DNA of 64,000 nt, taken from assembly GCA_028713155.1 (NCBI GenBank), contig JAQTPA010000004.1, positions 8,305 through 72,304 of the forward strand, read 5' to 3'. Positions within the stretch are counted from its first letter, which is position 1. Every line of letters begins with the position of its first letter. The notes under the pieces were generated by a model. That model had not been told where the DNA came from. It worked only from the letters and a program-made list of their open reading frames with translations, and ran no database searches. This DNA is from Candidatus Omnitrophota bacterium (GTDB lineage Bacteria > Omnitrophota > Gorgyraeia > Gygaellales > Profunditerraquicolaceae). Shown piece after piece: positions 1 to 64,000 of the stretch. The translations under genes were made by a program, and so were the position numbers.

Positions 1-10
1 CCAGCAAGCT

Positions 11-355
11 ATGGATAAATTTCAATCTATAAATGATACTGAACTTAATTATGCGGGAATCAACGACCAGGTAGATGGATACGCGCAAAACTTTGCCAAA
101 ATCCTGCTTAACGCAGGGGTAAACCAGAAAACAGCCGGTATGATTATGCAGAAGAGCGCGGCTTGGTATGGTCAGGCTTTAGTAGATCTTTTTAACGGTA
201 AACCCTATAACCAGATTATTCAGGATTACTCCTCAAAAATCGCGGATTTATTCAGTCAACAACACCTGAACCTGAATGCCCAGTCAGAAATAGTTGATAT
301 GGCCAGCGATAACCTGGAATCGCTCAATACTCTCTTCCGGGGATTAGAAGAATAG
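11..355 (+). CDS. hypothetical protein (Q/N-rich, no recognisable domain)
   Basis: ORF of 114 aa with its ATG 10 nt from the window edge. No motif recognised. Confidence 0.35.
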   Translation: MDKFQSINDTELNYAGINDQVDGYAQNFAKILLNAGVNQKTAGMIMQKSAAWYGQALVDLFNGKPYNQIIQDYSSKIADLFSQQHLNLNAQSEIVDMASDNLESLNTLFRGLEE

Positions 356-407
356 GAGGATAATAAATTCCAGAGCGGACTCGCCTTAAACTTCGCCAGC
401 CCAGGTT

Positions 408-851
408 ATGAAAATAAAAACTCTTAAGAGGGTATTTATCCGTTTACTTAAGCTTAACGCCAGCCCGCACGGCATTGCCCTGGGCGTGGCCATAGGTGTT
501 TTTATCGGTGTCCTGCCGGTTTACGGGCTGCATACCGTATTAATGGTCCTGGCGGCTATCCTTATTCCTTCCACCAATAAAATAGCGATATTCATCGGCA
601 CCAATATTTCGCTTCTTCCCACTATCCCGCTGATTACCTGGGGAGGTTATGAAATAGGGAGATTTATCCTGATTAAGGATTATCCGGATTTAAGCTGGGC
701 ATATTTCAGGCACATGAATTTCCAGATGTTTAAGGATTTCTACTATCCTTTGTTTATCGGGAGTTTTTTCCTGGGGCTTATCCTGGCTGTCCTGTTTTAC
801 TTTATCGTTTTTTATATTGTTGCTCAATGGCTCAAGAGGCGTAAGAAATGA
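408..851 (+). CDS. DUF2062-family small membrane protein
   Basis: 147 aa with 3-4 TM segments. The N-terminal 'SPHGIALGVAIGVFIGVLPVYGLHTVL' block is typical of DUF2062. ATG start, and the stop overlaps the next gene. Confidence 0.55.
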   Translation: MKIKTLKRVFIRLLKLNASPHGIALGVAIGVFIGVLPVYGLHTVLMVLAAILIPSTNKIAIFIGTNISLLPTIPLITWGGYEIGRFILIKDYPDLSWAYFRHMNFQMFKDFYYPLFIGSFFLGLILAVLFYFIVFYIVAQWLKRRKK

Positions 852-1498
852 CTGAAAATCCGCCGGTTACCATCCGGAAGTTTCAGAAAAAAGACCGGGA
901 AGATGTGCGCAGGATATGCTGCAGCACCGGTTTTTTAGGAAGCCCCGTTTCCAATTTTCTTGACGGCGATGAAATATTCGCCGATTGCCTGACGCTTTAT
1001 TTTACCGACTATGAGCCGGAAGCGTGCTTTGTGGCGGAATGCCAGGGGAAAGTCGTAGGGTATATTACCGGGGCCAAGGACCTGCGCCAGGTCTACCGCA
1101 ATAATATCCTCTGCCGGATTTTTATAAAAATCATAGCTTCCGCGGCTTTAGGGAAACCAAAAAACAGGCTTTTTATCTGGAATCTGTTAATGAGTTTGCT
1201 GAAAAGAGAATTTTCTGATCCGGATTTTTCTAAGGAGTATCCCGCGACTTTACATATTAATATTCAGGATGGGCTGCGCGGTTCTAAGATCGGCGCCGGA
1301 CTTATTGATGCCTATCTGGGGTATCTCAAAGGGGAAGGGGTGCGGGGAGTGCATTTTGCCACTATGTCTGAGCGGGCAAGTAATTTTTTCAGCAAGCAGC
1401 GCTTTAGTCTTCTTTACCGGGGCAAACGTTCATATTTTAGCTATATCCTGCATAAAGGCTTGCCTCTCTACATTTACGGCAAGCGCCTGGCGGAATAA
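848..1498 (+). CDS. GNAT-family N-acetyltransferase
   Basis: 216 aa, translationally coupled to the DUF2062 gene. N-terminus 'IRKFQKKDREDVRRIC' and overall layout fit a GNAT fold. Confidence 0.5.
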   Translation: MTENPPVTIRKFQKKDREDVRRICCSTGFLGSPVSNFLDGDEIFADCLTLYFTDYEPEACFVAECQGKVVGYITGAKDLRQVYRNNILCRIFIKIIASAALGKPKNRLFIWNLLMSLLKREFSDPDFSKEYPATLHINIQDGLRGSKIGAGLIDAYLGYLKGEGVRGVHFATMSERASNFFSKQRFSLLYRGKRSYFSYILHKGLPLYIYGKRLAE

Positions 1499-1509
1499 TA
1501 AACAAAAAA

Positions 1510-1537
1510 CCCCGAAACTCTCTTTCGGGGCTTTCTT
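1510..1537 (+). terminator. rho-independent terminator after the GNAT gene
   Basis: Hairpin ccccgaaactctctttcgggg followed by a T-rich tract. Confidence 0.6.
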
Positions 1538-1582
1538 GTAGGTGATAGGCCTTATAGCCTGCGCTATCGACCAACCTCCTTA
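1532..1582 (+). repeat. copy 1 of a ~52-nt conserved terminator-adjacent element
   Basis: ttcttgtaggtgataggccttatagcctgcgctatcgaccaacctcctt. About 85% identical to 18602-18653, with a conserved internal hairpin ATAGC-n4-GCTAT. Confidence 0.6.
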
Positions 1583-1681
1583 TTGAGTAAACGCATAACG
1601 AAGTATGCAATATCCTGGATAAAAGTCAAGGGTAAATTTGGTATTTTAGGAAAGCGCTTTCAGAATTATCTTTTTTTTAAG

Positions 1682-1709
1682 TTGACAGAGGGGAAGGGTA
1701 GAGTAAAAT
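1682..1709 (+). promoter_or_regulatory. sigma70-like promoter (TTGACA-16-TAAAAT) for the mla operon, leaderless-type
   Basis: The -35 TTGACA is at 1682-1687 and the -10 TAAAAT at 1704-1709. Only 9 nt separate the -10 from the ATG at 1719. Confidence 0.45.
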
Positions 1710-1718
1710 AAAGAAAAC

Positions 1719-2843
1719 ATGCCCGCAAAACTTTCCTTTAACTATCCTCAAACAGGAACGCTCCGCGTCAAACTAAGCGGTGACTGGCAGATTTATGCCA
1801 GTATTCCTTCAGAAAATGAAGTTGTTGCAGAGCTCGCCAGCCATCAAGATACCGCGCAGATCATTTTTGATACTTCAGAAGTAGGCAGTTGGGACAGCGG
1901 CCTGGTTTCATTCCTATTTCGTCTTGTCCGGGATTGCGAACATAAAAATATTCAAGTGAGCCATCAAGGCCTGCCGCAGGGAGCAGAGAAGCTGCTGACG
2001 CTTGCTTTAAAGGTGCATACGCGGGCTATGCCGGAGAAGAGCGCGCGCAATCCGTTCCTTGAGAGGGTGGCGGATAAAGCTTTAGAGCTTTATGCCAGCA
2101 CGCTTTCAGTACTTAATTTTTTAGGTGAGATTACTGTCGCTTTCGGCCGCTTCATTAGCGGTAAAGCGTATTTCCGCCGCGATGATTTCATCGGCATTGT
2201 CCAGAAATGCGGGGCTAATGCCCTATGGCTGGTTTCTTTAATCAGTATCCTGGTCGGCATTATTCTTGCCTTTATCGGAGCAATCCAGCTCCAGTTATTT
2301 GGGGCGCAGATTTTTATCGCGGATATCGTAGGTATTGCCATGGTCCGCGTGATGGGGGCGGTAATGGCGGCTATTATTATGGCCGGACGCACCGGAGCTT
2401 CTTTTGCCGCCGAACTCGGCCTGATGCAGGTAAATGAGGAGATTGACGCGTTTAAAACACTGGGTATCTCCCCGGTTGAATTTTTAGTTATGCCCCGTGT
2501 TTTAGCGCTGGTGATTATGATGCCGCTTTTAACGCTTTATGCGGATTTTATGGGCATAGCCGGAGGCTTCCTAATCAGCGCCAGCGTGCTTGGGCTTAAC
2601 CCGGTGGAATACTGGCATCATACCCAGTCAGCGGTGCGTTTGAGCAATCTTTGGATCGGGCTCATACACGGTTTTGTTTTCGGTATAATTATTGCGGTTT
2701 GCGGCTGCCTGCGCGGGCTTAAATGCGAAAGAAGCGCTGAGGGTATAGGAGTAGCGACTACCTCGGCAGTGGTAAGTGCCATAACCAGTATTGTGGTGGC
2801 TACTGCAATTCTAACTTTTATTTGCCAGGTTTTAGGAGTTTAG
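1719..2843 (+). CDS. mlaE: MlaE-family ABC permease with N-terminal STAS (anti-sigma-antagonist-like) domain
   Basis: 374 aa. The first ~110 aa are STAS-like ('TLRVKLSGDWQIYASIPSENEV...IIFDTSEVGSWDSGLVSFL'). The rest is a polytopic MlaE/DUF140 permease. Confidence 0.75.
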   Translation: MPAKLSFNYPQTGTLRVKLSGDWQIYASIPSENEVVAELASHQDTAQIIFDTSEVGSWDSGLVSFLFRLVRDCEHKNIQVSHQGLPQGAEKLLTLALKVHTRAMPEKSARNPFLERVADKALELYASTLSVLNFLGEITVAFGRFISGKAYFRRDDFIGIVQKCGANALWLVSLISILVGIILAFIGAIQLQLFGAQIFIADIVGIAMVRVMGAVMAAIIMAGRTGASFAAELGLMQVNEEIDAFKTLGISPVEFLVMPRVLALVIMMPLLTLYADFMGIAGGFLISASVLGLNPVEYWHHTQSAVRLSNLWIGLIHGFVFGIIIAVCGCLRGLKCERSAEGIGVATTSAVVSAITSIVVATAILTFICQVLGV

Positions 2844-2846
2844 ACA

Positions 2847-3620
2847 ATGGGAGAAACCGGAAAGCCAGTTATTGAAGTGCGCAACCTTGATTTAAGCTAT
2901 GCTGATTACGCGGTAATGCGCAATCTCAATTTTAGCGTAAATAAGGGCGAGATTTTCATTGTGATGGGCGGCAGCGGCTGCGGTAAGAGTACCTTGCTTA
3001 AAGTTTTAATCGGGCTTAAGGAGCCGCTCAAAGGAGAGGTTTTATACGACGGGATAAATTTTTGGCAGCAGGATGAGGCAGTTCAGCAAAAGATGATGCG
3101 GCGTTTCGGGGTGCTTTATCAGGGCGGGGCGCTGTGGAGTTCTTTTACGCTGGGAGAAAATATCGCTCTTCCGTTGCAGTTATATACCAGTTTATCTGCC
3201 GGACAGATCCAGGAGGTAGTGGAATTAAAACTGGCTTTAGTCGGGCTCTCCGGTTATGCCGGATTTTATCCTTCCGAGATAAGCGGAGGGATGTGTAAAA
3301 GAGCGGCCCTGGCGCGGGCAATCGCGCTTGACCCCGATATTATCTTTTTTGATGAGCCTTCAGCCGGGCTTGACCCGTTAAGCGCGCGGATGCTGGATGA
3401 TTTAATCCTTCAGTTGAAGGATACCTTGGGGGCTACGATTATCGTGGTTACGCATGAGCTGGCTAGTATTTTTAGCGTGGGCGACAACGCGGCACTGCTT
3501 GACACTGAGAGCAAAAGCATGATTGCCATCGGCAACCCTAAGAATTTATTGGCTAATTCCAGTGATCCCAGAGTTATCCGGTTTTTGACCAGAGGAGAGA
3601 GACAAGGAGCAGCCCAATGA
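2847..3620 (+). CDS. mlaF: ABC transporter ATP-binding protein, MlaF-like
   Basis: Walker A 'GGSGCGKST', ABC signature 'ISGGMCKRAALARA' and Walker B 'IIFFDEPSAGLD'. Confidence 0.85.
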   Translation: MGETGKPVIEVRNLDLSYADYAVMRNLNFSVNKGEIFIVMGGSGCGKSTLLKVLIGLKEPLKGEVLYDGINFWQQDEAVQQKMMRRFGVLYQGGALWSSFTLGENIALPLQLYTSLSAGQIQEVVELKLALVGLSGYAGFYPSEISGGMCKRAALARAIALDPDIIFFDEPSAGLDPLSARMLDDLILQLKDTLGATIIVVTHELASIFSVGDNAALLDTESKSMIAIGNPKNLLANSSDPRVIRFLTRGERQGAAQ

Positions 3621-4321
3621 TTAAAAAAGCGAATAAAACGGTGATTGGCGCGTTTGTGGTAGGCGCAGTGGTGTTACTACTGACAGCGATAGTGGTTTTT
3701 GGATCAGGAATGATTTTTAGACAATCCGATAAGTATGTTTTATTTTTCGATGGTTCGGTAAAAGGCCTTTCCGTGGGCGCGCCGGTAATATTTCGGGGCG
3801 TACAAATCGGCAATGTCACCAGCATAAGCCTGATTTACGAGGGGAAGTCCCAGCAAGTGCTCATCCCTGTAGTCATTGATATTGAATTGTCGCGCGTAAT
3901 AGGTTTGCCTGAAGTGCCGGGTTATCCTGATTACGCGAAGCTGGTTCAGCAGGGCCTACGGGCAAAGCTGGAGATAAAAAGTTTTATTACCGGCCAACTG
4001 ATGATTGCGCTGGATTTTTATCCGGATAAGCCACCTAAATTTTATGATATCATAAAAAGCTATCCCGAATTACCGGCGCTTCCCATATCGCCGGATATTT
4101 TTGAAGTTATGGACGAGATCCCGATAAAAGAGATTACCACGAATTTAGAGCAGGCGGTATCCGGGATAAACAGGCTGGTAAATTCCGAGGGATTTTTCCG
4201 GATGGATAAGACACTGAAAGAGGTGACCGATGCGGTGCGTTCCTTTAATTTACTTACTGAATATCTTGAGCAGCACCCGGAGGCATTTTTCAAAGGGAAG
4301 TCAGATCTAAAAGGAGAATAA
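3617..4321 (+). CDS. mlaD: MCE/MlaD-family substrate-binding protein
   Basis: N-terminal TM anchor followed by an MCE domain ('GLSVGAPVIFRGVQIGNV'). Sits in an operon with mlaEF. Confidence 0.7.
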   Translation: MIKKANKTVIGAFVVGAVVLLLTAIVVFGSGMIFRQSDKYVLFFDGSVKGLSVGAPVIFRGVQIGNVTSISLIYEGKSQQVLIPVVIDIELSRVIGLPEVPGYPDYAKLVQQGLRAKLEIKSFITGQLMIALDFYPDKPPKFYDIIKSYPELPALPISPDIFEVMDEIPIKEITTNLEQAVSGINRLVNSEGFFRMDKTLKEVTDAVRSFNLLTEYLEQHPEAFFKGKSDLKGE

Positions 4322-4322
4322 G

Positions 4323-4964
4323 ATGAGGCCAAACGGTTTTCTATGTTCTGTGGTAGCAGCTTTTTCAATTTTTATGTTAAGCGGGTGTCTTTCTGTCGGC
4401 AGCAGCCCGTCCCCGCGGTTTTATATGCTTAGTTCAATAACTAAGGACCAGGTAACCGAAAAATTTGATATTACGCCCGGATTAATTGTTGCGGTTGGGC
4501 CGGTTAATATACCGGGATACCAGGATCGCCCGCAAATTGTAACCCGGGATAAAAATGGGATGCTGAAGTTTGCCCAGTTTGACCGTTGGGGAGAAAATCT
4601 TGATTTTGCCCTGGCGCACCAGTTTACCGATAATTTAACACTGATGCTTCCGGATGCGTCTTTTCAGATTTTTCCCTGTAATTTTGCTATCCCGCTGGAT
4701 TATCAGGTGATTATAGATATCATTCAGCTGGACAGCGAGCTGGACAAGAATATGCTCTTGGTGGCGCAGTGGTCAATTATTCATGCTAAAAGCAGGGAGA
4801 TGCTCTTGACCAAAAGGTCGCAGTTTATCCAGCCGATCAATCCGCATGATTATCACGGGTTAATCCAGGCACTCAACGTATCCTGCGCGGCATTAAGCAG
4901 CGAGATTGCCGGTAACTTAGCCAAATTGGCAAATCAGGCTAAAACAAAAGAGGGCATTAAGTAG
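4323..4964 (+). CDS. ABC-transport auxiliary lipoprotein (DUF330/PqiC-like)
   Basis: Lipobox 'MLSGC'. Lies immediately downstream of the MCE gene, as PqiC/YmbA-type lipoproteins do. Confidence 0.5.
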   Translation: MRPNGFLCSVVAAFSIFMLSGCLSVGSSPSPRFYMLSSITKDQVTEKFDITPGLIVAVGPVNIPGYQDRPQIVTRDKNGMLKFAQFDRWGENLDFALAHQFTDNLTLMLPDASFQIFPCNFAIPLDYQVIIDIIQLDSELDKNMLLVAQWSIIHAKSREMLLTKRSQFIQPINPHDYHGLIQALNVSCAALSSEIAGNLAKLANQAKTKEGIK

Positions 4965-4974
4965 GAAGATACCT

Positions 4975-5433
4975 ATGGCTGGCCTTATGAAATTTTCTAA
5001 GAGGCAGGCAATCAGGCTCATAGTAATGCTGGCATTTTTGGCGTGTATGCTCTTTGCGAATTTTTACGCGGTCAGGAAAATGTTGGATTACGGAGTAAAG
5101 GTTTATTTCTACGATAAGCTCCTGGTGGCTTATAATATCGGCGGGATAAAGGGGCTTGAAGATGAGCTTGAAAAAATACGCGTCACTGATAAAATGCCCC
5201 GGGAATTAATATTAGCCGAAGAATTTGCATCCCGGTTGAAGAGCTTAAAAGAGCCGGCAGTATTCCTGGAAGATAAAGTTGAGTGGGGCAAGAAAAGGAT
5301 TAATTTTATCAGGAGCTTGCGCAGCGGGGCAATTGTCCTGATGGTTCTTATATTCGGCTATCAGTTGATTTTGGAAAAACAAAAGCGGGAGGAGAAGAGG
5401 ATAGGTAATTCCGGCGGCACCTGCTGTAAATAA
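4975..5433 (+). CDS. hypothetical membrane protein (TM helices at both ends)
   Basis: 152 aa with no recognisable motif. Confidence 0.4.
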   Translation: MAGLMKFSKRQAIRLIVMLAFLACMLFANFYAVRKMLDYGVKVYFYDKLLVAYNIGGIKGLEDELEKIRVTDKMPRELILAEEFASRLKSLKEPAVFLEDKVEWGKKRINFIRSLRSGAIVLMVLIFGYQLILEKQKREEKRIGNSGGTCCK

Positions 5434-5453
5434 GGCGTATTCAGGACTTTCTT

Positions 5454-5891
5454 ATGCAATATAGTAGAGGAGATATAGGCAGGATATTTTTGTTGAAGTT
5501 TGAGGACGGGGACATCCTTTTGGATGAGCTTAAGGAGTTTGTAAAGAAGGAAAAGTTAAAGGCCGCGGCGCTCCTTTTTATCGGAGCGCTTAAGGCGGGC
5601 GGCCTGGTCACCGGCCCTAAAAAACCGGTAATCCCTCCCATCCCCAACAAAGTTTATTTTAAAAACGGTTGGGAGGTAATGGGGATGGGGACCGTTTTTA
5701 CCAGTAAATCCGGGCCGCAGATACATATCCATGGCAGCCTGGGCAAAAAACAGAAGGCGCTTACCGGATGCGTGCGCGGGAAATCCAAAGTATTCCTGGT
5801 TATTGAGGCAATAGTATTTGAATTAAAGGGGCTCAAGGCCACAAAATCCATTGACCCTAAAACCGGCCTTAATCTTTTGAAGATATTGTAA
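5454..5891 (+). CDS. PPC/DUF296-domain protein (predicted DNA-binding)
   Basis: 145 aa. '[41 protein letters not shown]...[11 protein letters not shown]' matches the DUF296 pattern. Confidence 0.5.
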
Positions 5892-5905
5892 AAAGGAAAG
5901 CCAGA

Positions 5906-6457
5906 GTGGTAAGGAACATCGCGGCAGTTATTTTTTCCCTGTTTTTTATTAACCAATTAGCTAACGGAGTATACGGAATGGATAACCAAATCGTGGTGCT
6001 GGAGACTAATCAGGGTTCTATAGAAATCAGGCTTATGCCTGAAGCAGCGCCTAAGGCCTGCGAAAATTTTACCAAGCTTGTTGAGAAAGGTTATTATAAC
6101 GGATTGATTTTTCACCGGGTGATCAAGGATTTTATGATTCAGGGAGGAGACCCGACTGCCACAGGCGCCGGCGGAGAATCTATCTGGGGAAAACCTTTTG
6201 CCGACGAAGTAACCCCGGGAGCCAAATTTGATAAACCCGGGAGTGTGGCTATGGCCAATGCCGGGCCGAATACCAATGGCAGCCAGTTTTTTATCACTAC
6301 TGCCGCTACGCCCTGGCTGAATATGCGCCATACAATTTTCGGTGAAGTGGTTAAAGGCTATGATGTGGTGCAGAAGATTGAAAATACGCCTACCAGTTCG
6401 TCTGACCGGCCGCAGGCCGAACAAAAAATAATCAAGGCATATTTGAAGGAAGAATAA
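5906..6457 (+). CDS. ppiB: cyclophilin-type peptidyl-prolyl cis-trans isomerase
   Basis: '[15 protein letters not shown]...GSQFFITT' is the cyclophilin signature. A GTG start at 5906 adds a possible signal peptide. The alternative ATG at 5978 would give a cytoplasmic form. Confidence 0.85.
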
Positions 6458-6462
6458 GGTAT

Positions 6463-7824
6463 ATGAAAAAACTGATTTTATTAAGCATCGCCATTCTTTA
6501 CGGAGTGTTTTTGCCAGCGTTTGCCTGGGCGCAGCCAGGCGAATTTCCTTCCATAGAGCCATTTAGCAATAAAGACCGGGTTTTAATCCTTGCCCCGCAT
6601 CCCGATGATGAAAACATCGGCTGTGGCGGAGTAATCCAGCGCGCGCTTAAATCCGGAGCTAAAGTCAAAATTATGTATCTGACTAACGGCGACCACAACG
6701 AATTTGCTTTTATTGTTTATGAAAAGAGGCTGGTTGTGCGTAATCCCGCATTCGTGGCCATGGGTAAAGTGAGAGAAGAAGAAGCCGGGAAGGCAATGAA
6801 GATACTGGGAGTGGCTGAGAGCGATCTTATTTTCCTGGGGTACCCTGATTATGGCACAAAGAATATGTTTTTTTATTCCTGGGAGGGCAGCGCGCCTTTC
6901 AGGGATCGCCTTACCCGGCAGTCTTATGTTCCCTATAAAGAAGCTCCTTCTTACGGCGCCCCGTATAAGTCGGAACATATCCTGGCGGATTTAGAGAGAG
7001 TCCTTATTGCTTATAAGCCCACCAAGATTTTTGTTTCGCATCCGGCTGATGTCAACGGCGACCATTGGGCATATTATTGTTTCCTGCAGATTGCCCTTCA
7101 GGACCTCAAAAAACAGTTTGCGGAACCTAAATTGTATGTGTATTTTGTCCATGCTCCGGGCTGGCCTTTGCCGCGGCATTACCATCCCCAGCTGGAGCTT
7201 GAGCCATCCGCAAAACATTTTCCGGATGCGTTGATTAACTGGTCAAGCTTTAAGTTGACCGAAGATGAAATAGATAAAAAATATAAGGCAATGCTTGCCT
7301 ACAAGAGCCAGACCTGCGTGAGCGCGTTCTATCTTTTATCTTTTGTGCGCCAGAACGAAATATTCGGCGATTATCCCCTTATCTTGCTGAAAAAGCAAAA
7401 ATCCGCTCTCCTGAAAGGCAAGGATGTCTTTAATGACGATAAGCGGATCAGCTATGCCGTGGTGGACGACTATTTCTGGGTGCGTGTAAGAAAACCGCAG
7501 GAGCTAAGGAGCCGGTTATTTTTCCGTTTTTATTTTTTCGGGTATAATGATGACGTTCCCTATAGCAAGATGCCGAACATCTGCGTGCGCACCAAGAAAG
7601 ACAAGGTAGTGGTAGAGGAGCTGAATTTGAAAAAAAACCTGGACCCTCAGGGAACGAGCGCACAGTTAAAAGGAGAGCTCTTTATCTTGAAAGTACCGCT
7701 TAAACTTCTAGGGGACCCGGATTTTCTTTTGACATGCGTAATGACAGATAAGACATTTCTGCCCTTAGATGCGGTGGGTTTCCGGAAGGTAAAGATCCTG
7801 GATAGCCCCAGTAGAAGAAAGTAA
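6463..7824 (+). CDS. secreted PIG-L/LmbE-family deacetylase with ~200-aa C-terminal extension
   Basis: Signal peptide 'ILLSIAILYGVFLPAFAWA', then the 'LILAPHPDDENIGCGG' motif of GlcNAc-PI de-N-acetylase/LmbE. No family recognised for the C-terminal region. Confidence 0.6.
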   Translation: MKKLILLSIAILYGVFLPAFAWAQPGEFPSIEPFSNKDRVLILAPHPDDENIGCGGVIQRALKSGAKVKIMYLTNGDHNEFAFIVYEKRLVVRNPAFVAMGKVREEEAGKAMKILGVAESDLIFLGYPDYGTKNMFFYSWEGSAPFRDRLTRQSYVPYKEAPSYGAPYKSEHILADLERVLIAYKPTKIFVSHPADVNGDHWAYYCFLQIALQDLKKQFAEPKLYVYFVHAPGWPLPRHYHPQLELEPSAKHFPDALINWSSFKLTEDEIDKKYKAMLAYKSQTCVSAFYLLSFVRQNEIFGDYPLILLKKQKSALLKGKDVFNDDKRISYAVVDDYFWVRVRKPQELRSRLFFRFYFFGYNDDVPYSKMPNICVRTKKDKVVVEELNLKKNLDPQGTSAQLKGELFILKVPLKLLGDPDFLLTCVMTDKTFLPLDAVGFRKVKILDSPSRRK

Positions 7825-7847
7825 TAAATAAAAAAAGAGATTTAAGT

Positions 7848-7876
7848 TTGTTTATTTGAAGATTATCTGTTATACT
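7848..7876 (+). promoter_or_regulatory. candidate promoter TTGTTT-17-TATACT
   Basis: -35 at 7848-7853 and -10 at 7871-7876. RBS aaggcgg precedes the ATG at 7895. Confidence 0.35.
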
Positions 7877-7894
7877 TTAAAAAAGGCGGTGAAT

Positions 7895-8218
7895 ATGGAA
7901 TTTAACGAGATAAAAAAAGAAGTTAAGGGCCTAGGGTGCGAGACCTTGCGTACAGATTCCGATAATTTTTTTGAAGCGGTAATTATCAAGGAAGAATTAT
8001 CCAGGCTCAATGAAAGATTGCAGAATTTTTTCGGTGAGCCTGCCTGGCCGTCTAAAGATAAGTTATCTTTTCAGGCGCAGGAAACAATCAAGGGTTTCGG
8101 CGGCATTATGCCCGGGCAGACCCTCTATTTTAAGAGCCAAGGCCAGGATTCCACTTTTGCCATGCTTTGGCCGTGGCAGGACGGTCAACACACCACCATT
8201 AAGATTGCCCGTAAATAA
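7895..8218 (+). CDS. hypothetical protein
   Basis: 107 aa from the first ATG, which has an RBS. The ORF track starts at an upstream TTG inside the promoter. No motif recognised. Confidence 0.4.
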   Translation: MEFNEIKKEVKGLGCETLRTDSDNFFEAVIIKEELSRLNERLQNFFGEPAWPSKDKLSFQAQETIKGFGGIMPGQTLYFKSQGQDSTFAMLWPWQDGQHTTIKIARK

Positions 8219-8236
8219 AAAGGGTGTTTAGTTTAT

Positions 8237-9709
8237 ATGGAAGGCATCAAATTTGATTTCAATAATATGTTCAGCGCCAATGTGGGAGGTGTTAATGGCG
8301 TTGAAGAAAAAGATCTCTTTGAGCTCTCTAGCGCTGCGCAAAAAGCCCATGAGCATTTAAAGAAGATACTCGCGGATTCCAAAAACAGGATAAAGCTGAA
8401 CCTGGAATGGGCGGCCTTGCCTTATCAGGATGAAAAAGCTGTCAAAAGAATCCAGGATTTAGGCAAAGAGATTGCCGCAAAATATGACAGCGTGATTTCT
8501 TTAGGTATTGGCGGTTCTTATCTGGGGTTAAAGGCAGCGCAGGATGCGCTTATGCCGGCTTACTTTAATGAGTTTTCTAAGATACGGAAGAACAGGCCGC
8601 GGATCTATTTTGAAGGGAATAACCTTGACCCGGACACCTTAAGCGTCCTCTTAAAGAATCTCAATCCCAAAAAAACATTTATAGTTGTTATCTCCAAGTC
8701 CGGCGAAACCACTGAAACTAAAGCTGCTTTTATGGTGGTCCAGAACTGGCTTAAAAAAGCGGTTGGTAAAAAATACGGCCGTCAGGTTATCGCTATCACC
8801 GATCCCGAAAACGGGTCTTTGCGTAAAATAGTTAAGCTGGAGCAGGAAAAAGATATTTTAAGTTTCCGCTCCCTGCCTTTATCCAAAGGCGTGGGCGGCA
8901 GGTTTTCCGAGTTAAATATGGGCCTTTTGCATCTGGCTATTTTAGGGGTTAATATTCAGGAGGTTTTGGCCGGAGCAAAAGATATGGCCTTAAAATGCAG
9001 CCGGGCAAATTACACCGAAAATCCCGCCTATATGTACGCGGCATTGCACTACATCCTCTATAAGCATAAAAATAAATCTTTGGCGATTATGATGCCCTTC
9101 TCGGAAACTTTGAAATCCACCGCTGATTGGTATGTGCAGTTATTGGCTGAGAGCTTAGGTAAGAAATACAACCGTAAGGTTGAAATTTCAGCCGATGGCA
9201 GCGAAGCGTGGCTTCAGGACAGGGGCGCGGTGGTTAATGTGGGCAGGACGCCGGTTCCTTGCCGCGGCACAGGCGACTTGCATTCTGTTCAGCAGAATAA
9301 TGTGGAAGGAGAAAATAATAAAGTTATTACTTTTATTAAAGTAGAGAAGTTTAAAAATGAGATTAAGGTTTTAGCTAAGGGTGATTTTTTATCAGGCAAA
9401 AGCTTTTCCGGATTAATTACGCTGGCCGAAGAAGCTACCGAATGGGCGTTGGTCAGGCAAGGCCGGCCTAATTGCACGGTTACCCTGGAGTGCGTTTCTC
9501 CTTATATCTGGGGAGCGCTTTTATTTTTCTTTGAGATGGCTACCGCCTTTGAGGGCGAGTTGCTTAATGTGAACGCTTTTGATCAGCCCGGAGTAGAAGG
9601 CTACAAAAATTACATGTATTATAAATTAGGCAAGCCTGGCATCTCCCGGGAGATAGCCAATGAAATCGAAGGTTATCCTCTTATCAAAAATCCTAAGTAT
9701 ATTCTTTAA
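8237..9709 (+). CDS. pgi: glucose-6-phosphate isomerase
   Basis: Both PGI signatures are present: 'GVGGRFSELNMG' and 'FDQPGVEGYK'. Confidence 0.8.
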   Translation: MEGIKFDFNNMFSANVGGVNGVEEKDLFELSSAAQKAHEHLKKILADSKNRIKLNLEWAALPYQDEKAVKRIQDLGKEIAAKYDSVISLGIGGSYLGLKAAQDALMPAYFNEFSKIRKNRPRIYFEGNNLDPDTLSVLLKNLNPKKTFIVVISKSGETTETKAAFMVVQNWLKKAVGKKYGRQVIAITDPENGSLRKIVKLEQEKDILSFRSLPLSKGVGGRFSELNMGLLHLAILGVNIQEVLAGAKDMALKCSRANYTENPAYMYAALHYILYKHKNKSLAIMMPFSETLKSTADWYVQLLAESLGKKYNRKVEISADGSEAWLQDRGAVVNVGRTPVPCRGTGDLHSVQQNNVEGENNKVITFIKVEKFKNEIKVLAKGDFLSGKSFSGLITLAEEATEWALVRQGRPNCTVTLECVSPYIWGALLFFFEMATAFEGELLNVNAFDQPGVEGYKNYMYYKLGKPGISREIANEIEGYPLIKNPKYIL

Positions 9710-9722
9710 AATAAATTAATTT

Positions 9723-9789
9723 AGGGACCGTTTCCCTCCTTGTGCAGGAATATTCCCAGATCAGGAGGGAAACGGTCCCTGTAGTTTTT
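9723..9789 (+). terminator. long perfect hairpin / rho-independent terminator after pgi
   Basis: 18-bp perfect stem agggaccgtttccctcct / aggagggaaacggtccct with a 22-nt loop, followed by tagttttt. Confidence 0.65.
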
Positions 9790-9802
9790 GAGATGGGTTA
9801 AT

Positions 9803-10792
9803 ATGCTGAAAATCGGCAACTTAAAATTAAAATCTAACCTTATTCTTGCTCCAATGGCCGGCGTAAGCGACCTGCCCTTCCGCATGCTTAACCGTAAATT
9901 CGGAGCGGAGCTCGCTTTTGTGGAGATGATAAATTGCCGCTCAATAAGCTATAAAAGTAAAAGGACGCAAGGAATGCTCAGCTCGCATCTTAAGGACAAA
10001 CCTTTAGGCGTACAATTATTAGGTTGTGAAGAACAATTCATCCTTAAGGCTTTGGATGTGCTTAAAGGTTATAAATTTGATCTTCTTGATTTTAACGCCG
10101 CCTGCCCGGCCAAAAAAGTTGTCCGGCGCAAGGAAGGCGCAGGCCTCCTTAAGGAGCCGAAGAAGCTAAGAAAATTACTTGAACTGGTAGTTAAAAATTC
10201 CGCGGTGCCGGTAACAGTAAAAATCCGCACGGGTTGGGATAAGGATTGTATTAACGCCAGGGAAATCGCGCTTTATGCGCAGGATGCCGGGGCAGCCGGA
10301 ATATTTATCCACGGGAGGACTAAGGCTCAGGGGTATAGCGGAGGAGTAGATTATGCCGCGATCCGGGAGGTGAAAAAGGCATTAAATATCCCGGTAATTG
10401 CCAGCGGAGACATACTCTCGGCGCAATTAGCTAAAAAGATGCTTGATGAGACAAGCTGCGACGGCCTGGTTATTGCCCGCGGCTCATTTGGAAACCCCTG
10501 GATATTCCAAGAAATAAAGGTATTCCTAAAGACGGGTAAGTTGGCCTTAAGGCCCGATAAAGATGAAATCGCTAAAGTTATGTCAGGACATTTAGATGCT
10601 TCAATAGATTTTTACGGGGAACGGAATGGAGTAGTCATATTCCGCAAGTTTTTCGGCTGGTATACCCGCGGCTTCCGCAAGATCCGCCTTTTAAGAGAGA
10701 AAGTTTCCCGCGCCAGGACCAAAGAGGAGATGCAGAAGATAATCAGCCGGTCGGCGCCTGCTGCGGCAGTATCTTTACCCTCCGCCTTGTAA
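9803..10792 (+). CDS. dusB: tRNA-dihydrouridine synthase
   Basis: 'LAPMAGVSDLPFR' Dus N-terminal motif and a TIM-barrel flavoenzyme pattern. Start placed at the ATG at 9803; the ORF track uses the TTG at 9788. Confidence 0.8.
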   Translation: MLKIGNLKLKSNLILAPMAGVSDLPFRMLNRKFGAELAFVEMINCRSISYKSKRTQGMLSSHLKDKPLGVQLLGCEEQFILKALDVLKGYKFDLLDFNAACPAKKVVRRKEGAGLLKEPKKLRKLLELVVKNSAVPVTVKIRTGWDKDCINAREIALYAQDAGAAGIFIHGRTKAQGYSGGVDYAAIREVKKALNIPVIASGDILSAQLAKKMLDETSCDGLVIARGSFGNPWIFQEIKVFLKTGKLALRPDKDEIAKVMSGHLDASIDFYGERNGVVIFRKFFGWYTRGFRKIRLLREKVSRARTKEEMQKIISRSAPAAAVSLPSAL

Positions 10793-10844
10793 ATAAACTA
10801 CCCGCCTTAGTCTATTCTAATAAGATAGTTTCAATAAAATACTA

Positions 10845-10873
10845 TTGACAATAGGTTTTAAATATGTTAAGTT
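10845..10873 (+). promoter_or_regulatory. candidate promoter TTGACA-17-TAAGTT in AT-rich intergenic region
   Basis: -35 at 10845-10850 sits within the near-palindrome TATTGACAATA. The -10 is at 10868-10873, then a ~70-nt leader with RBS aaggggg. Confidence 0.4.
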
Positions 10874-10949
10874 AGATTACAGGTAATACTTTTCATACTA
10901 GTCATACATGTAATATTTGTAGGAACCCAATCAAAAAAGGGGGTAGGAG

Positions 10950-11186
10950 ATGAGTAGCTTAAAAAGGTTTTACGGCAAGGTCCCTGTAGGGACGAAGGGA
11001 CAGATTGTTATTCCGGCAGAAGCAAGAAAAGCAATGGATATTAAGCCGGGAGATAATGTGATTATTATTTCCGGCCCGCCTCATTATGAAAGGATATTAA
11101 GCCTTGTTCCTGAAAACGAATTTAACAAATTTTTAAAATTCTTTGAAGAGCATGTAGCCGATTTGAAGGAGGCTGTTCTTAAGTAA
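10950..11186 (+). CDS. AbrB/MazE/SpoVT-type DNA-binding protein
   Basis: 78 aa. 'GKVPVGTKGQIVIPAEARKAMDIKPGDNVII' is a swapped-hairpin AbrB-type domain. Confidence 0.6.
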   Translation: MSSLKRFYGKVPVGTKGQIVIPAEARKAMDIKPGDNVIIISGPPHYERILSLVPENEFNKFLKFFEEHVADLKEAVLK

Positions 11187-11214
11187 TAAAATAACCGGTA
11201 ATTACGGAGAAAAA

Positions 11215-12318
11215 ATGCAAAGTAAATTGAAACCTGTTGTCCTATACCTGGGCATTTCATTTATTCTATTGACGGCGGCTGGTTGTGTAAAAAAAAGCGA
11301 GCCGCTTGCGCAAACCCCCGAGGTTTCCGTGGTTTTTATCCGTCCTGAGCGCGTAGTCATAACTACCGAATTGCCCGGCCGCACAGCCGCTTTTCTTATT
11401 GCTGAAATCCGGCCTCAGGTCAACGGTCTTATCCAGAAACGTTTGTTTACCGAAGGCTCTGAAGTCAAAGCCGGCCAGGTGCTTTATCAGATCGATCCGG
11501 CTCAATTTAAGGCGGCGTTTGATAAGGCTAAGGCTAATCTGCCGGCTCTCAAACTAAGAGCTGACCGTTACAAGGAAGCGCTGGTTGAAAAAGCAGTCAG
11601 CCAGCAGGAATTTGACGATGCGGATGCCGCACTGAAACAGGCCGAAGCAGAACTGGAAACGGCCCAAATCAATCTTGATTACACCAAGGTCACCTCGCCG
11701 ATCACCGGACGTATCGGGACCTCTAGTGTAACTGACGGCGATATTGTGACGGCATATCAACCTACAGCTTTGGCGACTGTCCAGCAGCTGGACCCGATTT
11801 ATGTGGATATACCCCAATCTACTACCGAATTATTGCGCCTGCGCCGAAGCCTGGAGGATGGCCGCCTTAACCGCGATGGGACGAACCAGAATAAGGTAAA
11901 GCTCGTTCTGGATGACGGATCGGCGTATCCTTTGGATGGAGCGTTGCAATTCCAGGATATAACGGTTGACCCGACAACCGGTTCGGTTATCCTGCGGGTG
12001 ATCTTTCCGAATCCGAAGGGCTTTCTTTTACCGGGTATGTTCGTCCGGGCTATCATTATAGAAGGTATTAATGAACAGGCAGTTCTTGTCCCGCAGCAGG
12101 GAGTTTCCCGTAACGTGAAAGGTGAAGCTATTGCTTTGATCGTAGACGCTGAAAATAAGGTTCAACAGCGGATACTTACGCTTGAGCGCTCCATCGGTAA
12201 TAAATGGCTTGTTTCTTCAGGCCTTAATTCCGGTGACCGGGTAATTGTTGAAGGTATTCAAAAAATCAGGCCGGGAATTTCGGTGAAGGTTGTCTCTTCC
12301 GGCTCTGGCCCGAATTAA
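11215..12318 (+). CDS. RND efflux periplasmic adaptor (membrane fusion protein) lipoprotein
   Basis: Lipobox 'LTAAGC', a coiled-coil hairpin and beta-barrel motifs of the AcrA/MexA family. Confidence 0.85.
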   Translation: MQSKLKPVVLYLGISFILLTAAGCVKKSEPLAQTPEVSVVFIRPERVVITTELPGRTAAFLIAEIRPQVNGLIQKRLFTEGSEVKAGQVLYQIDPAQFKAAFDKAKANLPALKLRADRYKEALVEKAVSQQEFDDADAALKQAEAELETAQINLDYTKVTSPITGRIGTSSVTDGDIVTAYQPTALATVQQLDPIYVDIPQSTTELLRLRRSLEDGRLNRDGTNQNKVKLVLDDGSAYPLDGALQFQDITVDPTTGSVILRVIFPNPKGFLLPGMFVRAIIIEGINEQAVLVPQQGVSRNVKGEAIALIVDAENKVQQRILTLERSIGNKWLVSSGLNSGDRVIVEGIQKIRPGISVKVVSSGSGPN

Positions 12319-12329
12319 ACGGAGAATTT

Positions 12330-15300
12330 ATGCTATCAAAATTTTTCCTTGACCGTCCGGTTTTTGCTTGGGTAATCGCCATTATGATCATGGTCTTGGG
12401 AGGTTTAGCGATTTATACCCTGCCTATCGCCCAGTATCCTCCCATTGCCCCGCCGTCGATCAGGATCAGTTCCTATTATACCGGCGCCTCCGCTGAAACC
12501 GTGGAGAATAGCGTAACCCAGATTATCGAGCAGCAGATGACCGGCCTGGATAAAATGCTCTATATGTCCAGCAGTAGCGATTCTTCCGGGAGTTCTTCTA
12601 TCGAGCTAACTTTTGCTCCGGGGACCGATCCGGACATCGCCTGGACTAAAGTGCAGAATAAGCTTCAACTGGCGATGCCACGGCTTCCTGATTCAGTGCA
12701 GCGCAGGGGTGTTTCAGTCCAAAAGTCTACGCACAATTACCTTTTGATTGTGGGGTTGGTTTCCGAAGACGGCAGCATGGACGATGTAGATCTACGCGAC
12801 TATATGCTTAGCGTTGTGCAGCCGGTACTGGCGCGCGTGCCGGGAGTAGGGGAAGCGGAGGGTTTTGGCGGGGAATACGCCATGCGCATCTGGTTTGACC
12901 CTAAAAAGCTGACCAGCTACGGCTTAACAGTGGAAGATGTTGCCAAGGCATTGCAAGAGTATAATGTGGAGGTTTCCGGCGGCCAGTTCGGCGGCGCTCC
13001 GGCAGTAGAAGGGCAGCGTTTGAATGCCTCCATCATTGTGCAGAGCCTGCTTAAGACTCCCGAAGAATTCAATGATATTCCTATACGGATTAATCCGGAC
13101 GGTTCGACTATCCGTATTAAAGACATTGGTTATAGTAAGCTGGGTAGCGACCGTTTTGATATCAAACTTTTCTTGAATAAAGGCCAGCCGGCAGCCGCCA
13201 TTGCCATTCGTCAGGAGCCGGGTGCAAACGCTTTGAAAACTGCCGACGCGATTAAAGCGAAGATGGAGGAGCTAAGCCATTATTTTCCCCAGGGCGTAAA
13301 AGTTATTTACCCTTACGATACTACTCCTTTTACCCGGGTTGCCATTAAAGAAGTAGCCAAGACTCTGGTTGAAGCGATTATCCTAGTTTTTCTTATTATG
13401 TATTTATTTATGGGGAATATGCGGGCAACATTTATCCCGACGATTGCCGTGCCGGTAGTGTTACTGGGGACTTTTGCGGTACTGGGATTATTCGGTTATT
13501 CAATTAATATGTTAACCATGTTTGCCATGGTTTTGGCTATTGGCCTATTGGTAGATGACGCTATTGTTGTCGTGGAAAATGTAGAGAGGCTGATGAGCGA
13601 GGAGGGGCTTTCCCCGCGGGAAGCCGCGGCCAAGTCTATGGAGCAGATTACTCCGGCGTTAATCGGTATCGGGTTGGTCCTTTCGGCAGTCTTTGGGCCA
13701 ATGGCGTTTTTTACAGGATCAACAGGTATTATTTACCGCCAGTTTTCCATAACTGTTATCACTGCTATGCTCCTTTCGGTGGTTGTGGCTTTGATTTTGA
13801 CTCCTGTTTTGTGCGCTTCATTTCTTAAGCCGGTGCCTAAAGGAGATCAACCTGCTGAAGGCGGGATCTGGTTCCTGCGGACATTCTTTCGTTGGTTTGA
13901 CCGGTTTTTCTTTAAGGTCCGCGATTTGTACGTACGCTTGGTCGGCCATTCATTCGGCAAAAGCGCGCGTTACATCGTTTTTTATTTCTTAATCGTAGCG
14001 GCAATGTTATTTGTATTCCTTAGGATGCCCACGAGTTATCTACCGGATGAGGATCAGGGTATTTTGGTTATTATGGGTAATTTGCCTTCGGGCTCGACGT
14101 TAGAACAGGCCGAAGCAGTGATGGAAAGAGTCCGCGGTTATTTTACAGCTAATGAAAAAGAGGCAGTTGAATCGATTTTGACGGTTTCCGGCCGAAATCA
14201 ATCCGGAGGCGGGCAGAATGTCGGTATGGCTTTTATCAAACTTAAGGATTGGGATTTACGTAAGAAAGCGAGCTTAAAGGCAGAAGCAATAGCGGACCGG
14301 GCCACTAAGGAATTTGCTTTGTATAAGGAGGCGCTGGTTTATGTTTTTTCACCGCCTCCCATAATCGAACTGGGTAGCGCTAAGGGTTTTGATTTTGAAC
14401 TGCAGGACCGCGGAGGCGCCGGCCATACCAAGTTAATGCAAGCCCGTGACCAACTCCTGGATATGGTTGCTAAGGACCCGCGCCTGACCCGCGTGCGGGC
14501 CAATGGCTTAGAGGACGTGGCTCAATACAAGATTGATTTGGATTGGGATAAGGCCGGAAGCTTAGGTGTCTCTATTGCCTCTATCCAGGATACAATTTCT
14601 ACTACCTTTGGCAGTAGCTACGTGAATGATTTTATCAAAGACGGCCGGATTAAGCATGTGGATATCCAGGCCGATACCCCGTATCGTATGCTGCCCGAGG
14701 ACCTAAAAAATATTTACATACGCAACTCCAAAGGAAAGATGGTGCCTTATTCTTCTTTTGCCTCCGGCCACTGGATATTCGGTTCGCCTAAATTAGAGCG
14801 TTACAATGCTTTTCCGTCAATTAATATCTTGGGTGAAGCGGCGCGGGGCAGGAGTTCCGGAGAGGCAATGCAGGCTATGGAAGAGCTTTCAGCGAAACTG
14901 CCGCGCGAGTTTGGTTATGACTGGACCGGGCTTTCTTACCAGGAGCGGCAAGCCGGCGCCCAGGCAGGCCCGCTTTACGCTTTTTCCATTTTGATTATCT
15001 TTTTATGTGTGGCAGCGTTGTATGAAAGTTGGAGTATTCCTATTGTTAATCTATTAATGTTGCCTCTGGGTGTTTTCGGCGCGACGCTGGCAACCTCGTT
15101 ACGCGGCATGCCTAATGACGTTTATTTTCAAATCGGGTTTCTTACTACCTTAGGGTTATCTACCAAGAACGCCATTCTGATCATTCAGTTTGCCCAGTAT
15201 CGCCTGCAACATGGAGAAAAACTGATTGAGGCAACTTTGGGGGCGGCAAGAACCCGCTTCCGGCCGGTTATTATGACTTCTTTGGCTTTCTTTTTCGGCG

Positions 15301-15518
15301 TCCTGCCGCTGGCGATAGCTACCGGCGCAGGCGCAGGCGCCCAGAATGCCATCGGCACCGCGGTTGTCGGTGGGATGCTTTCTGCAACATTTATTGATCT
15401 TATTTTTATCCCGCTGTTTTTTATCCTTATATCCCGTTTTTTCGGGCGCAAGCGCAAGCAGCAGGTGCAAGCCGTAACCGTCGCTTCGGATGTTATGGGT
15501 CCACAGAAAAGTAATTAA
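12330..15518 (+). CDS. RND multidrug efflux permease, AcrB/MexB family
   Basis: 1062 aa with a 12-TM pattern, two large periplasmic loops and conserved TM4 'AIGLLVDDAIVVVENVER'. Confidence 0.9.
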   Translation: MLSKFFLDRPVFAWVIAIMIMVLGGLAIYTLPIAQYPPIAPPSIRISSYYTGASAETVENSVTQIIEQQMTGLDKMLYMSSSSDSSGSSSIELTFAPGTDPDIAWTKVQNKLQLAMPRLPDSVQRRGVSVQKSTHNYLLIVGLVSEDGSMDDVDLRDYMLSVVQPVLARVPGVGEAEGFGGEYAMRIWFDPKKLTSYGLTVEDVAKALQEYNVEVSGGQFGGAPAVEGQRLNASIIVQSLLKTPEEFNDIPIRINPDGSTIRIKDIGYSKLGSDRFDIKLFLNKGQPAAAIAIRQEPGANALKTADAIKAKMEELSHYFPQGVKVIYPYDTTPFTRVAIKEVAKTLVEAIILVFLIMYLFMGNMRATFIPTIAVPVVLLGTFAVLGLFGYSINMLTMFAMVLAIGLLVDDAIVVVENVERLMSEEGLSPREAAAKSMEQITPALIGIGLVLSAVFGPMAFFTGSTGIIYRQFSITVITAMLLSVVVALILTPVLCASFLKPVPKGDQPAEGGIWFLRTFFRWFDRFFFKVRDLYVRLVGHSFGKSARYIVFYFLIVAAMLFVFLRMPTSYLPDEDQGILVIMGNLPSGSTLEQAEAVMERVRGYFTANEKEAVESILTVSGRNQSGGGQNVGMAFIKLKDWDLRKKASLKAEAIADRATKEFALYKEALVYVFSPPPIIELGSAKGFDFELQDRGGAGHTKLMQARDQLLDMVAKDPRLTRVRANGLEDVAQYKIDLDWDKAGSLGVSIASIQDTISTTFGSSYVNDFIKDGRIKHVDIQADTPYRMLPEDLKNIYIRNSKGKMVPYSSFASGHWIFGSPKLERYNAFPSINILGEAARGRSSGEAMQAMEELSAKLPREFGYDWTGLSYQERQAGAQAGPLYAFSILIIFLCVAALYESWSIPIVNLLMLPLGVFGATLATSLRGMPNDVYFQIGFLTTLGLSTKNAILIIQFAQYRLQHGEKLIEATLGAARTRFRPVIMTSLAFFFGVLPLAIATGAGAGAQNAIGTAVVGGMLSATFIDLIFIPLFFILISRFFGRKRKQQVQAVTVASDVMGPQKSN

Positions 15519-15519
15519 T

Positions 15520-17019
15520 ATGAAACGAATACTCATTTTAATTTTAGGGATTCTGACTTGCCTGAGCGGTTGTACTATGGCTCCGAAATATAACCGGCCG
15601 GGGCCTGTGGTCCCTGAGCATTGGCCTAAAGGAGCGGCTTATCCGCAGGTTAGCCCTGCAACCAAGGTTACCGATGCTTTGCAGTTGAGATGGCAGGATT
15701 TTTTTACTGATCCCAAACTGCAGAGGATTATCCAGACAGCTCTGGAGAATAACCGGGACTTGCGGCTGGCTGCCTTGAATATGGAAAAAGCGCGGGCTTT
15801 GTACGGCGTTCAACAGGCTGAATTGTTTCCGGTTCTCGATGCAAATGGGGGCTTGGCCAAACAGCGTTATTCTTCTGATTTTATAGCTACAGGGAATCCG
15901 AAGGTAATCGAACAATACAGCGCTGACCTGGGTATTACTGCCTGGGAGATTGATTTTTTCGGGCGTATCCGCAGCCTGACAAAACAGGCATTAGAGGAAT
16001 ATTTGAGTACGCAGGAGGCCAGACGCAGCGCGCAGATTGCGCTTATCTCAGGGGTGGCCCGGGCGTATTTGGCTATTGCTACGGATGAGTCGGATCTTCA
16101 TTTGGCACGCTCCACCCTTGAAGCGCAGGAAGGCGCTTATAATTTAGTCCTGCGTCGATACAAGGTTAAGCTGGCAAATGAAATAGATTTGCAGCGGGCG
16201 CAAACCCAGGTGGATACAGCCAAGGGAGATGTGATTCTTTATACGCAACGGTTAGCGCAGGATAAAAATGCGCTGGATCTTTTAGCCGGTTCTCCTGTCC
16301 CGGAAGGCCTTTTGCCTGTTGATTTGGCAGGCGTTATTCCCTTTAAAGATATTTTTCCCGGTTTATCTTCCGGTGTGCTTCTTAAGCGGCCGGATATTAT
16401 GGCGGCAGAGCATCAGTTAAAAGGTGCCTATGCTAATATCGGGGCAGCCCGGGCTGCCTTTTTCCCCAGTATTTCGCTGACCACCGCCATTGGTTCGGCA
16501 AGCAGCGCATTTACAGGCTTGTTCTCATCCGGTAAAGGTACCTGGATCTATTCGCCGCAGGTAGTAATGCCTATTTTTGATATGCAGACCTGGGCGGCAT
16601 ATCGGGTGAGTGAAGCAGAGCGGAAAATCGCCTTGACCAAGTATGAGAAAACTATCCAAACAGCTTTTAAGGAAGTAGTCGATGTCTTGGCTGTGCAAGG
16701 TACGGTGGATGAGCAAATCACAGTGCAGCAGTCCATGGTTGATTCCGCGCAGAAGATTTATCAGCTCACAAGCAAACGCTATGTAAATGGGATTGACAGT
16801 TATTTAAGCGTTCTCGATGCCCAGCGTTCGCTCTATCGGGCACAGAAAGAGCTTATTTTGATGCAATTCTATAAACTCGTTAACGAGGTGAAAGCTTATG
16901 CAGTGCTGGGCGGAGGCGCTTTGGATGAGGCGCCTGGGGGTAAGCAAGTTAGTCGAGGTTCCTTTGAAGAAAAGGTTCTTTCGTTATTGGGCCTTAAATT
17001 TCAAGAGCCCAAGCGCTGA
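15520..17019 (+). CDS. outer membrane efflux factor lipoprotein (OprM/NodT family)
   Basis: Start at ATG 15520 ('MKRILILILGILTCLSGC', lipobox), overlapping the pump stop. Two tandem OEP repeats. Confidence 0.85.
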   Translation: MKRILILILGILTCLSGCTMAPKYNRPGPVVPEHWPKGAAYPQVSPATKVTDALQLRWQDFFTDPKLQRIIQTALENNRDLRLAALNMEKARALYGVQQAELFPVLDANGGLAKQRYSSDFIATGNPKVIEQYSADLGITAWEIDFFGRIRSLTKQALEEYLSTQEARRSAQIALISGVARAYLAIATDESDLHLARSTLEAQEGAYNLVLRRYKVKLANEIDLQRAQTQVDTAKGDVILYTQRLAQDKNALDLLAGSPVPEGLLPVDLAGVIPFKDIFPGLSSGVLLKRPDIMAAEHQLKGAYANIGAARAAFFPSISLTTAIGSASSAFTGLFSSGKGTWIYSPQVVMPIFDMQTWAAYRVSEAERKIALTKYEKTIQTAFKEVVDVLAVQGTVDEQITVQQSMVDSAQKIYQLTSKRYVNGIDSYLSVLDAQRSLYRAQKELILMQFYKLVNEVKAYAVLGGGALDEAPGGKQVSRGSFEEKVLSLLGLKFQEPKR

Positions 17020-17081
17020 AGAATTTTCAAAGATAAGCTAACCGATCTTATTTGAAGTATATACGCAATTTACATATAATC

Positions 17082-18527
17082 ATGAAATATAACCACGCCT
17101 TATTCCTGAACCCCTATATTGAAAGCAGCGCTAACAGCACAATGATGCTCTTTCCTCCTGTCGGGCTTGAATATGTGGCTACCAGCGCAAGGGGGTTAGT
17201 CAATAAAATCACCCTTATGGATTTAAGGCATGAGCCGGAATTGGCTGATCCGGAAAAACTCCTGGCCTTTATATCCAGCCGGATCGATATTTTATGCGTA
17301 AGTATCGGTTGGGAGCGCCAGTTTGACGAAATCTGTCAAATGCTCAGCCGCGTGCCGGACCATATAACGCTGGTCGTAGGTGGTTATAAAGCTACCGAAA
17401 AAGTGGAAGAACTTTTTAAGAAATGCCCTACAATCGATATCATTGTTCGGGGTGAGGGCGAAGAAACAATTAAAGAGATATTAAAAGACGAACCGCTTAA
17501 AGATATTCTGGGTATCTCTTACCGCGAAAACGGCTTAATAGTGCATAACCCTAACCGCCCGCTTCCCGGCGTAGATAGATTAGGCTCGCCTGACCGTTCC
17601 CTGCGGCGTAATGAATATTCTTTCGCCTTAAACGGGATAAAAATAGCGGATATAAGCTTTGATTCTGTGTTAAGCGCGCGGGGCTGCCCTTTTAACTGTA
17701 AATTCTGCACCTTCAACTTAAATCCCCTCGGCCAAAAAAGGAATTATTCCGCCCGCAGCGTTGTTTCCGTAGTAGATGAGATACAAAGTTTAAAAGCGGG
17801 AGTGGTCATTCTTAGCGACGATGATTTTTTTGCCGATCCCAAAAGGGCAGAAGAGATTTGCGATCTGATCATTGCCCGAAAGATCAAGAAACGTTTTATG
17901 GCCCAGGCGCGCATAGATATCGCTAAATACCCGCGGCTGCTTGAAAAAATGGTCAAGGCCGGATTCAAGGCGCTTTTAATCGGCATCGAATCCCCGCATA
18001 ACTGGATACTCAAACAGCTCAATAAAGGGTTTAATCAGGAGGCGATCCGGAAATATTTCAAGGTCCTGAATAAATACCCTATTTTTTATAACGGTTATTT
18101 TATTTACGGGAATATCGGCGAGACGGAAAAAGAAATGCTTTATATAGGACAATTTGCCAAGGAGATCGGGGTTGATTCCATCGCCTGCAATAAATTAAGG
18201 ATCGAGAAATTCTCGTCATTAAGAGATTTGGCCGATAAAACTCCCGGTTACCATGTTACTGAAAGGGGAGAACTTTATTCCGATACCTATAGCCACGCCG
18301 CCTTAAAGAAAATAGGCCGGCGGATAAAATTCTCTTTCTACACCCCTTCAAGATACGCCAAAATTCTCTGGAAGAATATTTTTATAGTAAGATTTTTTAC
18401 TCTTAAAGAAATACTTTTTTTCTTAGGCGTGACCCCGCGGCTTTTCATAAGTGTCATTGCCAGAGAATTGCGCCGGGGCAGGCTCGGAGATTCCCTGAAA
18501 AGGACGTTTATCAGTAATAAAAAATAG
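17082..18527 (+). CDS. B12-binding-domain radical SAM protein
   Basis: N-terminus 'ALFLNPY...PPVGLEYVA' is a cobalamin-binding domain. 'CPFNCKFCTF' is the CxxxCxxC radical SAM motif. The ORF track starts at an upstream TTG. Confidence 0.7.
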   Translation: MKYNHALFLNPYIESSANSTMMLFPPVGLEYVATSARGLVNKITLMDLRHEPELADPEKLLAFISSRIDILCVSIGWERQFDEICQMLSRVPDHITLVVGGYKATEKVEELFKKCPTIDIIVRGEGEETIKEILKDEPLKDILGISYRENGLIVHNPNRPLPGVDRLGSPDRSLRRNEYSFALNGIKIADISFDSVLSARGCPFNCKFCTFNLNPLGQKRNYSARSVVSVVDEIQSLKAGVVILSDDDFFADPKRAEEICDLIIARKIKKRFMAQARIDIAKYPRLLEKMVKAGFKALLIGIESPHNWILKQLNKGFNQEAIRKYFKVLNKYPIFYNGYFIYGNIGETEKEMLYIGQFAKEIGVDSIACNKLRIEKFSSLRDLADKTPGYHVTERGELYSDTYSHAALKKIGRRIKFSFYTPSRYAKILWKNIFIVRFFTLKEILFFLGVTPRLFISVIARELRRGRLGDSLKRTFISNKK

Positions 18528-18575
18528 CCATAGATGGTTGAATTTAGAGTTTTATGCCCGTCTATAAACAAAAAA

Positions 18576-18608
18576 GCCCCGATTCCTGCTACCTCTCGGG
18601 GTTCTTTT
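18576..18608 (+). terminator. rho-independent terminator after the radical SAM gene
   Basis: ccccgattcctgctacctctcgggg followed by ttctttt. Confidence 0.55.
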
Positions 18609-18653
18609 GTAGGTGATAGGCCTAATAGCTCCCGCTATCGTCCTAACCTCCTT
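18602..18653 (+). repeat. copy 2 of the ~52-nt conserved terminator-adjacent element
   Basis: ttttgtaggtgataggcctaatagctcccgctatcgtcctaacctcctt. See copy 1 at 1532-1582. Confidence 0.6.
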
Positions 18654-18770
18654 GTTGCTTGTTCCTGTTCTTCCCTACAGCTACAGTATGCCATATATTT
18701 GCCCGGATTTCAAGTCCCTCCTAAAAAATGCTGCTTTAATCCTACGTTGGGTATAGTATAATATCTAAAT

Positions 18771-20864
18771 ATGAATACTCCGCAGGATACCCCTATCCGA
18801 TATTTAAAAGGTATCGGCCCAAAGAGGGCCAAGGTTTTTGCTCAAGCCGGTATTAACACCGTAGAGGAGCTCTTTTATTATTTTCCGCGGCGCTATGAAG
18901 ACCGTACTAACTTTGTTCCGGTTGCAGGGCTAAAGCCGGGAGAGATCCAGACGATCAGGGTAAAAGTCCTGGCTTTGGGCCAACATGATTCCTGGCGCCT
19001 GCCTGCCGGCAGGCAGGGCAGGCGCAGGTTTAATATAACTGAAGTAGCAGTGGGAGATAATACAGGGAAAGTAAGCTGCGTCTGGTTTAACCAGCCGTAT
19101 CTGGCAAATTATTTTAAGCCGGGGACAGAGGTCATTTTATATGGAAAAGTTGAGCTTTATGGCGTAAAACTCCAGATGAGCAACCCGGAGTTTGAGGTTC
19201 TAGCTGATGAAGCTGATGCCCGGCTTGCTGCCGGTGGCCTGGTTCCGGTTTATTCTTTACCCGCAGGATTTTCGCAGCGGTCCCTGCGCCGCCTGATCAA
19301 GAATGCCCTGGATAAATACCTGCCCAGAATCAAAGAGTGCCTGCCTTACGATATAAGGAAGAGGAATAACCTGCTGAATTTAGCCAGGGCTTTAATAAAT
19401 ATCCATTTCCCGGAAAATCCTGAATTGCAAAAAGAAGCTTACCGGCGCCTTAGCTTTGAGGAATTCTTTTTGTTCCAACTCCCGATTATTTTACGTAAAT
19501 TAAAGAGAAAAGATAAAATAGGCATAGCGCATAAAGCAGAGGGGGAGTTGCTTAAGGATTATATTTCCCGTTTACCTTTTCAATTTACCGCCTCCCAGAA
19601 AAAAGTAATAGAGGAGATAAAATTAGATATGGCCTCTTCCAGTCCTATGCAGCGGCTTTTACAGGGGGATGTGGGTTCGGGAAAAACTGTGGTAGCGATT
19701 TGCGCCAGCCTGATGGCCATCCAGGGAGGATACCAGGTTGCTTTTATGGCGCCTACGGAAATATTAGCCCGGCAGCATTATGAAAAAGTCAAAGCTGAAA
19801 AGAAATTGAATATAAAATTACTCACCAGCAGCTTGGATAAAAAAGAAAAGGAAAAAATTTACCGGGGGATAAAAGAGGGAAAAATAGACTTAGTTATAGG
19901 GACCCATGCTTTGCTGGAAGAGGGTGTGCGGTTTAGGAAACTTGGTTTGGTAATAATTGACGAACAGCATAAGTTCGGGGTTAGCCAGCGCGCGCTCCTA
20001 TCGGCTAAAGGCGCAAATCCGGATATTTTGATTATGACTGCTACGCCCATTCCCCGGACCCTGGCCATAACTCTTTACGGTGACTTGGATGCTTCGATCA
20101 TCAATGAGCTTCCTCCGGACAGGCTTACGGTAAAAACGCTTTTATTTGAACAATCCCGGAAAGCGGAAGCCTATAGATTGGCCAGGCAGGAATTAAAAGC
20201 AGGCAGGCAGGCTTATATTATTTATCCGGTAATCGAAGAATCCTATGCTTTGGATATTGCCGGGGCTAAGAAGATGTTCAGTGAGCTAAAGACAGGAGAG
20301 TTCAAGGATTTTAAGTTGGGCCTTATCCACGGTAAGCTCAAACAAGAGGAGCAGGACAGGGTGATGCTGGTATTTAAGAGTAATAAGATTGACATGTTGG
20401 TCTCTACTACGGTCCTGGAAGTAGGTATTGATATTCCCAATGCTACTTGTATGATTATTGAACATGCCGAGCGTTTTGGCCTTAGCCAGCTGCACCAATT
20501 GCGGGGAAGGGTGGGCAGGGGGAGCGCTGAATCTATCTGTTTGTTGATCTCGGATGGCGGGACAATTCAAGCCAGCGGCAGGTTAGCTGCGATGATCAAG
20601 TATAGTGATGGCTTTAAGATCGCTGAAGAGGATTTAAAGATCAGGGGGCCGGGAGAGTTCTTTGGACGGGCCCAGCACGGATTGAGCGAATTAAAGATCG
20701 CTGACCCATTGGCGCAGATGCAATTACTAAAAAGAGCCCGCGAAGAAGTAGTAAAATTACTTAATCTTGATGAACGCCTGGAAAACAGGCAGAATATACT
20801 TTTAAAGGAAAAGCTGGCGCAGCGTTTTCCGGATTATGAAAAATTTATGATAGCGGCCGGATAA
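18771..20864 (+). CDS. recG: ATP-dependent DNA helicase RecG
   Basis: N-terminal wedge domain, DEQH box 'VIIDEQHKFGV' and helicase motifs. Confidence 0.9.
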   Translation: MNTPQDTPIRYLKGIGPKRAKVFAQAGINTVEELFYYFPRRYEDRTNFVPVAGLKPGEIQTIRVKVLALGQHDSWRLPAGRQGRRRFNITEVAVGDNTGKVSCVWFNQPYLANYFKPGTEVILYGKVELYGVKLQMSNPEFEVLADEADARLAAGGLVPVYSLPAGFSQRSLRRLIKNALDKYLPRIKECLPYDIRKRNNLLNLARALINIHFPENPELQKEAYRRLSFEEFFLFQLPIILRKLKRKDKIGIAHKAEGELLKDYISRLPFQFTASQKKVIEEIKLDMASSSPMQRLLQGDVGSGKTVVAICASLMAIQGGYQVAFMAPTEILARQHYEKVKAEKKLNIKLLTSSLDKKEKEKIYRGIKEGKIDLVIGTHALLEEGVRFRKLGLVIIDEQHKFGVSQRALLSAKGANPDILIMTATPIPRTLAITLYGDLDASIINELPPDRLTVKTLLFEQSRKAEAYRLARQELKAGRQAYIIYPVIEESYALDIAGAKKMFSELKTGEFKDFKLGLIHGKLKQEEQDRVMLVFKSNKIDMLVSTTVLEVGIDIPNATCMIIEHAERFGLSQLHQLRGRVGRGSAESICLLISDGGTIQASGRLAAMIKYSDGFKIAEEDLKIRGPGEFFGRAQHGLSELKIADPLAQMQLLKRAREEVVKLLNLDERLENRQNILLKEKLAQRFPDYEKFMIAAG

Positions 20865-20867
20865 TCC

Positions 20868-20896
20868 TTGAACTAACGCAGGTGTAGATATATAAT
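20868..20896 (+). promoter_or_regulatory. sigma70-like promoter TTGAAC-17-TATAAT for the KS/CLF cluster
   Basis: -35 at 20868-20873 and -10 at 20891-20896. ATG at 20911 with no Shine-Dalgarno. Confidence 0.5.
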
Positions 20897-20910
20897 GCAT
20901 CAAAATTAAA

Positions 20911-22032
20911 ATGGATAAAAAACGTATAGTCATAACGGGTTTAGGTATAATTTCCAGCGTGGGGATTGGCAAAGAAGCCTTTACTGAGAATATCTTTAAA
21001 GGTATTTCCGGGATAAAGCCGATTACTTCCTTTGATACCGCGCCTTTTAAAGTCAAAGATGCCGGAGAGATAAGCAATTTTGCTCCGGAGGCGATCTTAG
21101 GGCCAAAAGGCCTGCGCACGCTTGACCGGAGCATAAAATTAGTGGCTTCTAGCGCCAAGTTAGCTTTGGATGACAGCGGCCTCGAAATAACCGAAGCTAA
21201 TTCCAGGGATACGGGAATTGCCATAGGTACTACTTTCGGCAGCCTCTCCAGTATTTGCGATTTTGATAAAGAAGCGCTTACTGAAGGAGTGCGCTATGTC
21301 AACCCCGCGCTTTTTCCCAATACGGTAATTAATTCACCGGCCAGCCAGGCCTCCATAAAATTCAATATCAAGGGATTTAATATTACCGTCTCTTCAGGTT
21401 TTTCCGCCAGTCTGGATGCTCTAAATTACGCTTTAGATGCCTTAAGGAATGATCGGGTAAAAATAGCGCTTTGCGGCGGAGTAGAAGAATTCTGTATTCA
21501 GGAATTTTTAGGTTTTTATAAAGCCGGTTGCCTTACCGATACCCGCGGCATAGTTTTAGGGGAGGGCGCCGGTATTTTAATATTGGAAGAACTGAATGCG
21601 GCTTTGGCGCGCAAGGCAAAAATTTACGCTGAACTCCTGGGTTTTGGCTCGGCGATCCAGGATTTAAAAAAATCCATGCAATTAAGCCTGGAAGAGGCGC
21701 TTCTTACGCCTGAAAAAATAGATTATATTAGCAGCGCGGCAAATTCTGCGGAAGAATTTGGCGTAAGCGAGGCAAAAGCAATCGAGGAATTGTTTGGCGA
21801 GAAAGCGAAAACTATCCCGGTAAGTTCGATTAAGCCGCTAGTCGGCGAACTTTTTAGCGCCTCGGGAAGTTTACAGGTTACTGCGGCAATCAGCGCGCTA
21901 GAGAAGCAGGCTGTTCCTCCCATCCTGCTTAATCAGGCTAAGGCTTCTAAAATTGAAAATATCTTGATCAATGCTGCAGGAAAAACCGGTTCTAATTCCA
22001 GCTTGATAATTTCTAAATTTAAGGGATACTAA
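20911..22032 (+). CDS. beta-ketoacyl synthase-like protein lacking catalytic Cys/His/His (chain-length-factor-like KS-beta)
   Basis: Thiolase/KAS fold (N-terminus 'RIVITGLGIISSVGIG', 'GEGAGILILEE', 'KIYAELLGFG'). The active-site Cys region reads 'ITVSSGFSAS'. The His positions read 'SSAANSAEE' and 'GELFSASG'. Confidence 0.7.
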   Translation: MDKKRIVITGLGIISSVGIGKEAFTENIFKGISGIKPITSFDTAPFKVKDAGEISNFAPEAILGPKGLRTLDRSIKLVASSAKLALDDSGLEITEANSRDTGIAIGTTFGSLSSICDFDKEALTEGVRYVNPALFPNTVINSPASQASIKFNIKGFNITVSSGFSASLDALNYALDALRNDRVKIALCGGVEEFCIQEFLGFYKAGCLTDTRGIVLGEGAGILILEELNAALARKAKIYAELLGFGSAIQDLKKSMQLSLEEALLTPEKIDYISSAANSAEEFGVSEAKAIEELFGEKAKTIPVSSIKPLVGELFSASGSLQVTAAISALEKQAVPPILLNQAKASKIENILINAAGKTGSNSSLIISKFKGY

Positions 22033-22036
22033 GTAT

Positions 22037-22783
22037 ATGTTGTTTAAGGATAAGGTAGCAATAGTAACCGGCGGCTCAAGAGGAATAGGCAGGGCCCTGG
22101 TTTTAATGCTGGCGCAGGAAGGGGCGGATGTTGCTTTTACTTACGCCAAAAGCGTCCAGGAAGCAGAATCCTTAAGTTCTGAGATAAAGAAATTGGGCCG
22201 TAAGGTATTAGCCTTGCAAATGGATGTAGCGGATTTTGATAAGGCTAAAGAGCTGGTCGAAAAAGTAAAAGAGGGCCTGGGAAGCCTGGATATACTGGTG
22301 AATAATGCCGGGATAATCCGGGATAAGGCCCTGATGATGATGACTAAAGATGACTGGCGCGAAGTTATTGATACCAATCTTAACGGGACTTTCAATGTTA
22401 CGCGCAACGCCATCGTAACTTTTTTAAAACAGAAAAGCGGCTCAATCGTCAATATTACCTCGGTTAGCGGCGTAGCCGGAATGAGCCGGCAGACTAATTA
22501 TGCCGCTTCGAAAGCCGGGATCATCGGTTTTACCAAATCTTTAGCTAAAGAGGTCGCGCCTTACAATATCCGGGTCAATGCGGTTGCCCCCGGTTTTATT
22601 GAGACGGATATGATCTCGGGCTTAAAAGATGAATTCAAGGAAGGGCTTAAAAAAAAGATACCCCTGTCCAGATTAGGCAGGGTAGAGGATGTTAGCGCGG
22701 CAGTTAAATTTTTATTAAGCGATGCGGCGAATTTTATTACCGGGCAGACCATTATCGTTGATGGCGGATTATTTATACAATAA
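22037..22783 (+). CDS. fabG: 3-oxoacyl-ACP reductase (SDR family)
   Basis: 'VTGGSRGIGRA' Rossmann motif, 'NNAGI' and catalytic 'YAASKAG'. Confidence 0.8.
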   Translation: MLFKDKVAIVTGGSRGIGRALVLMLAQEGADVAFTYAKSVQEAESLSSEIKKLGRKVLALQMDVADFDKAKELVEKVKEGLGSLDILVNNAGIIRDKALMMMTKDDWREVIDTNLNGTFNVTRNAIVTFLKQKSGSIVNITSVSGVAGMSRQTNYAASKAGIIGFTKSLAKEVAPYNIRVNAVAPGFIETDMISGLKDEFKEGLKKKIPLSRLGRVEDVSAAVKFLLSDAANFITGQTIIVDGGLFIQ

Positions 22784-22801
22784 AAGGGAGGGGAAAGCGA
22801 A

Positions 22802-23050
22802 ATGCCGGATTTAGAGAATGAAATAAGGAATATGATTGCGGAGATCGTTGAAAAAGATCCTGCTCAAGTTACTCTGGATGCCAAATTTTTTGAGGAGCTA
22901 GGTATGGATTCGATGATGGCATTGGAGATCATGGCCGGGATGGAAAAAAAATATAAAATTACTATCCCCGAAGAAAAACTTACTCAACTGACTACCTTAA
23001 GGGAAACTGTCGCGGTAGCCAAAGAATACCTGGAAAAAAAGAATGCTTAA
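22802..23050 (+). CDS. acyl carrier protein (cluster-dedicated)
   Basis: 82 aa with 'LGMDSMMALEI' surrounding the phosphopantetheine-attachment Ser. Confidence 0.8.
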   Translation: MPDLENEIRNMIAEIVEKDPAQVTLDAKFFEELGMDSMMALEIMAGMEKKYKITIPEEKLTQLTTLRETVAVAKEYLEKKNA

Positions 23051-23477
23051 TATTGAAGAGATACAAAAAATACTGCCCCAGAAATTTCCTTTTTTGATGA
23101 TCGACCGGGTCTTGGAGCTTGAGCCCGGCAAGAAAATCGTAGCGCTCAAAAATATATCGATTAATGAAAGTTTTTTCGGCGGGCATTTTCCGGGCCAACC
23201 GGTCATGCCCGGGGTTTTAATCATTGAAGCTATGGCCCAGGCTGCAATTATCATGTTTTATTCTCCGGAGAATGTTTCCGGAGACAAGAAGGCCTCTTAC
23301 TATCTGGCCTCGGTCAAGGTAAGATTCCTGCATCCTTTGACTGCGGGCGACCAGCTAAAAATAGAGGTTGAGCCGATCAAGGTGATCTCGGGAGCAGGGT
23401 TAGTCAAGGCTCAAGCCAGCGCCGGAGGCAAAGAAATTGCCAGCGCCGAATTAAGTTTTAGTGTCAAGCATGTATAA
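23043..23477 (+). CDS. fabZ: 3-hydroxyacyl-ACP dehydratase
   Basis: '[11 protein letters not shown]' and '[19 protein letters not shown]' are canonical FabZ hot-dog motifs. Confidence 0.85.
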
Positions 23478-24657
23478 GCGCGTCGTAATTACAGGGTTAG
23501 GAGTAGTATCTTCCATCGGAATAGGTAAAGACGATTTCTGGAAGGCTTTGACCGCAGGAACTTCCGGGATCAGCAAGGTCAGTTCTTTTGATACTTCCGA
23601 ATATCCCACGCATTACGGCGGAGAGGTAAAGGGTTTTAACTCTGAGGCTAAAAATATGGGCCGGGCCTCACAACTAGCAATAGCTTCGGCTAAGCTCGCC
23701 TTAAGTGATGCCGGAATAAAATTAGATAATCCCGGGCTTGCCGAAACCGGCGTGGTTATCGGCACAACTATGGGAGAGTCCCAGGTTCTCGAGAAATTGA
23801 ATGACGCTTGGGTAAAAAAAGGAACCGAGGCAATCGACCCGGCATTAATCCCCCAGTATCCCTGTAATGTGCTTTCACTGAATGTCGCTAAGGAATTAAA
23901 ACTAAATGGACCAAACCTGGTTATACCTAATGCCTGTGCTGCGGGGAATTACGCTATAGGCTATGCCTATGATCTTATCCGTATGGCTAGGGTTGATACT
24001 ATGTTGGCAGGAGGCACAGACGCGTTTTCCCGGATCGCCTTTATCGGTTTTAACCGGCTGCTCGCGGTTGCGCCGGAGAAATGCCAGCCGTTTGATAAGA
24101 ACAGGAAAGGGATGCTGGTAGCCGAGGGTTCGGCAATGATTCTTATTGAAACGCTGGAGGCAGCCTTAAAAAGAGGCGCGCAAATTTACGCTGAGATTTT
24201 AGGCTATGGTTTAAGTTGCGATGCCCATCATATGACCGCGCCTTTTTCCGAAGGGATAGAAGAAGCTATTGAGAAAGCGCTTAAACAGAGTAAGATCCCG
24301 CCGGAAAGAATAGATTATTTCAGCGCTCACGGCACAGGAACACCCGCTAATGACCGGGAAGAGTGCGGGGCAATAAAAAAAGTATTCGGCGATTATTCTA
24401 AAAAATTACCGGTCAGTTCCATTAAATCCATGCTGGGGCATACCATGGGAGCTGCTTCGGCAATTGAGGCAGTTGCCTGCGCCTTAAGCGTTAAAAATGA
24501 TATTATTCCTCCCACGATAAATTTCCAGACTCCTGATCCGGAGTGCAATATTGACTGTGTCCCGAATGTTGCCCGTGCGGCAAGGGTAGATGTTGCTTTA
24601 AACAGCGCTTCTGCTTTTGGCGGGAATAACGCCTGCCTGGTGCTTAAGAAGTTTTAG
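23461..24657 (+). CDS. beta-ketoacyl-ACP synthase (catalytic KS, FabF/FabB-like)
   Basis: Catalytic Cys in '[13 protein letters not shown]', His in '[11 protein letters not shown]' and 'GHTMGAAS'. Confidence 0.85.
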
Positions 24658-25786
24658 AAACAGGATCCATGTTCTTGGGCTCAATTAACGGTTTGATCAT
24701 CCGGATAATAAAGTTAAGGATCGGGTTAAAAGCCCTGGCGTATATATCTAACGCTACGAGTTTGGCTCCCAGCCGTATTTTAGGATGATAGTCGCTAAAA
24801 CCCGGTTGATAAGCTTTAAGCTTATGCTCTATGCACCACTCAATATTATGACAGAAAGTCGTATAATAAAGGTGGTATTTATGGGCTACCGTGTAATCAA
24901 ATCCGATGAATTTATCGATAAATATGCCTTCTTTGATCAAGCATAAATTGAAGGCTACGATTTTATCCTTATCATAAGTAATGAAATATTTAGCTACCCC
25001 GGGCATATTTTTACAGATATCCAGAAAGAATTTCCTGGTAAGGGTTTCAAAATGTACGTCCGCTTCAGCAACATTGTTCAGGTATAGTTTGTAGATATCG
25101 TCGATTATATCGGTTATATCCAGGCGTTCTTCGGTTTTAAGCTGAACAATTTCCCCTGAGCGGCGTAATTTCTTTTTGAGGTCTTTGCGGGTGTTCCTGC
25201 TTAATCCTCGCAGATAATCTTCCAGCGAACCCGCCATTATATTAATTGCGGTAGTAGGCAGTGTCTCCATTTTTATGAATTTTATTCTTTTGAGGTATTC
25301 GGCAAGCTTTAAGGATTTAGCCGAGAGGTTATAGAAGGCCATTCCTAATATCTTTTCTCTTTTAGAAAATTCCTGCAATTTTTCCAGCGCCTGGTCTAAG
25401 GCTGCTTCAAGATCTACTTCAGGAGATAACCCCATTGAAAATCCTTCGGTGGTAGGCGAGCCGGCAAAAAGGAGTTTTATTTTTAACCAGCGGCCGAGGA
25501 CTGCGGCTGCTTTATGCAGGTATTCAGGGAGGAGCATCGCAAAAGAGAAATCCATCACAAAGAAAGGCAGGATTAATACGCTACGGTTTTTTTCTTTTCC
25601 GACCAGGTAGCCGAAAGAAAATTCTTCAGTTCCGCCTTCCTCCAGGGTTTTTAAGTAACCGTAGCTTTCAACCAGGTCCTGGCCAAAAAGCCTATCCCAA
25701 TCTTCCGCAGGTATAGCGCGTATCTTTTTAACTATGGAAAAGCTTAAGTCCGGCAGGGTTTCTTTCATAGGGCTGTAGTATAACAA
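24644..25786 (-). CDS. DUF482/FemAB-like GNAT-fold protein (COG3146 family)
   Basis: 380 aa and the only minus-strand gene in the window. The C-terminal block '[30 protein letters not shown]' matches the conserved DUF482 core. Confidence 0.55.
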
Positions 25787-25831
25787 AAAGAGCCCCCCCG
25801 CACAATTAAAAAATTATTTTTTAGCGTTTTG

Positions 25832-25840
25832 TGGTACAAT
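25832..25840 (+). promoter_or_regulatory. extended -10 promoter element TGgTACAAT, leaderless-type
   Basis: TG at 25832-33 and TACAAT at 25835-40. The ATG at 25850 lies 9 nt downstream with no SD. Confidence 0.4.
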
Positions 25841-25849
25841 ATTCCTCTT

Positions 25850-26695
25850 ATGGATAATACGGGTTCCCGGAAATTTGATTTTTTCCTGAAAGGCAGTAAT
25901 GGCAAGGCAGTTTTGCTCATTCACGGCATCACCGGCACGCCTTCCGAAATGAATTATTTAGGCAAGTCTTTGCATAAAGCCGGCTTTAGCGTAGTTTGCA
26001 ATACCCTGCCCAAACATTGCCGGAGCCTGGGCGAGCTAAGGAGAGTTACCTGGCAGGAGATAGCCTGTGCTTGCGTTAAAGACCTGGAGGGCCTTAAAAA
26101 TGAGTATTCCGAGGTTTCTGTAGGCGGGCTATCTATGGGCGCGCTTATGGCTGTCCATCTTGCTTATAAATACCCGCATTTAGTCTCTAGAATTATTGCT
26201 TTGGCTCCCACTATCTTTTACGACGGCTGGGCAGTGCCTAAGCGGAAAATATTAATGGATATCTTATGGTATGTGCCTTTTATCCGGAACAGGTTTGATA
26301 TCAGGGAGAGTTGGCCTTACGGTTTAAAAAATGAACTCTTAAGAGCAGGTATGGAGAGGTTTTATCGCAACGCCAAAGCATCGGTAAATGATGGCCGGGT
26401 AGCTATTTTTGGCAGCCCATTTTTTCCGATGAGCTGCCTTTATCAGCATCACCTCCTCGCTAAAATAGTTAAACAGGAACTATCCGGCGTACGTGCACCC
26501 ATCCTTATTATTCATGCTAAAGATGACGATATGACCAGTTTTAAGAACGCGCAATACGTGTACGAGCGCATCGGCTCTCCGGACAAATCTTTAATCATGC
26601 TCGACGACAGCTATCATATGATAACTATTGATAAGCAGAAGAGTAAAGTCGCGGAAGAAGTGCTTAAATTCCTGAATAAACCCAATAATAATTGA
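25850..26695 (+). CDS. alpha/beta-fold hydrolase (esterase/thioesterase-like)
   Basis: Nucleophile elbow 'GLSMG' and a possible oxyanion-hole 'HGITG' in 'LLIHGITGTPSEM'. Start placed at ATG 25850. Confidence 0.65.
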   Translation: MDNTGSRKFDFFLKGSNGKAVLLIHGITGTPSEMNYLGKSLHKAGFSVVCNTLPKHCRSLGELRRVTWQEIACACVKDLEGLKNEYSEVSVGGLSMGALMAVHLAYKYPHLVSRIIALAPTIFYDGWAVPKRKILMDILWYVPFIRNRFDIRESWPYGLKNELLRAGMERFYRNAKASVNDGRVAIFGSPFFPMSCLYQHHLLAKIVKQELSGVRAPILIIHAKDDDMTSFKNAQYVYERIGSPDKSLIMLDDSYHMITIDKQKSKVAEEVLKFLNKPNNN

Positions 26696-28200
26696 ATATG
26701 GAATATGACGCAATTATAATCGGCGCGGGGGCCGCGGGGTTAACTGCCGCGGTTAAATTGTCCTCCTTGGGCAAGAAGATCCTCCTCTTAGAGAAACAGC
26801 CTGTTCCGGGAGGTTTTGCTACTACCTTTAACCGGAAGGGTTTTATCTTTGAGAGCGCCTGGCATTGTGTTGACGGCCTGCAGGAAGGGGGAGAGCTAAG
26901 GAATTTTCTTGAGGAATACGGCATTATTCAAAAAATAAATTTTATTGAGCTTAAGGATTTTAGCCGGATTATCTATCCGGAGCATGATTTTACCGCCGGA
27001 TTTAACCGCGATAGTTTCGTAAAGTACCTTAAAAAAAGTTTTCCGCAGGAAAGCAGAGGCATCGAAAGGCTCTTTGGCGCCTTTGATAGGTTCTACCGGC
27101 AGCTTGACCGGTACTCTTATTCTAAGATACCCGTATCCTTAAAGATCGCATTGGCCCCGATTCTGTACCCTGAAATTATCCGGGCATCCTTTATTACCGC
27201 CGAGCAGTTTATCGGGAAATTTATCACTGATGCCAAGCTTAAAGGCATCCTTACGGATATCTGGAGTTTTATCGGCCTTGCGCCCGGCAGGCTTTCGGCG
27301 TTTTATTATCTTATTGTCTTCCGGGGGTATTATTATTTGCCGACATCCTATGTCAAGGGAAGCTCCCGCGAACTTTTCAAGGCAATGGCGGAGAAGATCA
27401 GGGAAAATGGTTCGGAGATAAAATTTAATACTCCGGCCGTAAGGATTATTACGGACGATGGTAAAGCGGTTAAGGCCGTAGTTACCGATAAAGAGGAAAT
27501 ATTTAAAGCTAAAGTTGTAATAAGTAATGCCAATCCTATCGATACTTTGGAGAACCTTATTGATAGCCCCGTAACGAGAGGGAGATACCATAAAAATTTA
27601 GCCGGTTTAGAGAAATCAATTTCAGCTTGTCAGGTATATCTGGGATTAAAGAAGCCGGCGAAAGATCTGGGCATGGATCATTTTATGTTTTCCGTAAATA
27701 CTAGCTATAGCCATGAAGAGGATCTTGAGTCTTGCCTGAGCGCGGACTATGATAATTGTTCTTTTTCGCTGGTGGACCATGCTCAGGTGGAACCTGCGTT
27801 AGTGCCTGACGGAAAGGGGAGTCTTATAATTATGGCCATAGACTCTTACACTAATTGGGAAAAGCTTTCTCCGCAAGAATATAAGCTAAAAAAACAGGTG
27901 GTGGCCAAGAGGTTAATCCAGCGGGCTGAAAAGTATTTGCCGGGGCTGGCCGAAGCTATTGAAGCAATGGAAATAGCTACCCCCAAGACTATGGAGCGCT
28001 ATGGTTCTGCGCCTGGGGGCGCGATTTACGGGTTTGCCCAGACTCCGGAACAGTCAACTTTCCGTAGATTCCCTTTAAAAACTGAAGTAAGGGGCTTGTT
28101 TTTAACCGGCGCCTGGACTCAGCCAGGCGCAGGGGTTCATGCCTGTTTTATCTCCGGAATGGATGCCGCAAAATCGGCCTTGAATTCTTTAAGACGATGA
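26692..28200 (+). CDS. FAD-dependent oxidoreductase, phytoene-desaturase (CrtI)/amine-oxidase superfamily
   Basis: N-terminal 'YDAIIIGAGAAGLTAA' dinucleotide-binding motif. Its ~500-aa length and C-terminal FAD motif region are typical of COG1233. Confidence 0.7.
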   Translation: MNMEYDAIIIGAGAAGLTAAVKLSSLGKKILLLEKQPVPGGFATTFNRKGFIFESAWHCVDGLQEGGELRNFLEEYGIIQKINFIELKDFSRIIYPEHDFTAGFNRDSFVKYLKKSFPQESRGIERLFGAFDRFYRQLDRYSYSKIPVSLKIALAPILYPEIIRASFITAEQFIGKFITDAKLKGILTDIWSFIGLAPGRLSAFYYLIVFRGYYYLPTSYVKGSSRELFKAMAEKIRENGSEIKFNTPAVRIITDDGKAVKAVVTDKEEIFKAKVVISNANPIDTLENLIDSPVTRGRYHKNLAGLEKSISACQVYLGLKKPAKDLGMDHFMFSVNTSYSHEEDLESCLSADYDNCSFSLVDHAQVEPALVPDGKGSLIIMAIDSYTNWEKLSPQEYKLKKQVVAKRLIQRAEKYLPGLAEAIEAMEIATPKTMERYGSAPGGAIYGFAQTPEQSTFRRFPLKTEVRGLFLTGAWTQPGAGVHACFISGMDAAKSALNSLRR

Positions 28201-28838
28201 AAGTAACTACCGGTAAATTTAAGGGCAGAAATATCCGTATACCTAAAGGCATACGGCCAACCCAGGGTAAGGCCAGGAAGGCGGTTTTTGATATCCTTGG
28301 TGATATAGAGGGTTTGTCTTTCCTGGAGTTATTTGCCGGTTCCGGCGCGGTAGGTATAGAGGCAGCTTCGCGAGGCGCCGCAGAGGTGGTTTTTGTAGAG
28401 AATAACCCTAATGTTCTCAGGGTGTTATCTTCCAATACTTCAGGTATATTAGATACTAAATACCTGCCTGACGGCAGGCAGGCTGCATACTATATTTTAT
28501 CGCAAAGTGTGGAGAGCGCACTGGCGCGCCTGGGCCGGGAGAAGAGAAAATTTGATCTTATCTTCCTGGATCCTCCGTATTATATCCCTAAGGTCCCTCG
28601 TTCCGAGACTCAGGTAGCAGGGCACTCGGGATCAACGGCAGCCGGAAATAGCGAGCCGTTGGTAAAAAAAACCTTGCAAACTCTTGAGGGTTATGATATA
28701 TTATCGCCCAATGGCTTGATAATTGCGCAGCATTTTAAGAAAGAAAATCTCCCAGATTCCCTGGGAGTTTTAAGTTTATTCAGACAGTATCGATATTCGC
28801 ACACCCTGCTTTCCTTATACAAAAGGAAGGAGCTTTAA
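28197..28838 (+). CDS. rsmD: 16S rRNA (guanine966-N2)-methyltransferase
   Basis: N-terminal 'VTTGKFKGRNIRIPKGIRPTQGKARKAVFDIL' and SAM-binding 'LELFAGSGAVGIEAASRGA'. Confidence 0.75.
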   Translation: MKVTTGKFKGRNIRIPKGIRPTQGKARKAVFDILGDIEGLSFLELFAGSGAVGIEAASRGAAEVVFVENNPNVLRVLSSNTSGILDTKYLPDGRQAAYYILSQSVESALARLGREKRKFDLIFLDPPYYIPKVPRSETQVAGHSGSTAAGNSEPLVKKTLQTLEGYDILSPNGLIIAQHFKKENLPDSLGVLSLFRQYRYSHTLLSLYKRKEL

Positions 28839-28841
28839 TTT

Positions 28842-29330
28842 ATGTGCCAGGCAGCAATATATCCGGGGACTTTTGATCCGGTAACCTACGGTCATATTGA
28901 CCTGATTAAAAGAGCGCAGGCGATTTTTTCTGAAGTGATTGTAGCGGTAGCCTGTAACCCGCAAAAAAAGCCGCTTTTTCCGGTTAAGGAGAGGGTAGCG
29001 ATGCTTAAAAAGGCTACTGTTGATTTAAGAGGGGTTGAAGTCGTTGATTTTGACGGCTTGGTAGTGGATTACGCGCATAAGCGAAAAGCACAGGTCCTGA
29101 TCAGGGGCCTGCGGATGATTTCGGATTTTGAATACGAATTTCAGATGGCCCTGACTAACCGCAAACTTTCACCCGACGTAGAGACCATTTTTCTTATGCC
29201 GCATGAATCGTATAGCTATCTTTCTTCCAGGCTTTTAAAGGAAGCAGCCTCTTTAGGGGCGGATTTATCCAGCTTTGTCCCGGATTTTGTGGAAAAAGCG
29301 CTTAAGGTAAAGTTGCGCGGCAAGCGGTGA
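28842..29330 (+). CDS. coaD: phosphopantetheine adenylyltransferase
   Basis: 'YPGTFDPVTYGHIDLI' HxGH nucleotidyltransferase motif. Confidence 0.9.
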   Translation: MCQAAIYPGTFDPVTYGHIDLIKRAQAIFSEVIVAVACNPQKKPLFPVKERVAMLKKATVDLRGVEVVDFDGLVVDYAHKRKAQVLIRGLRMISDFEYEFQMALTNRKLSPDVETIFLMPHESYSYLSSRLLKEAASLGADLSSFVPDFVEKALKVKLRGKR

Positions 29331-29740
29331 AAATAGATACCAGACAGATACCTGCTCTAGGGGTAATTCTCAGCGAAGAATTTAGCCCTGCGGAATTAGA
29401 TTTGGATACCGAGACCATCAAATTTTGCGGTCCAATCCGGGCAAAGGCAGTCATCTCTAAGAGCTATAATGCAATCGGCGTGAGTTTAAGCTTAAATGCG
29501 CCGATGCTCGCCAGTTGCAGCCGTTGCCTGCAGGAGTTTAATGCCAGCTTTAACCGGCAGATAGAGTTACATTATGCTGCAGATAAGCTGGAACCTATAA
29601 TTGACCTGGATCCGGATATCCGGGAAGAGATAATTTTGAGTTATCCGATAAATCCTTTATGTAATGACGCTTGTAAAGGTTTATGCCCGAAATGCGGGTG
29701 TAATTTAAACGAAGGAGGTTGTCACTGTGGCTCTACCTAA
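29327..29740 (+). CDS. yceD: YceD/DUF177 family protein (23S rRNA accumulation protein)
   Basis: Cys-rich C-terminus. Its conserved position immediately upstream of rpmF-plsX also supports the call. Confidence 0.7.
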   Translation: MKIDTRQIPALGVILSEEFSPAELDLDTETIKFCGPIRAKAVISKSYNAIGVSLSLNAPMLASCSRCLQEFNASFNRQIELHYAADKLEPIIDLDPDIREEIILSYPINPLCNDACKGLCPKCGCNLNEGGCHCGST

Positions 29741-29927
29741 AACAAGGCATTCAAAAACGCGCGGCCGCAAGCGGCGCACGCATTGGAAAATCAAGGCCGA
29801 GAGCTTAAGCCCTTGCCCGCAATGCAAACAGCCAAAGCTTATCCATCGGGTTTGCCCTATCTGCGGTTATTATAAGGGCAAGCAGGTTATCGAGATTAAA
29901 GTAAAAGAGAAAAAGAAAAGGAAATAG
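29727..29927 (+). CDS. rpmF: 50S ribosomal protein L32
   Basis: 'MALPKTRHSKTRGRKRRTHWK' and a CxxC...CxxC zinc ribbon. Confidence 0.85.
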   Translation: MALPKTRHSKTRGRKRRTHWKIKAESLSPCPQCKQPKLIHRVCPICGYYKGKQVIEIKVKEKKKRK

Positions 29928-29934
29928 CTAAGCG

Positions 29935-30978
29935 ATGAAGATAGTCGTTGATGCCATGGGCGGGGATTACGCGCCCGATGTAGTCATCCAGGGGACATTA
30001 GCTGCGGTTAAGGAATACGGCGCAGATGTAATTTTAGTCGGGGACGAGGCGAAAATAAATCCTCTGCTTAAAAAAACCAAGTATTCCGGCCCCCAAATCA
30101 GCGTAGTGCATGCGCCGGAGACAATCGGGATGTGCGAGTCTGCCGCTCTCAGCGTGCGCAGGAAAAGGAAATCTTCCATTGTTATCGGCGTGAACCTGGT
30201 GAAGGAAGGTAAGGCTGGCGCGTTCTTTAGCGCCGGAAACACCGGCGCAGTCGTTTGCGCGGCGACTTTGGGTTTAGGTCTTATTCCCGGAGTTGAGCGG
30301 CCGGGCATAGCGATCATAACTCCTACCTTAAAAGGAAGCTCTCTGATTATTGACGTTGGCGCTAATATTGATCCGAAGCCGACCCAGCTTTTGCAATACG
30401 CGATTATGGCTGATGTTTACAGCCGGACCATCTTGAATAAGACCGATCCTTCCATAGGATTATTGAATATCGGCGAAGAAGAGGCTAAGGGCACTGAATT
30501 TATGCGCGAGACGCATGAATTGCTTCAGACGAGCAATCTTAATTTTATCGGTAATGTCGAAGGAAAGGATTTTTTCTCCGGCAAGGCCGATATTATTGTC
30601 TGCGACGGGTTTGTAGGCAATGTCGCGCTGAAGGTTTCGGAAAGCGCGGTTGCCGTGATGCAGGTATTTTTAAAGAGGCATTTATTAAGCAATCCTTTGG
30701 GTAAATTAGGATTGCTTTTTCTTTTACCGAGTTTAAAGCGTTTTAAAAAAGAGCTGAATTATGCCGAATACGGCGGCGCTCCCTTGCTGGGGGTTAACGG
30801 CGTAACGATAATCGGCCATGGCCGTTCTAATGTCAAGGCGATAAAGAATGCCATCAGGGTAGCCAAGGAAGAGATTGAGCGCAAGTTTAATGAGAAGATA
30901 ATCGAGGCCATCGGTAAGAGACGGTCCTTGCCTGAACGCCAGCCAGACCCTTCGGAAACAACCCCAATTAAGGAGTAA
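29935..30978 (+). CDS. plsX: phosphate acyltransferase PlsX
   Basis: 'KIVVDAMGGDYAP' at the N-terminus and 'GFVGNVALK'. Confidence 0.9.
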   Translation: MKIVVDAMGGDYAPDVVIQGTLAAVKEYGADVILVGDEAKINPLLKKTKYSGPQISVVHAPETIGMCESAALSVRRKRKSSIVIGVNLVKEGKAGAFFSAGNTGAVVCAATLGLGLIPGVERPGIAIITPTLKGSSLIIDVGANIDPKPTQLLQYAIMADVYSRTILNKTDPSIGLLNIGEEEAKGTEFMRETHELLQTSNLNFIGNVEGKDFFSGKADIIVCDGFVGNVALKVSESAVAVMQVFLKRHLLSNPLGKLGLLFLLPSLKRFKKELNYAEYGGAPLLGVNGVTIIGHGRSNVKAIKNAIRVAKEEIERKFNEKIIEAIGKRRSLPERQPDPSETTPIKE

Positions 30979-30979
30979 T

Positions 30980-31957
30980 ATGCGTAAAGTGGGTATAACC
31001 GGTGTAGGAGAGTATCTGCCGCCAAGAGTCCTGACCAACGCGGACTTAGAAAAAATGGTGGATACCTCGGATGAATGGATTACCACCCGAACCGGCATAA
31101 AAGAACGCCGGATTGCTTGCGCTAACGAGGCTACTTCGGATTTAGCGCTTAAGGCAGCTAAAGAGGCATTGGCCGATGCGCGTTTAAATCCTGAAGAACT
31201 GGATTTGATCATTGTCGCTACCATTACTCCCGATATGCAGTTTCCTTCGGTTGCTTCCATCGTCCAGAATGCCCTTCGCGCTAAAACTGCCGTTGCTTTT
31301 GATGTATCCGCTGCCTGTGCGGGGTTTATTTACGCTTTATCCATTGCCCAGCAATTTATCAGCCTGGGTACCTATAGGAATGCGCTGGTCATCGGCGCGG
31401 AAAAACTTTCTTCGGTTACGGACTGGCAAGACCGCAATACCTGTGTATTATTCGGAGACGGCGCCGGCGCCTGCGTTTTGAAAGAAGTTAAAACCGGAGG
31501 CATAATTTCTACTTACCTTGGGTGCGACGGCTCAAATATGGAATTATTAAATCTTCCTGCCGGAGGGAGCCGCCTGCCGGCATCTCAGGTGACAGTTGAG
31601 GCCAGGCAGCATTTCCTGAAAATGCAGGGGAATGAATTATTTAAAATTGCTGTCAGGACCATGACTGAGGCCGCCGAGAAGGTTTTAAAACAGGCGGGTA
31701 TGGATTTTTCCGATGTGGACATGATCATCCCGCACCAGGCGAATGCGCGGATTATTATGGCGGTCGGTAAGAGATTGGGGTTAAGCGGAGATAAAATCTT
31801 CCTTAATATAGAAAAATACGGGAATATGTCCAGTGCCTCTACGGCTACGGCTTTAGTTGAGGCAGTCAAAGAAGGCAGGGTTAAAAAAGGCGACATCGTT
31901 CTTTTAGATTCTTTTGGCGCGGGGCTGGTCTGGGGAGCCTGCGTTATCGAATGGTAG
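30980..31957 (+). CDS. fabH: 3-oxoacyl-ACP synthase III
   Basis: Active-site 'AACAGF', 'HQAN' and 'GNMSSAS' motifs. Confidence 0.9.
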   Translation: MRKVGITGVGEYLPPRVLTNADLEKMVDTSDEWITTRTGIKERRIACANEATSDLALKAAKEALADARLNPEELDLIIVATITPDMQFPSVASIVQNALRAKTAVAFDVSAACAGFIYALSIAQQFISLGTYRNALVIGAEKLSSVTDWQDRNTCVLFGDGAGACVLKEVKTGGIISTYLGCDGSNMELLNLPAGGSRLPASQVTVEARQHFLKMQGNELFKIAVRTMTEAAEKVLKQAGMDFSDVDMIIPHQANARIIMAVGKRLGLSGDKIFLNIEKYGNMSSASTATALVEAVKEGRVKKGDIVLLDSFGAGLVWGACVIEW

Positions 31958-32850
31958 CTTATCTTTTCAGCGGCCAGGGCAGCCAATATGTGGGGATGGG
32001 AAAGGACTTGTATGAAAGTTTTCCCGAAGCCCGGGCCATATTCGACAGGGCGCAAGGGTTGTTAGGTTTTGACCTTAAGAAAATCTGTTTTGAGGGCCCT
32101 GAAGAGCAGCTGAAGGTAACCAAAATATCCCAGCCTGCGATTGTCACGCTGAGTATTGCTGCGTATGAAGCTTTTAAAGCTAAAAGCAAAGCTACTCCCG
32201 GCTATATGGCGGGTTTAAGCCTGGGAGAATACAGTGCTTTGATCGCTTCAGGAGCACTTACCTTTGAAGACGGCATCCGCTTGATCAAGAGAAGAGGCGA
32301 GTTAATGGACGACGCAGCTAAAAAATATCCCGGAGGGATGGCTGCTATCCTGGATTTAACCGTGGATAAGATCAAAGAGATTTGCGCATCCAGCGGTGCT
32401 GAAATAGCTAACTTAAATTGTCCGGGCCAGGTGGTTGTTTCGGGTTCAAGCCTAGCCATAAATAAAGTTATACCTTTATGCGTTGAAGCAGGAGCAAAAC
32501 GGGTAATTCCGCTGGAAGTCAGCGGAGCTTTCCATTCTTCGCTTATGGCTCAAGCCGCGCAAGGCCTTAGGGAAGCGTTGGATAAAACTAATATTAGCGC
32601 GCCTTTTGTGCCAATTATCAGTAATTATACGGCTTTGCCCCAGGATAAACCCGAGCAAATCAAAGAAAACCTCATCCAACAGATGCGTTCTTCGGTAAGA
32701 TGGGAAGATTCAATGAAATTCCTGTTATCTAAAGGCGCCGGGAATTTCATTGAATTCGGCCCGGGTAAAGTCCTGAAAGGCCTGATGCGTAAGATCGATC
32801 CTGTTGCTCAGGTTATTAATATAGAGAAAAAAGCGGATATAGGGGGATAA
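31951..32850 (+). CDS. fabD: malonyl-CoA:ACP transacylase
   Basis: '[10 protein letters not shown]' and active-site '[10 protein letters not shown]'. Confidence 0.9.
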
Positions 32851-32851
32851 T

Positions 32852-33595
32852 ATGAAATTGAAAGATAAGGTTGCTTTGATTACCGGCGGCGCCCGGGGTA
32901 TAGGCCAGGCTATTGCGATGACCTTTGCCAGGGAAGGCGCGGATATCGTAGTAGCTGACGTAAACCTGGAAGTAGCCCAAAAAACAGCTTCTGAGATAGA
33001 GGCTTTAGGCAGGCAGGCGTTGGCTTTGGAGATGGATGTTACGGATTATGCCAAAGTAGAGCCCGGAGTGAACAAAATTCTTGACAAATTCGGAAAGGTT
33101 GATATATTAGTTAACAACGCTGGGATTACCAAGGACAATCTTATCTTAAGAATGTCCCAGGGAGAGTGGGATGCGGTGATAAACGTGAACCTTAAAGGCA
33201 CGTTTAACTGCATTAAGGCAGTCTCCCGGCCGATGATAAAACAGAGAAGCGGTAAGATTGTAAGTATTGCTTCTATTATCGGTTTAATGGGTAACGCGGG
33301 GCAGGCAAATTATGCCGCCTCTAAAGCCGGAATAATTGCTCTTACAAAGACCGTAGCTAAAGAATTGGCAAGCCGCAATATTAATGCCAATGCAGTAGCT
33401 CCCGGATTCATCCAAACCGAAATGACCGCCAAGCTTTCCGAAGAGGTAAAAGCTAAAATGCTGGAAGCTATACCCTTGGCTAAATTAGGTACGCCCCAGG
33501 ATGTGGCAAATGTTTGTTTATTCCTGGTTAGCGAAGAAGCAAATTATATCACCGGGCAGGTAATTACTGTTGATGGCGGCATGGTTATGGCGTAA
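32852..33595 (+). CDS. fabG: 3-oxoacyl-ACP reductase (housekeeping)
   Basis: '[11 protein letters not shown]', 'NNAGI' and 'YAASKAG'. Confidence 0.9.
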
Positions 33596-33620
33596 GTATT
33601 CTAACAAGGAGGAAAAAAGA

Positions 33621-33863
33621 ATGGCAGTTCAAGAGAAAGTTAAATCTATAATAGCAGAACAATTAGGGGTAAAGCCCGAAGAAGTTACTCCCGAGGCATC
33701 CTTTGTCGATGACTTGGGTGCGGATTCTTTGGATACCGTAGAGTTGGTTATGGCCTTAGAAGAGGAATTCGGCATTGAAATACCCGATGAAGATGCTGAA
33801 AAGATAGCTACTGTCGGTGATGCTGTTAAGTATATTGAAACTAAAAGCGCTAACAAACAATAA
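33621..33863 (+). CDS. acpP: acyl carrier protein (housekeeping)
   Basis: Start at ATG 33621 behind RBS aggagg. '[26 protein letters not shown]'. Confidence 0.9.
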
Positions 33864-33888
33864 TTTATATAGATAGTGTAATAAACTA

Positions 33889-33920
33889 CCCCGCTATTTT
33901 TGTTTAGCGGGGTAAGTTTT
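33889..33920 (+). terminator. rho-independent terminator/attenuator after acpP
   Basis: ccccgc tatttttgttta gcgggg followed by taagtttt. Confidence 0.55.
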
Positions 33921-33939
33921 AGTTACCTCTTATGGACAT

Positions 33940-35187
33940 ATGCGTAAAAACAGAGTAGTAATTACGGGCTTAGGGGTGATTTCTCCGGTGGGTAACGACA
34001 TCCCTGCCTTTTGGAAGTCTTTAAAGGAAGGCAAGAGTGGAGTGGGCCCGATAACCAGCTTTGATGCGGCCAGCTTTGATTCGCGTATTGCCGGGGAAGT
34101 CAAAGATTTTGACCCTAAATCCTACGGAATAGATTTTAAGGATATTAAACGCACGGATAAATTCGTGCAATATGCCATTGCTTCAGCCAGGCAGGCTATA
34201 GATTCTTCGGGTTTGGATTTGGAGAAGGAGAACAAGGAAAGAATCGGCGTATTGATCGGCTCCGGAATAGGCAGCTTATATACCATAGAGAAGGAGCATA
34301 GTATTTTTCTGAATAAGGGTCCTTCGCGCCTTTCTCCTTTTCTAATCCCTATGCTCATCGTCAATGAAGCCAGCGGCTATGTAGGCATTATTTTTGGCCT
34401 AAAGGGCCCTAATTCTTGTGTGGCTACTGCCTGCGCTTCAGGAACGCACGCTATCGGAGATGCCTGCAGGATTATCGAGCGCGGGGATGCGGATATAATG
34501 ATTTCCGGCGGAACCGAAAGCTGCATTGTGGCTACGGCAGTGGGCGGATTCTGCGCCTTAAAGGCGCTTTCCAGGATGAATAATGCACCGCAGAAGGCTT
34601 CGCGGCCCTTTGATCAAGAGCGCGACGGGTTCGTTATAGCCGAGGGGTGCGGTATAGTGGTATTAGAGAACTTAGAACATGCCAAAAAACGTAACGCTGA
34701 TATTATTGCCGAAGTCGTCGGTTTTGGCATGACTTGCGACGCCTATCATATAACCGCGCCGGACCCTGACGGAGAAGGAGCAGGCCGGGCAATGAAGGTA
34801 GCTTTAGGTGATGCCAAAATTAATCCTGAAGATGTGGATTATATTAATGCGCACGGCACCTCCACCAAGCTTAATGATAAGATTGAAACACTCTCCATGA
34901 AAACTGCCTTTGGCAGCCACGCTAAAAAAGTTATGGTATCTTCAACTAAATCCATGACCGGCCATGCCCTGGGAGCTGCCGGCGGAATAGAATTTGTGGT
35001 CTGCTGCCTGACTATAAAAGAGGGCGTAGTGCATCCCACGATAAACTACGCACATCCTGACCCCGAATGCGACCTGGATTATGTTCCCAATGTCGCCCGC
35101 AAAGCAGATGTCCGGGTATGTATGTCCAATTCTTTGGGTTTTGGCGGACATAACGCTTCCCTGATCGTTAAGAAATTCACAGGCTAA
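33940..35187 (+). CDS. fabF: 3-oxoacyl-ACP synthase II
   Basis: Catalytic Cys 'ATACASG', 'NAHGTST' and 'GHALGAAG'. Confidence 0.9.
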   Translation: MRKNRVVITGLGVISPVGNDIPAFWKSLKEGKSGVGPITSFDAASFDSRIAGEVKDFDPKSYGIDFKDIKRTDKFVQYAIASARQAIDSSGLDLEKENKERIGVLIGSGIGSLYTIEKEHSIFLNKGPSRLSPFLIPMLIVNEASGYVGIIFGLKGPNSCVATACASGTHAIGDACRIIERGDADIMISGGTESCIVATAVGGFCALKALSRMNNAPQKASRPFDQERDGFVIAEGCGIVVLENLEHAKKRNADIIAEVVGFGMTCDAYHITAPDPDGEGAGRAMKVALGDAKINPEDVDYINAHGTSTKLNDKIETLSMKTAFGSHAKKVMVSSTKSMTGHALGAAGGIEFVVCCLTIKEGVVHPTINYAHPDPECDLDYVPNVARKADVRVCMSNSLGFGGHNASLIVKKFTG

Positions 35188-35209
35188 TCATCTTTTAGAA
35201 AGCTTAAAA

Positions 35210-36466
35210 ATGGGTTATACTATCGCAGAAAAAATATTATTGGCGCATACCGGTAAGCAAGATATCCGGCCGGGCGAATTTATTGAGGCTAGAGTTGATA
35301 TTGCCCTGGGTAACGATATCACCGCACCCTTCGCTATCGAAGAGTTTAAAAAATACGGGTTTAAAAAAGTATTTGATAGGAACAGGATCGTCCTTGTCCC
35401 GGATCATTTTGCTCCGGCCAAAGACCTGAGGAGCGCTAACCAGTGCAAGATCTTAAGCAATTTTGCCGCCGAGCAGAAGATAAAAAATTATTTTGAAGTA
35501 GGCTGCATGGGCATAGAACATGCACTCTTGCCGGAACTGGGTTTGGTCTTGCCGGGTGAACTGGTCATCGGCGCCGATTCGCATACCTGCACCTACGGCG
35601 CGTTAGGCGCGTATTCAACAGGGGTAGGCTCTACGGACCTGGCCCGTGCCTTTATTGACGGGAAAGCCTGGCTTAAAGTGCCGGGCTCAGTGAAGTTTGT
35701 TTTTAACGGAAGGCTTAATAAATGGGTAGGCGGCAAAGACCTTATTCTTTATACGATCGGCCAGATCGGAGTGGACGGAGCCTTGTATAAAGCTATGGAG
35801 TTTTGCGGCCCGGTCATCCGTAAATTAAGCATGGATGGCCGGTTCTCCATGAGCAATATGGCTATTGAATCCGGAGCAAGAGCAGGCTTGATCGAGCCGG
35901 ACGCTATTACAGAAGAATATATCTCTAAATTTAAACGTAAATCTAAATTCTATAAATCCGATAGCTCTGCCCAATACGATAAAATTTACGAATGGGATGT
36001 AACGAATTTAGAGCCGCAGGTTGCCTGCCCGCATTTACCGAGTAATGTTCGGCCGGTCAGCGCTTTAAAGGATATTAAGCTGGACCAGATAGTCATCGGC
36101 TCATGCACCAACGGGAGGATCTCGGATCTCAGGATAAGCGCTAAGCTGCTTAAGGGGAAGAAGATTAAATACGGCCTGAAATTAATCGTTATTCCGGCTA
36201 CCCAGAAGATCTATCTGGAAGCCGTGAAAGAAGGCCTGGCTGAAATATTTATTAAAGCAGGCGGGATATTTTCTACTCCTACCTGCGGTCCCTGTTTAGG
36301 CGGGCATATGGGTATTTTAGCCGAAGGCGAGGTTGCCCTGGCTACCACCAACAGGAATTTTATCGGAAGGATGGGGAGTGTAAAGAGCTTTGTTTATTTG
36401 TCCAATCCCGCGGTGGCCGCTGCTTCGGCGGTTACAGGCAGGATTACGCATCCTGAGGAATTATAA
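35210..36466 (+). CDS. leuC: 3-isopropylmalate dehydratase large subunit (aconitase family)
   Basis: '[10 protein letters not shown]' N-terminus and Fe-S Cys ligands 'GSCTNGR' and 'TPTCGPCLG'. Confidence 0.85.
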
Positions 36467-36467
36467 G

Positions 36468-36965
36468 ATGATTATAAAAGGCAAGGTCCATAAGTTTGGA
36501 GACGATATAAATACCGACGATATTATTGCGGCCAAATACCTGATTTCTACCGACCCCAAGGAATTGGGCTCGCATTGTATGGAGTCAATCGCCCCGGATT
36601 TTGTTAAACAGGTTTCTCCGGGAGATATAATCGTAGCCGGAAATAATTTCGGATGCGGTTCAAGCCGCGAACATGCGCCGGTAGCGATCAAGGGAAGCGG
36701 GATCTCGGCGGTTATTGCCAAAAGCTTTGCGGCGATATTTTTCAGGAACGCTATAAATATAGGCTTACCTTTTTTAGAGTCGCCGGACGTAGAAAATATA
36801 AAAGAAGGGGATTTGGTTGAAATAGACCTGGCCAGTGGTATAATAAAAAATCTAACCCAGAACATTCCTTATAAAACTCAAGGGTTCCCTGAATTTTTGC
36901 AGGATTTGATAGAAAAGGGCGGCCTGATGAATTATATAAAGGAAAAGGAAAATAAAAATGCATAA
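36468..36965 (+). CDS. leuD: 3-isopropylmalate dehydratase small subunit
   Basis: Start at ATG 36468, 2 nt after the leuC stop. '[16 protein letters not shown]' and '[14 protein letters not shown]'. Confidence 0.85.
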
Positions 36966-38013
36966 AATAGCGGTTATCCCCGGCGACGGCACTGGTCCGG
37001 AAGTAGTTCGCGAGGGGTTAAAAGTGCTGGAGGCGGCCAGCAAAAAATTCAAATTCCAGTATGAAACTAAAGAATTTGATTTCAGCGGTAAAAGGTATTT
37101 AGAGACCGGAAAAATGGTTGACGATAAAGATGTTGAAGAATTAAAAAAATACTCCGCGATTTACCTCGGCGCCGTAGGCGACCCGGATGTAAAACCCGGC
37201 ATAATTGAAACAGGGGTTTTGCTGAAACTCAGGTTTGCCCTGGATCAGTATATAAATTTAAGGCCGGTTAAGCTTTATAGCCCTGATTTTTGCCCGTTAA
37301 AAGATAAAAATCCGGAAGATATCGATTTTGTAGTTGTACGCGAAAATTCCGAAGGCCTGTATAAAGGTATGGGCGAGTTTAAAGACAAAGGGACTAAGGA
37401 AGAAGTCGCGATTCAGATTTCTTATAATACGCGTAAGGGCGTAGAGCGTTGTATCCGTTATGCTTTTGAATATACCCGCAAGCGCAATAAAAGGAAAAAA
37501 CTTACTCTTTGCGGTAAGACAAATGTCCTCACCTATGCCTGGAACCTCTGGGAAAGGGTTTTTTACGAGGTAGCCAAGGAGTATCCCGATATAACCGTGG
37601 ATTATGCGCATGTGGACGCGACAACGATGTGGTTTGTGAAGAATCCCGAATGGTTTGACGTCATTGTTACCGATAATATTTTCGGCGATATCATTACCGA
37701 CCTGGGCGCGATGATCCAGGGTGGGATGGGGATTGCCGCAGGCGGGAACATTAATCCCGAAGGCGTATCTATGTTTGAGCCGATTGGCGGGAGCGCTCCT
37801 AAATATACGGGCAAGAACATAATCAATCCTCTGGCGGCGATTTGCGCCGCAGGGATGATGTTGGATAATTTAGGGCAAGCCGAGGCAGCGCAGGCAATTG
37901 AAAATTCAGTGATCAAGGTCGCTACCCAAAAATTGAAAACTCTTGCCGCCGGTAAAATGGGTTATTCTACTGGCGAGGTCGGAGACCTGGTTGTGGAGAA
38001 TATTCAAAAATGA
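36958..38013 (+). CDS. leuB: 3-isopropylmalate dehydrogenase
   Basis: '[13 protein letters not shown]' and '[19 protein letters not shown]' are isocitrate/isopropylmalate dehydrogenase signatures. Confidence 0.85.
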
Positions 38014-39143
38014 AAAAATATAATGTGGCGGTAGTTGGAGCGGGCGTTGTGGGGATCGAGATGCTGCGGGTTTTAAAGCAGCGTAATTTTCCTATCGGAG
38101 AATTGCGGGTCTTTGCGCGCTCAGCCCGGGAGGTAGATATAGACAGAGAAAGATATTCGATAAGGCCGATTTCTCCGGAAGGCTTTGACGGCATCGACAT
38201 CGCTTTATTTGCGGGGACCGAAGGAGAAAAGGGCGCTGCGGTGACTTTCGCTGCGGAGGCGGTAAAGAGAAAGGCAGTAGTCATTGATAACGGCGCGGAT
38301 TTCCGGATGGACCCGAAAGTGCCGTTGGTAGTCCCTGAAGTTAATGCTAAGGATGTAGAACCTATTAGAAATTGGTTTGTTAAAAAACACAGGCCGGAAG
38401 GCCGTGGTTTGGCTTCCGATAGACAAAACCACAGAGGGATTATTGCTAATCCTAATTGCTCCACCATCCAGATGGTCGTAGCCCTCAACCCGATTCATAA
38501 AAAAGTTGGCGTGAAAAGGATTATCGTCACTACTTTGCAGGCCTCCAGCGGCGCGGGAAAAGGAGCTGTTGAGCAGTTAAAAGAGGAAAATTCTTTAATA
38601 GCCCAAGGGGGTTTTGGCAATGTGCGCGTAAGCGCGGTCAATAAATCCATGCCGCAGCAGTTGGCCTATAATGTTTTTCCGCACATCGGCTCTTTTATTG
38701 AAGGCGATTACAGCGCAGGGGCGCGTACCGGCTACTCCGCTGTAGCCGGGTACACCAACGAGGAATGGAAACTGGTTAAGGAAACTCATAAGATTATGCA
38801 CGCGCCGAAAATCAAGATTTCGGCAACTACGGTGCGGGTTCCGGTCAGGACCGGGCATTCGGAATCGATTTATATTGAGACTTGCCGGCCTATTTCAGCT
38901 GATCAGGCTAGAGCTATTCTTTCCCAAGCGCCCGGTGTGATTTTAATGGATGAGCCCAAAAATAATCTCTATCCTATGCCTAAGGATGTGGAAGGCCGGG
39001 ATGAAACTTTTGTCGGCCGTATCCGTAAAGATGCTTTCGTAAAAAACGGTTTATGGCTGTGGGTGGTGGCGGATAATCTGCGTAAAGGCGCTTCTACCAA
39101 TGCTGTCCAAATCGCCGAATGCGTAATATCAGGCTCGAAATAG
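38010..39143 (+). CDS. asd: aspartate-semialdehyde dehydrogenase
   Basis: 'VAVVGAGVVG' and active-site 'IANPNCSTI'. Confidence 0.8.
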   Translation: MKKYNVAVVGAGVVGIEMLRVLKQRNFPIGELRVFARSAREVDIDRERYSIRPISPEGFDGIDIALFAGTEGEKGAAVTFAAEAVKRKAVVIDNGADFRMDPKVPLVVPEVNAKDVEPIRNWFVKKHRPEGRGLASDRQNHRGIIANPNCSTIQMVVALNPIHKKVGVKRIIVTTLQASSGAGKGAVEQLKEENSLIAQGGFGNVRVSAVNKSMPQQLAYNVFPHIGSFIEGDYSAGARTGYSAVAGYTNEEWKLVKETHKIMHAPKIKISATTVRVPVRTGHSESIYIETCRPISADQARAILSQAPGVILMDEPKNNLYPMPKDVEGRDETFVGRIRKDAFVKNGLWLWVVADNLRKGASTNAVQIAECVISGSK

Positions 39144-39859
39144 AATACGACGGCTCAAATTACGCCGGCTGGCAGGTGCAACCTAAAGGCCGCGCTAAGA
39201 CAATCCAGGCAGTAATCGAAAAAACCCTCCGCAAAATCCTTCAGGAAAAAATAAAATTAATTGCTTCAGGAAGGACCGACGCCGGCGTGCATGCCAGGGC
39301 CCAGGTAGCTAATTTTTTTACCTGCTCCAAAATGGATCTTAGCCGCTTAAAGATCGCTTTAAACGGGGTGCTTCCCGAAGATATCAAGGTTATCCGGCTA
39401 GGCGAGGAAGGGCCGTGTTTCCATAGCCGCTTTAGGGCTAAATCCAAGATTTACCGCTATACTATATTGAACCGCGATTATTCTTCCCCTCTTTTAAGGA
39501 ACACGGTTTACTTCTACCCCCATCCTCTGGATATAAAACTTATGCGCAAGGAGTCTTTGGGTTTGTTGGGGAGGCATAACTTCAGCGCCTTTTGCGCTGC
39601 CAGAGGAAAAGAAAAAAATCCGGTTAAAACAATAAAGAAATTATCGATCGTTAAGAAAAAAGATTTTATTCATATTGATATTGAGGCGGATGGATTTCTG
39701 TATAATATGGTCAGGAATATCGCCGGGACGCTGGTCGAGATAGGCAGGGGGAGCCTAGCGGCCGGCTCTCTGAGGAAAATACTGCTTTCGCGCAAGCGCA
39801 GCCTTGCCGGCCCCACTATCCCGGCAAAAGGCCTATGTCTTTTAAAGGTAAAGTATTAA
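39119..39859 (+). CDS. truA: tRNA pseudouridine(38-40) synthase
   Basis: 'IEYDGSNYAGWQVQP' and catalytic Asp in 'GRTDAGVHA'. Confidence 0.85.
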   Translation: MRNIRLEIEYDGSNYAGWQVQPKGRAKTIQAVIEKTLRKILQEKIKLIASGRTDAGVHARAQVANFFTCSKMDLSRLKIALNGVLPEDIKVIRLGEEGPCFHSRFRAKSKIYRYTILNRDYSSPLLRNTVYFYPHPLDIKLMRKESLGLLGRHNFSAFCAARGKEKNPVKTIKKLSIVKKKDFIHIDIEADGFLYNMVRNIAGTLVEIGRGSLAAGSLRKILLSRKRSLAGPTIPAKGLCLLKVKY

Positions 39860-39862
39860 CCT

Positions 39863-41389
39863 ATGGTTGATCAACATACAAAAAAGGTTTCCTGGAATTT
39901 TTTTTCCGGGCTGGTTATAAGCAGCTTATTGGTATTACAACTTACCCGCTGGCTCATCCTGCCGCAGTTTATGGATATTTATTACCATCTTCTTACTGCC
40001 CAGGGTTTTATCCAGGCCGGCGGATACAGCGGTTGGGATTTCTGGCAGTACGCGCCTGCCGGCAGGCCGCATATTTACCCGCCGTTTTTCCATCTGGCGT
40101 TAGCGGGGTTTATCCAAGCCGGGGTAAACCCGGTTATCCTGGCTAAATTATGCGAATCACTCATCCCGGTTGTCCTGTTAATAACTTTATGGAAGTTTAT
40201 TAAAGATAATTACGGCCCGGAATTGGCTTTTTTCAGTGCCCTGCTTTTCTTTTCATCGTCTTCTTTTTACCTTTCTTTGTTGAACCATATCCCCGCGACC
40301 CTTTCTTTAATATTCGGGATTTTGTCCTTAAGCCAGTTATTTAAAAAAAGGCTGCTGCGTTCGGCAATATTATTGAGCCTCGTTTTTTATACGCACATCG
40401 GCATATCCTTCTTTTTCGCAATGACTTTTCTGATCTACGGTTTATTAAACAAGGAGATCAGGAAAAGGGCGACCGGAGTTTTGCTAACCGCGCTTATCCT
40501 TGGCCTGCCCATTATAATCAAGGAACTCAGCGTATTGAAGTTTATGCATACCTTCGGATTCAATCTGCATGAGAAATATTTATGCCAGATTAAAATAATT
40601 GAATCTATCTTAGGGGTTATCGGATTATTTCAGTCGTTAAAAAGAGGCAAAGAATACCGCCTGTTTGCAGGGATGTTCCTGGCGAGCCTAGTATTTATAA
40701 TTTACCCTTACCGTCTTTTATCAGCCGAAGGGTATTTACCCATAATACTGCTTTGTGCGTTTTGCCTCCTGAATTTATACCGCAAGGTAAACAAGCGTTA
40801 TCTGATTTTGGTTATCGCGGTATTTATCCTGTTTTTTTCGCCCACTTTTTCAATGTATAAAGAAGTCCGGGAGACAAAGATAGATTATAAGGTGAAGATG
40901 TTCGATTCGGCTTTCCTGAATTTATTACTTGCCAGGAGCAAAATATTCTGGTTCCCCCAAGAGTATATCTCCGCGGCTAAAATAGTGGAAGCTAATTCCG
41001 CTCCCGCAGACGTAACTTACTGCACCCTGGATTTTTTAGGCCTGACTATCTCCAGTATAGCTGCCCGGCCAAGTGCCAATGCCCTTTTACCCGAAATAAA
41101 AACGGTAAAAGGCTTTAATCCCTTTATAGGCTCGACAATAATCATATTTACCCGCATTGATGATGAGAGGATGGTGGATTTAACGGTAAGGAAGCTTAAT
41201 CTAGTCAAGGTAGGAGAGAATAAGTTTTTTTTGGTGTATAAAAATACCGGTTGCCGCTCTCAGGCCGGCGTAATAAAAGCCACTCTGCCGTTTTGGGTGG
41301 TTAGCTGCGCGGCTGCATTACTCTTGTTTATTTTTTGGCAGGCAGCCAGGATTGAAGGATTTATATATAAATTCATAAAAAATATTTGA
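39863..41389 (+). CDS. polytopic membrane protein, GT-C fold glycosyltransferase-like (PMT_2/ArnT-type)
   Basis: 508 aa with >10 TM segments. Its N-terminal pattern 'MDIYYH...GYSGWDFW...RPHIYPPFFHLALAGF...ELAFFSALLF' resembles the PMT_2/ArnT family (family consensus recalled from memory, not searched). Confidence 0.4.
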   Translation: MVDQHTKKVSWNFFSGLVISSLLVLQLTRWLILPQFMDIYYHLLTAQGFIQAGGYSGWDFWQYAPAGRPHIYPPFFHLALAGFIQAGVNPVILAKLCESLIPVVLLITLWKFIKDNYGPELAFFSALLFFSSSSFYLSLLNHIPATLSLIFGILSLSQLFKKRLLRSAILLSLVFYTHIGISFFFAMTFLIYGLLNKEIRKRATGVLLTALILGLPIIIKELSVLKFMHTFGFNLHEKYLCQIKIIESILGVIGLFQSLKRGKEYRLFAGMFLASLVFIIYPYRLLSAEGYLPIILLCAFCLLNLYRKVNKRYLILVIAVFILFFSPTFSMYKEVRETKIDYKVKMFDSAFLNLLLARSKIFWFPQEYISAAKIVEANSAPADVTYCTLDFLGLTISSIAARPSANALLPEIKTVKGFNPFIGSTIIIFTRIDDERMVDLTVRKLNLVKVGENKFFLVYKNTGCRSQAGVIKATLPFWVVSCAAALLLFIFWQAARIEGFIYKFIKNI

Positions 41390-41413
41390 CTTAAAGCGTA
41401 AATGTGTTATACT
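41386..41413 (+). promoter_or_regulatory. promoter TTGACT-16-TATACT for rplM-rpsI, leaderless-type
   Basis: -35 at 41386-41391 and -10 at 41408-41413. 9 nt to ATG 41423 with no SD. Confidence 0.45.
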
Positions 41414-41422
41414 TAAAAATCT

Positions 41423-41854
41423 ATGAAAAGGACCTATGTGGCAAAAAAAGAGGATATCCAGAGGGTTTGGTATTTAGTTGACGCCAAGGATAAAATCCTG
41501 GGCCGGGTGGCGGCTAAGGTAGCATCTATCTTAAGGGGTAAGCATAAGGCAATTTTTACCCCGCATATCGATACCGGAGATGCCGTTGTTATAATAAATG
41601 CTTCCAAAGTCAGGCTGACCGGCAGAAAAACCAAACAAAAAGTCTACCGCAGGTATTCCGGTTACCCGGGTGGCTTAAGGGAAGTTTCTTTTGAGAAGAT
41701 GTTTACGCATAAGCCTACAACCGTAATTAAGCTGGCAGTCCGGCGTATGCTTCCCGGAGGCGCGTTAGGCCACGTTATGTTAAAGAAATTAAAGATTTAT
41801 AGCGATGATAAGCATGGGCAGATAGCCCAAAAGCCGCAAATCTTGGAGGTTTAA
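41423..41854 (+). CDS. rplM: 50S ribosomal protein L13
   Basis: 'WYLVDAKDKILGRVA...LRGKHK' is canonical L13. Confidence 0.9.
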   Translation: MKRTYVAKKEDIQRVWYLVDAKDKILGRVAAKVASILRGKHKAIFTPHIDTGDAVVIINASKVRLTGRKTKQKVYRRYSGYPGGLREVSFEKMFTHKPTTVIKLAVRRMLPGGALGHVMLKKLKIYSDDKHGQIAQKPQILEV

Positions 41855-41862
41855 ATAATTAA

Positions 41863-42258
41863 ATGAGCGATACAGTTAAATATACGGCAGTAGGCAGGCG
41901 CAAGGAATCAGTGGCCAGGGTCATACTTATCCCCGGAAAAGGCGGTTTTACCGTAAATAAACGGCCTTATGAAAAATATTTCTTAAGAGAAACTGACAGG
42001 ATTATCGTGAAACAACCTTTAGATGCGACAAATAATATGAATAAATACGATGTTATTGCTAATATAAACGGAGGCGGACTTACCGGCCAGGCAGGCGCTT
42101 TGCGGCTGGGTATTTCGCGCGCGCTGCTTTCTATGGACCCGGCCTTAAAAGACTTATTGCGTAAACAGGGTTATTTGACCCGCGACCCGCGCGCAAAGGA
42201 ACGCAAGAAATACGGCCAGAAGGGCGCACGCAAACGCTTCCAGTGGACTAAGAGGTAA
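41863..42258 (+). CDS. rpsI: 30S ribosomal protein S9
   Basis: C-terminal 'GGGLTGQAGALRLGISRAL...RDPRAKERKKYG..KARKRFQWTKR'. Confidence 0.9.
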   Translation: MSDTVKYTAVGRRKESVARVILIPGKGGFTVNKRPYEKYFLRETDRIIVKQPLDATNNMNKYDVIANINGGGLTGQAGALRLGISRALLSMDPALKDLLRKQGYLTRDPRAKERKKYGQKGARKRFQWTKR

Positions 42259-42283
42259 AATAAATTATATAGTTTTAAATTAG

Positions 42284-42316
42284 AAACCCCGCTGGAATCA
42301 GCGGGGTTTTTTATTT
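42284..42316 (+). terminator. rho-independent terminator after rpsI
   Basis: aaaccccgctggaatcagcggggtttttt. Confidence 0.7.
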
Positions 42317-42337
42317 TATACCCCGACGAGAAAATGC

Positions 42338-42366
42338 TTGACTACGACGGGATTTTATTCTAAGAT
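42338..42366 (+). promoter_or_regulatory. promoter TTGACT-17-TAAGAT for the arg operon
   Basis: -35 at 42338-42343 and -10 at 42361-42366. RBS aggggag precedes ATG 42395. Confidence 0.45.
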
Positions 42367-42394
42367 TAAAAATATATTTAGGGGAGATAACAGT

Positions 42395-43417
42395 ATGGTA
42401 AAGGTTGGGATTGTGGGAGTAAGCGGTTACACAGGGGAAGAATTAATCCGTATCCTGCTTAGGCACCCGGGGGTTAAGCTGAACGGCCTTTTTTCAAGCA
42501 GCGCCTATGCCAAGCCGATTGCGGAAATATTCCCCGACCTCGCCGGCAAACTGGACTTAGTTTGCCTGAAGCCGGCTATAAAGGATATCGTCGGTAAATG
42601 CGATGTCGTATTCCTGGCTTTACCGCATACTACTTCCATGGATTTAGTGCCGCAGCTGATTAAGGCGGGTAAGAGAGTCATTGACCTGAGTGCCGATTAC
42701 AGGCTAAAGGACTTTAAGGCCTATGAAAAATTTTATCAGTATAAACATAAAGATAAGGCAAATTTAAAGAGCTCTGTTTACGGGCTGCCGGAATTATACC
42801 GGGCCCAAATAAAAAAGGCCGGGATCGTGGCTAATCCCGGTTGTTATCCGACGGCAGCCATATTGGCCCTGGCTCCGCTGGCCGCAATAGGTGCGGCGGA
42901 TTTTAACTCGGTAATTATCGATGCCAAGTCCGGCGTAAGCGGCGCCGGAAGAAAGAAAACCGAAGTATTTTTCTCTTCGCCGGACAAGGAAGATTTTAAG
43001 GCTTATAAGGTTGGCGTGCACCAGCATACTCCGGAAATCAACCAGGCGTTAGCAATCCTGGCAGGCAAGAAAGTTAAGGTGACTTTTGTGCCGCATCTAT
43101 TACCGGTAAAGATAGGAATATTGGAAACGATATATATCAAAAAAAATCAAAAAGCAAAAATCAAAAAGCTAAAGTTAGTTGATTTATATAAGAAATTCTA
43201 TAAGCATGAGCCATTCGTGAGAATAAAAGCTGAAGGAGAATTCCCGGCTTTAAAAGATGTAGTGGGAACTAATTTTTGCGACATCGGGATTAAAGATTGC
43301 GTCGATAGCGTGATTGTGATTTCGGCTATTGATAACTTAATCAAGGGAGCTTCGGGCCAGGCAGTACAGAATCTGAATATAATGTATAGATTCCCGGAGA
43401 CAGCAGGGTTATTATGA
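42395..43417 (+). CDS. argC: N-acetyl-gamma-glutamyl-phosphate reductase
   Basis: 'VGIVGVSGYTGEELIRIL' and catalytic 'NPGCYPT'. Start placed at ATG 42395. Confidence 0.9.
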   Translation: MVKVGIVGVSGYTGEELIRILLRHPGVKLNGLFSSSAYAKPIAEIFPDLAGKLDLVCLKPAIKDIVGKCDVVFLALPHTTSMDLVPQLIKAGKRVIDLSADYRLKDFKAYEKFYQYKHKDKANLKSSVYGLPELYRAQIKKAGIVANPGCYPTAAILALAPLAAIGAADFNSVIIDAKSGVSGAGRKKTEVFFSSPDKEDFKAYKVGVHQHTPEINQALAILAGKKVKVTFVPHLLPVKIGILETIYIKKNQKAKIKKLKLVDLYKKFYKHEPFVRIKAEGEFPALKDVVGTNFCDIGIKDCVDSVIVISAIDNLIKGASGQAVQNLNIMYRFPETAGLL

Positions 43418-44550
43418 AAACGTATAAAAAAGGGATTTTGCCGGTTGGTTTTAAGGCCAGCGGTATATCCTGCGGCCTAAAAAGGTCAGGCAAGCCCGAC
43501 CTGGCTTTATTTTTTTCGGAAAATCCGGCTTTGGCCAGTTGCGTATTTACGACTAACGATATTTTGGCTGCTCCGGTAGTTTTAAGTAAAGCTCACCTGA
43601 AGAATAACAGCAGTTTTCAGGCGATCATCGCCAATAGCGCAAATGCGAATTGTTTTACCGGTAGTGCGGCCTTAAAAGACGCAGGGGAAACCGCGCGGGT
43701 CTTAGCTAAAGCCCTGGGTCTCAGGAAAGAATGTGTTTTGGTTGCTTCAACCGGAATTATCGGCAAGAGATTGCCGGTTTTGAAAATTAAACGGGGCATT
43801 CCCGAAGTGATTAAGAAATTATCTTCTCAAGGCATAGATAAAGCCGCAAAAGCGATAATGACTACGGATACCTTTGCCAAGATTTTTTCGGTAAAGTTTA
43901 ACGTGGGCGCCAAAGAAATTACAGTATGCGGGGTAGCCAAGGGCGCGGGGATGATTGCCCCGAATATGGCTACTTTGTTGAGTTTTATTTTTACGGATGC
44001 CCAGATTAGCCAGGGAGCGTTGAATAAGGCCTTAAAGCAAGCGGTGGATGTTTCTTTTAATTCCATAACAGTAGACGGATGTATGAGCACCAATGACTCG
44101 GTTATGCTTTTGGCAAACGCTAAGGCCGGCAATCCTTTAATTAACCAGGGAAAGAATTTAAATTTATTTACGCAAGCCTTAAGTTTAGTCTGCCTGGAAT
44201 TAGCTAAGATGATTGTCCGGGATGCTGAAGGCGCCAGTAAATTTATCAAGATTACCGTAAAATCCGCCAGGGACCAGAAAACAGCTAAGGCCGTAGCCTT
44301 AAATATAGCTAACTCTAACCTTTTTAAGACAGCCGTATACGGAGAAAACCCGAATTTCGGCAGGATTGCTTCTGCGGCCGGTTCATGCGGGGCGGGAATT
44401 AAGGAAGGGAATTTGAAAATAAAAGTAAGTTCATTAAAGAAGAAAGACATAGACGTGGAAGTCTCGCTTAATCAGGGAAACTCCGGAGCGGTGGTTTATA
44501 CTTCGGACCTGACACCTGAGTATATAAAAATAAACGCTGAATATAATTAA
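43414..44550 (+). CDS. argJ: glutamate N-acetyltransferase / ornithine acetyltransferase
   Basis: Autocatalytic cleavage site 'ATLLSF' and 'ITVDGCMSTNDSV'. Confidence 0.85.
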   Translation: MKTYKKGILPVGFKASGISCGLKRSGKPDLALFFSENPALASCVFTTNDILAAPVVLSKAHLKNNSSFQAIIANSANANCFTGSAALKDAGETARVLAKALGLRKECVLVASTGIIGKRLPVLKIKRGIPEVIKKLSSQGIDKAAKAIMTTDTFAKIFSVKFNVGAKEITVCGVAKGAGMIAPNMATLLSFIFTDAQISQGALNKALKQAVDVSFNSITVDGCMSTNDSVMLLANAKAGNPLINQGKNLNLFTQALSLVCLELAKMIVRDAEGASKFIKITVKSARDQKTAKAVALNIANSNLFKTAVYGENPNFGRIASAAGSCGAGIKEGNLKIKVSSLKKKDIDVEVSLNQGNSGAVVYTSDLTPEYIKINAEYN

Positions 44551-44562
44551 GAAAGGATATAA

Positions 44563-45417
44563 ATGGAAGAAGCGATCAGAAAGGCAGACGTATTAATAGA
44601 AGCCCTGCCCTATATAAAGAAGTTCCATAAGAAAGTAATTGTCATAAAATACGGAGGCAGTATCTTAGGAGAAGAAAAGATACGTAAGGGGGTTTTGGAG
44701 GATATTGTCTTCCTGAATTTTATGGGGTTAAAGCCTGTCTTAGTCCATGGCGGTGGCCCGAACATAAGCGAGCGTATGCGAAACTCCGGCAAGAAGAGTG
44801 AGTTTGTGGATGGTATGCGCGTTACCGATGAAGAGACGCTGGCGGTAGTTGAGGAAGAGCTGCAGTCTTTAAATGATACTATTGTTGATGAGATTTCGGA
44901 ATTGGGGGCCAAGTGTATCGGCCTAAACGGTAAGAAAGGACAGTTGATCCAGGCTGAAAAGAAAAAAGCAAAGATAGATTTAGGCCTGGTCGGTAATATT
45001 GTCGGCGTGAACGCAGAAATGATCCTGAAGGAATTGGAAAAAGATAAAATAGCGGTAATTCTGCCGATGGCCAGCGATAAAGAGAAAAAGGCTTACAATG
45101 TCAATGCGGATGAAGCTGCCTCAAGCGCGGCCGGCAGCCTGGAAGCGGAAAAATTTGTTTTATTAACCAATGTGAAGGGGATTTTGCGTAACCCCGAAGA
45201 CCCCCACTCATTTATATCAACATTAACTACTCAAGAAGCCAAGGGGTTGATTGAGGATAATGTTATACAACAAGGCATGATCCCGAAAGTTAAGGCCTGT
45301 ATCGATGCTTTAAAAAAAGGAGTCAAGAAAACGCATATTGTTGACGCGCGCATTCCCCACGGGCTGCTCCTGGAGATATTTACCGACCAGGGTATAGGGA
45401 CGGAGATCATTCAATGA
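44563..45417 (+). CDS. argB: acetylglutamate kinase
   Basis: 'VIKYGGS' and 'VLVHGGGP' amino-acid kinase motifs. Confidence 0.9.
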   Translation: MEEAIRKADVLIEALPYIKKFHKKVIVIKYGGSILGEEKIRKGVLEDIVFLNFMGLKPVLVHGGGPNISERMRNSGKKSEFVDGMRVTDEETLAVVEEELQSLNDTIVDEISELGAKCIGLNGKKGQLIQAEKKKAKIDLGLVGNIVGVNAEMILKELEKDKIAVILPMASDKEKKAYNVNADEAASSAAGSLEAEKFVLLTNVKGILRNPEDPHSFISTLTTQEAKGLIEDNVIQQGMIPKVKACIDALKKGVKKTHIVDARIPHGLLLEIFTDQGIGTEIIQ

Positions 45418-46589
45418 AACTGGAAGAAGTTTTCGCAAGTTATAAAGAAAATATAATGCCCACTTATACCAAGGTTCCCCTGGTATTTGTTAAGGGCAAG
45501 GGCTCTAAACTTTGGGATATCCATAATAAGGCATACCTGGATTTTTTCCCGGGTTGGGGGGTGGGAAACCTTGGCCATTGCCATCCTAAGGTAATGCAGG
45601 CAGTGCGGGATCAGGTTGCCAAGTTAATTTTTATCCCGAATAACTATTACCATATACCCCAGGCGAGGTTAGCTAAGGAATTGGTGTACTGGTCTTATCC
45701 GGCCAAGGTATTCTTTTGTAATTCCGGGGCAGAGGCGAATGAGGGGGCGTTTAAGCTGGCCAGAAAATACGGCCAAGGCAGGTATGAAATTATTACTTTT
45801 GAAAATTCCTTTCACGGAAGGACCCTGGCTACGCTCGCTGCTACCGGGCAGAAAAAATACCAGGAAGGTTTTAGCCCCTTACCCGAGGGTTTTAAAACAG
45901 TTAAATTCAATGACCTGGAGGCAGTAAAGCAGGCAGTCAGTGATAAAACTATCGCTATAATGTTAGAGTTGGTGCAGGGCGAGGGCGGGATAAATGTCGC
46001 TAGCGGGGATTTTGTTTCGGGACTGAGAAAGTTATGCGCTGAGAAGAAATTGCTACTTATCGTGGATGAAGTGCAGACCGGCGTGGGCAGGACAGGTAAA
46101 TTATTTTGCTACCAGCATTACGGGTTGACCCCGGATATTATGACTTTGGCTAAATCATTGGGCGGCGGACTTCCGATAGGAGCGCTGGTCGTCAGAAAAG
46201 AAATTGCCGATACTTTAGGTCCGGGAATGCATGCCTCAACTTTTGGCGGCGGGCCGGTGATAGCCCGGGCGGCTCTGGCAGTATTAAAGGCGGTGCAAAA
46301 GGAAAAATTACTTAAAAATACCCGGGCAATGGGCGAGTATTTATTTACCAAGCTCAATACCTTAAAAGAAAAATCCCCGGTTATCCAGGAGGTAAGGGGT
46401 TTAGGTTTAATGGCGGGAGTGGAATTAAATATAGAAGGTAAAGAAGTCGTTGAAAAGTGTATCAGCCAGGGGCTGTTGATTAATTGCACTCACGCCAGGG
46501 TATTAAGGCTTATGCCGGCGCTGAATGTCACCAAGAAAGAAATAGATAAGGCGATCGGCATACTGCAAAATGTATTAGAGAGTAGTTAA
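45414..46589 (+). CDS. argD: acetylornithine aminotransferase
   Basis: Class-III PLP aminotransferase with 'LIVDEVQTGVGRTGK' and 'TLAKSLGGGLPIGA'. Confidence 0.85.
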   Translation: MKLEEVFASYKENIMPTYTKVPLVFVKGKGSKLWDIHNKAYLDFFPGWGVGNLGHCHPKVMQAVRDQVAKLIFIPNNYYHIPQARLAKELVYWSYPAKVFFCNSGAEANEGAFKLARKYGQGRYEIITFENSFHGRTLATLAATGQKKYQEGFSPLPEGFKTVKFNDLEAVKQAVSDKTIAIMLELVQGEGGINVASGDFVSGLRKLCAEKKLLLIVDEVQTGVGRTGKLFCYQHYGLTPDIMTLAKSLGGGLPIGALVVRKEIADTLGPGMHASTFGGGPVIARAALAVLKAVQKEKLLKNTRAMGEYLFTKLNTLKEKSPVIQEVRGLGLMAGVELNIEGKEVVEKCISQGLLINCTHARVLRLMPALNVTKKEIDKAIGILQNVLESS

Positions 46590-46604
46590 TAGATAGGGGA
46601 GAAG

Positions 46605-47522
46605 ATGAAAAAGGACCTGCTTACGATAAATGATTTAACGGTAAAAGAGATCCAGGAATTATTCAGCCTTACCGATAAACTGAAAAAAAATAAGGCTAAA
46701 TTTGGAAAAACGCTTTTCGGTAAAACACTGGTGCTTATTTTTCAGAAACCTTCCAACAGAACCAGGGTTTCTTTTGAGGTGGGCATGTTCCAGCTGGGCG
46801 GGAACTCTTTATACCTTGCGCCTAATGAAATAAACCTGGGCATAAGAGAATCTATCGCCGACGTAGCCAGGACTCTTTCCAGATATGTTGACGGTATAGT
46901 CATCAGGACATTTGAACATAAAAATTGCCTGGAGTTGGCTAAGGAGGCGACTGTTCCGGTAATTAACGGCTTGTCGGATTTTTCGCACCCCTGCCAGGCA
47001 TTAGCGGATTTGTATACAGTAAAAGAAAAACTAAAGGTGCTTAAGGGCCTGACTTTAGCTTATGTAGGCGATGGGAATAATGTCTGTAATTCATTGCTCT
47101 TTATTTGTGCCAAATTAGGCGTGAATATGAATGTGGGTTGCCCCAAGGGTTATGAACCGGACGCTGCGGTATTAAAAGATGCTAAGGCAGCTGCAGAAGC
47201 CAGCGGCGCAGGGATAAATTTATTTAATGATGCTTTCAGCGCGGTTAAGGCTGCGGATGTGATTTATACCGATGTCTGGGCAAGTATGGGCCAGGAAGAT
47301 GAGGCCGCTAAAAGGAAAGAAGCCTTCAGGGGTTTCCAGGTAAATAAAAATTTGGTGGAATCAGCCAAAGCCAATGTTTTAATTATGCACTGCCTTCCCG
47401 CGCACAGAGGGGAAGAGATAACTGATGACGTTTTAAATAGCCAGAATGCGGTTATATTTGATGAGGCGGAGAATAGGATGCACGTGCAGAAAGCGGTTCT
47501 AATAAAATTATTAGGGAGATAA
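46605..47522 (+). CDS. argF: ornithine carbamoyltransferase
   Basis: 'PSNRTRVSFEVG' (STRTR) and 'HCLPAHRGEE'. Confidence 0.85.
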   Translation: MKKDLLTINDLTVKEIQELFSLTDKLKKNKAKFGKTLFGKTLVLIFQKPSNRTRVSFEVGMFQLGGNSLYLAPNEINLGIRESIADVARTLSRYVDGIVIRTFEHKNCLELAKEATVPVINGLSDFSHPCQALADLYTVKEKLKVLKGLTLAYVGDGNNVCNSLLFICAKLGVNMNVGCPKGYEPDAAVLKDAKAAAEASGAGINLFNDAFSAVKAADVIYTDVWASMGQEDEAAKRKEAFRGFQVNKNLVESAKANVLIMHCLPAHRGEEITDDVLNSQNAVIFDEAENRMHVQKAVLIKLLGR

Positions 47523-47526
47523 TTAA

Positions 47527-48708
47527 ATGAAAAAAGTGGTGTTAGCTTATTCGGGCGGGCTGGATACTTCCTGTATCATCAGATGGCTTAAGGGCCAGGG
47601 TTATGAAGTTATCTGTTTTATGGCGGACCTGGGGCAGGGGCTAGGCCAGGGAGAAAACCTGGAGGCAATTGAGTCGCGGGCATTTGCCGCAGGAGCGTCC
47701 AAGGTTTACATCAAAGATTTGCAGGATGAATTTGTAGAGGATTTTGTTTTGCCGGCCTTACAGGCCAATGCCATCTACGAAGGGAAGTATTTATTGGCTA
47801 CTGCTTTAGGCAGGCCGTTAATCGCCAAATACCTTGTTCAGATAGCGCACAAAGAAAAAGCCGACGCAATAGCCCACGGTTGCACCGGAAAGGGAAATGA
47901 CCAGGTGAGGATTGAAGTAGCGGCGGGCATACTTGATGCGCGTTTGAATATCATTGCTCCGGTAAGGACCTGGGAATTCCAGTCACGGGAAGAAGAAATA
48001 GAATATGCTAAAACGCACAATATCCCGATAGACGTGACTAAGAAAAAGCCTTACAGCATTGACCGGAATATCTGGGGCATCAGTATTGAAGCAGGCATAT
48101 TGGAGGATTTGACGCAGGAGCCCCCGGAAGACGCGTATATGATTACCAAAAGCCCGACTAGCCAGGCAAGTTATCCTAAGTATATGGAGGTTTATTTTCA
48201 AAAAGGCGTGCCGAAAAAGATAGACGGGAGGGTTTATAAATTAAAAACCCTGATCAGTCATTTAAATGCAATCGGGGGGCTTTATGGCGTAGGCAGGTCA
48301 GATATGGTTGAAAATAGGCTGGTCGGGATAAAATCCAGAGAGATCTACGAAGCCCCGGCAGCGACGATTTTACATACCGCGCACAAAGAATTGGAAGCGC
48401 TGGTTTTGGATAGGGAATTGAGCCACTTTAAGGATATCATCAGCCTTAAATATGCGGAGCTGGTCTATAACGGCCTCTGGTTTTCTCCGTTGAAAGAGGC
48501 TTTGGACGGCTTTGTCAAATCCACGCAAAAGCACGTAACCGGCTCGATAAAGCTAAAATTATTTAAGGGTAATTGCGTGGCGGTAGGAAGAAAATCAGCC
48601 CACTCGCTTTACAAAAAAGAGTTGAGCACTTACGGCAAAGAAGATAAATTTGACCAGAAATTAGCCGAAGGGTTTATAAAAATTTGGGGTATGCCTTATA
48701 GAAGATAG
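47527..48708 (+). CDS. argG: argininosuccinate synthase
   Basis: 'AYSGGLDTS' PP-loop and 'GCTGKGNDQVR'. Confidence 0.9.
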   Translation: MKKVVLAYSGGLDTSCIIRWLKGQGYEVICFMADLGQGLGQGENLEAIESRAFAAGASKVYIKDLQDEFVEDFVLPALQANAIYEGKYLLATALGRPLIAKYLVQIAHKEKADAIAHGCTGKGNDQVRIEVAAGILDARLNIIAPVRTWEFQSREEEIEYAKTHNIPIDVTKKKPYSIDRNIWGISIEAGILEDLTQEPPEDAYMITKSPTSQASYPKYMEVYFQKGVPKKIDGRVYKLKTLISHLNAIGGLYGVGRSDMVENRLVGIKSREIYEAPAATILHTAHKELEALVLDRELSHFKDIISLKYAELVYNGLWFSPLKEALDGFVKSTQKHVTGSIKLKLFKGNCVAVGRKSAHSLYKKELSTYGKEDKFDQKLAEGFIKIWGMPYRR

Positions 48709-48732
48709 TAGGCAGGAAAGACAGGAGAAGAA

Positions 48733-50082
48733 ATGGCAAAAAAATTATGGGGTGGAAGATTTAGTAAGAAAACTGACCCGTTGGTAGAAGAATTTACCAA
48801 GTCAATACAGTATGATTATAAATTGATGAACTTTGATATTATTGGTTCGCTGGCGCATATTAAAATTCTGTGTAAGGCCGGTTACTTATCCTCTATGGAA
48901 TCATCCAAGCTTGAAAATGCGCTGGATTCCCTTTTTAAAAAAATAAAGAAAGGTTTCAAGCCTCCTGTTAATAACGAGGATATACATACTTATATCCAAA
49001 ATGAATTGCAGAAAAAAGTGGGAGATTTAGCGCTCAAGCTGCATACCGCGCGGTCAAGAAATGATCAGGTAGTATTTGCTACAAAGTTATATTGTTACGC
49101 CGCCACAGGAACATTGCAGAAAACTGCTAATAGCCTGGTGTCTGCAATAAAGGGTTTGAGCCTAAAAAAGGAGAATAAGGATTTGATTCTTCCCGGTTTT
49201 ACCCATTTGCAACACGCTCAGCCAGTGTATCTGAGGGATTATCTGGGAGCTTATATTTCAATGTTAAAAAGGGATATATCCAGATTGGAATTTTTATCCA
49301 CTAACCTGAATATAACTTTAGGTGCCGGTGCGTTGGCAGGAACCCCCATAATGTCCTCCAAATATAACGAAAACCTGAAAAGCTATATTATGGAGGAGGA
49401 CTTAAAAGGATTGATTAAACCGGTTACAAATTCTTTGGATTCAGTAAGCGATAGAGATTTCGTGATTGAGATTATCGGTGTTTTATCTATTGTCGCTATG
49501 CATCTTTCAAGATTAGCTGAAGATTTGATTATCTGGTCCACGAAAGAATTTGATTTTGTGGAGATTGATGAGGCCTTCTGCACGGGAAGCTCACTTATGC
49601 CTCAAAAGAAGAATCCGGATGTCTTAGAGTTAATCAGGGGATATGCCGGAAGATTATACGGTAATCTTATAAGCGCTTTAACAATGATGAAAGGGCTACC
49701 TTTAACCTACAACAGGGATATGCAGTTGGATAAAGAGCCGCTGTTTAACTCCTTTGAAATAGTTTCTAGTGAGCTAAAGGTCTTGGCTGGTTTGATCAAA
49801 ACTTTGAAATTTAACAAGTCTAAAATAGAAGAGTACCTTGAAGACGAAGGCCTTTATGCTACGGATTTAGTATATTATCTTGTGGATAAAAAAATCCCCT
49901 TTAAAGAAGCGCATACTATTATCGGGAAGCTAGTAAGATATTCCATAGATAACGATATTCAGATTAAAGAGCTGCCGGAAGGCTTACTCAAGAAATTTTC
50001 CGATAAATTCGTTAAGAAAGAAATAGTTAAGCTATTTGATCCCTTAATTTCAGTGAAGTCGAAAAAGTCGATTAAGAGATAA
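48733..50082 (+). CDS. argH: argininosuccinate lyase
   Basis: 'LWGGRF' N-terminus and fumarate-lyase signature 'GSSLMPQKKNPD'. Confidence 0.9.
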   Translation: MAKKLWGGRFSKKTDPLVEEFTKSIQYDYKLMNFDIIGSLAHIKILCKAGYLSSMESSKLENALDSLFKKIKKGFKPPVNNEDIHTYIQNELQKKVGDLALKLHTARSRNDQVVFATKLYCYAATGTLQKTANSLVSAIKGLSLKKENKDLILPGFTHLQHAQPVYLRDYLGAYISMLKRDISRLEFLSTNLNITLGAGALAGTPIMSSKYNENLKSYIMEEDLKGLIKPVTNSLDSVSDRDFVIEIIGVLSIVAMHLSRLAEDLIIWSTKEFDFVEIDEAFCTGSSLMPQKKNPDVLELIRGYAGRLYGNLISALTMMKGLPLTYNRDMQLDKEPLFNSFEIVSSELKVLAGLIKTLKFNKSKIEEYLEDEGLYATDLVYYLVDKKIPFKEAHTIIGKLVRYSIDNDIQIKELPEGLLKKFSDKFVKKEIVKLFDPLISVKSKKSIKR

Positions 50083-50099
50083 GAGAAGGATAAAAACCT

Positions 50100-51356
50100 A
50101 TGCACGAATTTAAATACAGAAGCAATAATTTATATTGCGAGGATGTAAGGGTGCAGGATTTAGCCGAAAAATTCGGCACCCCGCTTTATGTTTACAGCTA
50201 TAAAACCCTGATCGGCCATTTTTTGAAGTTAAAAACCGCCTTTCGGGAAATTGACCCGCTTATCTGTTATTCGGTTAAAGCCAATTCCAACCTGGCGCTC
50301 CTTAGGGCCTTAGTGAATGAGGGGGCGGGCCTGGATATTGTTTCAGGCGGAGAATTATTCCGGGCTATAAAAGCCGGCTGTTCTTTAAAAAAGATAGTCT
50401 ATGCTTCGGTCGGCAAAACCGATTGCGAGATAGAAGAAGCAATAAAATTAGGCATCCTGTTTTTTAATGTGGAGTCATTTTCGGAATTAAAAAATGTCCA
50501 GCATATTGCCCGCCGCCTCTCCCGGCGGGTGAACGTGGCTTTACGTATTAACCCGGATGTTGAGCCAAAAACGCATAAATATATCACTACCGGCAAACTG
50601 ACTAATAAATTCGGCATAGATTTTAAGACCGCTAAAAAGATAATCTTACTGGCCCGGGGTTTTTCGCATGTAAGGATCGCCGGGCTGCACATCCATATCG
50701 GTTCCCAGATAACCGTTCCCGAACCTTTCGCGGCAGCAATAGCAAAAGTGCTAAGATTTATCGTCGAATTAAGAAAAGAAGGGATAGGCTTAGAGTATTT
50801 AAATATCGGGGGAGGCCTGGGGATTATTTACGATAAAGAAATACCGCAGACCGCAGCCAAATTTGCGGGCAGGGTTTTGCCTTCATTGAAAAAATCCGGG
50901 CTTAAAATTATTATGGAGCCAGGGAGGTTTATTGCCGGGAACGCCGGGATATTAGTGGCTAAAGCCCTTTATGTTAAATACACGCCGAAGAAAAAATTTA
51001 TTATCGTAGATGCCGGGATGAACGATTTAATCCGGCCGGCATTATATGGAGCGTACCATCAGGTAGTGTCGTTAAAACGTAAAAGCAGAATGGAAAGGGC
51101 CGATGTGGTCGGCCCGATATGCGAATCCGGGGATTTCTTCGCTAAAGACAGGCTTTTGCCTAAAGTTGAAGAAGGGGATTATCTGGCAGCGCTGGGAGCT
51201 GGGGCATACGGTTTTAGTATGGCGAGTAATTACAATTCCCGGAGGAGGCCGCAGGAGGTTATGGTGGTTAAAAACAAAGTATTCGTAATCCGCCAAAGGG
51301 AGACGTATGGGGATTTGGTGCGTAATGAATCCATCCCCGGGTTCCTTTTAAAATAG
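50100..51356 (+). CDS. lysA: diaminopimelate decarboxylase
   Basis: 'YSVKAN' PLP-Lys motif, 'HIHIGSQ', and 'GESGD' in 'PICESGDFF'. Confidence 0.85.
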   Translation: MHEFKYRSNNLYCEDVRVQDLAEKFGTPLYVYSYKTLIGHFLKLKTAFREIDPLICYSVKANSNLALLRALVNEGAGLDIVSGGELFRAIKAGCSLKKIVYASVGKTDCEIEEAIKLGILFFNVESFSELKNVQHIARRLSRRVNVALRINPDVEPKTHKYITTGKLTNKFGIDFKTAKKIILLARGFSHVRIAGLHIHIGSQITVPEPFAAAIAKVLRFIVELRKEGIGLEYLNIGGGLGIIYDKEIPQTAAKFAGRVLPSLKKSGLKIIMEPGRFIAGNAGILVAKALYVKYTPKKKFIIVDAGMNDLIRPALYGAYHQVVSLKRKSRMERADVVGPICESGDFFAKDRLLPKVEEGDYLAALGAGAYGFSMASNYNSRRRPQEVMVVKNKVFVIRQRETYGDLVRNESIPGFLLK

Positions 51357-51361
51357 TCCAT

Positions 51362-52180
51362 ATGCATAAAATAAAATTTACTAAAATGGTTGCTTCCGGT
51401 AACGATTTCGTCGTTATCGAAGCTAAAAGCGTCAAGCCCCTTCCTGTCCGGCAGGCAGGAAAATCCGGAAGTTTAAGCGGTCTGGCCAGGATCCTCTGTG
51501 ACCGGAAATACGGAATAGGCGCGGATGGCTTACTGGTTTTGGAAAAAGCGCTTCCTGGCGGTGTAAAAATGCGCATCTTTAACAGCGATGGCTCAGAAGC
51601 CGAGATGTGCGGTAATGGCAGCCGCTGCGCTAGCCTTTGGATGGGCTTAAAGACGTTAAATCTTAAGACCCGGGCCGGGGCCGTTGAATCAATCGTCAAA
51701 AAAGACCAGGTCAAAATAAAACTTACTAATCCTAAAGGTTTAAGGCTGGATATCCCTCTTAAGATAAATAACCGCGGCATTAAGGTAAATTTTATTAATA
51801 CCGGAGTCCCGCATGCGGTAATATTTGTTTCCGGAGTAGATAAAATTAACGTGCAAGGCATTGGCAGATCCATCCGTTACCATAATAAATTTTCTCCGGC
51901 AGGGGCAAATGTGGATTTTATTGAGGTTTTAGGCAAAGATGCGCTAAGGATCCGTACTTATGAAAGGGGAGTTGAAGATGAGACGCTTGCCTGCGGCACC
52001 GGAAGTGTCGCTGCGGCGCTGATTTTTGCTTTGAAGGCGGATGTTTCGAATAAAGTATATGTGCATACAAGAAGCGGCGAAATTTTAAAAATTTATTTTA
52101 AGAAGGATAATTCCCGGTTTACGGATGTCTGGCTTGAGGGTAAAGCGCGGGCAGTTTACAAAGGAGAATATTATGTTTAA
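51362..52180 (+). CDS. dapF: diaminopimelate epimerase
   Basis: 'FTKMVASGNDFVV' and the catalytic Cys pair 'MCGNGSRC' / 'ACGTGS'. Confidence 0.85.
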   Translation: MHKIKFTKMVASGNDFVVIEAKSVKPLPVRQAGKSGSLSGLARILCDRKYGIGADGLLVLEKALPGGVKMRIFNSDGSEAEMCGNGSRCASLWMGLKTLNLKTRAGAVESIVKKDQVKIKLTNPKGLRLDIPLKINNRGIKVNFINTGVPHAVIFVSGVDKINVQGIGRSIRYHNKFSPAGANVDFIEVLGKDALRIRTYERGVEDETLACGTGSVAAALIFALKADVSNKVYVHTRSGEILKIYFKKDNSRFTDVWLEGKARAVYKGEYYV

Positions 52181-53063
52181 AGGCTCAATTGTAGCCATTG
52201 TCACGCCATTTTCCGTTGAAGGCGCAAAATCAACGGTTGATGAAAAAAAACTTAGAGAGTTAATTGAATTTCAGATTAAAAACGGCACTGCGGGTATCGT
52301 ACCCTGCGGCACAACCGGAGAATCGGCGACCCTGTCTTTTGAAGAACACGAGCAGGTAATTGAAGTTACTATTGCCCAGGTTAGAAAAAGAGTGCCGGTA
52401 ATCGCCGGGACAGGTTCGAACTCAACCGCAGAAGCCATACTGCTGACTAAGCATGCCGCCAGTGCCGGTTCAGACGCTTCGCTGCAGGTTTCTCCTTATT
52501 ATAACCGTCCGACTCAAAAAGGGCTCTACGAACATTTTAAGGCCGTAGCGGATTCGGTAGATATTCCGATCATCCTTTATAATATCGCTTCGCGCACCGG
52601 AGTAAATATTGAGCCTGAGACAATCGCCAGATTAGCCGCTGATTGTAAAAATATCGCCGGGGTAAAAGAAGCTTCGGGTAATTTAGAGCAGATGTCGCGC
52701 ATAAAGGCGCTTTGCCCGCCGAATTTTGAGTTGATTTCTGGTGATGATGGCCTGACTCTTCCCGTATTAAGCCTCGGCGGGATAGGGATAATCTCCGTAG
52801 TGGCCAATATTGCGCCGCGGGATGTAGCTGATTTAGTCAGCGAGTTTGAAAAAGGGAACATTAAAAAAGCCCGGGAGCTGCATTATAAATTATTGCCCTT
52901 GGTTAAAGCTATGTTTGTTGAGACTAACCCTATTCCCGTAAAAACAGCGCTGGGGTTATTGGGCATGTGCGAGCCGGCCTTGCGTTTACCGATGTGTGCG
53001 CTCTCTTCGGATAACCTGGAAAAACTTAAAAAAGCCCTGCGGGACTATAATCTTTTAAAATAA
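52173..53063 (+). CDS. dapA: 4-hydroxy-tetrahydrodipicolinate synthase
   Basis: Start at ATG 52173. 'GSIVAIVTPF', 'GTTGES' and 'LYNIASRTG'. Confidence 0.85.
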   Translation: MFKGSIVAIVTPFSVEGAKSTVDEKKLRELIEFQIKNGTAGIVPCGTTGESATLSFEEHEQVIEVTIAQVRKRVPVIAGTGSNSTAEAILLTKHAASAGSDASLQVSPYYNRPTQKGLYEHFKAVADSVDIPIILYNIASRTGVNIEPETIARLAADCKNIAGVKEASGNLEQMSRIKALCPPNFELISGDDGLTLPVLSLGGIGIISVVANIAPRDVADLVSEFEKGNIKKARELHYKLLPLVKAMFVETNPIPVKTALGLLGMCEPALRLPMCALSSDNLEKLKKALRDYNLLK

Positions 53064-53070
53064 ACCTAAA

Positions 53071-55638
53071 ATGAACAATAAGAGAGTTTTTTTATTTGCT
53101 CTAATCGCTGTCTCCCTTGGCCTAAACATATATTTTCGGCTGAATACCCTATTTTTATGGTCTCTGGATAAAAAGGCAAAAAAAGAAGTTCATGTCGCTA
53201 TTGTCGATAAATTGTACAAAGAGATTAATCTGGTGTATTCCGGGCTCGGCGAGGCAGATAAGGTGGAATTGTTGGAGAGCGCGTTTAAGCTGTATTTAAA
53301 AGAAAATAAGGCCGAAGTCAAGAAAGCTATCTTTGAAAAAAGCCAGGGGTTAAAAGCCTATTACCGGGATAAGGACGGCTGGACATATATGCAGGAGGTC
53401 GATCCCTATCGTTGGTATAGGAGGGTAGACAATTTTTTAAAGAACGGAAATTTTGGCACAGTACGTATTAATAACCAGGATTACGATACCCTTATGCTTG
53501 CTCCTTTTGGGGCGAAGATCGAACCCCTAAAGCTGCATTTCTACATAGGCGCATATTTTTATAGATTCGTGCATTTTATAAATAATAAATTATCCCTTAT
53601 GTCCGCGCTTAGTTTTCTCCCCGTATTTCTTTCGGTTTTCCTGGTAATAGCCGTATTCTCTATTGCGCTTATGCTGGGCGTATCCCATGCGGGGAGTTTT
53701 GTCGCCAGCTTAGCCGTAGGCTTATCCCCCGTGATATTGATGCGTTCAAGCTTCGGATGGTTCGATACGGATATCTATAATATATTTTTGCCGTTATTTA
53801 TCGCTTATCTGGCTGCGTATTCTTTTAAAGTAAAAGGCCTAAAGCATATTCTTTTTTTATTTTTAGCGGGATTAACAACCGGTGTATATTCGGCGATATG
53901 GTCTATCTGGTGGTTTATTTTTTATATTATAGCCGCCGGCTTATTCCTGCATGAACTTTGTATGGTAAGTTATGACCCGCGCAGCAGTAAGAAGGCCAAG
54001 ATAAAAGATGCCTTTTTATCTTTAGCATTATTTATTCTATCCACCTACCTATGGGTAGGGGTTATTTCGGGCCCTGAGGCAATAGCCGGGTCTTTTTCAG
54101 GGCCGTTTTCAATTTTGTCGACGCGGCAAAATTTGGCAATAGCTAATTTCTGGCCCAACATGGCATTTTCTATACAGGAATTAAACAGCTCCGGAGTCGC
54201 TTATATAAGAGGAGGGTTGGGAGGAGGCCTTATTTTATGCGGCGGGCTGCTGGGGATCTTAGTGTTGATTATTAAAAAAAGAGTCTTGGTTAATTTTTCA
54301 GAAAAAAGTTTTTTGTTATTCGTTTTAACCGTATGGTTGTTGGTAATGCTTATTCTAACCTCCCTCTCTAAAAGATTTATTATATTCCTGGCCGTGCCGA
54401 TAGGTATTTTCTTCGGAGCATTTTTAGATACCCTCAGGGATTTTATGTATAGGCAAAAAGACAAGATTATTTTCTTACGTAAGATTAATGAGAAAGCCTA
54501 TATCACCCTGTTAAGCGGCATATTCTTGGCAGGCGCTATATTACCCATACGCGCCGCATCCAGAGAGGTATTCTTGCCTATCTTAAATAATACGTGGCAG
54601 CATATGCTGATAAAGATAAAGAATGTAACTCCGCCGGATGCAGTTATCAGCGCTTACTGGGATCCCGGGGATTTTATTATGAGCGTCTCCGGGCGCGCGA
54701 CCCTGCACTGCCCCCAATATAATTTTACGCCGGTGGCCTACTGGACCGCGAGATTATTTATGTCGGACAATGAAAAAGAAGCGTTGGGGATATTGCGGAT
54801 GTTAAACGCCGGCAATACTCAGGGATTTGAAGAGCTATTAAAACTTACCGGCGGGGAAAAATTAGCGGCGTTTGAATTAATCAATAAGATGCTGCTCTGC
54901 GATAAATATGGAGGCCGTTCCTTATTAAGCAGGTATACGGACGATAAAAAGCTTATAGATAAGATCCTTGGCCTTATCTATGAGCCTAAGCATCCTGCTT
55001 ACTTGCTGGTGGATGGGGGCCTGTTGAACATGGTTGAGGTTTTTTGTACTCTAGCAAATTGGGATTTCAAAAAATTGGATTTATGGCAGAATATGGAGAC
55101 GGCGGATAAAGTTAAATTTACAACTTATGCCGGAAAAAAGTTTGGTTATTCTAAGGCCCAGGCCGAGTCCCTTTACCAAACAATGTGGCTGACCAGCAGG
55201 AAAAGGCCGCTAGATTGGATCTCAAGCGAAAGGTACCGGCTGTATAGCAGCGGGTTGGCGCAGAGATCCGGCGCTAAAGACGAAAAGATCATACGCTTCA
55301 ATAACGGCTTATTAGTGGATAAAGACAATTCCAGTTTTTTTTACAGGCAGGATATGCCTCAGAAATGGATAATCCCTGGAGAAATAGTTCTTGTTACCAA
55401 GGACAGGATAAAAGAAAAGGCGCTTAAAGGAGACAGCGAATATTCGCTTTTATTTTTAGAGAGCAAGGATACCTACGAAGCAATTTTAATGGATAAGCGA
55501 TTAGCGCGCAGTATGCTGATTAAGTTATATTTTATGAAAGGCAAAGGGTTAAAGTATTTTCAGCTCATCGAGCAGGAAGAGAATAAAGAAACGGGCTTGC
55601 GTATATATTTATATAAGATTAACTGGAGCGCTAAGTAA
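53071..55638 (+). CDS. STT3/AglB/PglB-like oligosaccharyltransferase homologue (GT-C) with degenerate WWDYG motif
   Basis: 855 aa with a TM-rich N-terminal half and a ~350-aa soluble C-terminal domain. After the last TM comes 'SAYWDPGDFIMSVSGRATLHCPQYNFTPVAYWTARLFMSDNEKEALGIL', which parallels the eukaryotic STT3 block '[47 protein letters not shown]'. Confidence 0.45.
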   Translation: MNNKRVFLFALIAVSLGLNIYFRLNTLFLWSLDKKAKKEVHVAIVDKLYKEINLVYSGLGEADKVELLESAFKLYLKENKAEVKKAIFEKSQGLKAYYRDKDGWTYMQEVDPYRWYRRVDNFLKNGNFGTVRINNQDYDTLMLAPFGAKIEPLKLHFYIGAYFYRFVHFINNKLSLMSALSFLPVFLSVFLVIAVFSIALMLGVSHAGSFVASLAVGLSPVILMRSSFGWFDTDIYNIFLPLFIAYLAAYSFKVKGLKHILFLFLAGLTTGVYSAIWSIWWFIFYIIAAGLFLHELCMVSYDPRSSKKAKIKDAFLSLALFILSTYLWVGVISGPEAIAGSFSGPFSILSTRQNLAIANFWPNMAFSIQELNSSGVAYIRGGLGGGLILCGGLLGILVLIIKKRVLVNFSEKSFLLFVLTVWLLVMLILTSLSKRFIIFLAVPIGIFFGAFLDTLRDFMYRQKDKIIFLRKINEKAYITLLSGIFLAGAILPIRAASREVFLPILNNTWQHMLIKIKNVTPPDAVISAYWDPGDFIMSVSGRATLHCPQYNFTPVAYWTARLFMSDNEKEALGILRMLNAGNTQGFEELLKLTGGEKLAAFELINKMLLCDKYGGRSLLSRYTDDKKLIDKILGLIYEPKHPAYLLVDGGLLNMVEVFCTLANWDFKKLDLWQNMETADKVKFTTYAGKKFGYSKAQAESLYQTMWLTSRKRPLDWISSERYRLYSSGLAQRSGAKDEKIIRFNNGLLVDKDNSSFFYRQDMPQKWIIPGEIVLVTKDRIKEKALKGDSEYSLLFLESKDTYEAILMDKRLARSMLIKLYFMKGKGLKYFQLIEQEENKETGLRIYLYKINWSAK

Positions 55639-55651
55639 GGAGAGAGCGGCA

Positions 55652-56362
55652 ATGATAAAATTAGGAGTTGCTGGTGTTTGCGGGAAAATGGGCAGGCGTA
55701 TTTTTGAATTAGCGTCACGCGACCCGGATTTTGAACTGGCTCTGGCCCTGGAAAAAAGAGGGACTCCGGCCATCGGCAGGGATATCGGAAAGTTGAAAAT
55801 ATCTTCTAATACCGACGGCTTGTTCCTTATTGATGTGCTGGTGGATTTTACTGTCCCTGAGGCAGCCGAAGTAAGCCTGGATTATGCGGCTAAATATAAA
55901 AAAGCGCTTATCCTGGGGACAACGGGCCTGAGCGATACTCAAGTTAAGAAAGTTGAAGAAATCAGCCGCGTCGTGCCGGTGGTGTTTACCCCGAATATGG
56001 CTATCGGCGTAAATGTATTATTTGGGATTTTGCCGCAGATCGCCAAAAAACTAGGGCCGGATTATAGTATGGAGATCGTAGAAGCGCATCATAAAACTAA
56101 AAAAGACGCTCCTTCCGGCACAGCAAAAAAACTGACGGAAATTTTAGGTGAAGAAACCGGAAAACAGATACCCGTGCATTCTATCCGCCTAGGAGATATT
56201 GTAGGAGACCATACGGTTATATTTTGCGGTAATTCCGAACGCATTGAAATAAAACACCAGGCGCATTCGCGCGATCTATTTGCTTTGGGGGCTTTAAAAG
56301 CGGCAAAGTGGATCTTCGGCAAGCCCGCCGGGTTATATTCAATGCAGGACGTATTAAAATAG
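55652..56362 (+). CDS. dapB: 4-hydroxy-tetrahydrodipicolinate reductase
   Basis: 'KLGVAGVCGKMGRRI' and 'EIVEAHHKTKKDAPSGTA'. Confidence 0.85.
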   Translation: MIKLGVAGVCGKMGRRIFELASRDPDFELALALEKRGTPAIGRDIGKLKISSNTDGLFLIDVLVDFTVPEAAEVSLDYAAKYKKALILGTTGLSDTQVKKVEEISRVVPVVFTPNMAIGVNVLFGILPQIAKKLGPDYSMEIVEAHHKTKKDAPSGTAKKLTEILGEETGKQIPVHSIRLGDIVGDHTVIFCGNSERIEIKHQAHSRDLFALGALKAAKWIFGKPAGLYSMQDVLK

Positions 56363-56371
56363 AGGGAGAAT

Positions 56372-57529
56372 ATGTTTAAGCTATCTAAAAAAATACAAGA
56401 CCTTCCGCCGTACTTATTTCTGGAAATTGATAAGGCAAAAAGAAAAGCAGCTGCTGCCGGCCGGGACATTATTGATTTGGGAATAGGCGATCCTGACCAA
56501 CCGACGCCCAGGCATATAATTGAAGCGTTATATCAGGCATCGCTTGACCCGGCTAACCATCGTTACGCCCTGGATCAAGGTATGCCGGCCTTACGCCGTT
56601 CAATCGCTGTCTGGTATAAGGAAAGGTTTGGCGTAAGCCTGAACCCTGGTTCGGAAGTCTTGCCGTTAATCGGCTCCAAAGAAGGCCTGGCGCATTTTCC
56701 GCTGGCTTTTTTAAACCCGGGCGATTATTCCCTGGTTCCCGACCCCTGTTATCCTCCTTATAAAGGCGGGACTATTTTAGCCGGGGCAAAACCCTATTCT
56801 TTGCCGCTTTTGGAAGAAAATGCCTTTCTGCCTGACCTTAAAAAAATACCTTTATCCGTGCGTAAAAAAGCAAAAATCATTTTTGTTAATTATCCCAATA
56901 ATCCCACATCGGCGACCGCCGAAAAGGCTTTTTATAAAGAGCTGATTGAATTCGCCCGTAAAAATAAAATTATTATTGTTTCGGACCTGGCTTATTCGGA
57001 GATGAGCTATGACGGATACCGGCCTGCAAGTATTTTAGAACTCGAGGGCGCGCGGGAAGTCGCCATAGAATTCCATTCGTTATCCAAAACATACAATATG
57101 ACCGGCTGGCGCATCGGCTGGGCCTGCGGAAATGAAAAGTTAACCGCAGTTTTAGCTAAAGTCAAATCCAATATTGATTCGGGTATTTTTTCAGCGGTGC
57201 AATTAGCCGGTATTGTCGCGCTGTCCGGGCCGCAGGAATACGTTAAAAGTATGTGCAGCCTTTACCAGGAGCGCCGCGATTGTTTGATGGAAGGCTTAGG
57301 GGCATTAGGTTGGCAGGCGCATAGGCCTAAGGCAACTTTTTATGTCTGGATAAAAGTTCCTAGAGGGAAAAGTTCCTTAAAATTTTCCGAGCTTCTATTA
57401 GACAGAGCGAATATCGTGGTTACTCCCGGAGTCGGATTCGGCAAATACGGCGAAGGCTATATCCGTATGGCGCTTACCGTCGGAAAAGAGCGCATAAAAG
57501 AAGCGCTTGAGCGGCTAAGGAAGATTTAG
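56372..57529 (+). CDS. dapL: LL-diaminopimelate aminotransferase (class I aminotransferase)
   Basis: 'LPPYLFLEIDKAKR...DIIDLGIGDPDQPTP' DapL-type N-terminus, 'NYPNNPTS' and 'FHSLSKTYNMTGWRIG'. Lies in a dap context. Confidence 0.7.
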   Translation: MFKLSKKIQDLPPYLFLEIDKAKRKAAAAGRDIIDLGIGDPDQPTPRHIIEALYQASLDPANHRYALDQGMPALRRSIAVWYKERFGVSLNPGSEVLPLIGSKEGLAHFPLAFLNPGDYSLVPDPCYPPYKGGTILAGAKPYSLPLLEENAFLPDLKKIPLSVRKKAKIIFVNYPNNPTSATAEKAFYKELIEFARKNKIIIVSDLAYSEMSYDGYRPASILELEGAREVAIEFHSLSKTYNMTGWRIGWACGNEKLTAVLAKVKSNIDSGIFSAVQLAGIVALSGPQEYVKSMCSLYQERRDCLMEGLGALGWQAHRPKATFYVWIKVPRGKSSLKFSELLLDRANIVVTPGVGFGKYGEGYIRMALTVGKERIKEALERLRKI

Positions 57530-57548
57530 TTTTAACGAATTGGTATTT

Positions 57549-57950
57549 ATGGAAATATGCTATCTAGGCGTAGGTTCGAACTTAGGTAATAGGAGGCTGA
57601 GCATAAAACAAGCTGTCAGCAGGATAAACCTTTTGGAAAATACCAGGGTACTGAAGAAGTCCGCATTTATCCAGACCGCTCCTGTCGGAGGTCCGGCTGG
57701 CCAACCGAAGTTCCTGAACGCTGCTTTAAAAATTAGAACAGGGTTTGCGCCTCTAAGACTTCTTAAAGAATTAAAGATCATTGAAAAAGGGCTGGGCCGG
57801 ACAAAAGGCGTGCGTAACGCTCCCCGGACAATCGACCTGGATATTCTGCTTTATGGGGATAGAGTAGTCAGGACTGAAAAACTGGTTATTCCACATCCGC
57901 GCATGTTCGTCCGGGATTTTGTAATCAAACCTTTGTCAGAAATTATATGA
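57549..57950 (+). CDS. folK: 2-amino-4-hydroxy-6-hydroxymethyldihydropteridine pyrophosphokinase
   Basis: 'YLGVGSNLGNR' and 'RTIDLDILLYGD' HPPK motifs. Start placed at ATG 57549. Confidence 0.8.
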   Translation: MEICYLGVGSNLGNRRLSIKQAVSRINLLENTRVLKKSAFIQTAPVGGPAGQPKFLNAALKIRTGFAPLRLLKELKIIEKGLGRTKGVRNAPRTIDLDILLYGDRVVRTEKLVIPHPRMFVRDFVIKPLSEII

Positions 57951-58792
57951 AAACGATAAAACCTCCTTTAGTTTTATATAATGCTTTAAAAAAGTCCAGG
58001 CTGTCAGGTAGCTCGATCGGGTTTGTCCCGACGATGGGCGCTTTGCACGCCGGGCACATAAGCCTTATCCGCCAGGCGCGCCAGGAGAATGCTATTATTG
58101 TAGTGAGCATCTTCGTTAACCCGGCGCAATTCGGGCCTAAGGAAGACCTCAAAAAATACCCGCGTCCGCTGAATAAAGATTTAGCGCTTTGCCGTAAAGA
58201 GAGAGTAGATTTTGTTTTTCTTCCCAGCATAAAGGATATTTATAGCGAAGATTTTTCTACCTATGTTAGTGTTGAAAAGCTAAGCGGAGTTCTTTGCGGA
58301 ATAGCGCGGCCCGGGCATTTCCGGGGCGTAGCGACAATAGTTACCAAGCTTCTGAATATCATTCAACCGGATGTAATTTATCTTGGCCAGAAAGACGCGC
58401 AGCAGGCAATTATCATCAAGAAGATGGCCAGAGACCTGAATATCCCGGTCAAGGTAAAAATAATGCCGACAGTGCGCCAAAGCGATGGGTTAGCTTTAAG
58501 CTCAAGGAATGCTTATTTGGATAAAAAAGAAAGGCTGGACGCCTTAGTATTATCAAAAGCGTTAAGTCTAGCTAAATTGCTGGTTAACTCCGGAGCTAAA
58601 AGTCCCCTCAGGATTATAAGCAGGATGAAACAACTGATCAGCAGGAAGAAAAACGCCAGGATCGATTATATTGCCATTGTTGACGCGGCAAGCCTTAAGC
58701 CGGTCAGGAAAATTTCCGGAGAATGCTTAATCGCTTTAGCAGTACGCATAGGCAGAACCAGGTTGATCGATAACATAATAGTGAGGGTTTAG
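57947..58792 (+). CDS. panC: pantoate--beta-alanine ligase
   Basis: 'FVPTMGALHAGHISL' HIGH motif and 'VFGQKDAQQ'-like 'YLGQKDAQQ'. Confidence 0.9.
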   Translation: MKTIKPPLVLYNALKKSRLSGSSIGFVPTMGALHAGHISLIRQARQENAIIVVSIFVNPAQFGPKEDLKKYPRPLNKDLALCRKERVDFVFLPSIKDIYSEDFSTYVSVEKLSGVLCGIARPGHFRGVATIVTKLLNIIQPDVIYLGQKDAQQAIIIKKMARDLNIPVKVKIMPTVRQSDGLALSSRNAYLDKKERLDALVLSKALSLAKLLVNSGAKSPLRIISRMKQLISRKKNARIDYIAIVDAASLKPVRKISGECLIALAVRIGRTRLIDNIIVRV

Positions 58793-58796
58793 AATA

Positions 58797-59618
58797 ATGC
58801 ATAAATTAAAGATCGGGATCGTCGGTTGCGGCGCAATAGGAAGTTCTCTGGCCGGGGTAATTGTCAAAGAATCCAAGCGGGAGGCAGAGCTCTGTGCGCT
58901 TTTTGATATAGATAATAATAAAGCTAAGGGATTATCCAAAAAGTTATCCGGCCGGCCTGGCCTGGCGTCGGGTAACCTGAAGCAGTTAATCGCAAAATCA
59001 GAGTTGATAATTGAAGCGTCATCAGCCAAGGCCTCTTGGGATATCGCTAGAACAACCTTATCCGCAGGCAAGGATATAATGATTATGAGTGTGGGAGGGG
59101 TAGCTGAACGCCTGGCCCAGTTAACTGCGTTGGCTAAAAATAACCGCGCAAAAGTTTATATTCCCAGCGGTGCTCTTTGCGGTATTGACGGATTAAAAGC
59201 CGCAAGGATGGGCAGGATAAAACGGGTAATCCTTACTACCACCAAGAACCCAGGTTCTTTTAAGGGCGTCAAATACGTAGAAGCCAAAGGGATAAATTTA
59301 AAAAACGTAAAAAAGGATACTGTATTATTTTCGGGAAAGGCAGGCGAGGCAGTCAAATATTTTCCTCAAAATATCAATGTTGCCGCGGTCTTGAGCCTGG
59401 CGGGTATAGGCGTAAATAAAACTATGGTTAGGATTATCGCTTCTCCCAAAGTTACCAGGAATATTCACGAGGTGAGGATTGAGTCTGTTGCCGGTATGAT
59501 CACCACGCGCACCGAAAACGTCTTGCATCCGGATAATCCCAAGACAAGTTATTTAGCCGTCCTCTCCGCGATAGCCATGTTAAAGCAGATTCTGAAGCCG
59601 ATAGAGATCGGCACGTGA
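58797..59618 (+). CDS. nadX: L-aspartate dehydrogenase
   Basis: 'KIGIVGCGAIG', 'PSGALCGIDGL', 'FPQNINVAAVLSLAG', 'NIHEVRIES' and 'PDNPKTSYLAVLSAIAML' match the DUF108/NadX family. Confidence 0.75.
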   Translation: MHKLKIGIVGCGAIGSSLAGVIVKESKREAELCALFDIDNNKAKGLSKKLSGRPGLASGNLKQLIAKSELIIEASSAKASWDIARTTLSAGKDIMIMSVGGVAERLAQLTALAKNNRAKVYIPSGALCGIDGLKAARMGRIKRVILTTTKNPGSFKGVKYVEAKGINLKNVKKDTVLFSGKAGEAVKYFPQNINVAAVLSLAGIGVNKTMVRIIASPKVTRNIHEVRIESVAGMITTRTENVLHPDNPKTSYLAVLSAIAMLKQILKPIEIGT

Positions 59619-59652
59619 AGAAAATAACAAATAACGAACGATAAGAAGGGGG

Positions 59653-59904
59653 GTGAATCAGAAAATGGCAGAAAAATTAGTGAAACTCGGAATCAAGAGA
59701 GCAAAGGGTTTCCTCTATTACATTGACAAGCAAGGTGACGTCTCCTGTGCCAAAATGGCAAGGGGCGCGAAAAAAGGAGGCAGCCCGAAGAAGGTAGCCA
59801 AGTGCGGCATCAAGAGAAAAGAGGGTTACCTTTATTTCTTGGACAAGAAAGGTGATGTTTCCTGCGCCAAGATGAAAAGAGGCGGTAAAAAGAAAAAAAG
59901 ATAA
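59653..59904 (+). CDS. small basic protein made of two tandem ~37-aa repeats
   Basis: 83 aa. 'KLGIKRAKGFLYYIDKQGDVSCAKMARGAKKGG' is followed by 'KCGIKRKEGYLYFLDKKGDVSCAKMKRGGKKKK'. RBS aagggggg upstream and a strong terminator downstream. Confidence 0.5.
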   Translation: MNQKMAEKLVKLGIKRAKGFLYYIDKQGDVSCAKMARGAKKGGSPKKVAKCGIKRKEGYLYFLDKKGDVSCAKMKRGGKKKKR

Positions 59905-59906
59905 GT

Positions 59907-59954
59907 AAAAAAAGGGGGCGGTTCTGTTTTTTTATAAAAAACAGAACCGCCCCC
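59907..59954. terminator. strong (bidirectional-capable) rho-independent terminator
   Basis: 19-bp stem gggggcggttctgtttttt / aaaaaacagaaccgccccc around a tata loop, flanked by A- and T-runs. Confidence 0.75.
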
Positions 59955-59975
59955 AAGTTCCCCGGATATTCCCTT

Positions 59976-61175
59976 ATGGCAACAAAATCAACCTATAGGT
60001 TGCTTTTAGCATTAGTTATTGTCCTGGCCGTAAGTCTGCTTTTGCCTACTTTGGCCCGAGTGCCTTATTTTTCCTACGCTGACGATATATGTTACTTCAA
60101 ATACGCAACCTGCCTAGGCGAAAAAGGCCTTAACGGCTTGTCCGGCCTTTTTCAGGGATTTATCGCCGACCAGCCAAACTGGTTTAATCCTCATCCGCTC
60201 AGGATCGGTTTTATAATTCTGTCCGCAGCCTGGTTAAAAATACTGGGTTATTCGCTGCTGAATCTAGCTTTCCTGTCGTTGTTTTCTTACGCGCTTTTTT
60301 TGGGTTTTTCGTATTATTTTTCCAGGAAATACCTGGGAGAACAACTGGCTTTGTTATTGGTGATCCTCCTGGCTTTTTCTCCGCTCCAGATGGCCATGGC
60401 CCGCCGGGCGTTCGTAGACAGCTCCTTAAATCTATTTTCCCTGCTGGCGGTATGGTTGTTCTGGGATTTCCTGAAAAACAGGGGCAGGGCAAGATTCATT
60501 CTTTTTGTCGCCGTATATACCTGCAGTATTCTAATCAAAGAAACTTCGCTGTTATTGATTTTTGTTTTTTTCTCTTTTTTATTATTCAGTAGGTTCATTT
60601 ATAAGGAAAAAGTTCCCTTTAAAAAAACAACGGTCCTTTTAGCCCTTCCGGTTATCCTGGCAGGCCTGGTTTATCTGGCTTGCGGAGTTTCATCTTACAT
60701 GCCGGGCATTATTAAAATCTTATTAATGCCTGCGCCGGCTGATTCTTACGCCTCTTTATTCTGCTCCGGGCCATGGTACCGTTATCTGATCGATTATATG
60801 CTTCTTTCTCCGTGGGTCGTTATTTTAACCATCGGTTTTATCTTCAATTTTTTCTTAAAGAAGGAAGAAGACGGATTAAGCCTGTATTTTATTTTTGTTT
60901 TCCTGGTTAGCTTTATTTTATTCAGTGCTTTCCTGAAAAACGTGCGCTATATGATCATCTTGGATACGCCGATGCGTTTATTCTCCCTGTTCATGCTAAA
61001 CATGATAGCGCAGAGGATTTGGCCGCGCCAGGCAATGAAATTAACGGTTGTCCTGGTGGTCAGCTTAGCGTTCTTTGATTGGTTTAATTTTTATCATTTA
61101 TTTATTGCCGAAAATATCCATGATCCTACAAGCTTTTTCCTGCTTAAAGCTAAACAGATCATCCCTTTCCATTAA
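59976..61175 (+). CDS. polytopic membrane protein, GT-C fold glycosyltransferase-like (PMT_2/ArnT-type), second paralogue
   Basis: 399 aa, Phe/Leu-rich with ~10 TM segments. '[13 protein letters not shown]...[21 protein letters not shown]...[13 protein letters not shown]' parallels the PMT_2 N-terminal pattern seen in 39863-41389. Confidence 0.4.
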
Positions 61176-61177
61176 CC

Positions 61178-63964
61178 ATGCAAAGCGAATCCATTATTAT
61201 CCGCGGCGCCAAAGAGCATAACCTGAAAAACATCAGCCTTACGCTTCCGCGCAATAGACTTATCGTAGTTACCGGTTTATCCGGTTCGGGTAAATCCAGC
61301 CTGGCTTTTGATACTATTTATGCCGAGGGTCAGCGCCGGTTCGTAGAGAGCCTCTCAAGCTATGCCCGGCAATTCTTAGAGCAATTGCAGAAGCCCGACC
61401 TGGAATATATATCGGGTCTATCGCCTGCCATCGCCATTGAGCAAAGGTCAGCCGGCGGAAATCCCCGTTCTACAGTAGCGACCCAGACAGAGATTTACGA
61501 TTATTTAAGGCTTCTTTTTGCGCGTATCGGTAAAATTTACTGTTATCAATGCGGCCAGCCGATAGAAAAGCAAAGCGCTCAAGAGATCGTTGAAAAAATA
61601 ATGTCTATGCCCCAGGGCACGGATATACAGATTTTAGCGCCTTTGGTGCGCGGGAGGAAAGGCGAGTATAGGGACATATTTCCCGGGATTCAGAAATCCG
61701 GATTTGTGCGCTGTCGCGTTGACGGTAAAATCTATGAGCTTCCGGCGAAGATTAAGTTAGCCAAATATAAGGCCCACAATATAGAAGTAGTGGTAGACCG
61801 GTTGACTTTGAGAGAGGGTATTAAAAGCAGGCTTACGGATTCGCTGGAGACAGCGCTAAAGGTGGGTAAGGGCGCGGTGATCATCAGCGCCAGGCAGGAG
61901 ACGGTTTTTAGTGAACAGTACGCTTGCCCTAGGTGCGGGGTAAATTACGCGGAAATTGAGCCGCGTATTTTTTCGTTCAATTCTCCTTACGGCGCCTGTA
62001 TTGAGTGCAACGGCCTGGGGACAAAAATCAAATTTGACCCGGATCTGGTCATCCCCGATAAAAGCAAATCTATAAACGCCGGGGCTATTGCTCCCTGGAA
62101 AAGAGGAGGCAGAGGTTATATCCTTTATTACCGCTGGCTTATACGTGAATTAGCCTCTCAACTGCATTTTGATTTAGATGCGCCGTTTAATAAATTGCCG
62201 AAAGATATCCGGCAGGCAATACTTTACGGTTCAGATGAATATGTGGGTAATAAGCCGTTTGAAGGGGTTATTCCGCACCTGGAGAGGTTATTCCGCCAGA
62301 CCGAGAGCGATTACCTGAAAGAAGAAATCTCCAGGTTTATGTCTTCCTCTGCTTGCCCCGCGTGTAAAGGCGCCCGGCTTAAAAAAGAGAGCCTGGCAGT
62401 CAGGATCAATGGGAAGAATATTTGGGAAGTAACACAGATGCCGATCAAAGAGGCACATGTTTTTTTCAATAGCCTGGAATTGAACGCTAAGGAAAAGTTG
62501 ATCGCCTATCAGGCCTTAAAGGAGATAACCCAAAAGTTGAAGTTTTGCATTGATGTCGGCCTGGATTACCTTACTTTAGACAGAAAGAGCGCGACCCTTT
62601 CAGGCGGTGAGGCGCAGAGGATCCATCTGGCTACCCAGGTAGGTTCGGGCCTGGTCGGCGTATTATATGTATTGGATGAGCCGAGCATCGGCCTGCATCA
62701 GCGGGATAATGCCAAATTATTAACCACGCTTAAATCGTTAAGGGACCTGGGTAATACCTTGTTGGTAGTTGAACATGATGAGGCGACTATACTGAGCGCC
62801 GATTATATCGTAGATTTAGGCCCCGGCGCGGGTTTGCACGGCGGAGAAGTGGTTTTTGCGGGGACTAAAGAAGAGCTTTTAAAAGACCGGCATTCTCTGA
62901 CAGCCAAATACCTGAGAAGGGAATTAAAAATAGAACTGCCTGCGGCAAGGAGGGATTGGCAGGATAAAAAATTCCTGGAGATAAGAGGCGCCGCCGAACA
63001 CAACCTTAAGAATATTAATATTCGGTTTCCTTTAGGGGCCTTTATCGGAGTCACCGGCGTATCCGGTTCGGGAAAGTCTACGCTTATTGACGAGATATTA
63101 TACCGGGCTTTGGCGCAAAAAATTTATAAATCAAAAGAGAAGCCGGGATTGTTCAAGAAAATCACCGGGGCGGAATTCATTGATAAAGTGATCGAGGTAG
63201 ACCAATCGCCGATCGGCCGGACCCCTCGCTCTAACCCGGCTACCTATACAGGGGTTTTTGGGGACATCCGTGATATCTTCAGTCGCCTTCCTGAGTCGCG
63301 CGTGCACGGCTATCAACCGGGAAGGTTTTCTTTTAATGTTAAGGGTGGCCGCTGCGAGGCCTGTATGGGCGACGGGATAAAGAAGATTGAAATGCATTTC
63401 CTGCCGGATGTCTATGTAAAATGCGACATCTGTAAGGGTTTGAGGTTTAATGAAGCGACCCTGGATGTAAAATATAAAGGTAAATCTATCGCCCAAGTCC
63501 TGGAGATGACCGTGGAAGAGGCGCTCGAGCTCTTCAGTAATATCCCGAAGATAAATAACACACTTACTTATCTTTATGATGTGGGTTTAGGGTATATACA
63601 TCTGGGCCAATCCGCGACCACTCTCTCCGGAGGCGAGGCGCAGAGGCTTAAGCTTTCCAGCGAATTAAGCAAACGCGCGACAGGGAGCACGCTTTACATA
63701 CTTGATGAACCGACTACGGGTTTACATTTTGCCGATGTCGCCAGGTTGATCAATGTATTGCAGAGGTTGGTGGATAAAGGCAATACCGTGGTGGTCATCG
63801 AGCATAACTTAGAGGTGATTAAGAGCGTAGACTACATCATTGATTTAGGCCCGGAAGGCGGGGATAAGGGGGGAGAACTGGTCGCCTCGGGCAGCCCGGA
63901 AGAACTTATCCGTAATCAAAGATCATACACAGCCCAGTTTCTAAAAAAGGCATTATTATATTGA
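61178..63964 (+). CDS. uvrA: excinuclease ABC subunit A
   Basis: 928 aa with two ABC ATPase modules (Walker A '[14 protein letters not shown]' and '[13 protein letters not shown]'), Zn-finger Cys clusters, and signatures '[12 protein letters not shown]' / '[12 protein letters not shown]'. Confidence 0.95.
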
Positions 63965-64000
63965 AGATGAATAGGGCAGGAATACTTTTGGTTATTTTAC

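Follow-up and report, generated by a model that had tools for sequence, protein, structure and literature searches.

Cluster I of the anammox bacteria (KustE3603-3608 in Kuenenia, with orthologues in Brocadia and Scalindua) encodes an active ketosynthase (KS) and a catalytically dead KS partner. The two proteins, amxFabF2 and amxFabFmut, form a heterodimer that decarboxylates malonyl-ACP, prefers C6-C8 chains and accepts saturated C6-C8 probes; residues F135, T138 and V139 of amxFabFmut line the tunnel and were shown to set chain length, and the ishigamide KS Iga11 is the closest structural neighbour of amxFabF2 (preprint 10.64898/2026.05.19.726425). The partner amxFabZ carries signature residues described by Dietl 2023 and is inactive on the canonical ACP of the anammox system (PMC10139942). 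Cluster I-type genes had been regarded as exclusive to the anammox bacteria that make ladderanes; here we describe a related module that is conserved across uncultured Omnitrophota. Judged from sequence, amxFabF2, amxFabFmut, amxACP and amxFabZ are the closest relatives of this module. An earlier note on this DNA had looked for its nearest kin among aryl-polyene and aromatic type II polyketide synthases (PKS) and could name no characterised cluster of this kind. Neither view holds, as the best solved relative of the KS, the chain-length factor (CLF), the ACP and the DH is in each case an anammox Cluster I protein (PDB search; 9s5h/9s5i, 7qv0 and 7auf, and the preprint cited above). The region probably encodes a dedicated FAS-like line that works on its own ACP, is the counterpart of the Cluster I core and makes a specialised lipid, or a precursor of one, that is not a ladderane.

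The window is the whole 64-kb stretch of DNA that was analysed. ORF calls place the eight genes and their junctions where the earlier note had put them, and its family assignments agree with Pfam and NCBIfam profile searches (Table 1). CLF and KR are separated by 4 nt and KR and ACP by 18 nt, while ACP and DH overlap by 8 nt and DH and KS by 8-17 nt (ORF coordinates). Likely starts are ATG 23470 for the KS and ATG 25850 for the hydrolase, both as called in the annotation of a nearly identical ENA contig. The stops of the KS and FemAB-like genes form a 14-nt convergent overlap, the hydrolase and CrtI-like genes overlap by 4 nt, and a further 4-nt overlap joins the CrtI-like stop to the start of rsmD, so that the gene string continues into rsmD-coaD. 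The TTGAAC-17-TATAAT element previously described as the promoter of the operon is present, but such matches are common locally (25 observed versus 18 ± 3.8 expected in 11.7 kb) and it therefore lends weak support to a promoter at this place.

Table 1. Features of the module and of its surroundings in the window.
Feature	Position	Strand	Basis or remark
B12-binding radical SAM protein, linkage uncertain	17052-18527	+	Pfam B12-binding, Radical_SAM; 2.4 kb upstream
Promoter-like TTGAAC-17-TATAAT	20868-20896	+	10/12 match, in 46-nt gap after recG
CLF-like KS	20911-22032	+	Pfam/NCBIfam and ORF
KR, FabG-type	22037-22783	+	ORF, TIGR01830
Dedicated ACP	22802-23050	+	PP-binding domain
DH, FabZ-type	23043-23477	+	PDB matches to amxFabZ
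Active KS	23461-24657	+	Ketosynthase with Cys-His-His
FemAB_like (DUF482)	24644-25786	-	PF04339, PF13480
Alpha/beta hydrolase	25829-26695	+	Hydrolase_4
CrtI-like FAD flavoprotein	26692-28200	+	Amino_oxidase domain
Canonical plsX-fabH-fabD-fabG-acpP-fabF, context, outside the module	29935-35187	+	NCBIfam

The first KS-like protein has both the N and C ketoacyl-synt domains of Pfam, and its Cys-His-His triad is replaced by Phe/Ala/Glu with the Lys kept (motifs SGFSAS, SAANS and GELFSA, compared with ACAAG, HGTGT and GHTMGA in the second KS), which confirms the dead active site proposed earlier. Motifs and domains thus support the pairing of an active KS with a catalytically dead partner, next to a dedicated ACP, a KR and a DH. 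In the PDB the best match of the CLF is amxFabFmut (9s5h_C, 276 bits, versus at most 168 for any FabF), and direct BLAST against the fetched Cluster I loci of Brocadiaceae (L083) and Scalindua (L084) gave 41% identity to the anammox CLFs. The tunnel residues F135/T138/V139 are conserved in this protein and invariant or nearly so across 76 Omnitrophota CLFs. The KS matches 9s5h_B with 519 bits, followed by Iga11 (349) and FabF (at most 323); its identity is 57% with Scalindua amxFabF2 and 43% with the FabF of the window. Residues C165/H298/H335/F394/M337 are conserved when checked against the preprint (10.64898/2026.05.19.726425), and 56 of the 58 Omnitrophota KSs have a bulkier Met in place of the tunnel residue Ala110. 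A simple NJ tree, in which a single full-length sequence represents anammox, places the anammox KS as sister of the 58 Omnitrophota cluster KSs (bootstrap 70), and the window FabF falls outside. The backbone of the CLF tree has bootstraps below 25. Both the KS (422.7) and the CLF (247.2) score below the FabF NCBIfam equivalog cut-off of 493.75.

The KR and the DH exceed the FabG and FabZ equivalog cut-offs (KR: TIGR01830, 313.9 versus 297.75). The KR has the motifs TGGSRGIG and YAASK and is 49% identical to the window's FabG. The ACP carries its Ser in a DSM motif within the PP-binding domain, scores 56.7 in NCBIfam, under the cut-off of 70.45, and has 7qv0_D, 7auf_A (anammox amxACP) and 9s5i_E as best PDB matches; it is 43% identical to amxACP and 30% to the window AcpP. 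The best PDB matches of the DH are 7qv0_A and 8ayb (amxFabZ, 138 bits). Its identity with Scalindua amxFabZ is 50%, and it carries both published signatures, Ile69 and Ile115 (a hydrophobic residue at 115); precomputed annotations add weak ApeP-like and ApeI-like Pfam matches. No enoyl reductase was found in or near the cluster or across the 64-kb window, and no further FabZ, FabA or FabB, the cluster DH being the only FabZ-type gene there.

The flavoprotein is a phytoene-dehydrogenase (PDH)/carotenoid-isomerase-like FAD protein, and translational coupling links it to both the hydrolase and rsmD; it stays under the cut-offs of every curated CrtI/carotenoid-isomerase model (TIGR02730 172, crtI_fam 164) and shares 26-30% identity with the Cluster I PDH (183-210 bits). 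The hydrolase is monoacylglycerol-lipase/Est30-like, with the nucleophile motif GLSMG and PDB matches to 5xks (89 bits) and 8hea, and overlaps the KS stop in another locus (L009). Its suggested role as an off-loading enzyme is plausible, given its genomic position and its mutual exclusion with thioester reductases. The FemAB-like protein had no match among PDB sequences. Its AF2 model (pLDDT 86) resembles FemX, Sbb17, the clavulanate-pathway tandem GNAT and the MprF synthase domains in Foldseek (TM about 0.57), which supports the GNAT fold proposed before, in a tandem, Fem/MprF-like form, and the protein is predicted to be an acyl/aminoacyl transferase. All its named homologues are from Omnitrophota. 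The gene lies on the opposite strand and is an optional accessory: it occurs in 8 of the 14 complete type-A loci, roughly half of the nearest relatives, and some close ones, L001 for example, lack it. The B12-radical SAM protein encoded upstream is not of the ladderane type: it scores 53.7 with TIGR04072 (cut-off 360) and shares 23-26% identity with the radical SAM protein of Cluster I. In four other loci (L004, L006, L012 and L016) orthologues of 73-89% identity are encoded 2-7 kb away from the CLF gene.

A search of species-representative genomes gave 294 matches, from which 81 distinct Omnitrophota loci were retained. The five-gene core recurs in most of them, and the order CLF-KR-ACP-DH-KS is identical in dozens of independent genomes, an arrangement far beyond chance. 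Among the 45 loci whose downstream sequence extends for 7 kb or more, KR is found in 41, ACP in 40, DH in 37, KS in 39 and the PDH-like gene in 31. The off-loading genes alternate and never occur together: the hydrolase occurs in 19 loci, a thioester reductase-like gene in 13 and an acyl-ACP reductase-like gene in 9, the hydrolase sharing no locus with the thioester-reductase genes of other cluster versions. Elsewhere in the phylum thioester reductases, a nitroreductase and histidine kinases appear as extra genes. Conserved in the phylum Omnitrophota and set in a core-genome context, the module often adjoins rsmD-coaD-plsX-fabHDG and is not a sporadic secondary-metabolite island. In the window, the housekeeping fab set lies 1.7 kb downstream, and its six genes all pass the NCBIfam equivalog cut-offs (e.g. 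FabF, 635.8 versus 493.75); this complete canonical set supports the view that the module is a paralogous, specialised acyl-chain system. The earlier note had set that view against the possibility that this gene order is the standard fab arrangement of the phylum. The module is indeed phylum-wide, but this does not refute the specialised reading, because it coexists with the complete canonical fab set.

These observations suggest that the module is most likely a self-priming heterodimeric KS/CLF line making short or medium chains, with tailoring by the flavoenzyme and hydrolytic release. FabD from the neighbouring housekeeping operon would load malonate onto the dedicated ACP, and the KS/CLF heterodimer would decarboxylate malonyl-ACP, prime itself and elongate, as was shown for its anammox homologue. 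The KR and the Ile69-type FabZ, whose catalytic motifs are intact, would process each round, and the conserved residues of the narrow CLF and DH tunnels would bias the line to chains of roughly C6-C12. Since no enoyl reductase is encoded, the chain would be reduced in trans or left unsaturated. The PDH-like flavoprotein might then desaturate, isomerise or saturate the chain at a C=C bond; the hydrolase, which fills the same slot as the thioester reductases, would release or transfer the chain; and the optional tandem-GNAT protein might join an amino or aminoacyl group to the product or to a lipid derived from it. A non-ladderane lipid or precursor is most likely because the B12 radical SAM gene of Cluster I is missing from the module.

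The core-genome setting of the module could also mean that it is an integral branch of primary fatty-acid synthesis, for instance an oxygen-independent route to unsaturated fatty acids in which the flavoprotein makes or isomerises a double bond and the KS elongates, replacing FabA/FabB. The equivalog-level KR and DH, the lack of any other FabZ, FabA or FabB in the window and the frequent presence of the PDH-like gene with the core agree with such a branch, as does the anaerobic PUFA route proposed by Rattray et al. (2009) for the related Kuenenia and Desulfotalea clusters. We nevertheless find it unlikely: the divergence of the dedicated ACP from AcpP argues for insulation from bulk synthesis, amxFabZ ignores the canonical ACP, the off-loading genes, which vary between reductive and hydrolytic types, point to a product that is released and not to a phospholipid precursor, and the homologues have a short-chain bias. 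A highly reducing type II PKS, or a pathway of the aryl-polyene type, which comes near to what the earlier note proposed and would make a conjugated polyene acyl chain that is tailored by the flavoprotein and attached to a lipid or amine, is unlikely. The set of KS/CLF, KR, DH and ACP without an enoyl reductase would suit it, as would the ApeP/ApeI-like matches of the DH and the rank of Iga11 (6kxd_A) as second-best solved relative of the KS. However, the KS is much nearer amxFabF2 than Iga11, the relatives of the CLF after amxFabFmut are FabFs (the actinorhodin CLF reaches only 89 bits), and the saturated probes taken by the anammox homologues speak against a polyene, as do the core-genome setting of the module and its conservation across the phylum. 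Pfam domains also confirm that no CoA ligase or ammonia lyase lies nearby, and a scan of the window genes revealed no starter-activating ligase, methyltransferase, glycosyltransferase, LolA/MMPL export gene or APE-type acyltransferase.

A third possibility, a dedicated octanoyl-ACP synthase that feeds lipoylation via LipB by analogy with mitochondrial FAS, arises from 14 Omnitrophota loci, including that of Ca. Velamenicoccus archaeovorus (L050), in which three same-strand genes directly upstream of the CLF encode a dihydrolipoyl-dehydrogenase-like protein, LipB (TIGR00214, 142 bits versus a cut-off of 83.55) and a free-standing lipoyl domain. The preference of the anammox homologues for C8 or shorter chains, the conserved chain-limiting residues and the bulkier Met at position 110 of the KS point the same way. 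We consider it improbable, as LipB needs a saturated C8 chain, yet no enoyl reductase is encoded, and lipoylation has no use for the recurring thioester reductases, the hydrolase or the PDH-like flavoprotein; the LipB neighbourhood also contains aconitase, IDH and MDH, so that the adjacency may be plain core-genome synteny, and the Pfam scan of window genes revealed neither lipB nor lipA nor any lipoyl protein. Ladderane biosynthesis, the label that an antiSMASH-type search would suggest and that Omnitrophota MAGs have received (PMC9902471), is extremely improbable, although the KS, CLF, ACP, FabZ and PDH families are common to Cluster I. In the literature consulted, ladderanes are known only from anammox Planctomycetota, the upstream B12-radical SAM protein is too distant, and the ladderane-type gene is absent from the Omnitrophota versions, with only one of the fetched loci (L016) having a weak (28%) homologue beside the CLF.

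Comparison with other systems places the module closest to the Cluster I core. Mitochondrial FAS (OXSM) feeding LipB/LIPT2 offers a working resemblance only, as a second ACP-dedicated FAS biased to C8, but OXSM is a homodimer, the mitochondrial pathway has an enoyl reductase, and no lipB lies near the window's cluster. The actinorhodin KS-alpha/KS-beta pair (PDB 1tqy; 246 bits for the KS) likewise joins an active KS to an inactive partner, which determines chain length and aids malonyl-ACP decarboxylation; its CLF has a Gln where the module has a Phe, and the module lacks cyclases and aromatases and encodes full KR and DH processing. The ishigamide-type PKS (Iga11 KS/Iga12 CLF, PDB 6kxd-f) is also built from a KS/CLF heterodimer, an ACP, a KR and a DH, again with no enoyl reductase, whereas the module is without amide-forming or starter-specific enzymes and belongs to a core genome, not to an actinomycete secondary-metabolite cluster. 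Among non-anammox bacteria, gene sets resembling Cluster I include the FASII-like clusters of Desulfotalea psychrophila, Geobacter and Pelobacter, with dead FabF paralogues, PDH-like proteins and radical SAM proteins (Rattray et al., 2009), and Omnitrophota figure in the list of non-anammox phyla for which antiSMASH called 'ladderane' clusters (Geller-McGrath et al., 2023); these are compared as described in the two studies, neither of which analyses Omnitrophota at gene level. Unlike anammox Cluster I, the module resides in Omnitrophota instead of Brocadiales, starts with the CLF gene, has Phe in place of Val or Thr at the Cys position of the CLF, includes a KR, an extra hydrolase and a tandem GNAT, lacks the Cluster-I-type B12 radical SAM and has a PDH-like protein of low identity. 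It shares with Cluster I the dedicated ACP, the Ile69-type FabZ, the PDH-like flavoprotein and the ACP-DH-KS sub-order, and the tunnel and signature residues are kept.

The eight reading frames of the cluster lie where the earlier note had placed them, and our HMM search with Pfam and NCBIfam assigns to them the same domains (see table). The first ketosynthase-like protein (CLF) is dead, as had been proposed: its Cys-His-His triad is replaced by Phe/Ala/Glu, the second (KS) keeps all three residues, and the same dead active site was found in all 16 homologues of the first protein that were inspected. The gene junctions are as tight as described. The TTGAAC-17-TATAAT motif taken for the operon promoter is present, but it speaks only weakly for a promoter, similar matches being nearly as frequent as expected by chance. 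The flavoprotein stop overlaps the rsmD start by 4 nt (ATGA), so that the co-directional string runs on into rsmD-coaD-yceD; coaD, a CoA/ACP-cofactor gene, follows rsmD after 3 nt, so that one extended run of genes in a single direction takes in the cluster, coaD and the canonical fab operon. This order recurs in six related loci (L001, L006, L011, L017, L024 and L055). The immediate neighbours of the cluster are recG, rsmD and coaD, and it is flanked within the window by genes of the usual core set (Mla transporter, PGI, Dus, RND efflux of generic AcrAB-OEP types, RecG, RsmD, CoaD, and leucine, arginine and lysine biosynthesis). The base composition of the window is flat, and the cluster is not a genomic island. 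Scanning the window for Rfam families and tRNAs yielded no match. Two further ORFs have no Pfam match at E <= 1e-6, and two genes interspersed with those for lysine and folate biosynthesis encode an STT3-type oligosaccharyltransferase homologue and a PMT_2 glycosyltransferase.

Genes and other features of the window, with the identity of cluster proteins to their anammox Cluster I counterparts
Feature	Position	Strand	Domain source	Identity to anammox Cluster I
Ketoacyl-synthase protein, dead (CLF)	20911-22032	+	Pfam/NCBIfam	41% (L084, Scalindua)
FabG-type reductase (KR)	22037-22783	+	Pfam/NCBIfam	
PP-binding carrier protein (ACP)	22802-23050	+	Pfam/NCBIfam	43% (vs 30% to the window's AcpP)
FabZ-type dehydratase (DH)	23043-23477	+	Pfam/NCBIfam	50%
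Ketoacyl-synthase protein, active (KS)	23461-24657	+	Pfam/NCBIfam	57% (L084)
FemAB_like/Acetyltransf_6 protein, convergent	24644-25786	-	Pfam/NCBIfam	
Hydrolase_4 alpha/beta hydrolase	25829-26695	+	Pfam/NCBIfam	
Amine-oxidase/CrtI-like flavoprotein	26692-28200	+	Pfam/NCBIfam	26-30%, 183-210 bits (anammox PDH)
ORF, 216 aa	848-1498	+		
RND efflux genes	11215-17019			
B12 radical SAM gene	17052-18527	+		
ORF, 75 aa, probably spurious	18534-18761	+		
Candidate small RNA	~18575-18705	-		
TTGAAC-17-TATAAT motif	20868-20896	+		
rsmD and coaD	28197-29330	+		
Canonical fab operon	29935-35187			
ORF, 508 aa	39863-41389	+		
STT3-type oligosaccharyltransferase homologue, 855 aa	53071-55638	+		
PMT_2 glycosyltransferase	59976-61175	+		

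A housekeeping set had been reported downstream, and all six proteins of the canonical fab operon indeed score above their NCBIfam equivalog cut-offs. Against the FabF model TIGR03150 (cut-off 493.75), the window's FabF scores 635.8, whereas the cluster KS (422.7) and the CLF (247.2) stay below, as does the cluster ACP under its own equivalog cut-off. Within the window the paralogues are distant, with identities of 43% for KS/FabF, 30% for CLF/FabF, 49% for KR/FabG and 30% for ACP/AcpP. Judged by sequence, a separate canonical fatty-acid synthase is encoded in the same window, which bears out the view of the cluster as a paralogous, specialised pathway.

The comparison that we consider decisive is a sequence search against solved structures. 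For each core protein surveyed (KS, CLF, ACP and DH) the top PDB match comes from anammox bacteria. For the KS it is chain B of 9s5h/9s5i with 519 bits, compared with 349 for the ishigamide ketosynthase Iga11 and at most 323 for FabFs, and the CLF matches chain C of the same entries with 276 bits, compared with at most 168 for FabFs and 89 for the actinorhodin CLF. The top matches of the ACP (7qv0_D, 7auf_A, 9s5i_E) are anammox ACPs, and those of the DH are 7qv0_A and 8ayb/8ayc/8ayi. These entries are amxFabF2, amxFabFmut, amxACP and amxFabZ of Cluster I, KustE3603-3608, the putative ladderane cluster (Dietl et al. 2023, PMC10139942; Granatino et al. 2026, preprint 10.64898/2026.05.19.726425). 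With the amxFabFmut sequence as query we retrieved two Cluster I loci, L083 (Brocadiaceae) and L084 (Scalindua), to which the identities in the table refer; the window's FabF is 45% identical to the anammox KS. The window therefore has, like Cluster I, neighbouring genes for an active and a triad-mutated FabF homologue of the amxFabF2/amxFabFmut type and, on the PDB matches and identities, a dedicated carrier protein of the amxACP type. A syntenic member of the superfamily of the Cluster I PDH is present too, a possible orthologue. In L083 amxFabF2 is called as two genes of 340 and 61 aa (8724-9949, CP064969.1) and the translation across the region has stop codons, probably because of a frameshift or an assembly error.

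Diagnostic residues agree with this kinship. Two positions mark amxFabZ: 69, which is Ile where canonical FabZ has Gly, and 115, which is hydrophobic where canonical FabZ has Arg/Lys (PMC10139942). The window DH carries Ile69 and Ile115, and among 60 DHs of Omnitrophota clusters Ile69 is found in 45, Gly69 in none, and Arg or Lys at 115 in none. The canonical reference in this residue comparison, an E. coli FabZ sequence, illustrates the published criteria only. Phe135, Thr138 and Val139 of amxFabFmut line the substrate tunnel, and their mutation alters chain-length preference (10.64898/2026.05.19.726425); the three are invariant or nearly so across 76 Omnitrophota CLFs. The KS keeps Cys165, His298, His335, the gate Phe394, Ala164, Phe203 and Met337, and the position of Ala110 is Met in 56 of 58 Omnitrophota KSs. 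In a neighbour-joining tree the 58 KSs of Omnitrophota clusters together form the sister group of the anammox KS (bootstrap 70 of 100), and the window's FabF falls outside. The backbone of the CLF trees being poorly supported, only nearest-neighbour distances and the KS tree were used; among the best 150 representatives at 50% identity of about 15 billion proteins, the anammox CLFs have Omnitrophota CLFs as their closest neighbours outside the anammox bacteria. In these 150 the dead-KS family is seen to be large, with X-x-Lys-Glu as its usual residues at the Cys, His, Lys and His positions. About 45 of them (P0364, P0368, P0375, P0376, P0392, P0395 and some 40 others) are KS-CLF fusions some 800 residues long, in which an active KS (Cys/His/Lys/His/Phe) at the N-terminus is followed by a dead one at the C-terminus; a single fusion bears the label Acidobacteriota and another Candidatus Helarchaeota, almost none of the 50%-identity representatives carrying a taxon name.

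The best protein matches of the dead KS are all in Candidatus Omnitrophota MAGs, at 99-75% identity followed by a long tail near 55%. In a scan of one genome per GTDB species, 294 loci encode a relative, of which 80 were kept. Nearly all of these carry the label Omnitrophota, and the complete genome of Ca. Velamenicoccus archaeovorus (L050) is one of them; the other records are labelled "uncultured Planctomycetales/Planctomycetia" (some), "bacterium" (two) and Elusimicrobiota (one single-cell genome). The synteny check proposed earlier, made by tblastn of the window proteins against the kept loci, shows that the order CLF-KR-ACP-DH-KS is kept almost everywhere: in the 45 loci with at least 7 kb downstream, KR is present in 41, ACP in 40, DH in 37 and KS in 39. 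In one sub-clade, with 14 of the 45 complete loci and 19 loci overall, the core goes together with the hydrolase and a flavoprotein of the window's type, and the FemAB-like gene is found in 8 of these 14.

More distant Omnitrophota clusters have another accessory set, with a gene resembling an acyl-ACP reductase or the PigE N-terminus between CLF and KR, or a gene with a thioester-reductase domain, together with a nitroreductase-like gene, histidine kinases and a PDH-like flavoprotein of a second type, whose identity to the anammox PDH reaches 35-37%. None of 81 loci combines any two of the hydrolase (19 loci), the thioester reductase (13) and the acyl-ACP-reductase-like protein (9). We read this mutual exclusion as a sign that the three are interchangeable means of releasing the product from the ACP, which provides a specific proposed role for the window hydrolase. 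This enzyme, with GLSMG as its nucleophile elbow, is similar to bacterial monoacylglycerol lipases and Est30 esterases. Among curated models the flavoprotein comes nearest to those for carotenoid isomerase and CrtI, without reaching the cut-off of any. The FemAB-like protein, whose named homologues are all from Omnitrophota, has no match in the PDB sequence search; its AlphaFold (AF2) model (pLDDT 86) predicts two fused GNAT domains, and Foldseek places the model close to FemX (7z6a, E 8e-12, TM 0.57), the aminoacyl-tRNA-dependent peptide synthase Sbb17, the clavulanate tandem GNAT (2wpw) and the aminoacyl-phosphatidylglycerol synthase domain of MprF. The GNAT fold family also takes in acyl-CoA users such as N-myristoyltransferase, and literature on DUF482, PF04339 and COG3146 yielded nothing informative.

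At the sequence level KS, KR, DH and ACP are intact, and the dead partner keeps its tunnel residues. Neither anammox KS is active outside the heterodimer, which prefers C6-C8 probes and decarboxylates malonyl-ACP (10.64898/2026.05.19.726425), this last reaction priming synthesis; amxFabZ takes chains up to C8 and acts on amxACP, not on canonical ACP (PMC10139942). By analogy with these homologues, the window cycle would be heterodimeric, self-priming, insulated by its own ACP and of short-to-medium chain length. Malonate would be loaded by the housekeeping FabD and the chain released by the hydrolase. No enoyl reductase-type domain is encoded in 20868-28200, so the chain would be either reduced in trans or left unsaturated. 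The reaction of the PDH-like flavoprotein and the acceptor of the tandem GNAT are matters of speculation.

Cluster I also encodes a B12 radical SAM enzyme, and no enzyme of that type (TIGR04072, rSAM_ladder_B12) is encoded within 20868-28200. The B12 radical SAM gene 2.4 kb upstream was considered as its counterpart and rejected (TIGR04072 score 53.7 for a cut-off of 360, 23-26% identity to the anammox enzyme); its best curated matches are HpnJ and BchE, both far under cut-off. Its orthologues (73-89% identity, better conserved than CLF) are found at a distance of 2-7 kb from the KS/CLF genes in four further genomes (L004, L006, L012 and L016), so a loose link to the cluster may exist. Of the loci retrieved, only L016 has a B12 radical SAM gene, a second one there, directly upstream of CLF, 28% identical to the Cluster I enzyme. 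In the gaps of the more distant Omnitrophota clusters we found no radical SAM gene; they hold acyl-ACP-reductase-like, thioester-reductase, nitroreductase, methyltransferase and histidine-kinase genes. Between the window's B12 radical SAM gene and recG lies a candidate conserved small RNA, with a promoter-like CTTGAAWT-N17-CATACT, a variable stretch, a near-invariant AAGGAGG..GATAGCGRAAGCTATTAGGCCTATCACCTAC and a rho-independent terminator. It has no Rfam family match, and it is conserved in L001, L002, L006, L011, L034, L037 and L058, in each case preceding the CLF gene by 0.7-3.8 kb, a place that it keeps in L002 although recG is elsewhere.

The absence of the Cluster I radical SAM enzyme makes it very unlikely that the cluster itself makes ladderanes. 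The cluster does not fit the aromatic type II PKSs: the CLF residue is Phe, not Gln, the actinorhodin KS (246 bits) and CLF score well under the anammox and FabF matches, and there are no cyclase domains. A highly reducing type II PKS making a polyene would fit the gene content (KS/CLF, KR, DH and ACP without an enoyl reductase) and the similarity of the KS to Iga11; we nevertheless think this quite improbable, because it accounts less well for the anammox affinity and the core-genome setting, and because the cluster is without a starter-activating ligase (ApeH-type or CoA ligase), methyltransferase, glycosyltransferase, LPLAT and LolA/MMPL export. A role inside primary fatty-acid synthesis, for example in anaerobic unsaturation, is likewise unlikely.

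A different proposal comes from the genes next to the cluster in other genomes. In V. archaeovorus (7284-9520 of L050) and 13 other loci, three genes directly upstream of CLF, on the same strand and with an HTH_17 gene between them and CLF, encode a dihydrolipoyl-dehydrogenase-like protein, a LipB scoring above cut-off and a free-standing lipoyl domain of 90 aa, as if the cluster were a dedicated octanoyl-ACP line for lipoylation. Such a scheme has no place for the reductases, the hydrolase and the flavoprotein, and no lipB was found in the window; it stands only a slim chance of being right. A more far-reaching reading is less likely than not. The core of KS/CLF, amxACP, Ile69-FabZ and PDH would on this view be an older, Omnitrophota-conserved module making a short (~C6-C8) acyl or enoyl block, which in anammox bacteria would be only the precursor or the linear part, the B12 radical SAM enzyme being what is truly ladderane-specific; in Omnitrophota it would be released as an acid (window) or as an aldehyde or alcohol (other lineages), and then enter a new lipid class or feed LipB.

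The cluster differs from Cluster I in gene order, CLF-KR-ACP-DH-KS instead of ACP-DH-KS-CLF-PDH-rSAM, in that the KR is encoded within it, and at the Cys position of the CLF, which is Phe in the window and Val or Thr in Cluster I. Phe is also found there in another Kuenenia paralogue, Kuste2805 (Rattray et al. 2009), Kuste2805 and Kuste2803 having in common this Cys-to-Phe change and a B12 radical SAM neighbour. Cluster I has been described, clusters similar to it have been reported in a few deltaproteobacteria (Rattray et al. 2009), and a metagenomic survey lists Omnitrophota, without analysis, among nine phyla with antiSMASH "ladderane" calls (PMC9902471), so that this kind of system was already known. 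In the literature searched we found no lipid data for this uncultured phylum, two large Omnitrophota genomic surveys mention neither lipid synthesis nor ketosynthases, and the phylum-wide conservation, the shared diagnostic residues and the swappable off-loading genes appear to be undescribed. These observations flag an unrecognised lipid or cofactor pathway in Omnitrophota. They also bear on ladderane biosynthesis, which is still unsolved (PMC10139942; 10.64898/2026.05.19.726425): they suggest that what is specific to ladderanes is likely to be the B12 radical SAM enzyme, and they offer simpler natural variants, the core with one hydrolase or one reductase, for working out the product of the shared core. 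Cluster I has been called unique to ladderane producers (10.64898/2026.05.19.726425), and amxACP, amxFabZ and the amxFabF heterodimer are regarded as specific to anammox bacteria in current structural studies; a phylum outside the anammox bacteria has close homologues with these diagnostic residues as a conserved part of its core gene set, which calls that premise into question.

Follow-up and report, generated by a model that had tools for sequence, protein, structure and literature searches.

The 64,000-nucleotide stretch of Omnitrophota DNA analysed here (the window) encodes a catalytically dead KAS II paralogue, KSmut, in which all three catalytic residues are replaced. By analogy with a characterised pair from anammox bacteria, we consider it likely (probability about 0.8) that KSmut forms a heterodimer with the live ketosynthase (KS) encoded in the same operon at 23461–24657, in which it serves as a structural, chain-length factor (CLF)-like subunit. 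Polyketide synthases (PKSs) had long been regarded as the only systems in which a dead KS subunit steers its live partner. Only in May 2026 was such a subunit reported from a fatty-acid-type pathway, in anammox bacteria, where it is tied to the unsolved synthesis of ladderanes (bioRxiv 10.64898/2026.05.19.726425). The arrangement of a dead and a live KS in anammox is thus already known; what is new is that, judging from sequence, Omnitrophota appear to have this two-subunit design too, down to the residues that line the tunnel.

KSmut keeps the KAS II fold and loses the catalytic triad

The KSmut reading frame (20911–22032, forward strand; coordinates confirmed) starts with ATG and encodes 373 residues. 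Pfam detects both KS domains (PF00109, 107.5 bits; PF02801, 59.8 bits), and the AlphaFold2 model is highly confident (mean pLDDT 93.3, pTM 0.93). In Foldseek this model matches FabF structures and the ishigamide KS with query-normalised TM scores of 0.90–0.93, which bears out the proposal, made in an earlier note on this DNA, that the thiolase fold is kept. The Foldseek PDB set ran to April 2026 and hence lacked entry 9S5H, which is included in the sequence-based PDB set used below.

We set the catalytic columns by aligning KSmut with the two other KAS II proteins of the window, the KS at 23461–24657 and the canonical FabF at 33940–35187. At the Cys column, SSGFSAS of KSmut lies in register with ATACASG of intact KAS II, so that Phe164 (codon 21400–21402, forward strand) takes the place of the catalytic Cys, not Ser or Gly as the earlier note had proposed. 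The same note had read the first His as replaced by Ala and the second by Glu, and here the alignment agrees, placing Ala276 (codon 21736–21738, forward strand) and Glu313 (codon 21847–21849, forward strand) in the two His columns. The strings quoted for these regions (ITVSSGFSAS, YISSAANSAEE and GELFSASG) are all present in the translation, and a check for a Cys and two His at the catalytic positions found none there. The active-site Lys is preserved as Lys308, and the active-site signature as a whole reads F-A-N-A-K-E-Q-K, with a conserved polar set of Asn278, Lys308, Glu313 and Gln322. The 120 closest database homologues have Phe in the Cys column in 114 cases and Ala or Gly in the first His column in 112, while Glu and Lys occur at their positions in all 120. 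Because the same columns are conserved among these homologues, the substitutions are due neither to chance nor to misalignment.

Three loops of full-length KAS II, about 15, 12 and 14 residues long, are missing from KSmut. It is 33% identical to each of the two live KSs of the window, and its score on the NCBIfam fabF model TIGR03150 (247.2 bits) does not reach the cut-off of 493.75. With the window's canonical FabF it has the fold (Foldseek TM 0.93) and the length class in common, but it lacks the triad and carries F135-P-N-T138-V139 (FPNTV; codons 21313–21327, forward strand) in place of the FabF helix-loop-helix sequence. FabF itself is a homodimer.

Between the recG stop codon and the KSmut start, sigma-70-like hexamers (TTGAAC-17-TATAAT, 20868–20896, forward strand) could mark a promoter for the operon; this is a consensus match only, in a region where the count of such sites is not above shuffled expectation.

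The operon and its neighbours

KSmut is followed, in order, by genes for a FabG-like reductase, an acyl carrier protein (ACP), a FabZ-like dehydratase and the live KS, and then by a PDH-like gene. The operon genes are on the forward strand and tightly packed, overlapping or lying 4–19 nt apart. The FabG-like 3-oxoacyl-ACP reductase (22037–22783) begins 4 nt past the KSmut stop and scores 238.7 bits on adh_short_C2 and 313.9 on TIGR01830, above the cut-off of 297.75. The dedicated ACP (22802–23050; PF00550, 58 bits) has an LGMDSM serine motif, and its top PDB matches are the anammox-specific amxACPs 7qv0_D, 7auf_A and 9s5i_E at 55–60 bits, with ordinary ACPs at 45 or less. The FabZ-like 3-hydroxyacyl-ACP dehydratase (23043–23477), whose gene overlaps that of the ACP by 8 nt, scores 101.4 bits on PF07977 and 158 on TIGR01750 (cut-off 155.15). 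Its top four PDB matches (7qv0_A, 8ayb, 8ayi and 8ayc; 133–138 bits) rank above the chains deposited as canonical FabZ, which score at most 122. Entry 7qv0 also contains an amxACP chain, and amxFabZ has been described (PMC10139942). The live KS (23461–24657), also recognised by Pfam, has a GTG start and a 17-nt overlap with fabZ; it retains Cys159, His290, Lys322 and His327 together with the gate residue Phe386. No enoyl reductase gene is found in the cluster. The KSmut and live KS genes are three genes apart in the window and adjacent in anammox.

Convergent with the operon lies a gene on the reverse strand (24644–25786) for a FemAB-like, GNAT acyltransferase-fold protein (PF04339, 65.5 bits; PF13480, 43.5 bits; no NCBIfam match). 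L072, the closest locus, encodes a 46% identical protein in the equivalent place; the gene is an uncertain member of the cluster. The alpha/beta-hydrolase that follows (25829–26695, forward strand; PF12146, 75.8 bits) is a possible thioesterase or acyltransferase. It is encoded beside the PDH in L060 and L072, and is likely associated with the cluster in the window's subclade only. The PDH-like protein (26692–28200, forward strand), whose gene starts 2 kb downstream of the operon, is an FAD oxidoreductase resembling phytoene desaturases and carotenoid isomerases (PF01593, 89.8 bits; NCBIfam crtI_fam, 163.7; carot_isom, 172.3). A candidate counterpart of the Cluster I PDH of anammox bacteria, it shares the NCBIfam score profile of that protein and aligns end to end with the Brocadia PDH at 29% identity.

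On the upstream side, with recG and a 75-residue reading frame between it and the operon, lies a gene for a B12-binding radical SAM (rSAM) protein (17052–18527, forward strand), as identified by Pfam. The protein is just 24–25% identical to the rSAM of the anammox Cluster I; among Omnitrophota it is highly conserved, the best 120 clusters being at least 71% identical to it. It probably stands outside the KSmut system. We rejected the model TIGR04072 ('rSAM_ladder_B12') as a marker of ladderane rSAMs, since the Cluster I rSAM of Brocadia pituitae itself scores only 87.7 against a cut-off of 360; the window protein scores 53.7. The surroundings consist of housekeeping genes and include, about 8 kb downstream, a canonical FAS II operon (plsX-fabHDG-acpP-fabF, 29935–35187).

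KSmut resembles the dead subunit of an anammox heterodimer

In Brocadia fulgida, amxFabFmut (KustE3606/Broful02170; chain C of PDB 9S5H and 9S5I) pairs as the dead subunit with amxFabF2 to form a heterodimer (bioRxiv 10.64898/2026.05.19.726425). The two proteins co-purify and are active only together, decarboxylating malonyl-ACP to give acetoacetyl-ACP, past which no elongation was observed in vitro; amxFabFmut alone has no detectable activity and does not react with mechanism-based probes. [quoted passage not shown] Electrostatic asymmetry has been invoked for the specificity of heterodimer formation, and the Scalindua amxFabFmut crystallises as a homodimer (same source for all these results).

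In a single-sequence search of the PDB, the top match of KSmut is 9s5h_C at 275.9 bits, followed by FabF at 168, and the live KS matches 9s5h_B best, at 519.4 bits. A profile of the KSmut family gives the same first match (9s5h_C, 529 bits; 9s5h_B, 434; best FabF, 420). The best matches of the two Omnitrophota proteins are therefore the two chains of one heterodimer, homology that supports the earlier note's choice of the KS at 23461–24657 as the partner. By sequence, KSmut is closer to amxFabFmut than to active KSs or PKS CLFs. Both have a KAS II fold with Cys-His-His entirely replaced, the Lys kept and the second His changed to Glu, and both have the tunnel-lining F135, T138 and V139, which are identical in all 21 dead subunits compared from anammox and Omnitrophota, the window protein and 9s5h_C among them. 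The live partners in that comparison also keep the gate Phe and the triad. Across the anammox and Omnitrophota loci, the dead subunits show this same loss of the triad, with the Lys kept and Glu for the second His. The two dead subunits are, however, only 46% identical, and KSmut is shorter (373 against 412 residues) through deletion of the three loops; it has Phe rather than Val or Thr in the Cys column, and Ala rather than Asn in the first His column.

The genetic setting is likewise similar and not the same. KSmut is encoded with an amxFabF2-type KS, an amxACP-type ACP, an amxFabZ-type dehydratase and a PDH-like flavoenzyme. Cluster I (KustE3603–3608) encodes amxACP, amxFabZ, amxFabF2 and amxFabFmut, all four of which have counterparts in the window at 41–59% identity, in a different order. 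The window operon differs further in its added FabG-like reductase, in the lack of a Cluster I-type B12 rSAM gene and in its host, Omnitrophota instead of Brocadiales.

Homology, gene linkage and natural fusions of a KS to a dead KS lead us to infer that KSmut and the KS at 23461–24657 form a heterodimer. The partner KSs of related loci have Cys-His-His-Lys in 66 of the 66 loci examined, and the KSmut and partner KS trees have mirrored topologies. Among the 150 best representatives listed, 147 have a scorable KS-like domain; 38 of these carry two KS domains, with the active preceding the degenerate one in all but one (37/38). We also considered linear net charge, computed over the helix-loop-helix (110–140) and helix 196–206 segments, as a test of heterodimer specificity. 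It was dropped because the Brocadia pair itself gives −3 for both proteins, with no asymmetry of the kind found on the three-dimensional surface.

Another anammox protein invites comparison. Kuste2805 of Kuenenia stuttgartiensis, a 'non-canonical FabB', adjoins the FabF Kuste2804, the B12-rSAM Kuste2803 and the AcpS Kuste2802, and its published signature is Phe163/Asn298/Asn300/Cys302/Lys328/Glu333/Gln342/Phe392 (PMC2649909; PMC4790861), the residue numbers of Rattray et al. 2009 being those of E. coli FabB, with Cys at 163 (PMC2649909). Compared by this published signature alone, it has Phe163, Asn300, Lys328, Glu333 and Gln342 in common with KSmut. Kuste2805, too, lies beside a live FabF and a B12-rSAM, but its cluster lacks the ACP/FabZ pair present in the window and in Cluster I. 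We found no biochemical characterisation of Kuste2805 in the literature searched, and no anammox Kuste2805-like sequence by signature matching of the 120 close homologues and 150 library representatives, by 10 exact cluster look-ups or by a search for homologues of the neighbouring rSAM.

Conservation of the module

The closest homologues of KSmut (99–75% identity) come from Candidatus Omnitrophota MAGs. In a genome scan, anammox loci formed a separate group with 81–94% identity to Brocadia, against 46–51% for Omnitrophota-type loci. Thirteen Omnitrophota loci had flanks long enough for comparison; the order KSmut, FabG-like, ACP, FabZ, KS occurs in 11 of them, and the FabG-like gene follows KSmut in 12. 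All 26 anammox loci have instead the order ACP, FabZ, KS, KSmut, and no FabG-like gene was detected in the anammox Cluster I loci. A PDH homologue, up to 38% identical to anammox PDH, lies within 9 kb in 8 of the 13 Omnitrophota loci, whereas none of the 13 has an rSAM gene within that distance. Outside anammox, an rSAM gene near KSmut was seen in this window and in L044 only. The L044 protein, itself just 24% identical to the Cluster I rSAM, is the sole non-anammox candidate for a Cluster I-type rSAM within 10 kb; 25 of the 26 anammox loci have one. In two loci, L046 and L048, no KS was detected near the KSmut gene; L046 holds two inserted DUF4143 ATPase genes, and its lack of a KS probably reflects rearrangement.

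A tree of 41 sequences with one outgroup recovers a single 'mut' clade with 100% bootstrap support. When representatives of the wider degenerate family at 50% identity are added, deep nodes of the neighbour-joining tree, in which Kuste2805 is not sampled, have support of about 0%. KSmut homologues number in the hundreds, with invariant motifs, and span at least two phyla. In the wider family, FPNTV occurs exactly in 52 of 134 degenerate domains and in no active domain; K-E-Q is present in 66 of the 134 and K-E-x in about 100, and the Cys column varies (Phe, Tyr, Val, Glu, Met and others). One cluster of the dead-subunit family includes a member annotated as Lachnospiraceae, and genome annotation labels all family members 'beta-ketoacyl-ACP synthase family protein'.

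Comparison with polyketide chain-length factors

Type II PKS CLFs (KS-beta, such as ActB, 1TQY_B; Iga12, 6KXD_B; and ApeC) are dead KS paralogues that shape the product tunnel of a live KS. Like them, KSmut is a dead KS paralogue encoded beside a live KS and a dedicated ACP, and is predicted to heterodimerise. The earlier note saw in KSmut the pattern of a CLF or KS-beta; homology supports a CLF-like role but places the protein outside the KS-beta family. In the single-sequence PDB search ActB (1tqy_B) scores 89 bits against KSmut, below FabF (168) and FabB, and Iga12 is not listed; neither ActB nor Iga12 appears among the best 60 profile matches of the KSmut family. The KS-beta of aromatic PKSs typically has Gln at the Cys position, where KSmut has Phe. 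On these observations KSmut does not belong to the classical type II PKS KS-beta family. Its context, beside a canonical FAS II operon and not in a secondary-metabolite island, is also fatty-acid-like. KSmut represents a separate degenerate FabF lineage that would work like a CLF.

A possible mechanism

If the amxFabF2/amxFabFmut pair is a valid guide, the Cys-His-His site would work in the live subunit (23461–24657) only, and this subunit would need KSmut to fold and to act at all. The helix-loop-helix of KSmut, through F135, T138 and V139, would wall the acyl tunnel of the live subunit, so that only short or medium chains, of about C6–C8, would fit, and KSmut would provide roughly half of the surface on which the dedicated ACP (22802–23050) docks. 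To prime synthesis, the heterodimer would decarboxylate malonyl-ACP and condense it to acetoacetyl-ACP, after which the chain would be extended, with the beta-keto group processed by the FabG-like reductase and FabZ-like dehydratase of the operon. The nearby PDH-like flavoenzyme may then modify the chain. The expected product is a specialised acyl chain, made alongside the output of the canonical FAS II operon.

Alternative explanations

One alternative is that KSmut is itself an enzyme, perhaps a homodimer, which uses Asn278, Lys308, Glu313 and Gln322 for another reaction such as recruiting or coupling a non-malonyl unit, a role that Rattray et al. 2009 proposed for Kuste3606 and Kuste2805 (PMC2649909). 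The strong conservation of Asn300, Lys328, Glu333 and Gln342 (FabB numbering) over a very diverse radiation in which the Cys position varies, the K-E-Q found in nearly half of the degenerate domains (66/134) and the homodimeric crystal of the Scalindua protein all fit this idea. Yet the Cys position holds no conserved nucleophile, the anammox protein alone is without detectable activity and unreactive to mechanism-based probes, and loops flanking the canonical KAS II active-site entrance are deleted in the window's subclade. The changes H333E and E342Q may be more simply read as a charge swap that keeps a buried Lys paired, and we regard an independent enzyme as improbable. We give still less weight to KSmut pairing with another KS, such as the FabF at 33940–35187, or acting as a regulatory or inhibitory ACP decoy. 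The canonical FAS II operon is only about 8 kb away, KSmut is no closer to one live KS of the window than to the other (33% identity to each), and L046 and L048 have KSmut with no KS detected nearby; against this, operon membership and co-inheritance go with the amxFabF2-type KS and not with FabF, the solved heterodimer joins a mut-type to an F2-type subunit, and the missing KS of L046, a locus interrupted by the two ATPase genes, is probably the result of rearrangement.

A KS, a dead KS, a ketoreductase, a dehydratase and an ACP with no enoyl reductase are also the gene set of a polyene-forming type II PKS, so the cluster could encode an aryl-polyene (APE), flexirubin or other type II PKS pathway with KSmut as an ordinary KS-beta. 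The ishigamide KS Iga11 ranks high for both subunits, and on the flexirubin model FlxB the FabG-like protein reaches 258.8 bits. That score and those on the AmcF and AmcE models lie under the cut-offs, however, as does the ApeI-like score of the window's FabZ (18.3 bits; cut-off 28.5). Among the genes at 17–29.7 kb, Pfam and NCBIfam scans found no APE adenylating enzyme, methyltransferase, LolA-like or MMPL export gene, or ApeI/ApeP dehydratase, and the sole RND-type gene set (11215–17019) lies upstream of the rSAM gene, outside the operon. With model scores below cut-off and accessory genes missing, we rejected the APE, flexirubin and cispentacin readings. Given in addition the remoteness of known CLFs, the absence of Gln at the Cys position and a setting among housekeeping genes beside plsX-fabHDG-acpP-fabF, a PKS of any of these kinds seems very unlikely. 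Least credible of all is that KSmut is a decaying, functionless duplicate of fabF: the triad and three loops are indeed lost, but the reading frame is intact, the AlphaFold2 model is highly confident, hundreds of homologues in at least two phyla keep invariant motifs, and the replacement residues themselves (Glu313, Lys308 and FPNTV) are conserved.

Implications for ladderane biosynthesis and for Omnitrophota

The working assumption has been that Cluster I occurs in ladderane producers only; the Omnitrophota operon goes against this. We suggest tentatively, at somewhat less than even odds, that the FAS-like core of Cluster I (live KS, dead KS, ACP, FabZ and PDH-like protein) is not specific to these organisms, and that the homologous Omnitrophota module is a conserved chromosomal operon near FAS II, with an added ketoreductase and without the Cluster I B12 rSAM. 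The parts common to both phyla are probably generic short-chain machinery. Were this so, the module would make a short or otherwise unusual acyl-ACP and not itself a ladderane, and the cyclobutane-forming chemistry of anammox would sit in what Omnitrophota lack, the radical-SAM enzymes. That Omnitrophota make overlooked ladderane-related lipids is less likely than this generic-core reading; these bacteria are mostly ultra-small and uncultured, and to our knowledge they are not known to make ladderanes.

Dead subunits with the Lys-Glu-Gln signature and the FPNTV motif make up a family that is large and diverse and for the most part unannotated, with many fusions of a KS to a dead KS. The two phyla offer a natural comparison set, in which the anammox-only B12 radical-SAM enzyme would become the prime suspect for ring formation.

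Catalytic positions and fold of KSmut

The protein encoded at 20911-22032 on the plus strand (hereafter KSmut; ATG start, 373 aa) matches both ketosynthase (KS) domains in Pfam (PF00109, 107.5 bits; PF02801, 59.8 bits). We aligned it with the two intact KAS II proteins of the window, the live KS (23461-24657) and the canonical FabF (33940-35187), to each of which it is 33% identical. The catalytic Cys position falls on Phe164, the first catalytic His on Ala276 and the second on Glu313 (codon 21847-21849); the active-site Lys is retained as Lys308 (codon 21832-21834), and position 322 (codon 21874-21876) is the equivalent of family position 342. An earlier note, made from the sequence alone, had proposed replacement of the Cys by Ser/Gly and of the two His by Ala and Glu. 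The three peptide strings it cited are all present in the translation and both His assignments hold, but its Cys reading was one to three residues out of register; instead of a Cys and two His, the alignment places Phe, Ala and Glu at the catalytic positions. Because the same columns hold Phe (114), Ala or Gly (112), Glu (120) and Lys (120) in the 120 closest database homologues, this pattern is not an alignment accident.

The thiolase fold, which the same note took to be kept, is recovered in an AlphaFold2 model built on the homologue alignment (mean pLDDT 93.3, pTM 0.93), with query-normalised TM scores of 0.90-0.93 to FabF structures and the ishigamide KS. Compared to full-length KAS II, KSmut lacks three loops of ~15, ~12 and ~14 residues, at protein positions ~213, ~249 and ~338, which exist in FabF and in amxFabFmut, the dead FabF homologue of the anammox bacterium Brocadia. 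Model confidence falls slightly at the three junctions. This short form (356-373 aa), to which KSmut belongs, is found in about a quarter of close homologues (~25 of 120) and looks like a further reduction of the dead subunit; the deleted loops would border its would-be pantetheine entrance, consistent with a purely structural role.

Operon and genomic surroundings

KSmut is the first gene of a tightly packed operon. A FabG-like reductase (22037-22783) follows after 4 nt and an acyl carrier protein (ACP, 22802-23050) after a further 18 nt; a FabZ-like dehydratase (23043-23477) overlaps the ACP by 8 nt and is itself overlapped by 17 nt by the intact KS (23461-24657), which has Cys159, His290, Lys322, His327 and gate Phe386. 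Downstream lie an alpha/beta hydrolase (25829-26695), a phytoene-desaturase-like (PDH-like) flavoenzyme (26692-28200) and a canonical FAS II operon, plsX-fabH-fabD-fabG-acpP-fabF (29935-35187). Elsewhere the window encodes housekeeping functions: Mla lipid transport, RND efflux, and the leu, asd and arg genes. Given these neighbours and the FAS II operon, the KSmut region is core chromosomal, not a secondary-metabolite island.

Wedged between the live KS and the hydrolase and PDH-like genes is a convergent minus-strand ORF (24644-25786) for a FemAB-like/GNAT-fold protein (PF04339, PF13480; no NCBIfam match). Of the ORFs scanned across the window, no other sizeable one on the minus strand received a family assignment. 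The closest related locus, L072, has the same layout (46% identity). The FemAB-like protein may transfer the acyl product.

Upstream, a MlaE/MlaF/MlaD/auxiliary-lipoprotein set (1719-4964) and an RND efflux set of membrane-fusion protein, 1062-aa pump and outer-membrane factor (11215-17019) precede the lipid-synthesis region, and envelope-lipid genes are clustered across this stretch. A B12-binding radical SAM (rSAM) gene (17052-18527, plus strand) comes before recG and a 75-aa ORF (18534-18761) that has no NCBIfam match and, like the ORFs at 848-1498 (216 aa), 4975-5433 (152 aa) and 39863-41389 (508 aa), no Pfam match at the thresholds used. Between recG and KSmut there is a single hexamer pair resembling a promoter, in 20868-20912; it is a consensus match only and ends ~15 nt upstream of the ATG. 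No Shine-Dalgarno-like purine run precedes the KSmut start (…TATAATGCATCAAAATTAAAATG), and the operon may be transcribed with a very short mRNA leader.

Sizeable ORFs across 1-64000 are nearly all on the plus strand, with a GC content of 42-49%. Every 4-kb bin has a positive GC skew, and the cumulative value climbs steadily to 1.87; together with the strand bias, this places the whole window within a single replichore, its genes running in the direction of replication. An Rfam search of both strands of the 64 kb found no family at gathering score (no tRNA, rRNA, riboswitch or leader).

Relationship to the anammox FabF pair

The outstanding PDB match of KSmut is 9s5h_C (275.9 bits; best FabF 168), and that of the live KS is 9s5h_B (519.4 bits); these chains are amxFabFmut and its live counterpart amxFabF2 from Brocadia fulgida. 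A family-profile search of the PDB gave 529 bits for 9s5h_C, 434 for 9s5h_B and 420 for the best FabF. The FabZ-like protein and the ACP are likewise closest to anammox-specific structures: the top four matches of the FabZ-like protein are 7qv0_A and 8ayb/8ayi/8ayc (133-138 bits), as against at most 122 bits for chains deposited as canonical FabZ, and the best matches of the ACP are the anammox-specific 7qv0_D, 7auf_A and 9s5i_E. The 7qv0 entry also contains an amxACP chain, and amxFabZ has been described (PMC10139942).

The 9S5H and 9S5I structures come from a May 2026 bioRxiv preprint on two FabF homologues of anammox Cluster I, KustE3603-3608, which encodes amxACP, amxFabZ, amxFabF2, amxFabFmut, PDH and a B12-rSAM and is still called unique to ladderane producers (10.64898/2026.05.19.726425). 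According to that work, amxFabF2 and amxFabFmut form a heterodimer; each alone is inactive, and together they decarboxylate malonyl-amxACP and yield acetoacetyl-ACP. The complex prefers C6/C8 crosslinking probes, amxACP touches both subunits, and the dead subunit contributes F135, T138 and V139 to the lining of the live-subunit tunnel, where mutation of F135/V139 alters length preference (10.64898/2026.05.19.726425). The degenerate triad of Kuste3606 was noted as early as 2009 (Rattray et al. 2009, PMC2649909).

F135, T138 and V139 are identical in 21/21 dead subunits, a set spanning the window, Brocadia, further anammox genera and Omnitrophota, and the partner KSs in that comparison keep the triad and gate Phe. 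When one genome per species was scanned, 302 dead-subunit relatives were found. Among the best 80 of these, Brocadiales account for the top 43 loci and L080; the remainder are mostly labelled Omnitrophota, with some MAGs labelled 'Planctomycetia' or 'bacterium' that, where examined (e.g. L052, L058, L071 and L072), have the Omnitrophota-type gene order. That order, KSmut, FabG-like, ACP, FabZ, KS, occurs in 11/13 Omnitrophota loci, and 8/13 have a PDH homologue within 9 kb (28-38% identity to anammox PDH; 29% over full length for the window protein). Anammox loci run ACP, FabZ, KS, KSmut, PDH, rSAM; where flanks suffice, KS adjoins KSmut in 26/26 and the rSAM is present in 25/26. The catalytic pattern is V-N-E-K in 35/42 anammox dead subunits, F-(N/G/S/A/T)-E-K in those of Omnitrophota and C-H-H-K in the partner KSs of all 66 loci.

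Individual loci depart from this arrangement. In L046 (12975-17427; a MAG labelled Planctomycetales), two AAA/DUF4143 ATPase genes split the KSmut, FabG, ACP ... FabZ cluster, and the locus yielded no partner KS. Extra, divergent KS-like genes lie downstream of the live KS in some Omnitrophota-type loci: L067 (14147 onwards; triad intact, very long-branched) and L052 (15467-16735; 25-28% identity to the window KS proteins).

A wider family of degenerate ketosynthases

Among 1.84 billion representatives, searched exhaustively, 1217 proteins reached E <=1e-30, and the best 150 of these gave 134 degenerate KS domains with catalytic-column data. Asn300, Lys328 and Glu333 are common to these domains, and position 342 is non-acidic (K-E-Q in 66, K-E-x in ~100), compared to K-H-E in 39/42 active domains; the Cys position is free to vary (F, E, Y, Q, M, A and others). 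Exact FPNTV occurs in 52/134 degenerate domains and in no active domain. Across the family, Glu in place of His333 comes with Gln, or some other non-acidic residue, in place of Glu342, and Lys328 is retained. This looks like a compensatory charge swap that would keep the buried Lys paired, consistent with a purely structural role. A Lachnospiraceae-annotated member in one representative's cluster extends the family beyond the PVC group.

Two-KS proteins number 38 among the same best 150, and 37 of them are ordered active then degenerate. In these ~800-aa fusions the intact KS (C-H-H-K) is followed by a degenerate KS at the C-terminus, of Lys/Glu type in 14 (examples are P0124, P0128, P0135, P0136, P0138, P0155, P0172, P0186, P0197, P0207, P0223, P0228, P0249, P0252 and others). 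Such natural fusions are an independent argument that live and dead subunits function in pairs.

Classification and proposed mechanism

From what is shown of its sequence, fold, operon and homology, KSmut is best read, with a probability of about 0.8, as a structural subunit, similar to a chain-length factor (CLF), that pairs with the 23461 KS in a heterodimer; the complex, its activity, its chain-length control and its product are predicted. The earlier note had proposed a non-catalytic, CLF-like partner of this KS. While KSmut and polyketide CLFs are predicted to be alike in their way of working, they differ in family by sequence: no classical CLF is among the best 60 family-profile matches in the PDB. 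KSmut is not a canonical FabF either, scoring 247 bits on the fabF model against a cut-off of 494. It has every testable feature that defines the amxFabFmut type except resolved monophyly. In a neighbour-joining tree of 41 sequences, all dead subunits form one clade (100% bootstrap) and the dead and live topologies mirror each other; with broad family sampling, however, the deep nodes have essentially no support, so strict orthology to Kuste3606 cannot be claimed. A second anammox dead KS, Kuste2805, lies beside FabF Kuste2804 and B12-rSAM Kuste2803 (PMC2649909, PMC4790861); in the Kuste2802-2805 set of Kuenenia stuttgartiensis, this live/dead pair adjoins the B12-rSAM and AcpS. The published signature of Kuste2805, F163/N298/N300/C302/K328/E333/Q342/F392, compares with F-A-N-A-K-E-Q-K in KSmut; F163 and N300 are common to both, and these remnants are closer to the Omnitrophota proteins than those of Kuste3606. 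We found no paper characterising Kuste2804/Kuste2805 as a heterodimer.

If the anammox complex is a guide, the live subunit would perform all chemistry, and the dead subunit would stabilise it, wall its acyl tunnel with F135/T138/V139 to a limit of ~C6-C8 and help to form the site where the ACP docks. The reductase and dehydratase of the operon itself would act on the beta-keto group. The cluster encodes no enoyl reductase; a housekeeping one could be borrowed, the PDH-like enzyme could act on the chain, or the product could stay unsaturated.

Radical SAM enzymes and significance

No Cluster I-type rSAM was detected near any Omnitrophota cluster examined. That of the window (17052-18527) is excluded as one by its identity to the Cluster I enzyme of only 24-25%; it is HpnJ/BchE-like and misses all NCBIfam cut-offs widely (best 120 bits, cut-off 578). 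It is a separate Omnitrophota gene and unusually well conserved there: the 120 best-matching database clusters all share 71-91% identity with it, whereas the dead KS is far looser over the same number (identity down to 51-56%). The NCBIfam model rSAM_ladder_B12 (TIGR04072, cut-off 360) gives just 87.7 bits on a genuine Cluster I rSAM (L002, Ca. Brocadia pituitae, 12708-14165), and so describes some other lipid-associated rSAM family.

Taken whole, the window cluster is not a 'ladderane Cluster I', from which it differs in both rSAM and host. The literature mentions in passing, without analysis, that antiSMASH makes 'ladderane' calls in Omnitrophota and in further phyla outside the anammox bacteria. 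The main value added by the KSmut cluster is comparative, between Omnitrophota and anammox bacteria: the machinery common to both is probably generic short-chain machinery, and the anammox-only radical SAM enzyme or enzymes are the better candidate for cyclobutane formation.

Follow-up and report, generated by a model that had tools for sequence, protein, structure and literature searches.

A putative STT3/AglB-family oligosaccharyltransferase in the dap operon of an Omnitrophota bacterium combines a conserved catalytic site with a drifting Ser/Thr-pocket motif

Introduction

What is a gene resembling the catalytic subunit of oligosaccharyltransferases (OSTs) doing between dapA and dapB of a bacterium, and could its product still transfer glycans although the motif by which OSTs are recognised is altered? 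To our knowledge, characterised STT3-type N-glycosylation in bacteria is limited to the Campylobacterota and a few Desulfobacterota-type lineages. The gene studied here lies in a 64-kb stretch of DNA (hereafter the window) from an uncultured Omnitrophota bacterium.

In a phylogeny published in 2016 the bacterial homologues were few and all nested among euryarchaeal sequences, and AglB is viewed as ancestral in archaea (PMC4973528). The WWDYG motif and the DK or MI motif build the Ser/Thr-binding pocket for the sequon, and WWDYG is followed by a motif defined as DGGK (bacteria, Euryarchaeota) or DNXTZNX[T/S] (PMC8342417). Type-4a pili are near-universal in Omnitrophota, and type IV pili are believed to be the means by which the nanobacteria of this phylum attach to hosts (PMC10066038). 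Our searches of the Omnitrophota/Omnitrophica literature for oligosaccharyltransferase, STT3 or N-glycosylation returned nothing relevant, and the genomics papers retrieved make no mention of them.

Results

Gene and transcription unit

The open reading frame is real, starts with ATG and encodes 855 residues, exactly as a first-pass annotation of the window had described it, and the flanking genes were confirmed by Pfam as dapA and dapB. An identical protein in NCBI is already labelled "STT3 domain-containing protein [Ca. Omnitrophota]" (elsewhere Ca. Omnitrophica). The features of this region are:

52125..53063, forward strand: dapA (4-hydroxy-tetrahydrodipicolinate synthase), upstream of the STT3 gene (Pfam DHDPS, E 1.8e-101)
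53071..55638, forward strand: STT3/AglB/PglB-family (GT66) OST homologue, 855 aa (open reading frame, Pfam PF02516, NCBI identity, AF2, Foldseek)
55652..56362, forward strand: dapB (4-hydroxy-tetrahydrodipicolinate reductase), downstream of the STT3 gene (Pfam DapB_N and DapB_C)
59914..59954, no strand: palindrome with a 19-bp stem, terminator-like, standing out in the terminator scan

The gaps are 7 nt between dapA and the STT3 gene and 13 nt between the STT3 gene and dapB. Ahead of dapB lies a strong GGAG ribosome-binding site; no obvious Shine-Dalgarno sequence is seen ahead of the STT3 gene. The promoter and terminator scan gave no excess over shuffled sequences and nothing convincing on either side of the STT3 gene; the palindrome alone stood out, and it is the probable end of an arg-dap-STT3-fol-pan transcription unit. 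An Rfam scan of the window found no RNA families. The operon around the STT3 gene combines genes of several unrelated housekeeping pathways (arg, lys/dap, folK, panC and aspartate dehydrogenase).

Family membership and fold

The protein is a true homologue of the STT3/AglB/PglB (GT66) family, as first proposed from its sequence: Pfam, family profiles and structural comparison all agree. The Pfam STT3 profile (PF02516) matches residues 94-460 with 89.1 bits (cut-off 24.5, E 5.7e-25). Family profiles were needed for the comparison with solved enzymes, since a single-sequence phmmer search of the PDB gave marginal matches only (E 0.05-0.2); the family profile scored 95 bits against AglB (E 3.8e-26), 89 bits against STT3A (E 3.4e-24) and 79 bits against PglB (E 2.2e-21). 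The window protein does not reach the Pfam STT3-PglB_core profile, which some relatives reach at least weakly, and its score with NCBIfam TIGR04154 (archaeosortase-A-associated STT3) is 42.9 bits, below the curated cut-off of 450 bits.

The AF2 model (pLDDT 88, pTM 0.86) has helices consistent with a GT-C fold, with 13 transmembrane segments and a 350-aa C-terminal domain. Searched against the PDB with Foldseek, it recovers the STT3 fold: PglB is the best match (5OGL, E 1.7e-20, target-normalised TM-score 0.69), and matches 1-19 are all OST catalytic subunits. The architecture outlined in the first-pass annotation is borne out by the model, with a membrane anchor, a first external loop of about 126 aa (residues 29-154), 12 further membrane helices ending near residue 497, and the soluble C-terminal domain. 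The structural features are:

53074..53154, forward strand: TM1, residues 2-28 (AF2 helix 2-28), with an NxYFRL motif conserved in the family
53155..53370, forward strand: about 70 aa of inserted helices separating TM1 from the catalytic loop, residues 29-100 (AF2 helices 31-55, 61-78 and 80-96)
54583..55635, forward strand: C-terminal periplasmic domain, residues 505-855 (about 350 aa; AF2 model, Foldseek match to 3AAG)

The 70-aa insertion is specific to the family found in Omnitrophota and Woesearchaeota, where most full-length matches cover it; alignments with Methanobacterium relatives and with the solved OSTs begin no earlier than about residue 95-110. Profile positions 708-852 match the C-terminal domain of C. 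jejuni PglB (3AAG).

Catalytic residues and selection

The residues that form the catalytic and metal-binding site of solved OSTs all have counterparts in the window protein:

53395..53403, forward strand: first DXD-type motif, E109-V-D111, in external loop 1, with the catalytic Asp (aligned to AglB 'ND47P' and STT3A 'EFD49PY')
53755..53772, forward strand: second DXD motif, G-W-F-D232-T-D234 (aligned to PglB 'GYYDTD', D154-x-D156, and AglB 'GFNDHH')
54169..54183, forward strand: TIXE/SVSE-type motif, S-I-Q-E370-L, in external loop 5 (aligned to PglB 'TIMEV', catalytic Glu E319)
54370..54378, forward strand: K-R435-F, conserved Arg of the lipid-phosphate site (aligned to PglB 'LRF', R375, and AglB 'NRF', R426)

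A check of the first external loop for a DxD or ExD motif, which the first-pass annotation had suggested, thus finds an ExD. D111 (PglB D56, AglB D47, STT3A D49) is 100% conserved in all clades. The window gene belongs to a clade nested within the family, here called the dap clade, in which D232/D234 and E370 are likewise 100% conserved (the wider-family consensus around the Glu being T-V-A-E-L), and the R435 position is Arg in 91% and Lys in 9% of sequences. Across 46 dap-clade sequences, whose identities fall to about 36%, these residues are intact with 91-100% conservation. The STT3 gene is under purifying selection, with dN/dS of 0.09-0.14 in its N-terminal, transmembrane and C-terminal parts, similar to dapA, lysA and dapB.

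Motifs of the Ser/Thr pocket and of the lipid-linked oligosaccharide

The first-pass annotation had likened the block 'YWDPGDF...GRATL...LFMSDNEKEALGIL' at residues 529-575 to the WWDYG block of STT3. The similarity was recovered by phmmer and hmmsearch well beyond chance, in alignments to STT3A '...AMASTEEKAYEIM' and to 'WWDYGN...' in the C-terminal domain of an archaeal AglB. Neither of the two outcomes that the first-pass annotation had named as refuting, a structure lacking an STT3-like fold or a motif that profile searches fail to recover, came about. Three motifs of the C-terminal domain are considered:

54655..54672, forward strand: Y-W-D-P-G-D, derived form of WWDYG, the Ser/Thr-pocket motif (aligned to WWDYG of AglB, PglB and STT3)
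54706..54723, forward strand: H-C-P-Q-Y-N, derived form of the family motif F-D-G-x-x-Q at the position of PglB DGGK (aligned to PglB 'LIDGGKH')
55060..55086, forward strand: W-D665-F-K-K668-L-D-L-W, candidate DK-type motif (DxxK), assigned by pattern and position

YWDPG does stand in place of WWDYG, with W2, D3 and G5 kept, W1 replaced by Tyr and Y4 by Pro. Its reading as a degenerate catalytic signature does not hold, since WWDYG is a Ser/Thr pocket (PMC8342417) and the catalytic and metal-binding residues are intact.

In the dap clade, constraint has been lost from the first Trp and the Asp of WWD and from the DGGK-like motif. Of the dap-clade sequences, 17% retain W1 and 52% retain D3, against 98-100% and 76-100% in the sister clades, and the positions that hydrogen-bond the hydroxyl of the +2 Ser/Thr fall on the 28th and 48th conservation percentiles, equal to average sites or less. 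In the F-D-G motif, the sister clades have Asp in 100% and Gly in 80-100%, whereas the dap clade has Asp in 59%, Cys in 41% and Gly in 4%; the window protein has HCPQYN where PglB has DGGK, and neither a canonical DGGK nor a DNXTZNX[T/S] motif. Metagenome loci had been picked using the WWD pattern, so the motif table was recomputed without them; it was unchanged. Judged from the sequence, the Y-W-D of the window protein is a mild version of the dap-clade change. Since the +2-pocket positions are at most averagely conserved and the DGGK-like Asp is a Cys, canonical N-X-S/T glycosylation is not assured.

The candidate for the other half of the pocket is well conserved: in the dap clade W664 is conserved at 98-100%, D665 at 96% and K/R668 at 96%. 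A helical insertion of about 60 aa ends the HMM alignments to solved OSTs before this candidate is reached, and the match of the candidate to the DK motif is one of pattern and position only; part of its basis is the STT3 sequence 'DDINKFLW', which we take to correspond to WDFKKLDLW.

The family in Omnitrophota and archaea

The family comprises 1,266 clusters at 50% identity (E<1e-30) and 4,083 representatives at E<=1e-3. Among 177 sequences analysed, 119 carry WWD[F/Y]G, with T-V-x-E-L as the TIXE-type motif and F-D-G as the DGGK-like motif; most Omnitrophota members keep WWD[Y/F]G. In neighbour-joining trees, rooted on a few methanogen sequences, Woesearchaeota AglB-like proteins group as a sister clade, in which six of six named members are Ca. 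Woesearchaeota. Distant homologues occur in Methanobacterium, which contains pseudomurein. The direction of transfer between the domains, from archaea to Omnitrophota, is inferred from the published view of AglB as ancestral in archaea (PMC4973528).

The genomic surroundings of the two types of locus differ. Genes for GT2, GT4 or GT-C proteins lie within 6 kb of 20 of 24 canonical Omnitrophota loci, and GspF or prepilin genes at 5 of the 24 (about 20%); GT2 or GT4 genes lie within 6 kb of none of 13 other dap-clade loci. Prepilins at one canonical locus (L016) hold 17 N-X-S/T sequons where about 5.7 are expected, and at another (L006) the STT3 gene lies inside a pseudopilin operon; the prepilins adjacent to a third (L042) have no sequons. 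Canonical members are never found with dap genes, and a scan of species representatives found no genome with both a dap-type and a canonical copy. The suggestion that the gene could be a catalytically altered paralogue consequently finds no support, given the intact catalytic residues, the purifying selection and the lack of genomes with two copy types.

The first-pass annotation had advised a search for glycan-assembly genes nearby, and no such cluster is present in the 64-kb window. In a Pfam survey of 49 window ORFs (five of the arg operon and four of the fab region being assigned by BLAST only or left unscanned), the housekeeping genes were accompanied by a PIG-L-family protein, a PMT_2 GT-C protein and a 508-aa membrane protein that could not be assigned; no GT2/GT4 cluster, flippase or initiating transferase was among them. 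Queries with the GT2 and GT-C neighbours of canonical relatives (tblastn) matched nothing in the window. Nor does the window contain a prepilin-like ORF, so the idea of pilin substrates rests on relatives only.

Discussion

A proposed functional enzyme with altered recognition

The gene most likely encodes a functional OST with altered acceptor and donor recognition. The whole account that we favour, and hold to be somewhat more probable than all others together, is that of a functional single-subunit OST, derived from DPANN archaea, with relaxed reading of the sequon. The enzyme would have a 13-helix GT-C membrane domain with a periplasm-facing site formed by D111, D232/D234 and E370 together with R435, which may bind a divalent metal and a polyprenol-(di)phosphate-linked glycan. 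External loop 5 and the C-terminal domain would hold the acceptor between them, and the glycan would be passed to it in one piece. This acceptor is most likely the Asn side-chain amide in exported proteins, type IV pilin-like proteins being the best candidate substrates. An Omnitrophota ancestor probably acquired the lineage from DPANN (Woesearchaeota-like) archaea, and a single event would then have placed one copy between dapA and dapB, inside a housekeeping super-operon; there it is presumably a co-transcribed and dispensable passenger. In the resulting dap clade, the WWD triad of the Ser/Thr pocket and the DGGK-like lipid-linked-oligosaccharide motif would then have been released from constraint, so that recognition of the acceptor (+2) and of the donor may differ from that of classical OSTs.

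The most serious alternative, which we regard as possible though clearly less probable, is that the dap-clade enzyme keeps its lipid-linked glycan and catalytic site and no longer reads N-X-S/T, using instead Asn outside that context, a different nucleophile or an envelope component other than protein. The loss of constraint is specific to W1 and D3 of WWD and to F-D-G, while the catalytic residues are invariant and the dap clade is otherwise more conserved than its sisters; the loss of adjacent glycosyltransferase genes, the missing STT3-PglB_core match and a sister 'WWPPG' group that has also lost the Asp point the same way. However, D111 and E370, which engage the acceptor carboxamide in solved OSTs, are invariant, the DK-like motif is well conserved, Y-W-D is retained in the window protein and WWDYGD in an early dap-clade member (L004), and no data suggest an alternative acceptor.

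That the protein is mainly a hydrolase of lipid-linked oligosaccharides, releasing free oligosaccharides into the periplasm, seems improbable. Without an acceptor, OSTs of all domains do hydrolyse their lipid-linked oligosaccharide (PMC8342417), and a weakened peptide pocket would favour this reaction; yet the peptide-facing TIXE-type loop and the DK-like motif are still conserved, the C-terminal domain is under purifying selection at the level of the membrane domain, and no result points specifically to hydrolase activity.

The insertion in the dap operon

Within the dap operon the STT3 gene is an accessory insertion, and nothing evident ties it to DAP synthesis. In three relatives (L105, L106 and the P0265 contig) dapA abuts dapB with no STT3 gene, and in a housekeeping-gene tree L105 and L106, the two of these whose DNA was analysed, are nested among STT3-bearing relatives. 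The functional link to DAP is rejected because these close relatives carry STT3-less operons; the placement inside the operon, which the first-pass annotation had called unusual, thus stands as an insertion and fails as a sign of function. It follows that coupling to DAP, lysine or peptidoglycan metabolism, for instance glycosylation of a cell-wall intermediate, is very unlikely, even though the dapA-STT3-dapB order persists in relatives whose STT3 identity is as low as 36%, the genes lying close together or overlapping, and the pseudomurein-containing Methanobacterium has distant homologues: besides the STT3-less relatives, the operon is a mosaic of pathways, another relative carries unrelated cargo at a neighbouring junction, and canonical members lie in glycosylation clusters. 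The striking gene order is a warning against guilt by association.

The least credible reading, an inactive relic or pseudoenzyme decaying after relocation, could appeal to the non-canonical WWDYG and DGGK-like motifs, the lack of an evident Shine-Dalgarno sequence and the loss of the gene from some relatives, and is rejected on the low dN/dS in all regions and the invariant catalytic residues, the reading frame being intact and of family-typical length.

Significance

The gene belongs to a large unstudied family, with hundreds of 50%-identity clusters in Omnitrophota and DPANN archaeal enzymes as nearest relatives. The dap sub-clade of this family offers a natural experiment, with drift in the WWD pocket that reads the sequon and conservation of the catalytic site; this bears on the engineering of OSTs with relaxed acceptor specificity and is directly testable. 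A bolder proposal, which we put forward tentatively and do not expect to be correct, is that the dap clade is a neofunctionalised OST: an AglB would have passed from DPANN archaea to ultra-small Omnitrophota, where one lineage retained the catalytic machinery, gave up WWD/DGG and may serve acceptors free of the N-X-S/T rule or use an unusual donor. If true, this would make it a naturally occurring OST whose sequon code has been rewritten, and the third time that N-glycosylation spread independently from archaea to bacteria.

Comparison with known systems

The eukaryotic catalytic subunits STT3A and STT3B (6S7O, 6S7T) share the Pfam family with the window protein, which has EVDPY in external loop 1 where STT3A has the nearly identical EFDPY, the same 'S-x-x-E' form of the motif in external loop 5, and a matching helix after WWDYG with 'EKEALGILRML' against 'EEKAYEIMREL'. 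They differ in forming a multi-subunit complex at the ER translocon and are 16-18% identical over partial alignments.

AglB-L of A. fulgidus (3WAJ, 5GMY, 7E9S) is the best sequence-profile match, continuous from the Asp of external loop 1 through TM13 and WWDYG, and is likewise a single-subunit enzyme with two DXD motifs, the Arg and WWDYG-His/Asp. Identity is about 14%, AglB has canonical WWDYG and DGGK/DK motifs, and external-loop lengths and C-terminal elaborations differ (TM-score 0.47). Closer still are AglB-like proteins of Ca. Woesearchaeota, full-length homologues at E 1e-150 to 1e-170 against the family profile, whose homology extends over TM1, the helical insertion and the entire C-terminal domain. 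Their WWDFGHW and FDG motifs are canonical, their N-termini are longer by 100-230 residues, and GT2/GT4 genes lie nearby. No experimental characterisation of these proteins was found in the literature searched.

PglB of C. lari and C. jejuni (3RCE, 5OGL, 6GXC) is the best structural match (target-normalised TM-score 0.69-0.70): a single-subunit bacterial enzyme with a 'DTD' second DXD motif, the Glu of the TIXE-type loop, the Arg and, in the C-terminal part, a comparable beta-rich region (3AAG). The family profile scores PglB lower than AglB and STT3A. The window protein is only 12-14% identical to PglB, carries about 70 aa of additional helix behind TM1, reads YWDPG for WWDYG, HCPQYN for DGGK and a DK-like motif for MI, and has no adjoining pgl-type glycan-assembly cluster. 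It does not qualify for the Campylobacterota-type PglB subfamily, which is defined by an MI motif, recognition of an extended D/E-X-N-X-S/T sequon and a gene placed within a pgl glycan-assembly cluster: its motif is DK-like instead of MxxI, the identity is low, the window has no glycosyltransferase cluster and the nearest relatives are archaeal. These same archaeal relatives suggest that Omnitrophota acquired their enzyme independently of PglB.

Results

Genomic context

The 18 kb around the gene under study form a single co-directional block in the order argB-argD-argF-argG-argH-lysA-dapF-dapA-STT3 ORF-dapB-aminotransferase-folK-panC-aspartate dehydrogenase-small 83-aa gene, in which we focus on:

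53071-55638, + strand, STT3 ORF (ATG start, 855 aa)

The DapA (DHDPS) gene ends 7 nt upstream and the DapB gene begins 13 nt downstream. The arg-dap-pan operon ends, shortly before a PMT_2 gene, at a palindrome with a 19-bp stem (59914-59954). Its stem is perfect, with A/T runs on either side (GGGGGCGGTTCTGTTTTTT...AAAAAACAGAACCGCCCCC), and resembles a bidirectional terminator. No evident Shine-Dalgarno sequence precedes the STT3 gene in the gap 53064-53070 (TAAACCTAAAATG), and a strong one precedes dapB in the 13 nt past the STT3 gene (55639-55651, TAAGGAGAGAGCGGCAATG), a contrast that would fit low translation of a membrane enzyme in a highly expressed operon. Among the ORFs of the window with an assigned function, a FemAB-like gene (24644-25786) is the only one off the + strand, and cumulative GC skew climbs steadily over 1-64000.

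Two further proteins have no Pfam match. The 83-aa protein (59653-59904, +) is very basic, with two ~35-aa repeats (GIKRxxGYLYFxDKxGDVSCAKMxRGxKK), and keeps its operon place in relatives at 76-96% identity, above most neighbouring enzymes. A 508-aa polytopic membrane protein (39863-41389, +) recalls GT-C-type glycosyltransferases in layout; in BLAST it is not significantly similar to the PMT_2 or STT3 genes of the window. Lastly, argH (48733-50082) is 44%, 65% and 90% identical to its counterparts in the related loci L009, L007 and L008, while the flanking argG and lysA are ~89-95% identical in L009 and L007; GC falls to 0.40 at 48-50 kb, in the argH region. These figures suggest that the argH allele was replaced while the rest of the operon was inherited vertically.

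Fold and motifs

The identical protein in NCBI is named 'MAG: STT3 domain-containing protein [Candidatus Omnitrophica bacterium]', so that a basic annotation already exists and the source is an uncultured Omnitrophota bacterium. Residues 94-460 match Pfam PF02516 (STT3) with 89 bits against a threshold of 24.5; the protein stays below the Pfam STT3-PglB_core model, which some relatives reach at least weakly. A profile built from 29 family members picks up AglB, PglB and STT3A/B in the PDB and, with the archaeal sister clade added, scores AglB at 95 bits (E 3.8e-26), STT3A at 89 bits and PglB at 79 bits. An AlphaFold2 model computed from the family alignment (mean pLDDT 88, pTM 0.86) comprises TM1 (2-28), a ~70-aa helical insertion (29-100), the catalytic external loop, 12 further membrane helices to residue ~497 and a C-terminal domain of 350 aa, which bears out the architecture sketched in the first-pass annotation. 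A Foldseek comparison of the model with the PDB gives oligosaccharyltransferase (OST) catalytic subunits for every one of the 19 top matches, led by PglB (5OGL, E 1.7e-20, target-normalised TM-score 0.69), and the other GT-C enzymes DPY19, AftA, ArnT and PMTs rank far lower. The protein is therefore an STT3/OST homologue, and both the STT3-like fold and the likeness to WWDYG proposed from sequence are recovered, by structure and profile searches respectively.

Motifs of the window protein, mapped by HMM alignments to solved OSTs
E109-V-D111: aligns with AglB D47 and STT3A 'EFD49PY'
G-W-F-D232-T-D234: aligns with PglB 'GYYDTD'
S-I-Q-E370: aligns with PglB 'TIME'
R435: aligns with PglB 'LRF' and AglB 'NRF'
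Y529-W-D-P-G533: aligns with WWDYG
H546-C-P-Q-Y-N: aligns with PglB 'IDGGKH'

In OSTs, two DXD motifs and TIXE make up the catalytic and metal site, WWDYG and DK/MI together make the Ser/Thr pocket of sequon binding, and the lipid-linked oligosaccharide is presumably bound by DGGK (PMC8342417). Every catalytic residue is present in the window protein. The differences lie in the acceptor-recognition motif, which is mildly changed (W to Y and Y to P, with D kept), and in the motif resembling DGGK, where D has become C and G has become P. The "degenerate catalytic motif" of the first-pass annotation was thus a mislabel, since WWDYG reads the sequon and catalysis resides in DXD/TIXE.

Selection and conservation

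Against three relatives with 78-91% protein identity, the STT3 gene has a dN/dS of 0.09-0.14, with little difference between its N-terminal, membrane and C-terminal thirds; the values for dapA (0.07), lysA (0.06-0.14), dapB (0.07-0.11) and panC (0.15-0.20) are comparable. This purifying selection marks the gene as functional, as judged from codon comparison.

A neighbour-joining tree places the protein in a monophyletic clade (hereafter dap clade), nested among Omnitrophota lineages with canonical WWD[Y/F]G[D/N/H]W and F-D-G motifs. Conservation was counted over sequences collected with no filter on motifs, of which 46 belong to the dap clade, 51 to other Omnitrophota and 86 to the Woesearchaeota type. 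In the dap clade, D111, D232, D234 and E370 are invariant (100%, n=46), R435 is kept in 91% (K in the remainder), and the DK-like D665 and K/R668 in 96%. In contrast, the first Trp of WWD is kept in 17% versus 98-100% in sister clades, its Asp in 52% versus 76-100%, the F-D-G Asp in 59% (Cys in 41%, window included) versus 100%, and the F-D-G Gly in 4% versus 80-100%. The Trp (W1) and Asp (D3) columns behave like unconstrained positions, because they lie at the 28th and 48th percentiles of site conservation although the dap clade is overall less diverse than its sisters. The pattern argues that recognition of the acceptor (+2) and of the donor has changed specifically in this clade, rather than for decay of the gene.

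Neighbourhoods and origin

The dapA-STT3-dapB order, often with overlapping stop/start codons, is kept in 13 loci as STT3 identity falls from 91% to 36%, and also on the P0006 contig of a relative, according to its gene table alone. No GT2 or GT4 gene lies within 6 kb of STT3 in any of the 13; the sole nearby glycosyltransferase-like gene is the PMT_2 GT-C gene, past the terminator-like palindrome. Canonical-motif Omnitrophota members differ in this respect. Of their loci, 24 come with 4 kb or more of flanking sequence; GT2, GT4 or GT-C genes stand within 6 kb in 20 of these and GspF or prepilin genes occur in five, a context confirmed with Pfam at L016 and L018. At L016, gspE, gspF and five prepilin-like genes precede the STT3 gene; four of the prepilin-like genes hold between them 17 N-X-S/T sequons where composition predicts ~5.7 (three significant individually). 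L006 carries its STT3 homologue within a pseudopilin operon. Some neighbouring prepilins, those at L042, are without sequons.

An exhaustive HMM search over 1.84 billion cluster representatives yielded 4,083 proteins with E<=1e-3, of which 1,266 pass the stricter cut-off E<=1e-30; the 150 strongest matches fall below E ~1e-147, the majority aligned nearly end to end. Named members of ~830-870 aa are from Omnitrophota, and all six of 930-1140 aa are from Candidatus Woesearchaeota (DPANN archaea). Remoter relatives in Methanobacterium and Methanomicrobiales MAGs share the YxxExDxY and GWFDTD motifs. In a methanogen-rooted neighbour-joining tree, the Omnitrophota proteins form one group adjoining that of Woesearchaeota. 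As AglB is held to be ancestral in archaea, and bacterial homologues to be transfers from them (PMC4973528), the simplest reading of this approximate tree is an archaea-to-Omnitrophota transfer separate from PglB.

One Methanobacterium MAG (L019, 7890-12309) has two tandem STT3-like genes, the first broken into two ORFs, with non-canonical DWSYGH and EWDYGN alongside the YxxExDxY and GWFDTD of the Omnitrophota family; AglB paralogues of methanogens in which the Ser/Thr pocket is altered may deserve separate study. Omnitrophota-type genes also occur in L015, L010/L002 and P0315, labelled 'Patescibacteria group', 'uncultured Planctomycetia' and 'Margulisiibacteriota', L015 carrying the complete Omnitrophota operon (DapA and DapB 76-78% identical). 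These labels are probably binning or taxonomy errors.

Discussion

The window protein combines a GT66 fold, intact metal and catalytic residues, and purifying selection. Its periplasm-facing site would bind a divalent cation as well as a glycan linked to polyprenol-(di)phosphate, an extended acceptor segment would pair with external loop 5 carrying S-I-Q-E370, and D111 and E370 would activate the Asn amide for en bloc transfer of the glycan. Sequon stringency and donor preference in the dap clade probably differ from those of PglB, AglB and STT3, because the triad reading the +2 hydroxyl and the DGGK-like element appear relaxed. A fully changed acceptor is conceivable but rather doubtful, and a mostly hydrolytic enzyme, releasing free oligosaccharide, is improbable.

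The position of the gene in the dap operon could be taken for a coupling to DAP or peptidoglycan chemistry. We set this aside as very improbable, since relatives carry the same operon with no STT3 between dapA and dapB and its pathways are unrelated. In three relatives with 80-87% DapB identity to the window (L105, L106 and the P0265 contig), the super-operon is the same and dapB comes directly after dapA. A LysA+DapF+DapA+DapB+aminotransferase tree covering two of the three, L105 and L106, nests both among STT3-bearing loci, L106 as sister to the window's own subgroup, which implies two or more clean losses of the STT3 gene or its repeated gain. At its place L106 has a 92-bp dapA-dapB spacer (5909-6000) with a long imperfect inverted repeat (GGGACGGTTCTCAA...TTGAGAACCGTCCC), possibly a terminator, a REP-like element or the scar of a deletion. 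The P0265 contig holds other cargo at the next junction, dapB/aminotransferase: a 607-aa protein without Pfam matches, two methyltransferases, a GT9 heptosyltransferase-like protein and a radical SAM/SPASM protein. The junctions in this housekeeping operon look like hot spots where accessory genes for envelope modification settle. The STT3 gene is best read as an accessory insertion into an operon with constitutive expression, at a junction that tolerates it. Relocation of a single OST gene fits better than a paralogue, because a one-per-species scan, weakened by MAG incompleteness, found no genome with both dap-type and canonical copies. Least credible is an inactive relic, given the low dN/dS and conserved catalytic residues.

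Type-4a pili are near-universal in Omnitrophota, with a proposed role in host attachment (PMC10066038). The adjacency of canonical members to glycosyltransferase and prepilin genes is suggestive of an ancestral role in N-glycosylating proteins with the product of a dedicated glycan cluster; pilin-like proteins may be among the substrates.

Compared with known systems, the protein is of a familiar kind, a recognisable and annotated STT3-domain protein. What is new is a large family of Omnitrophota OSTs that has DPANN enzymes as its sister group and of which we found no account in the literature searched, together with the N-terminal helical insertion common to this family, and a dap-operon sub-clade in which catalysis is conserved while the sequon-pocket and donor motifs drift.
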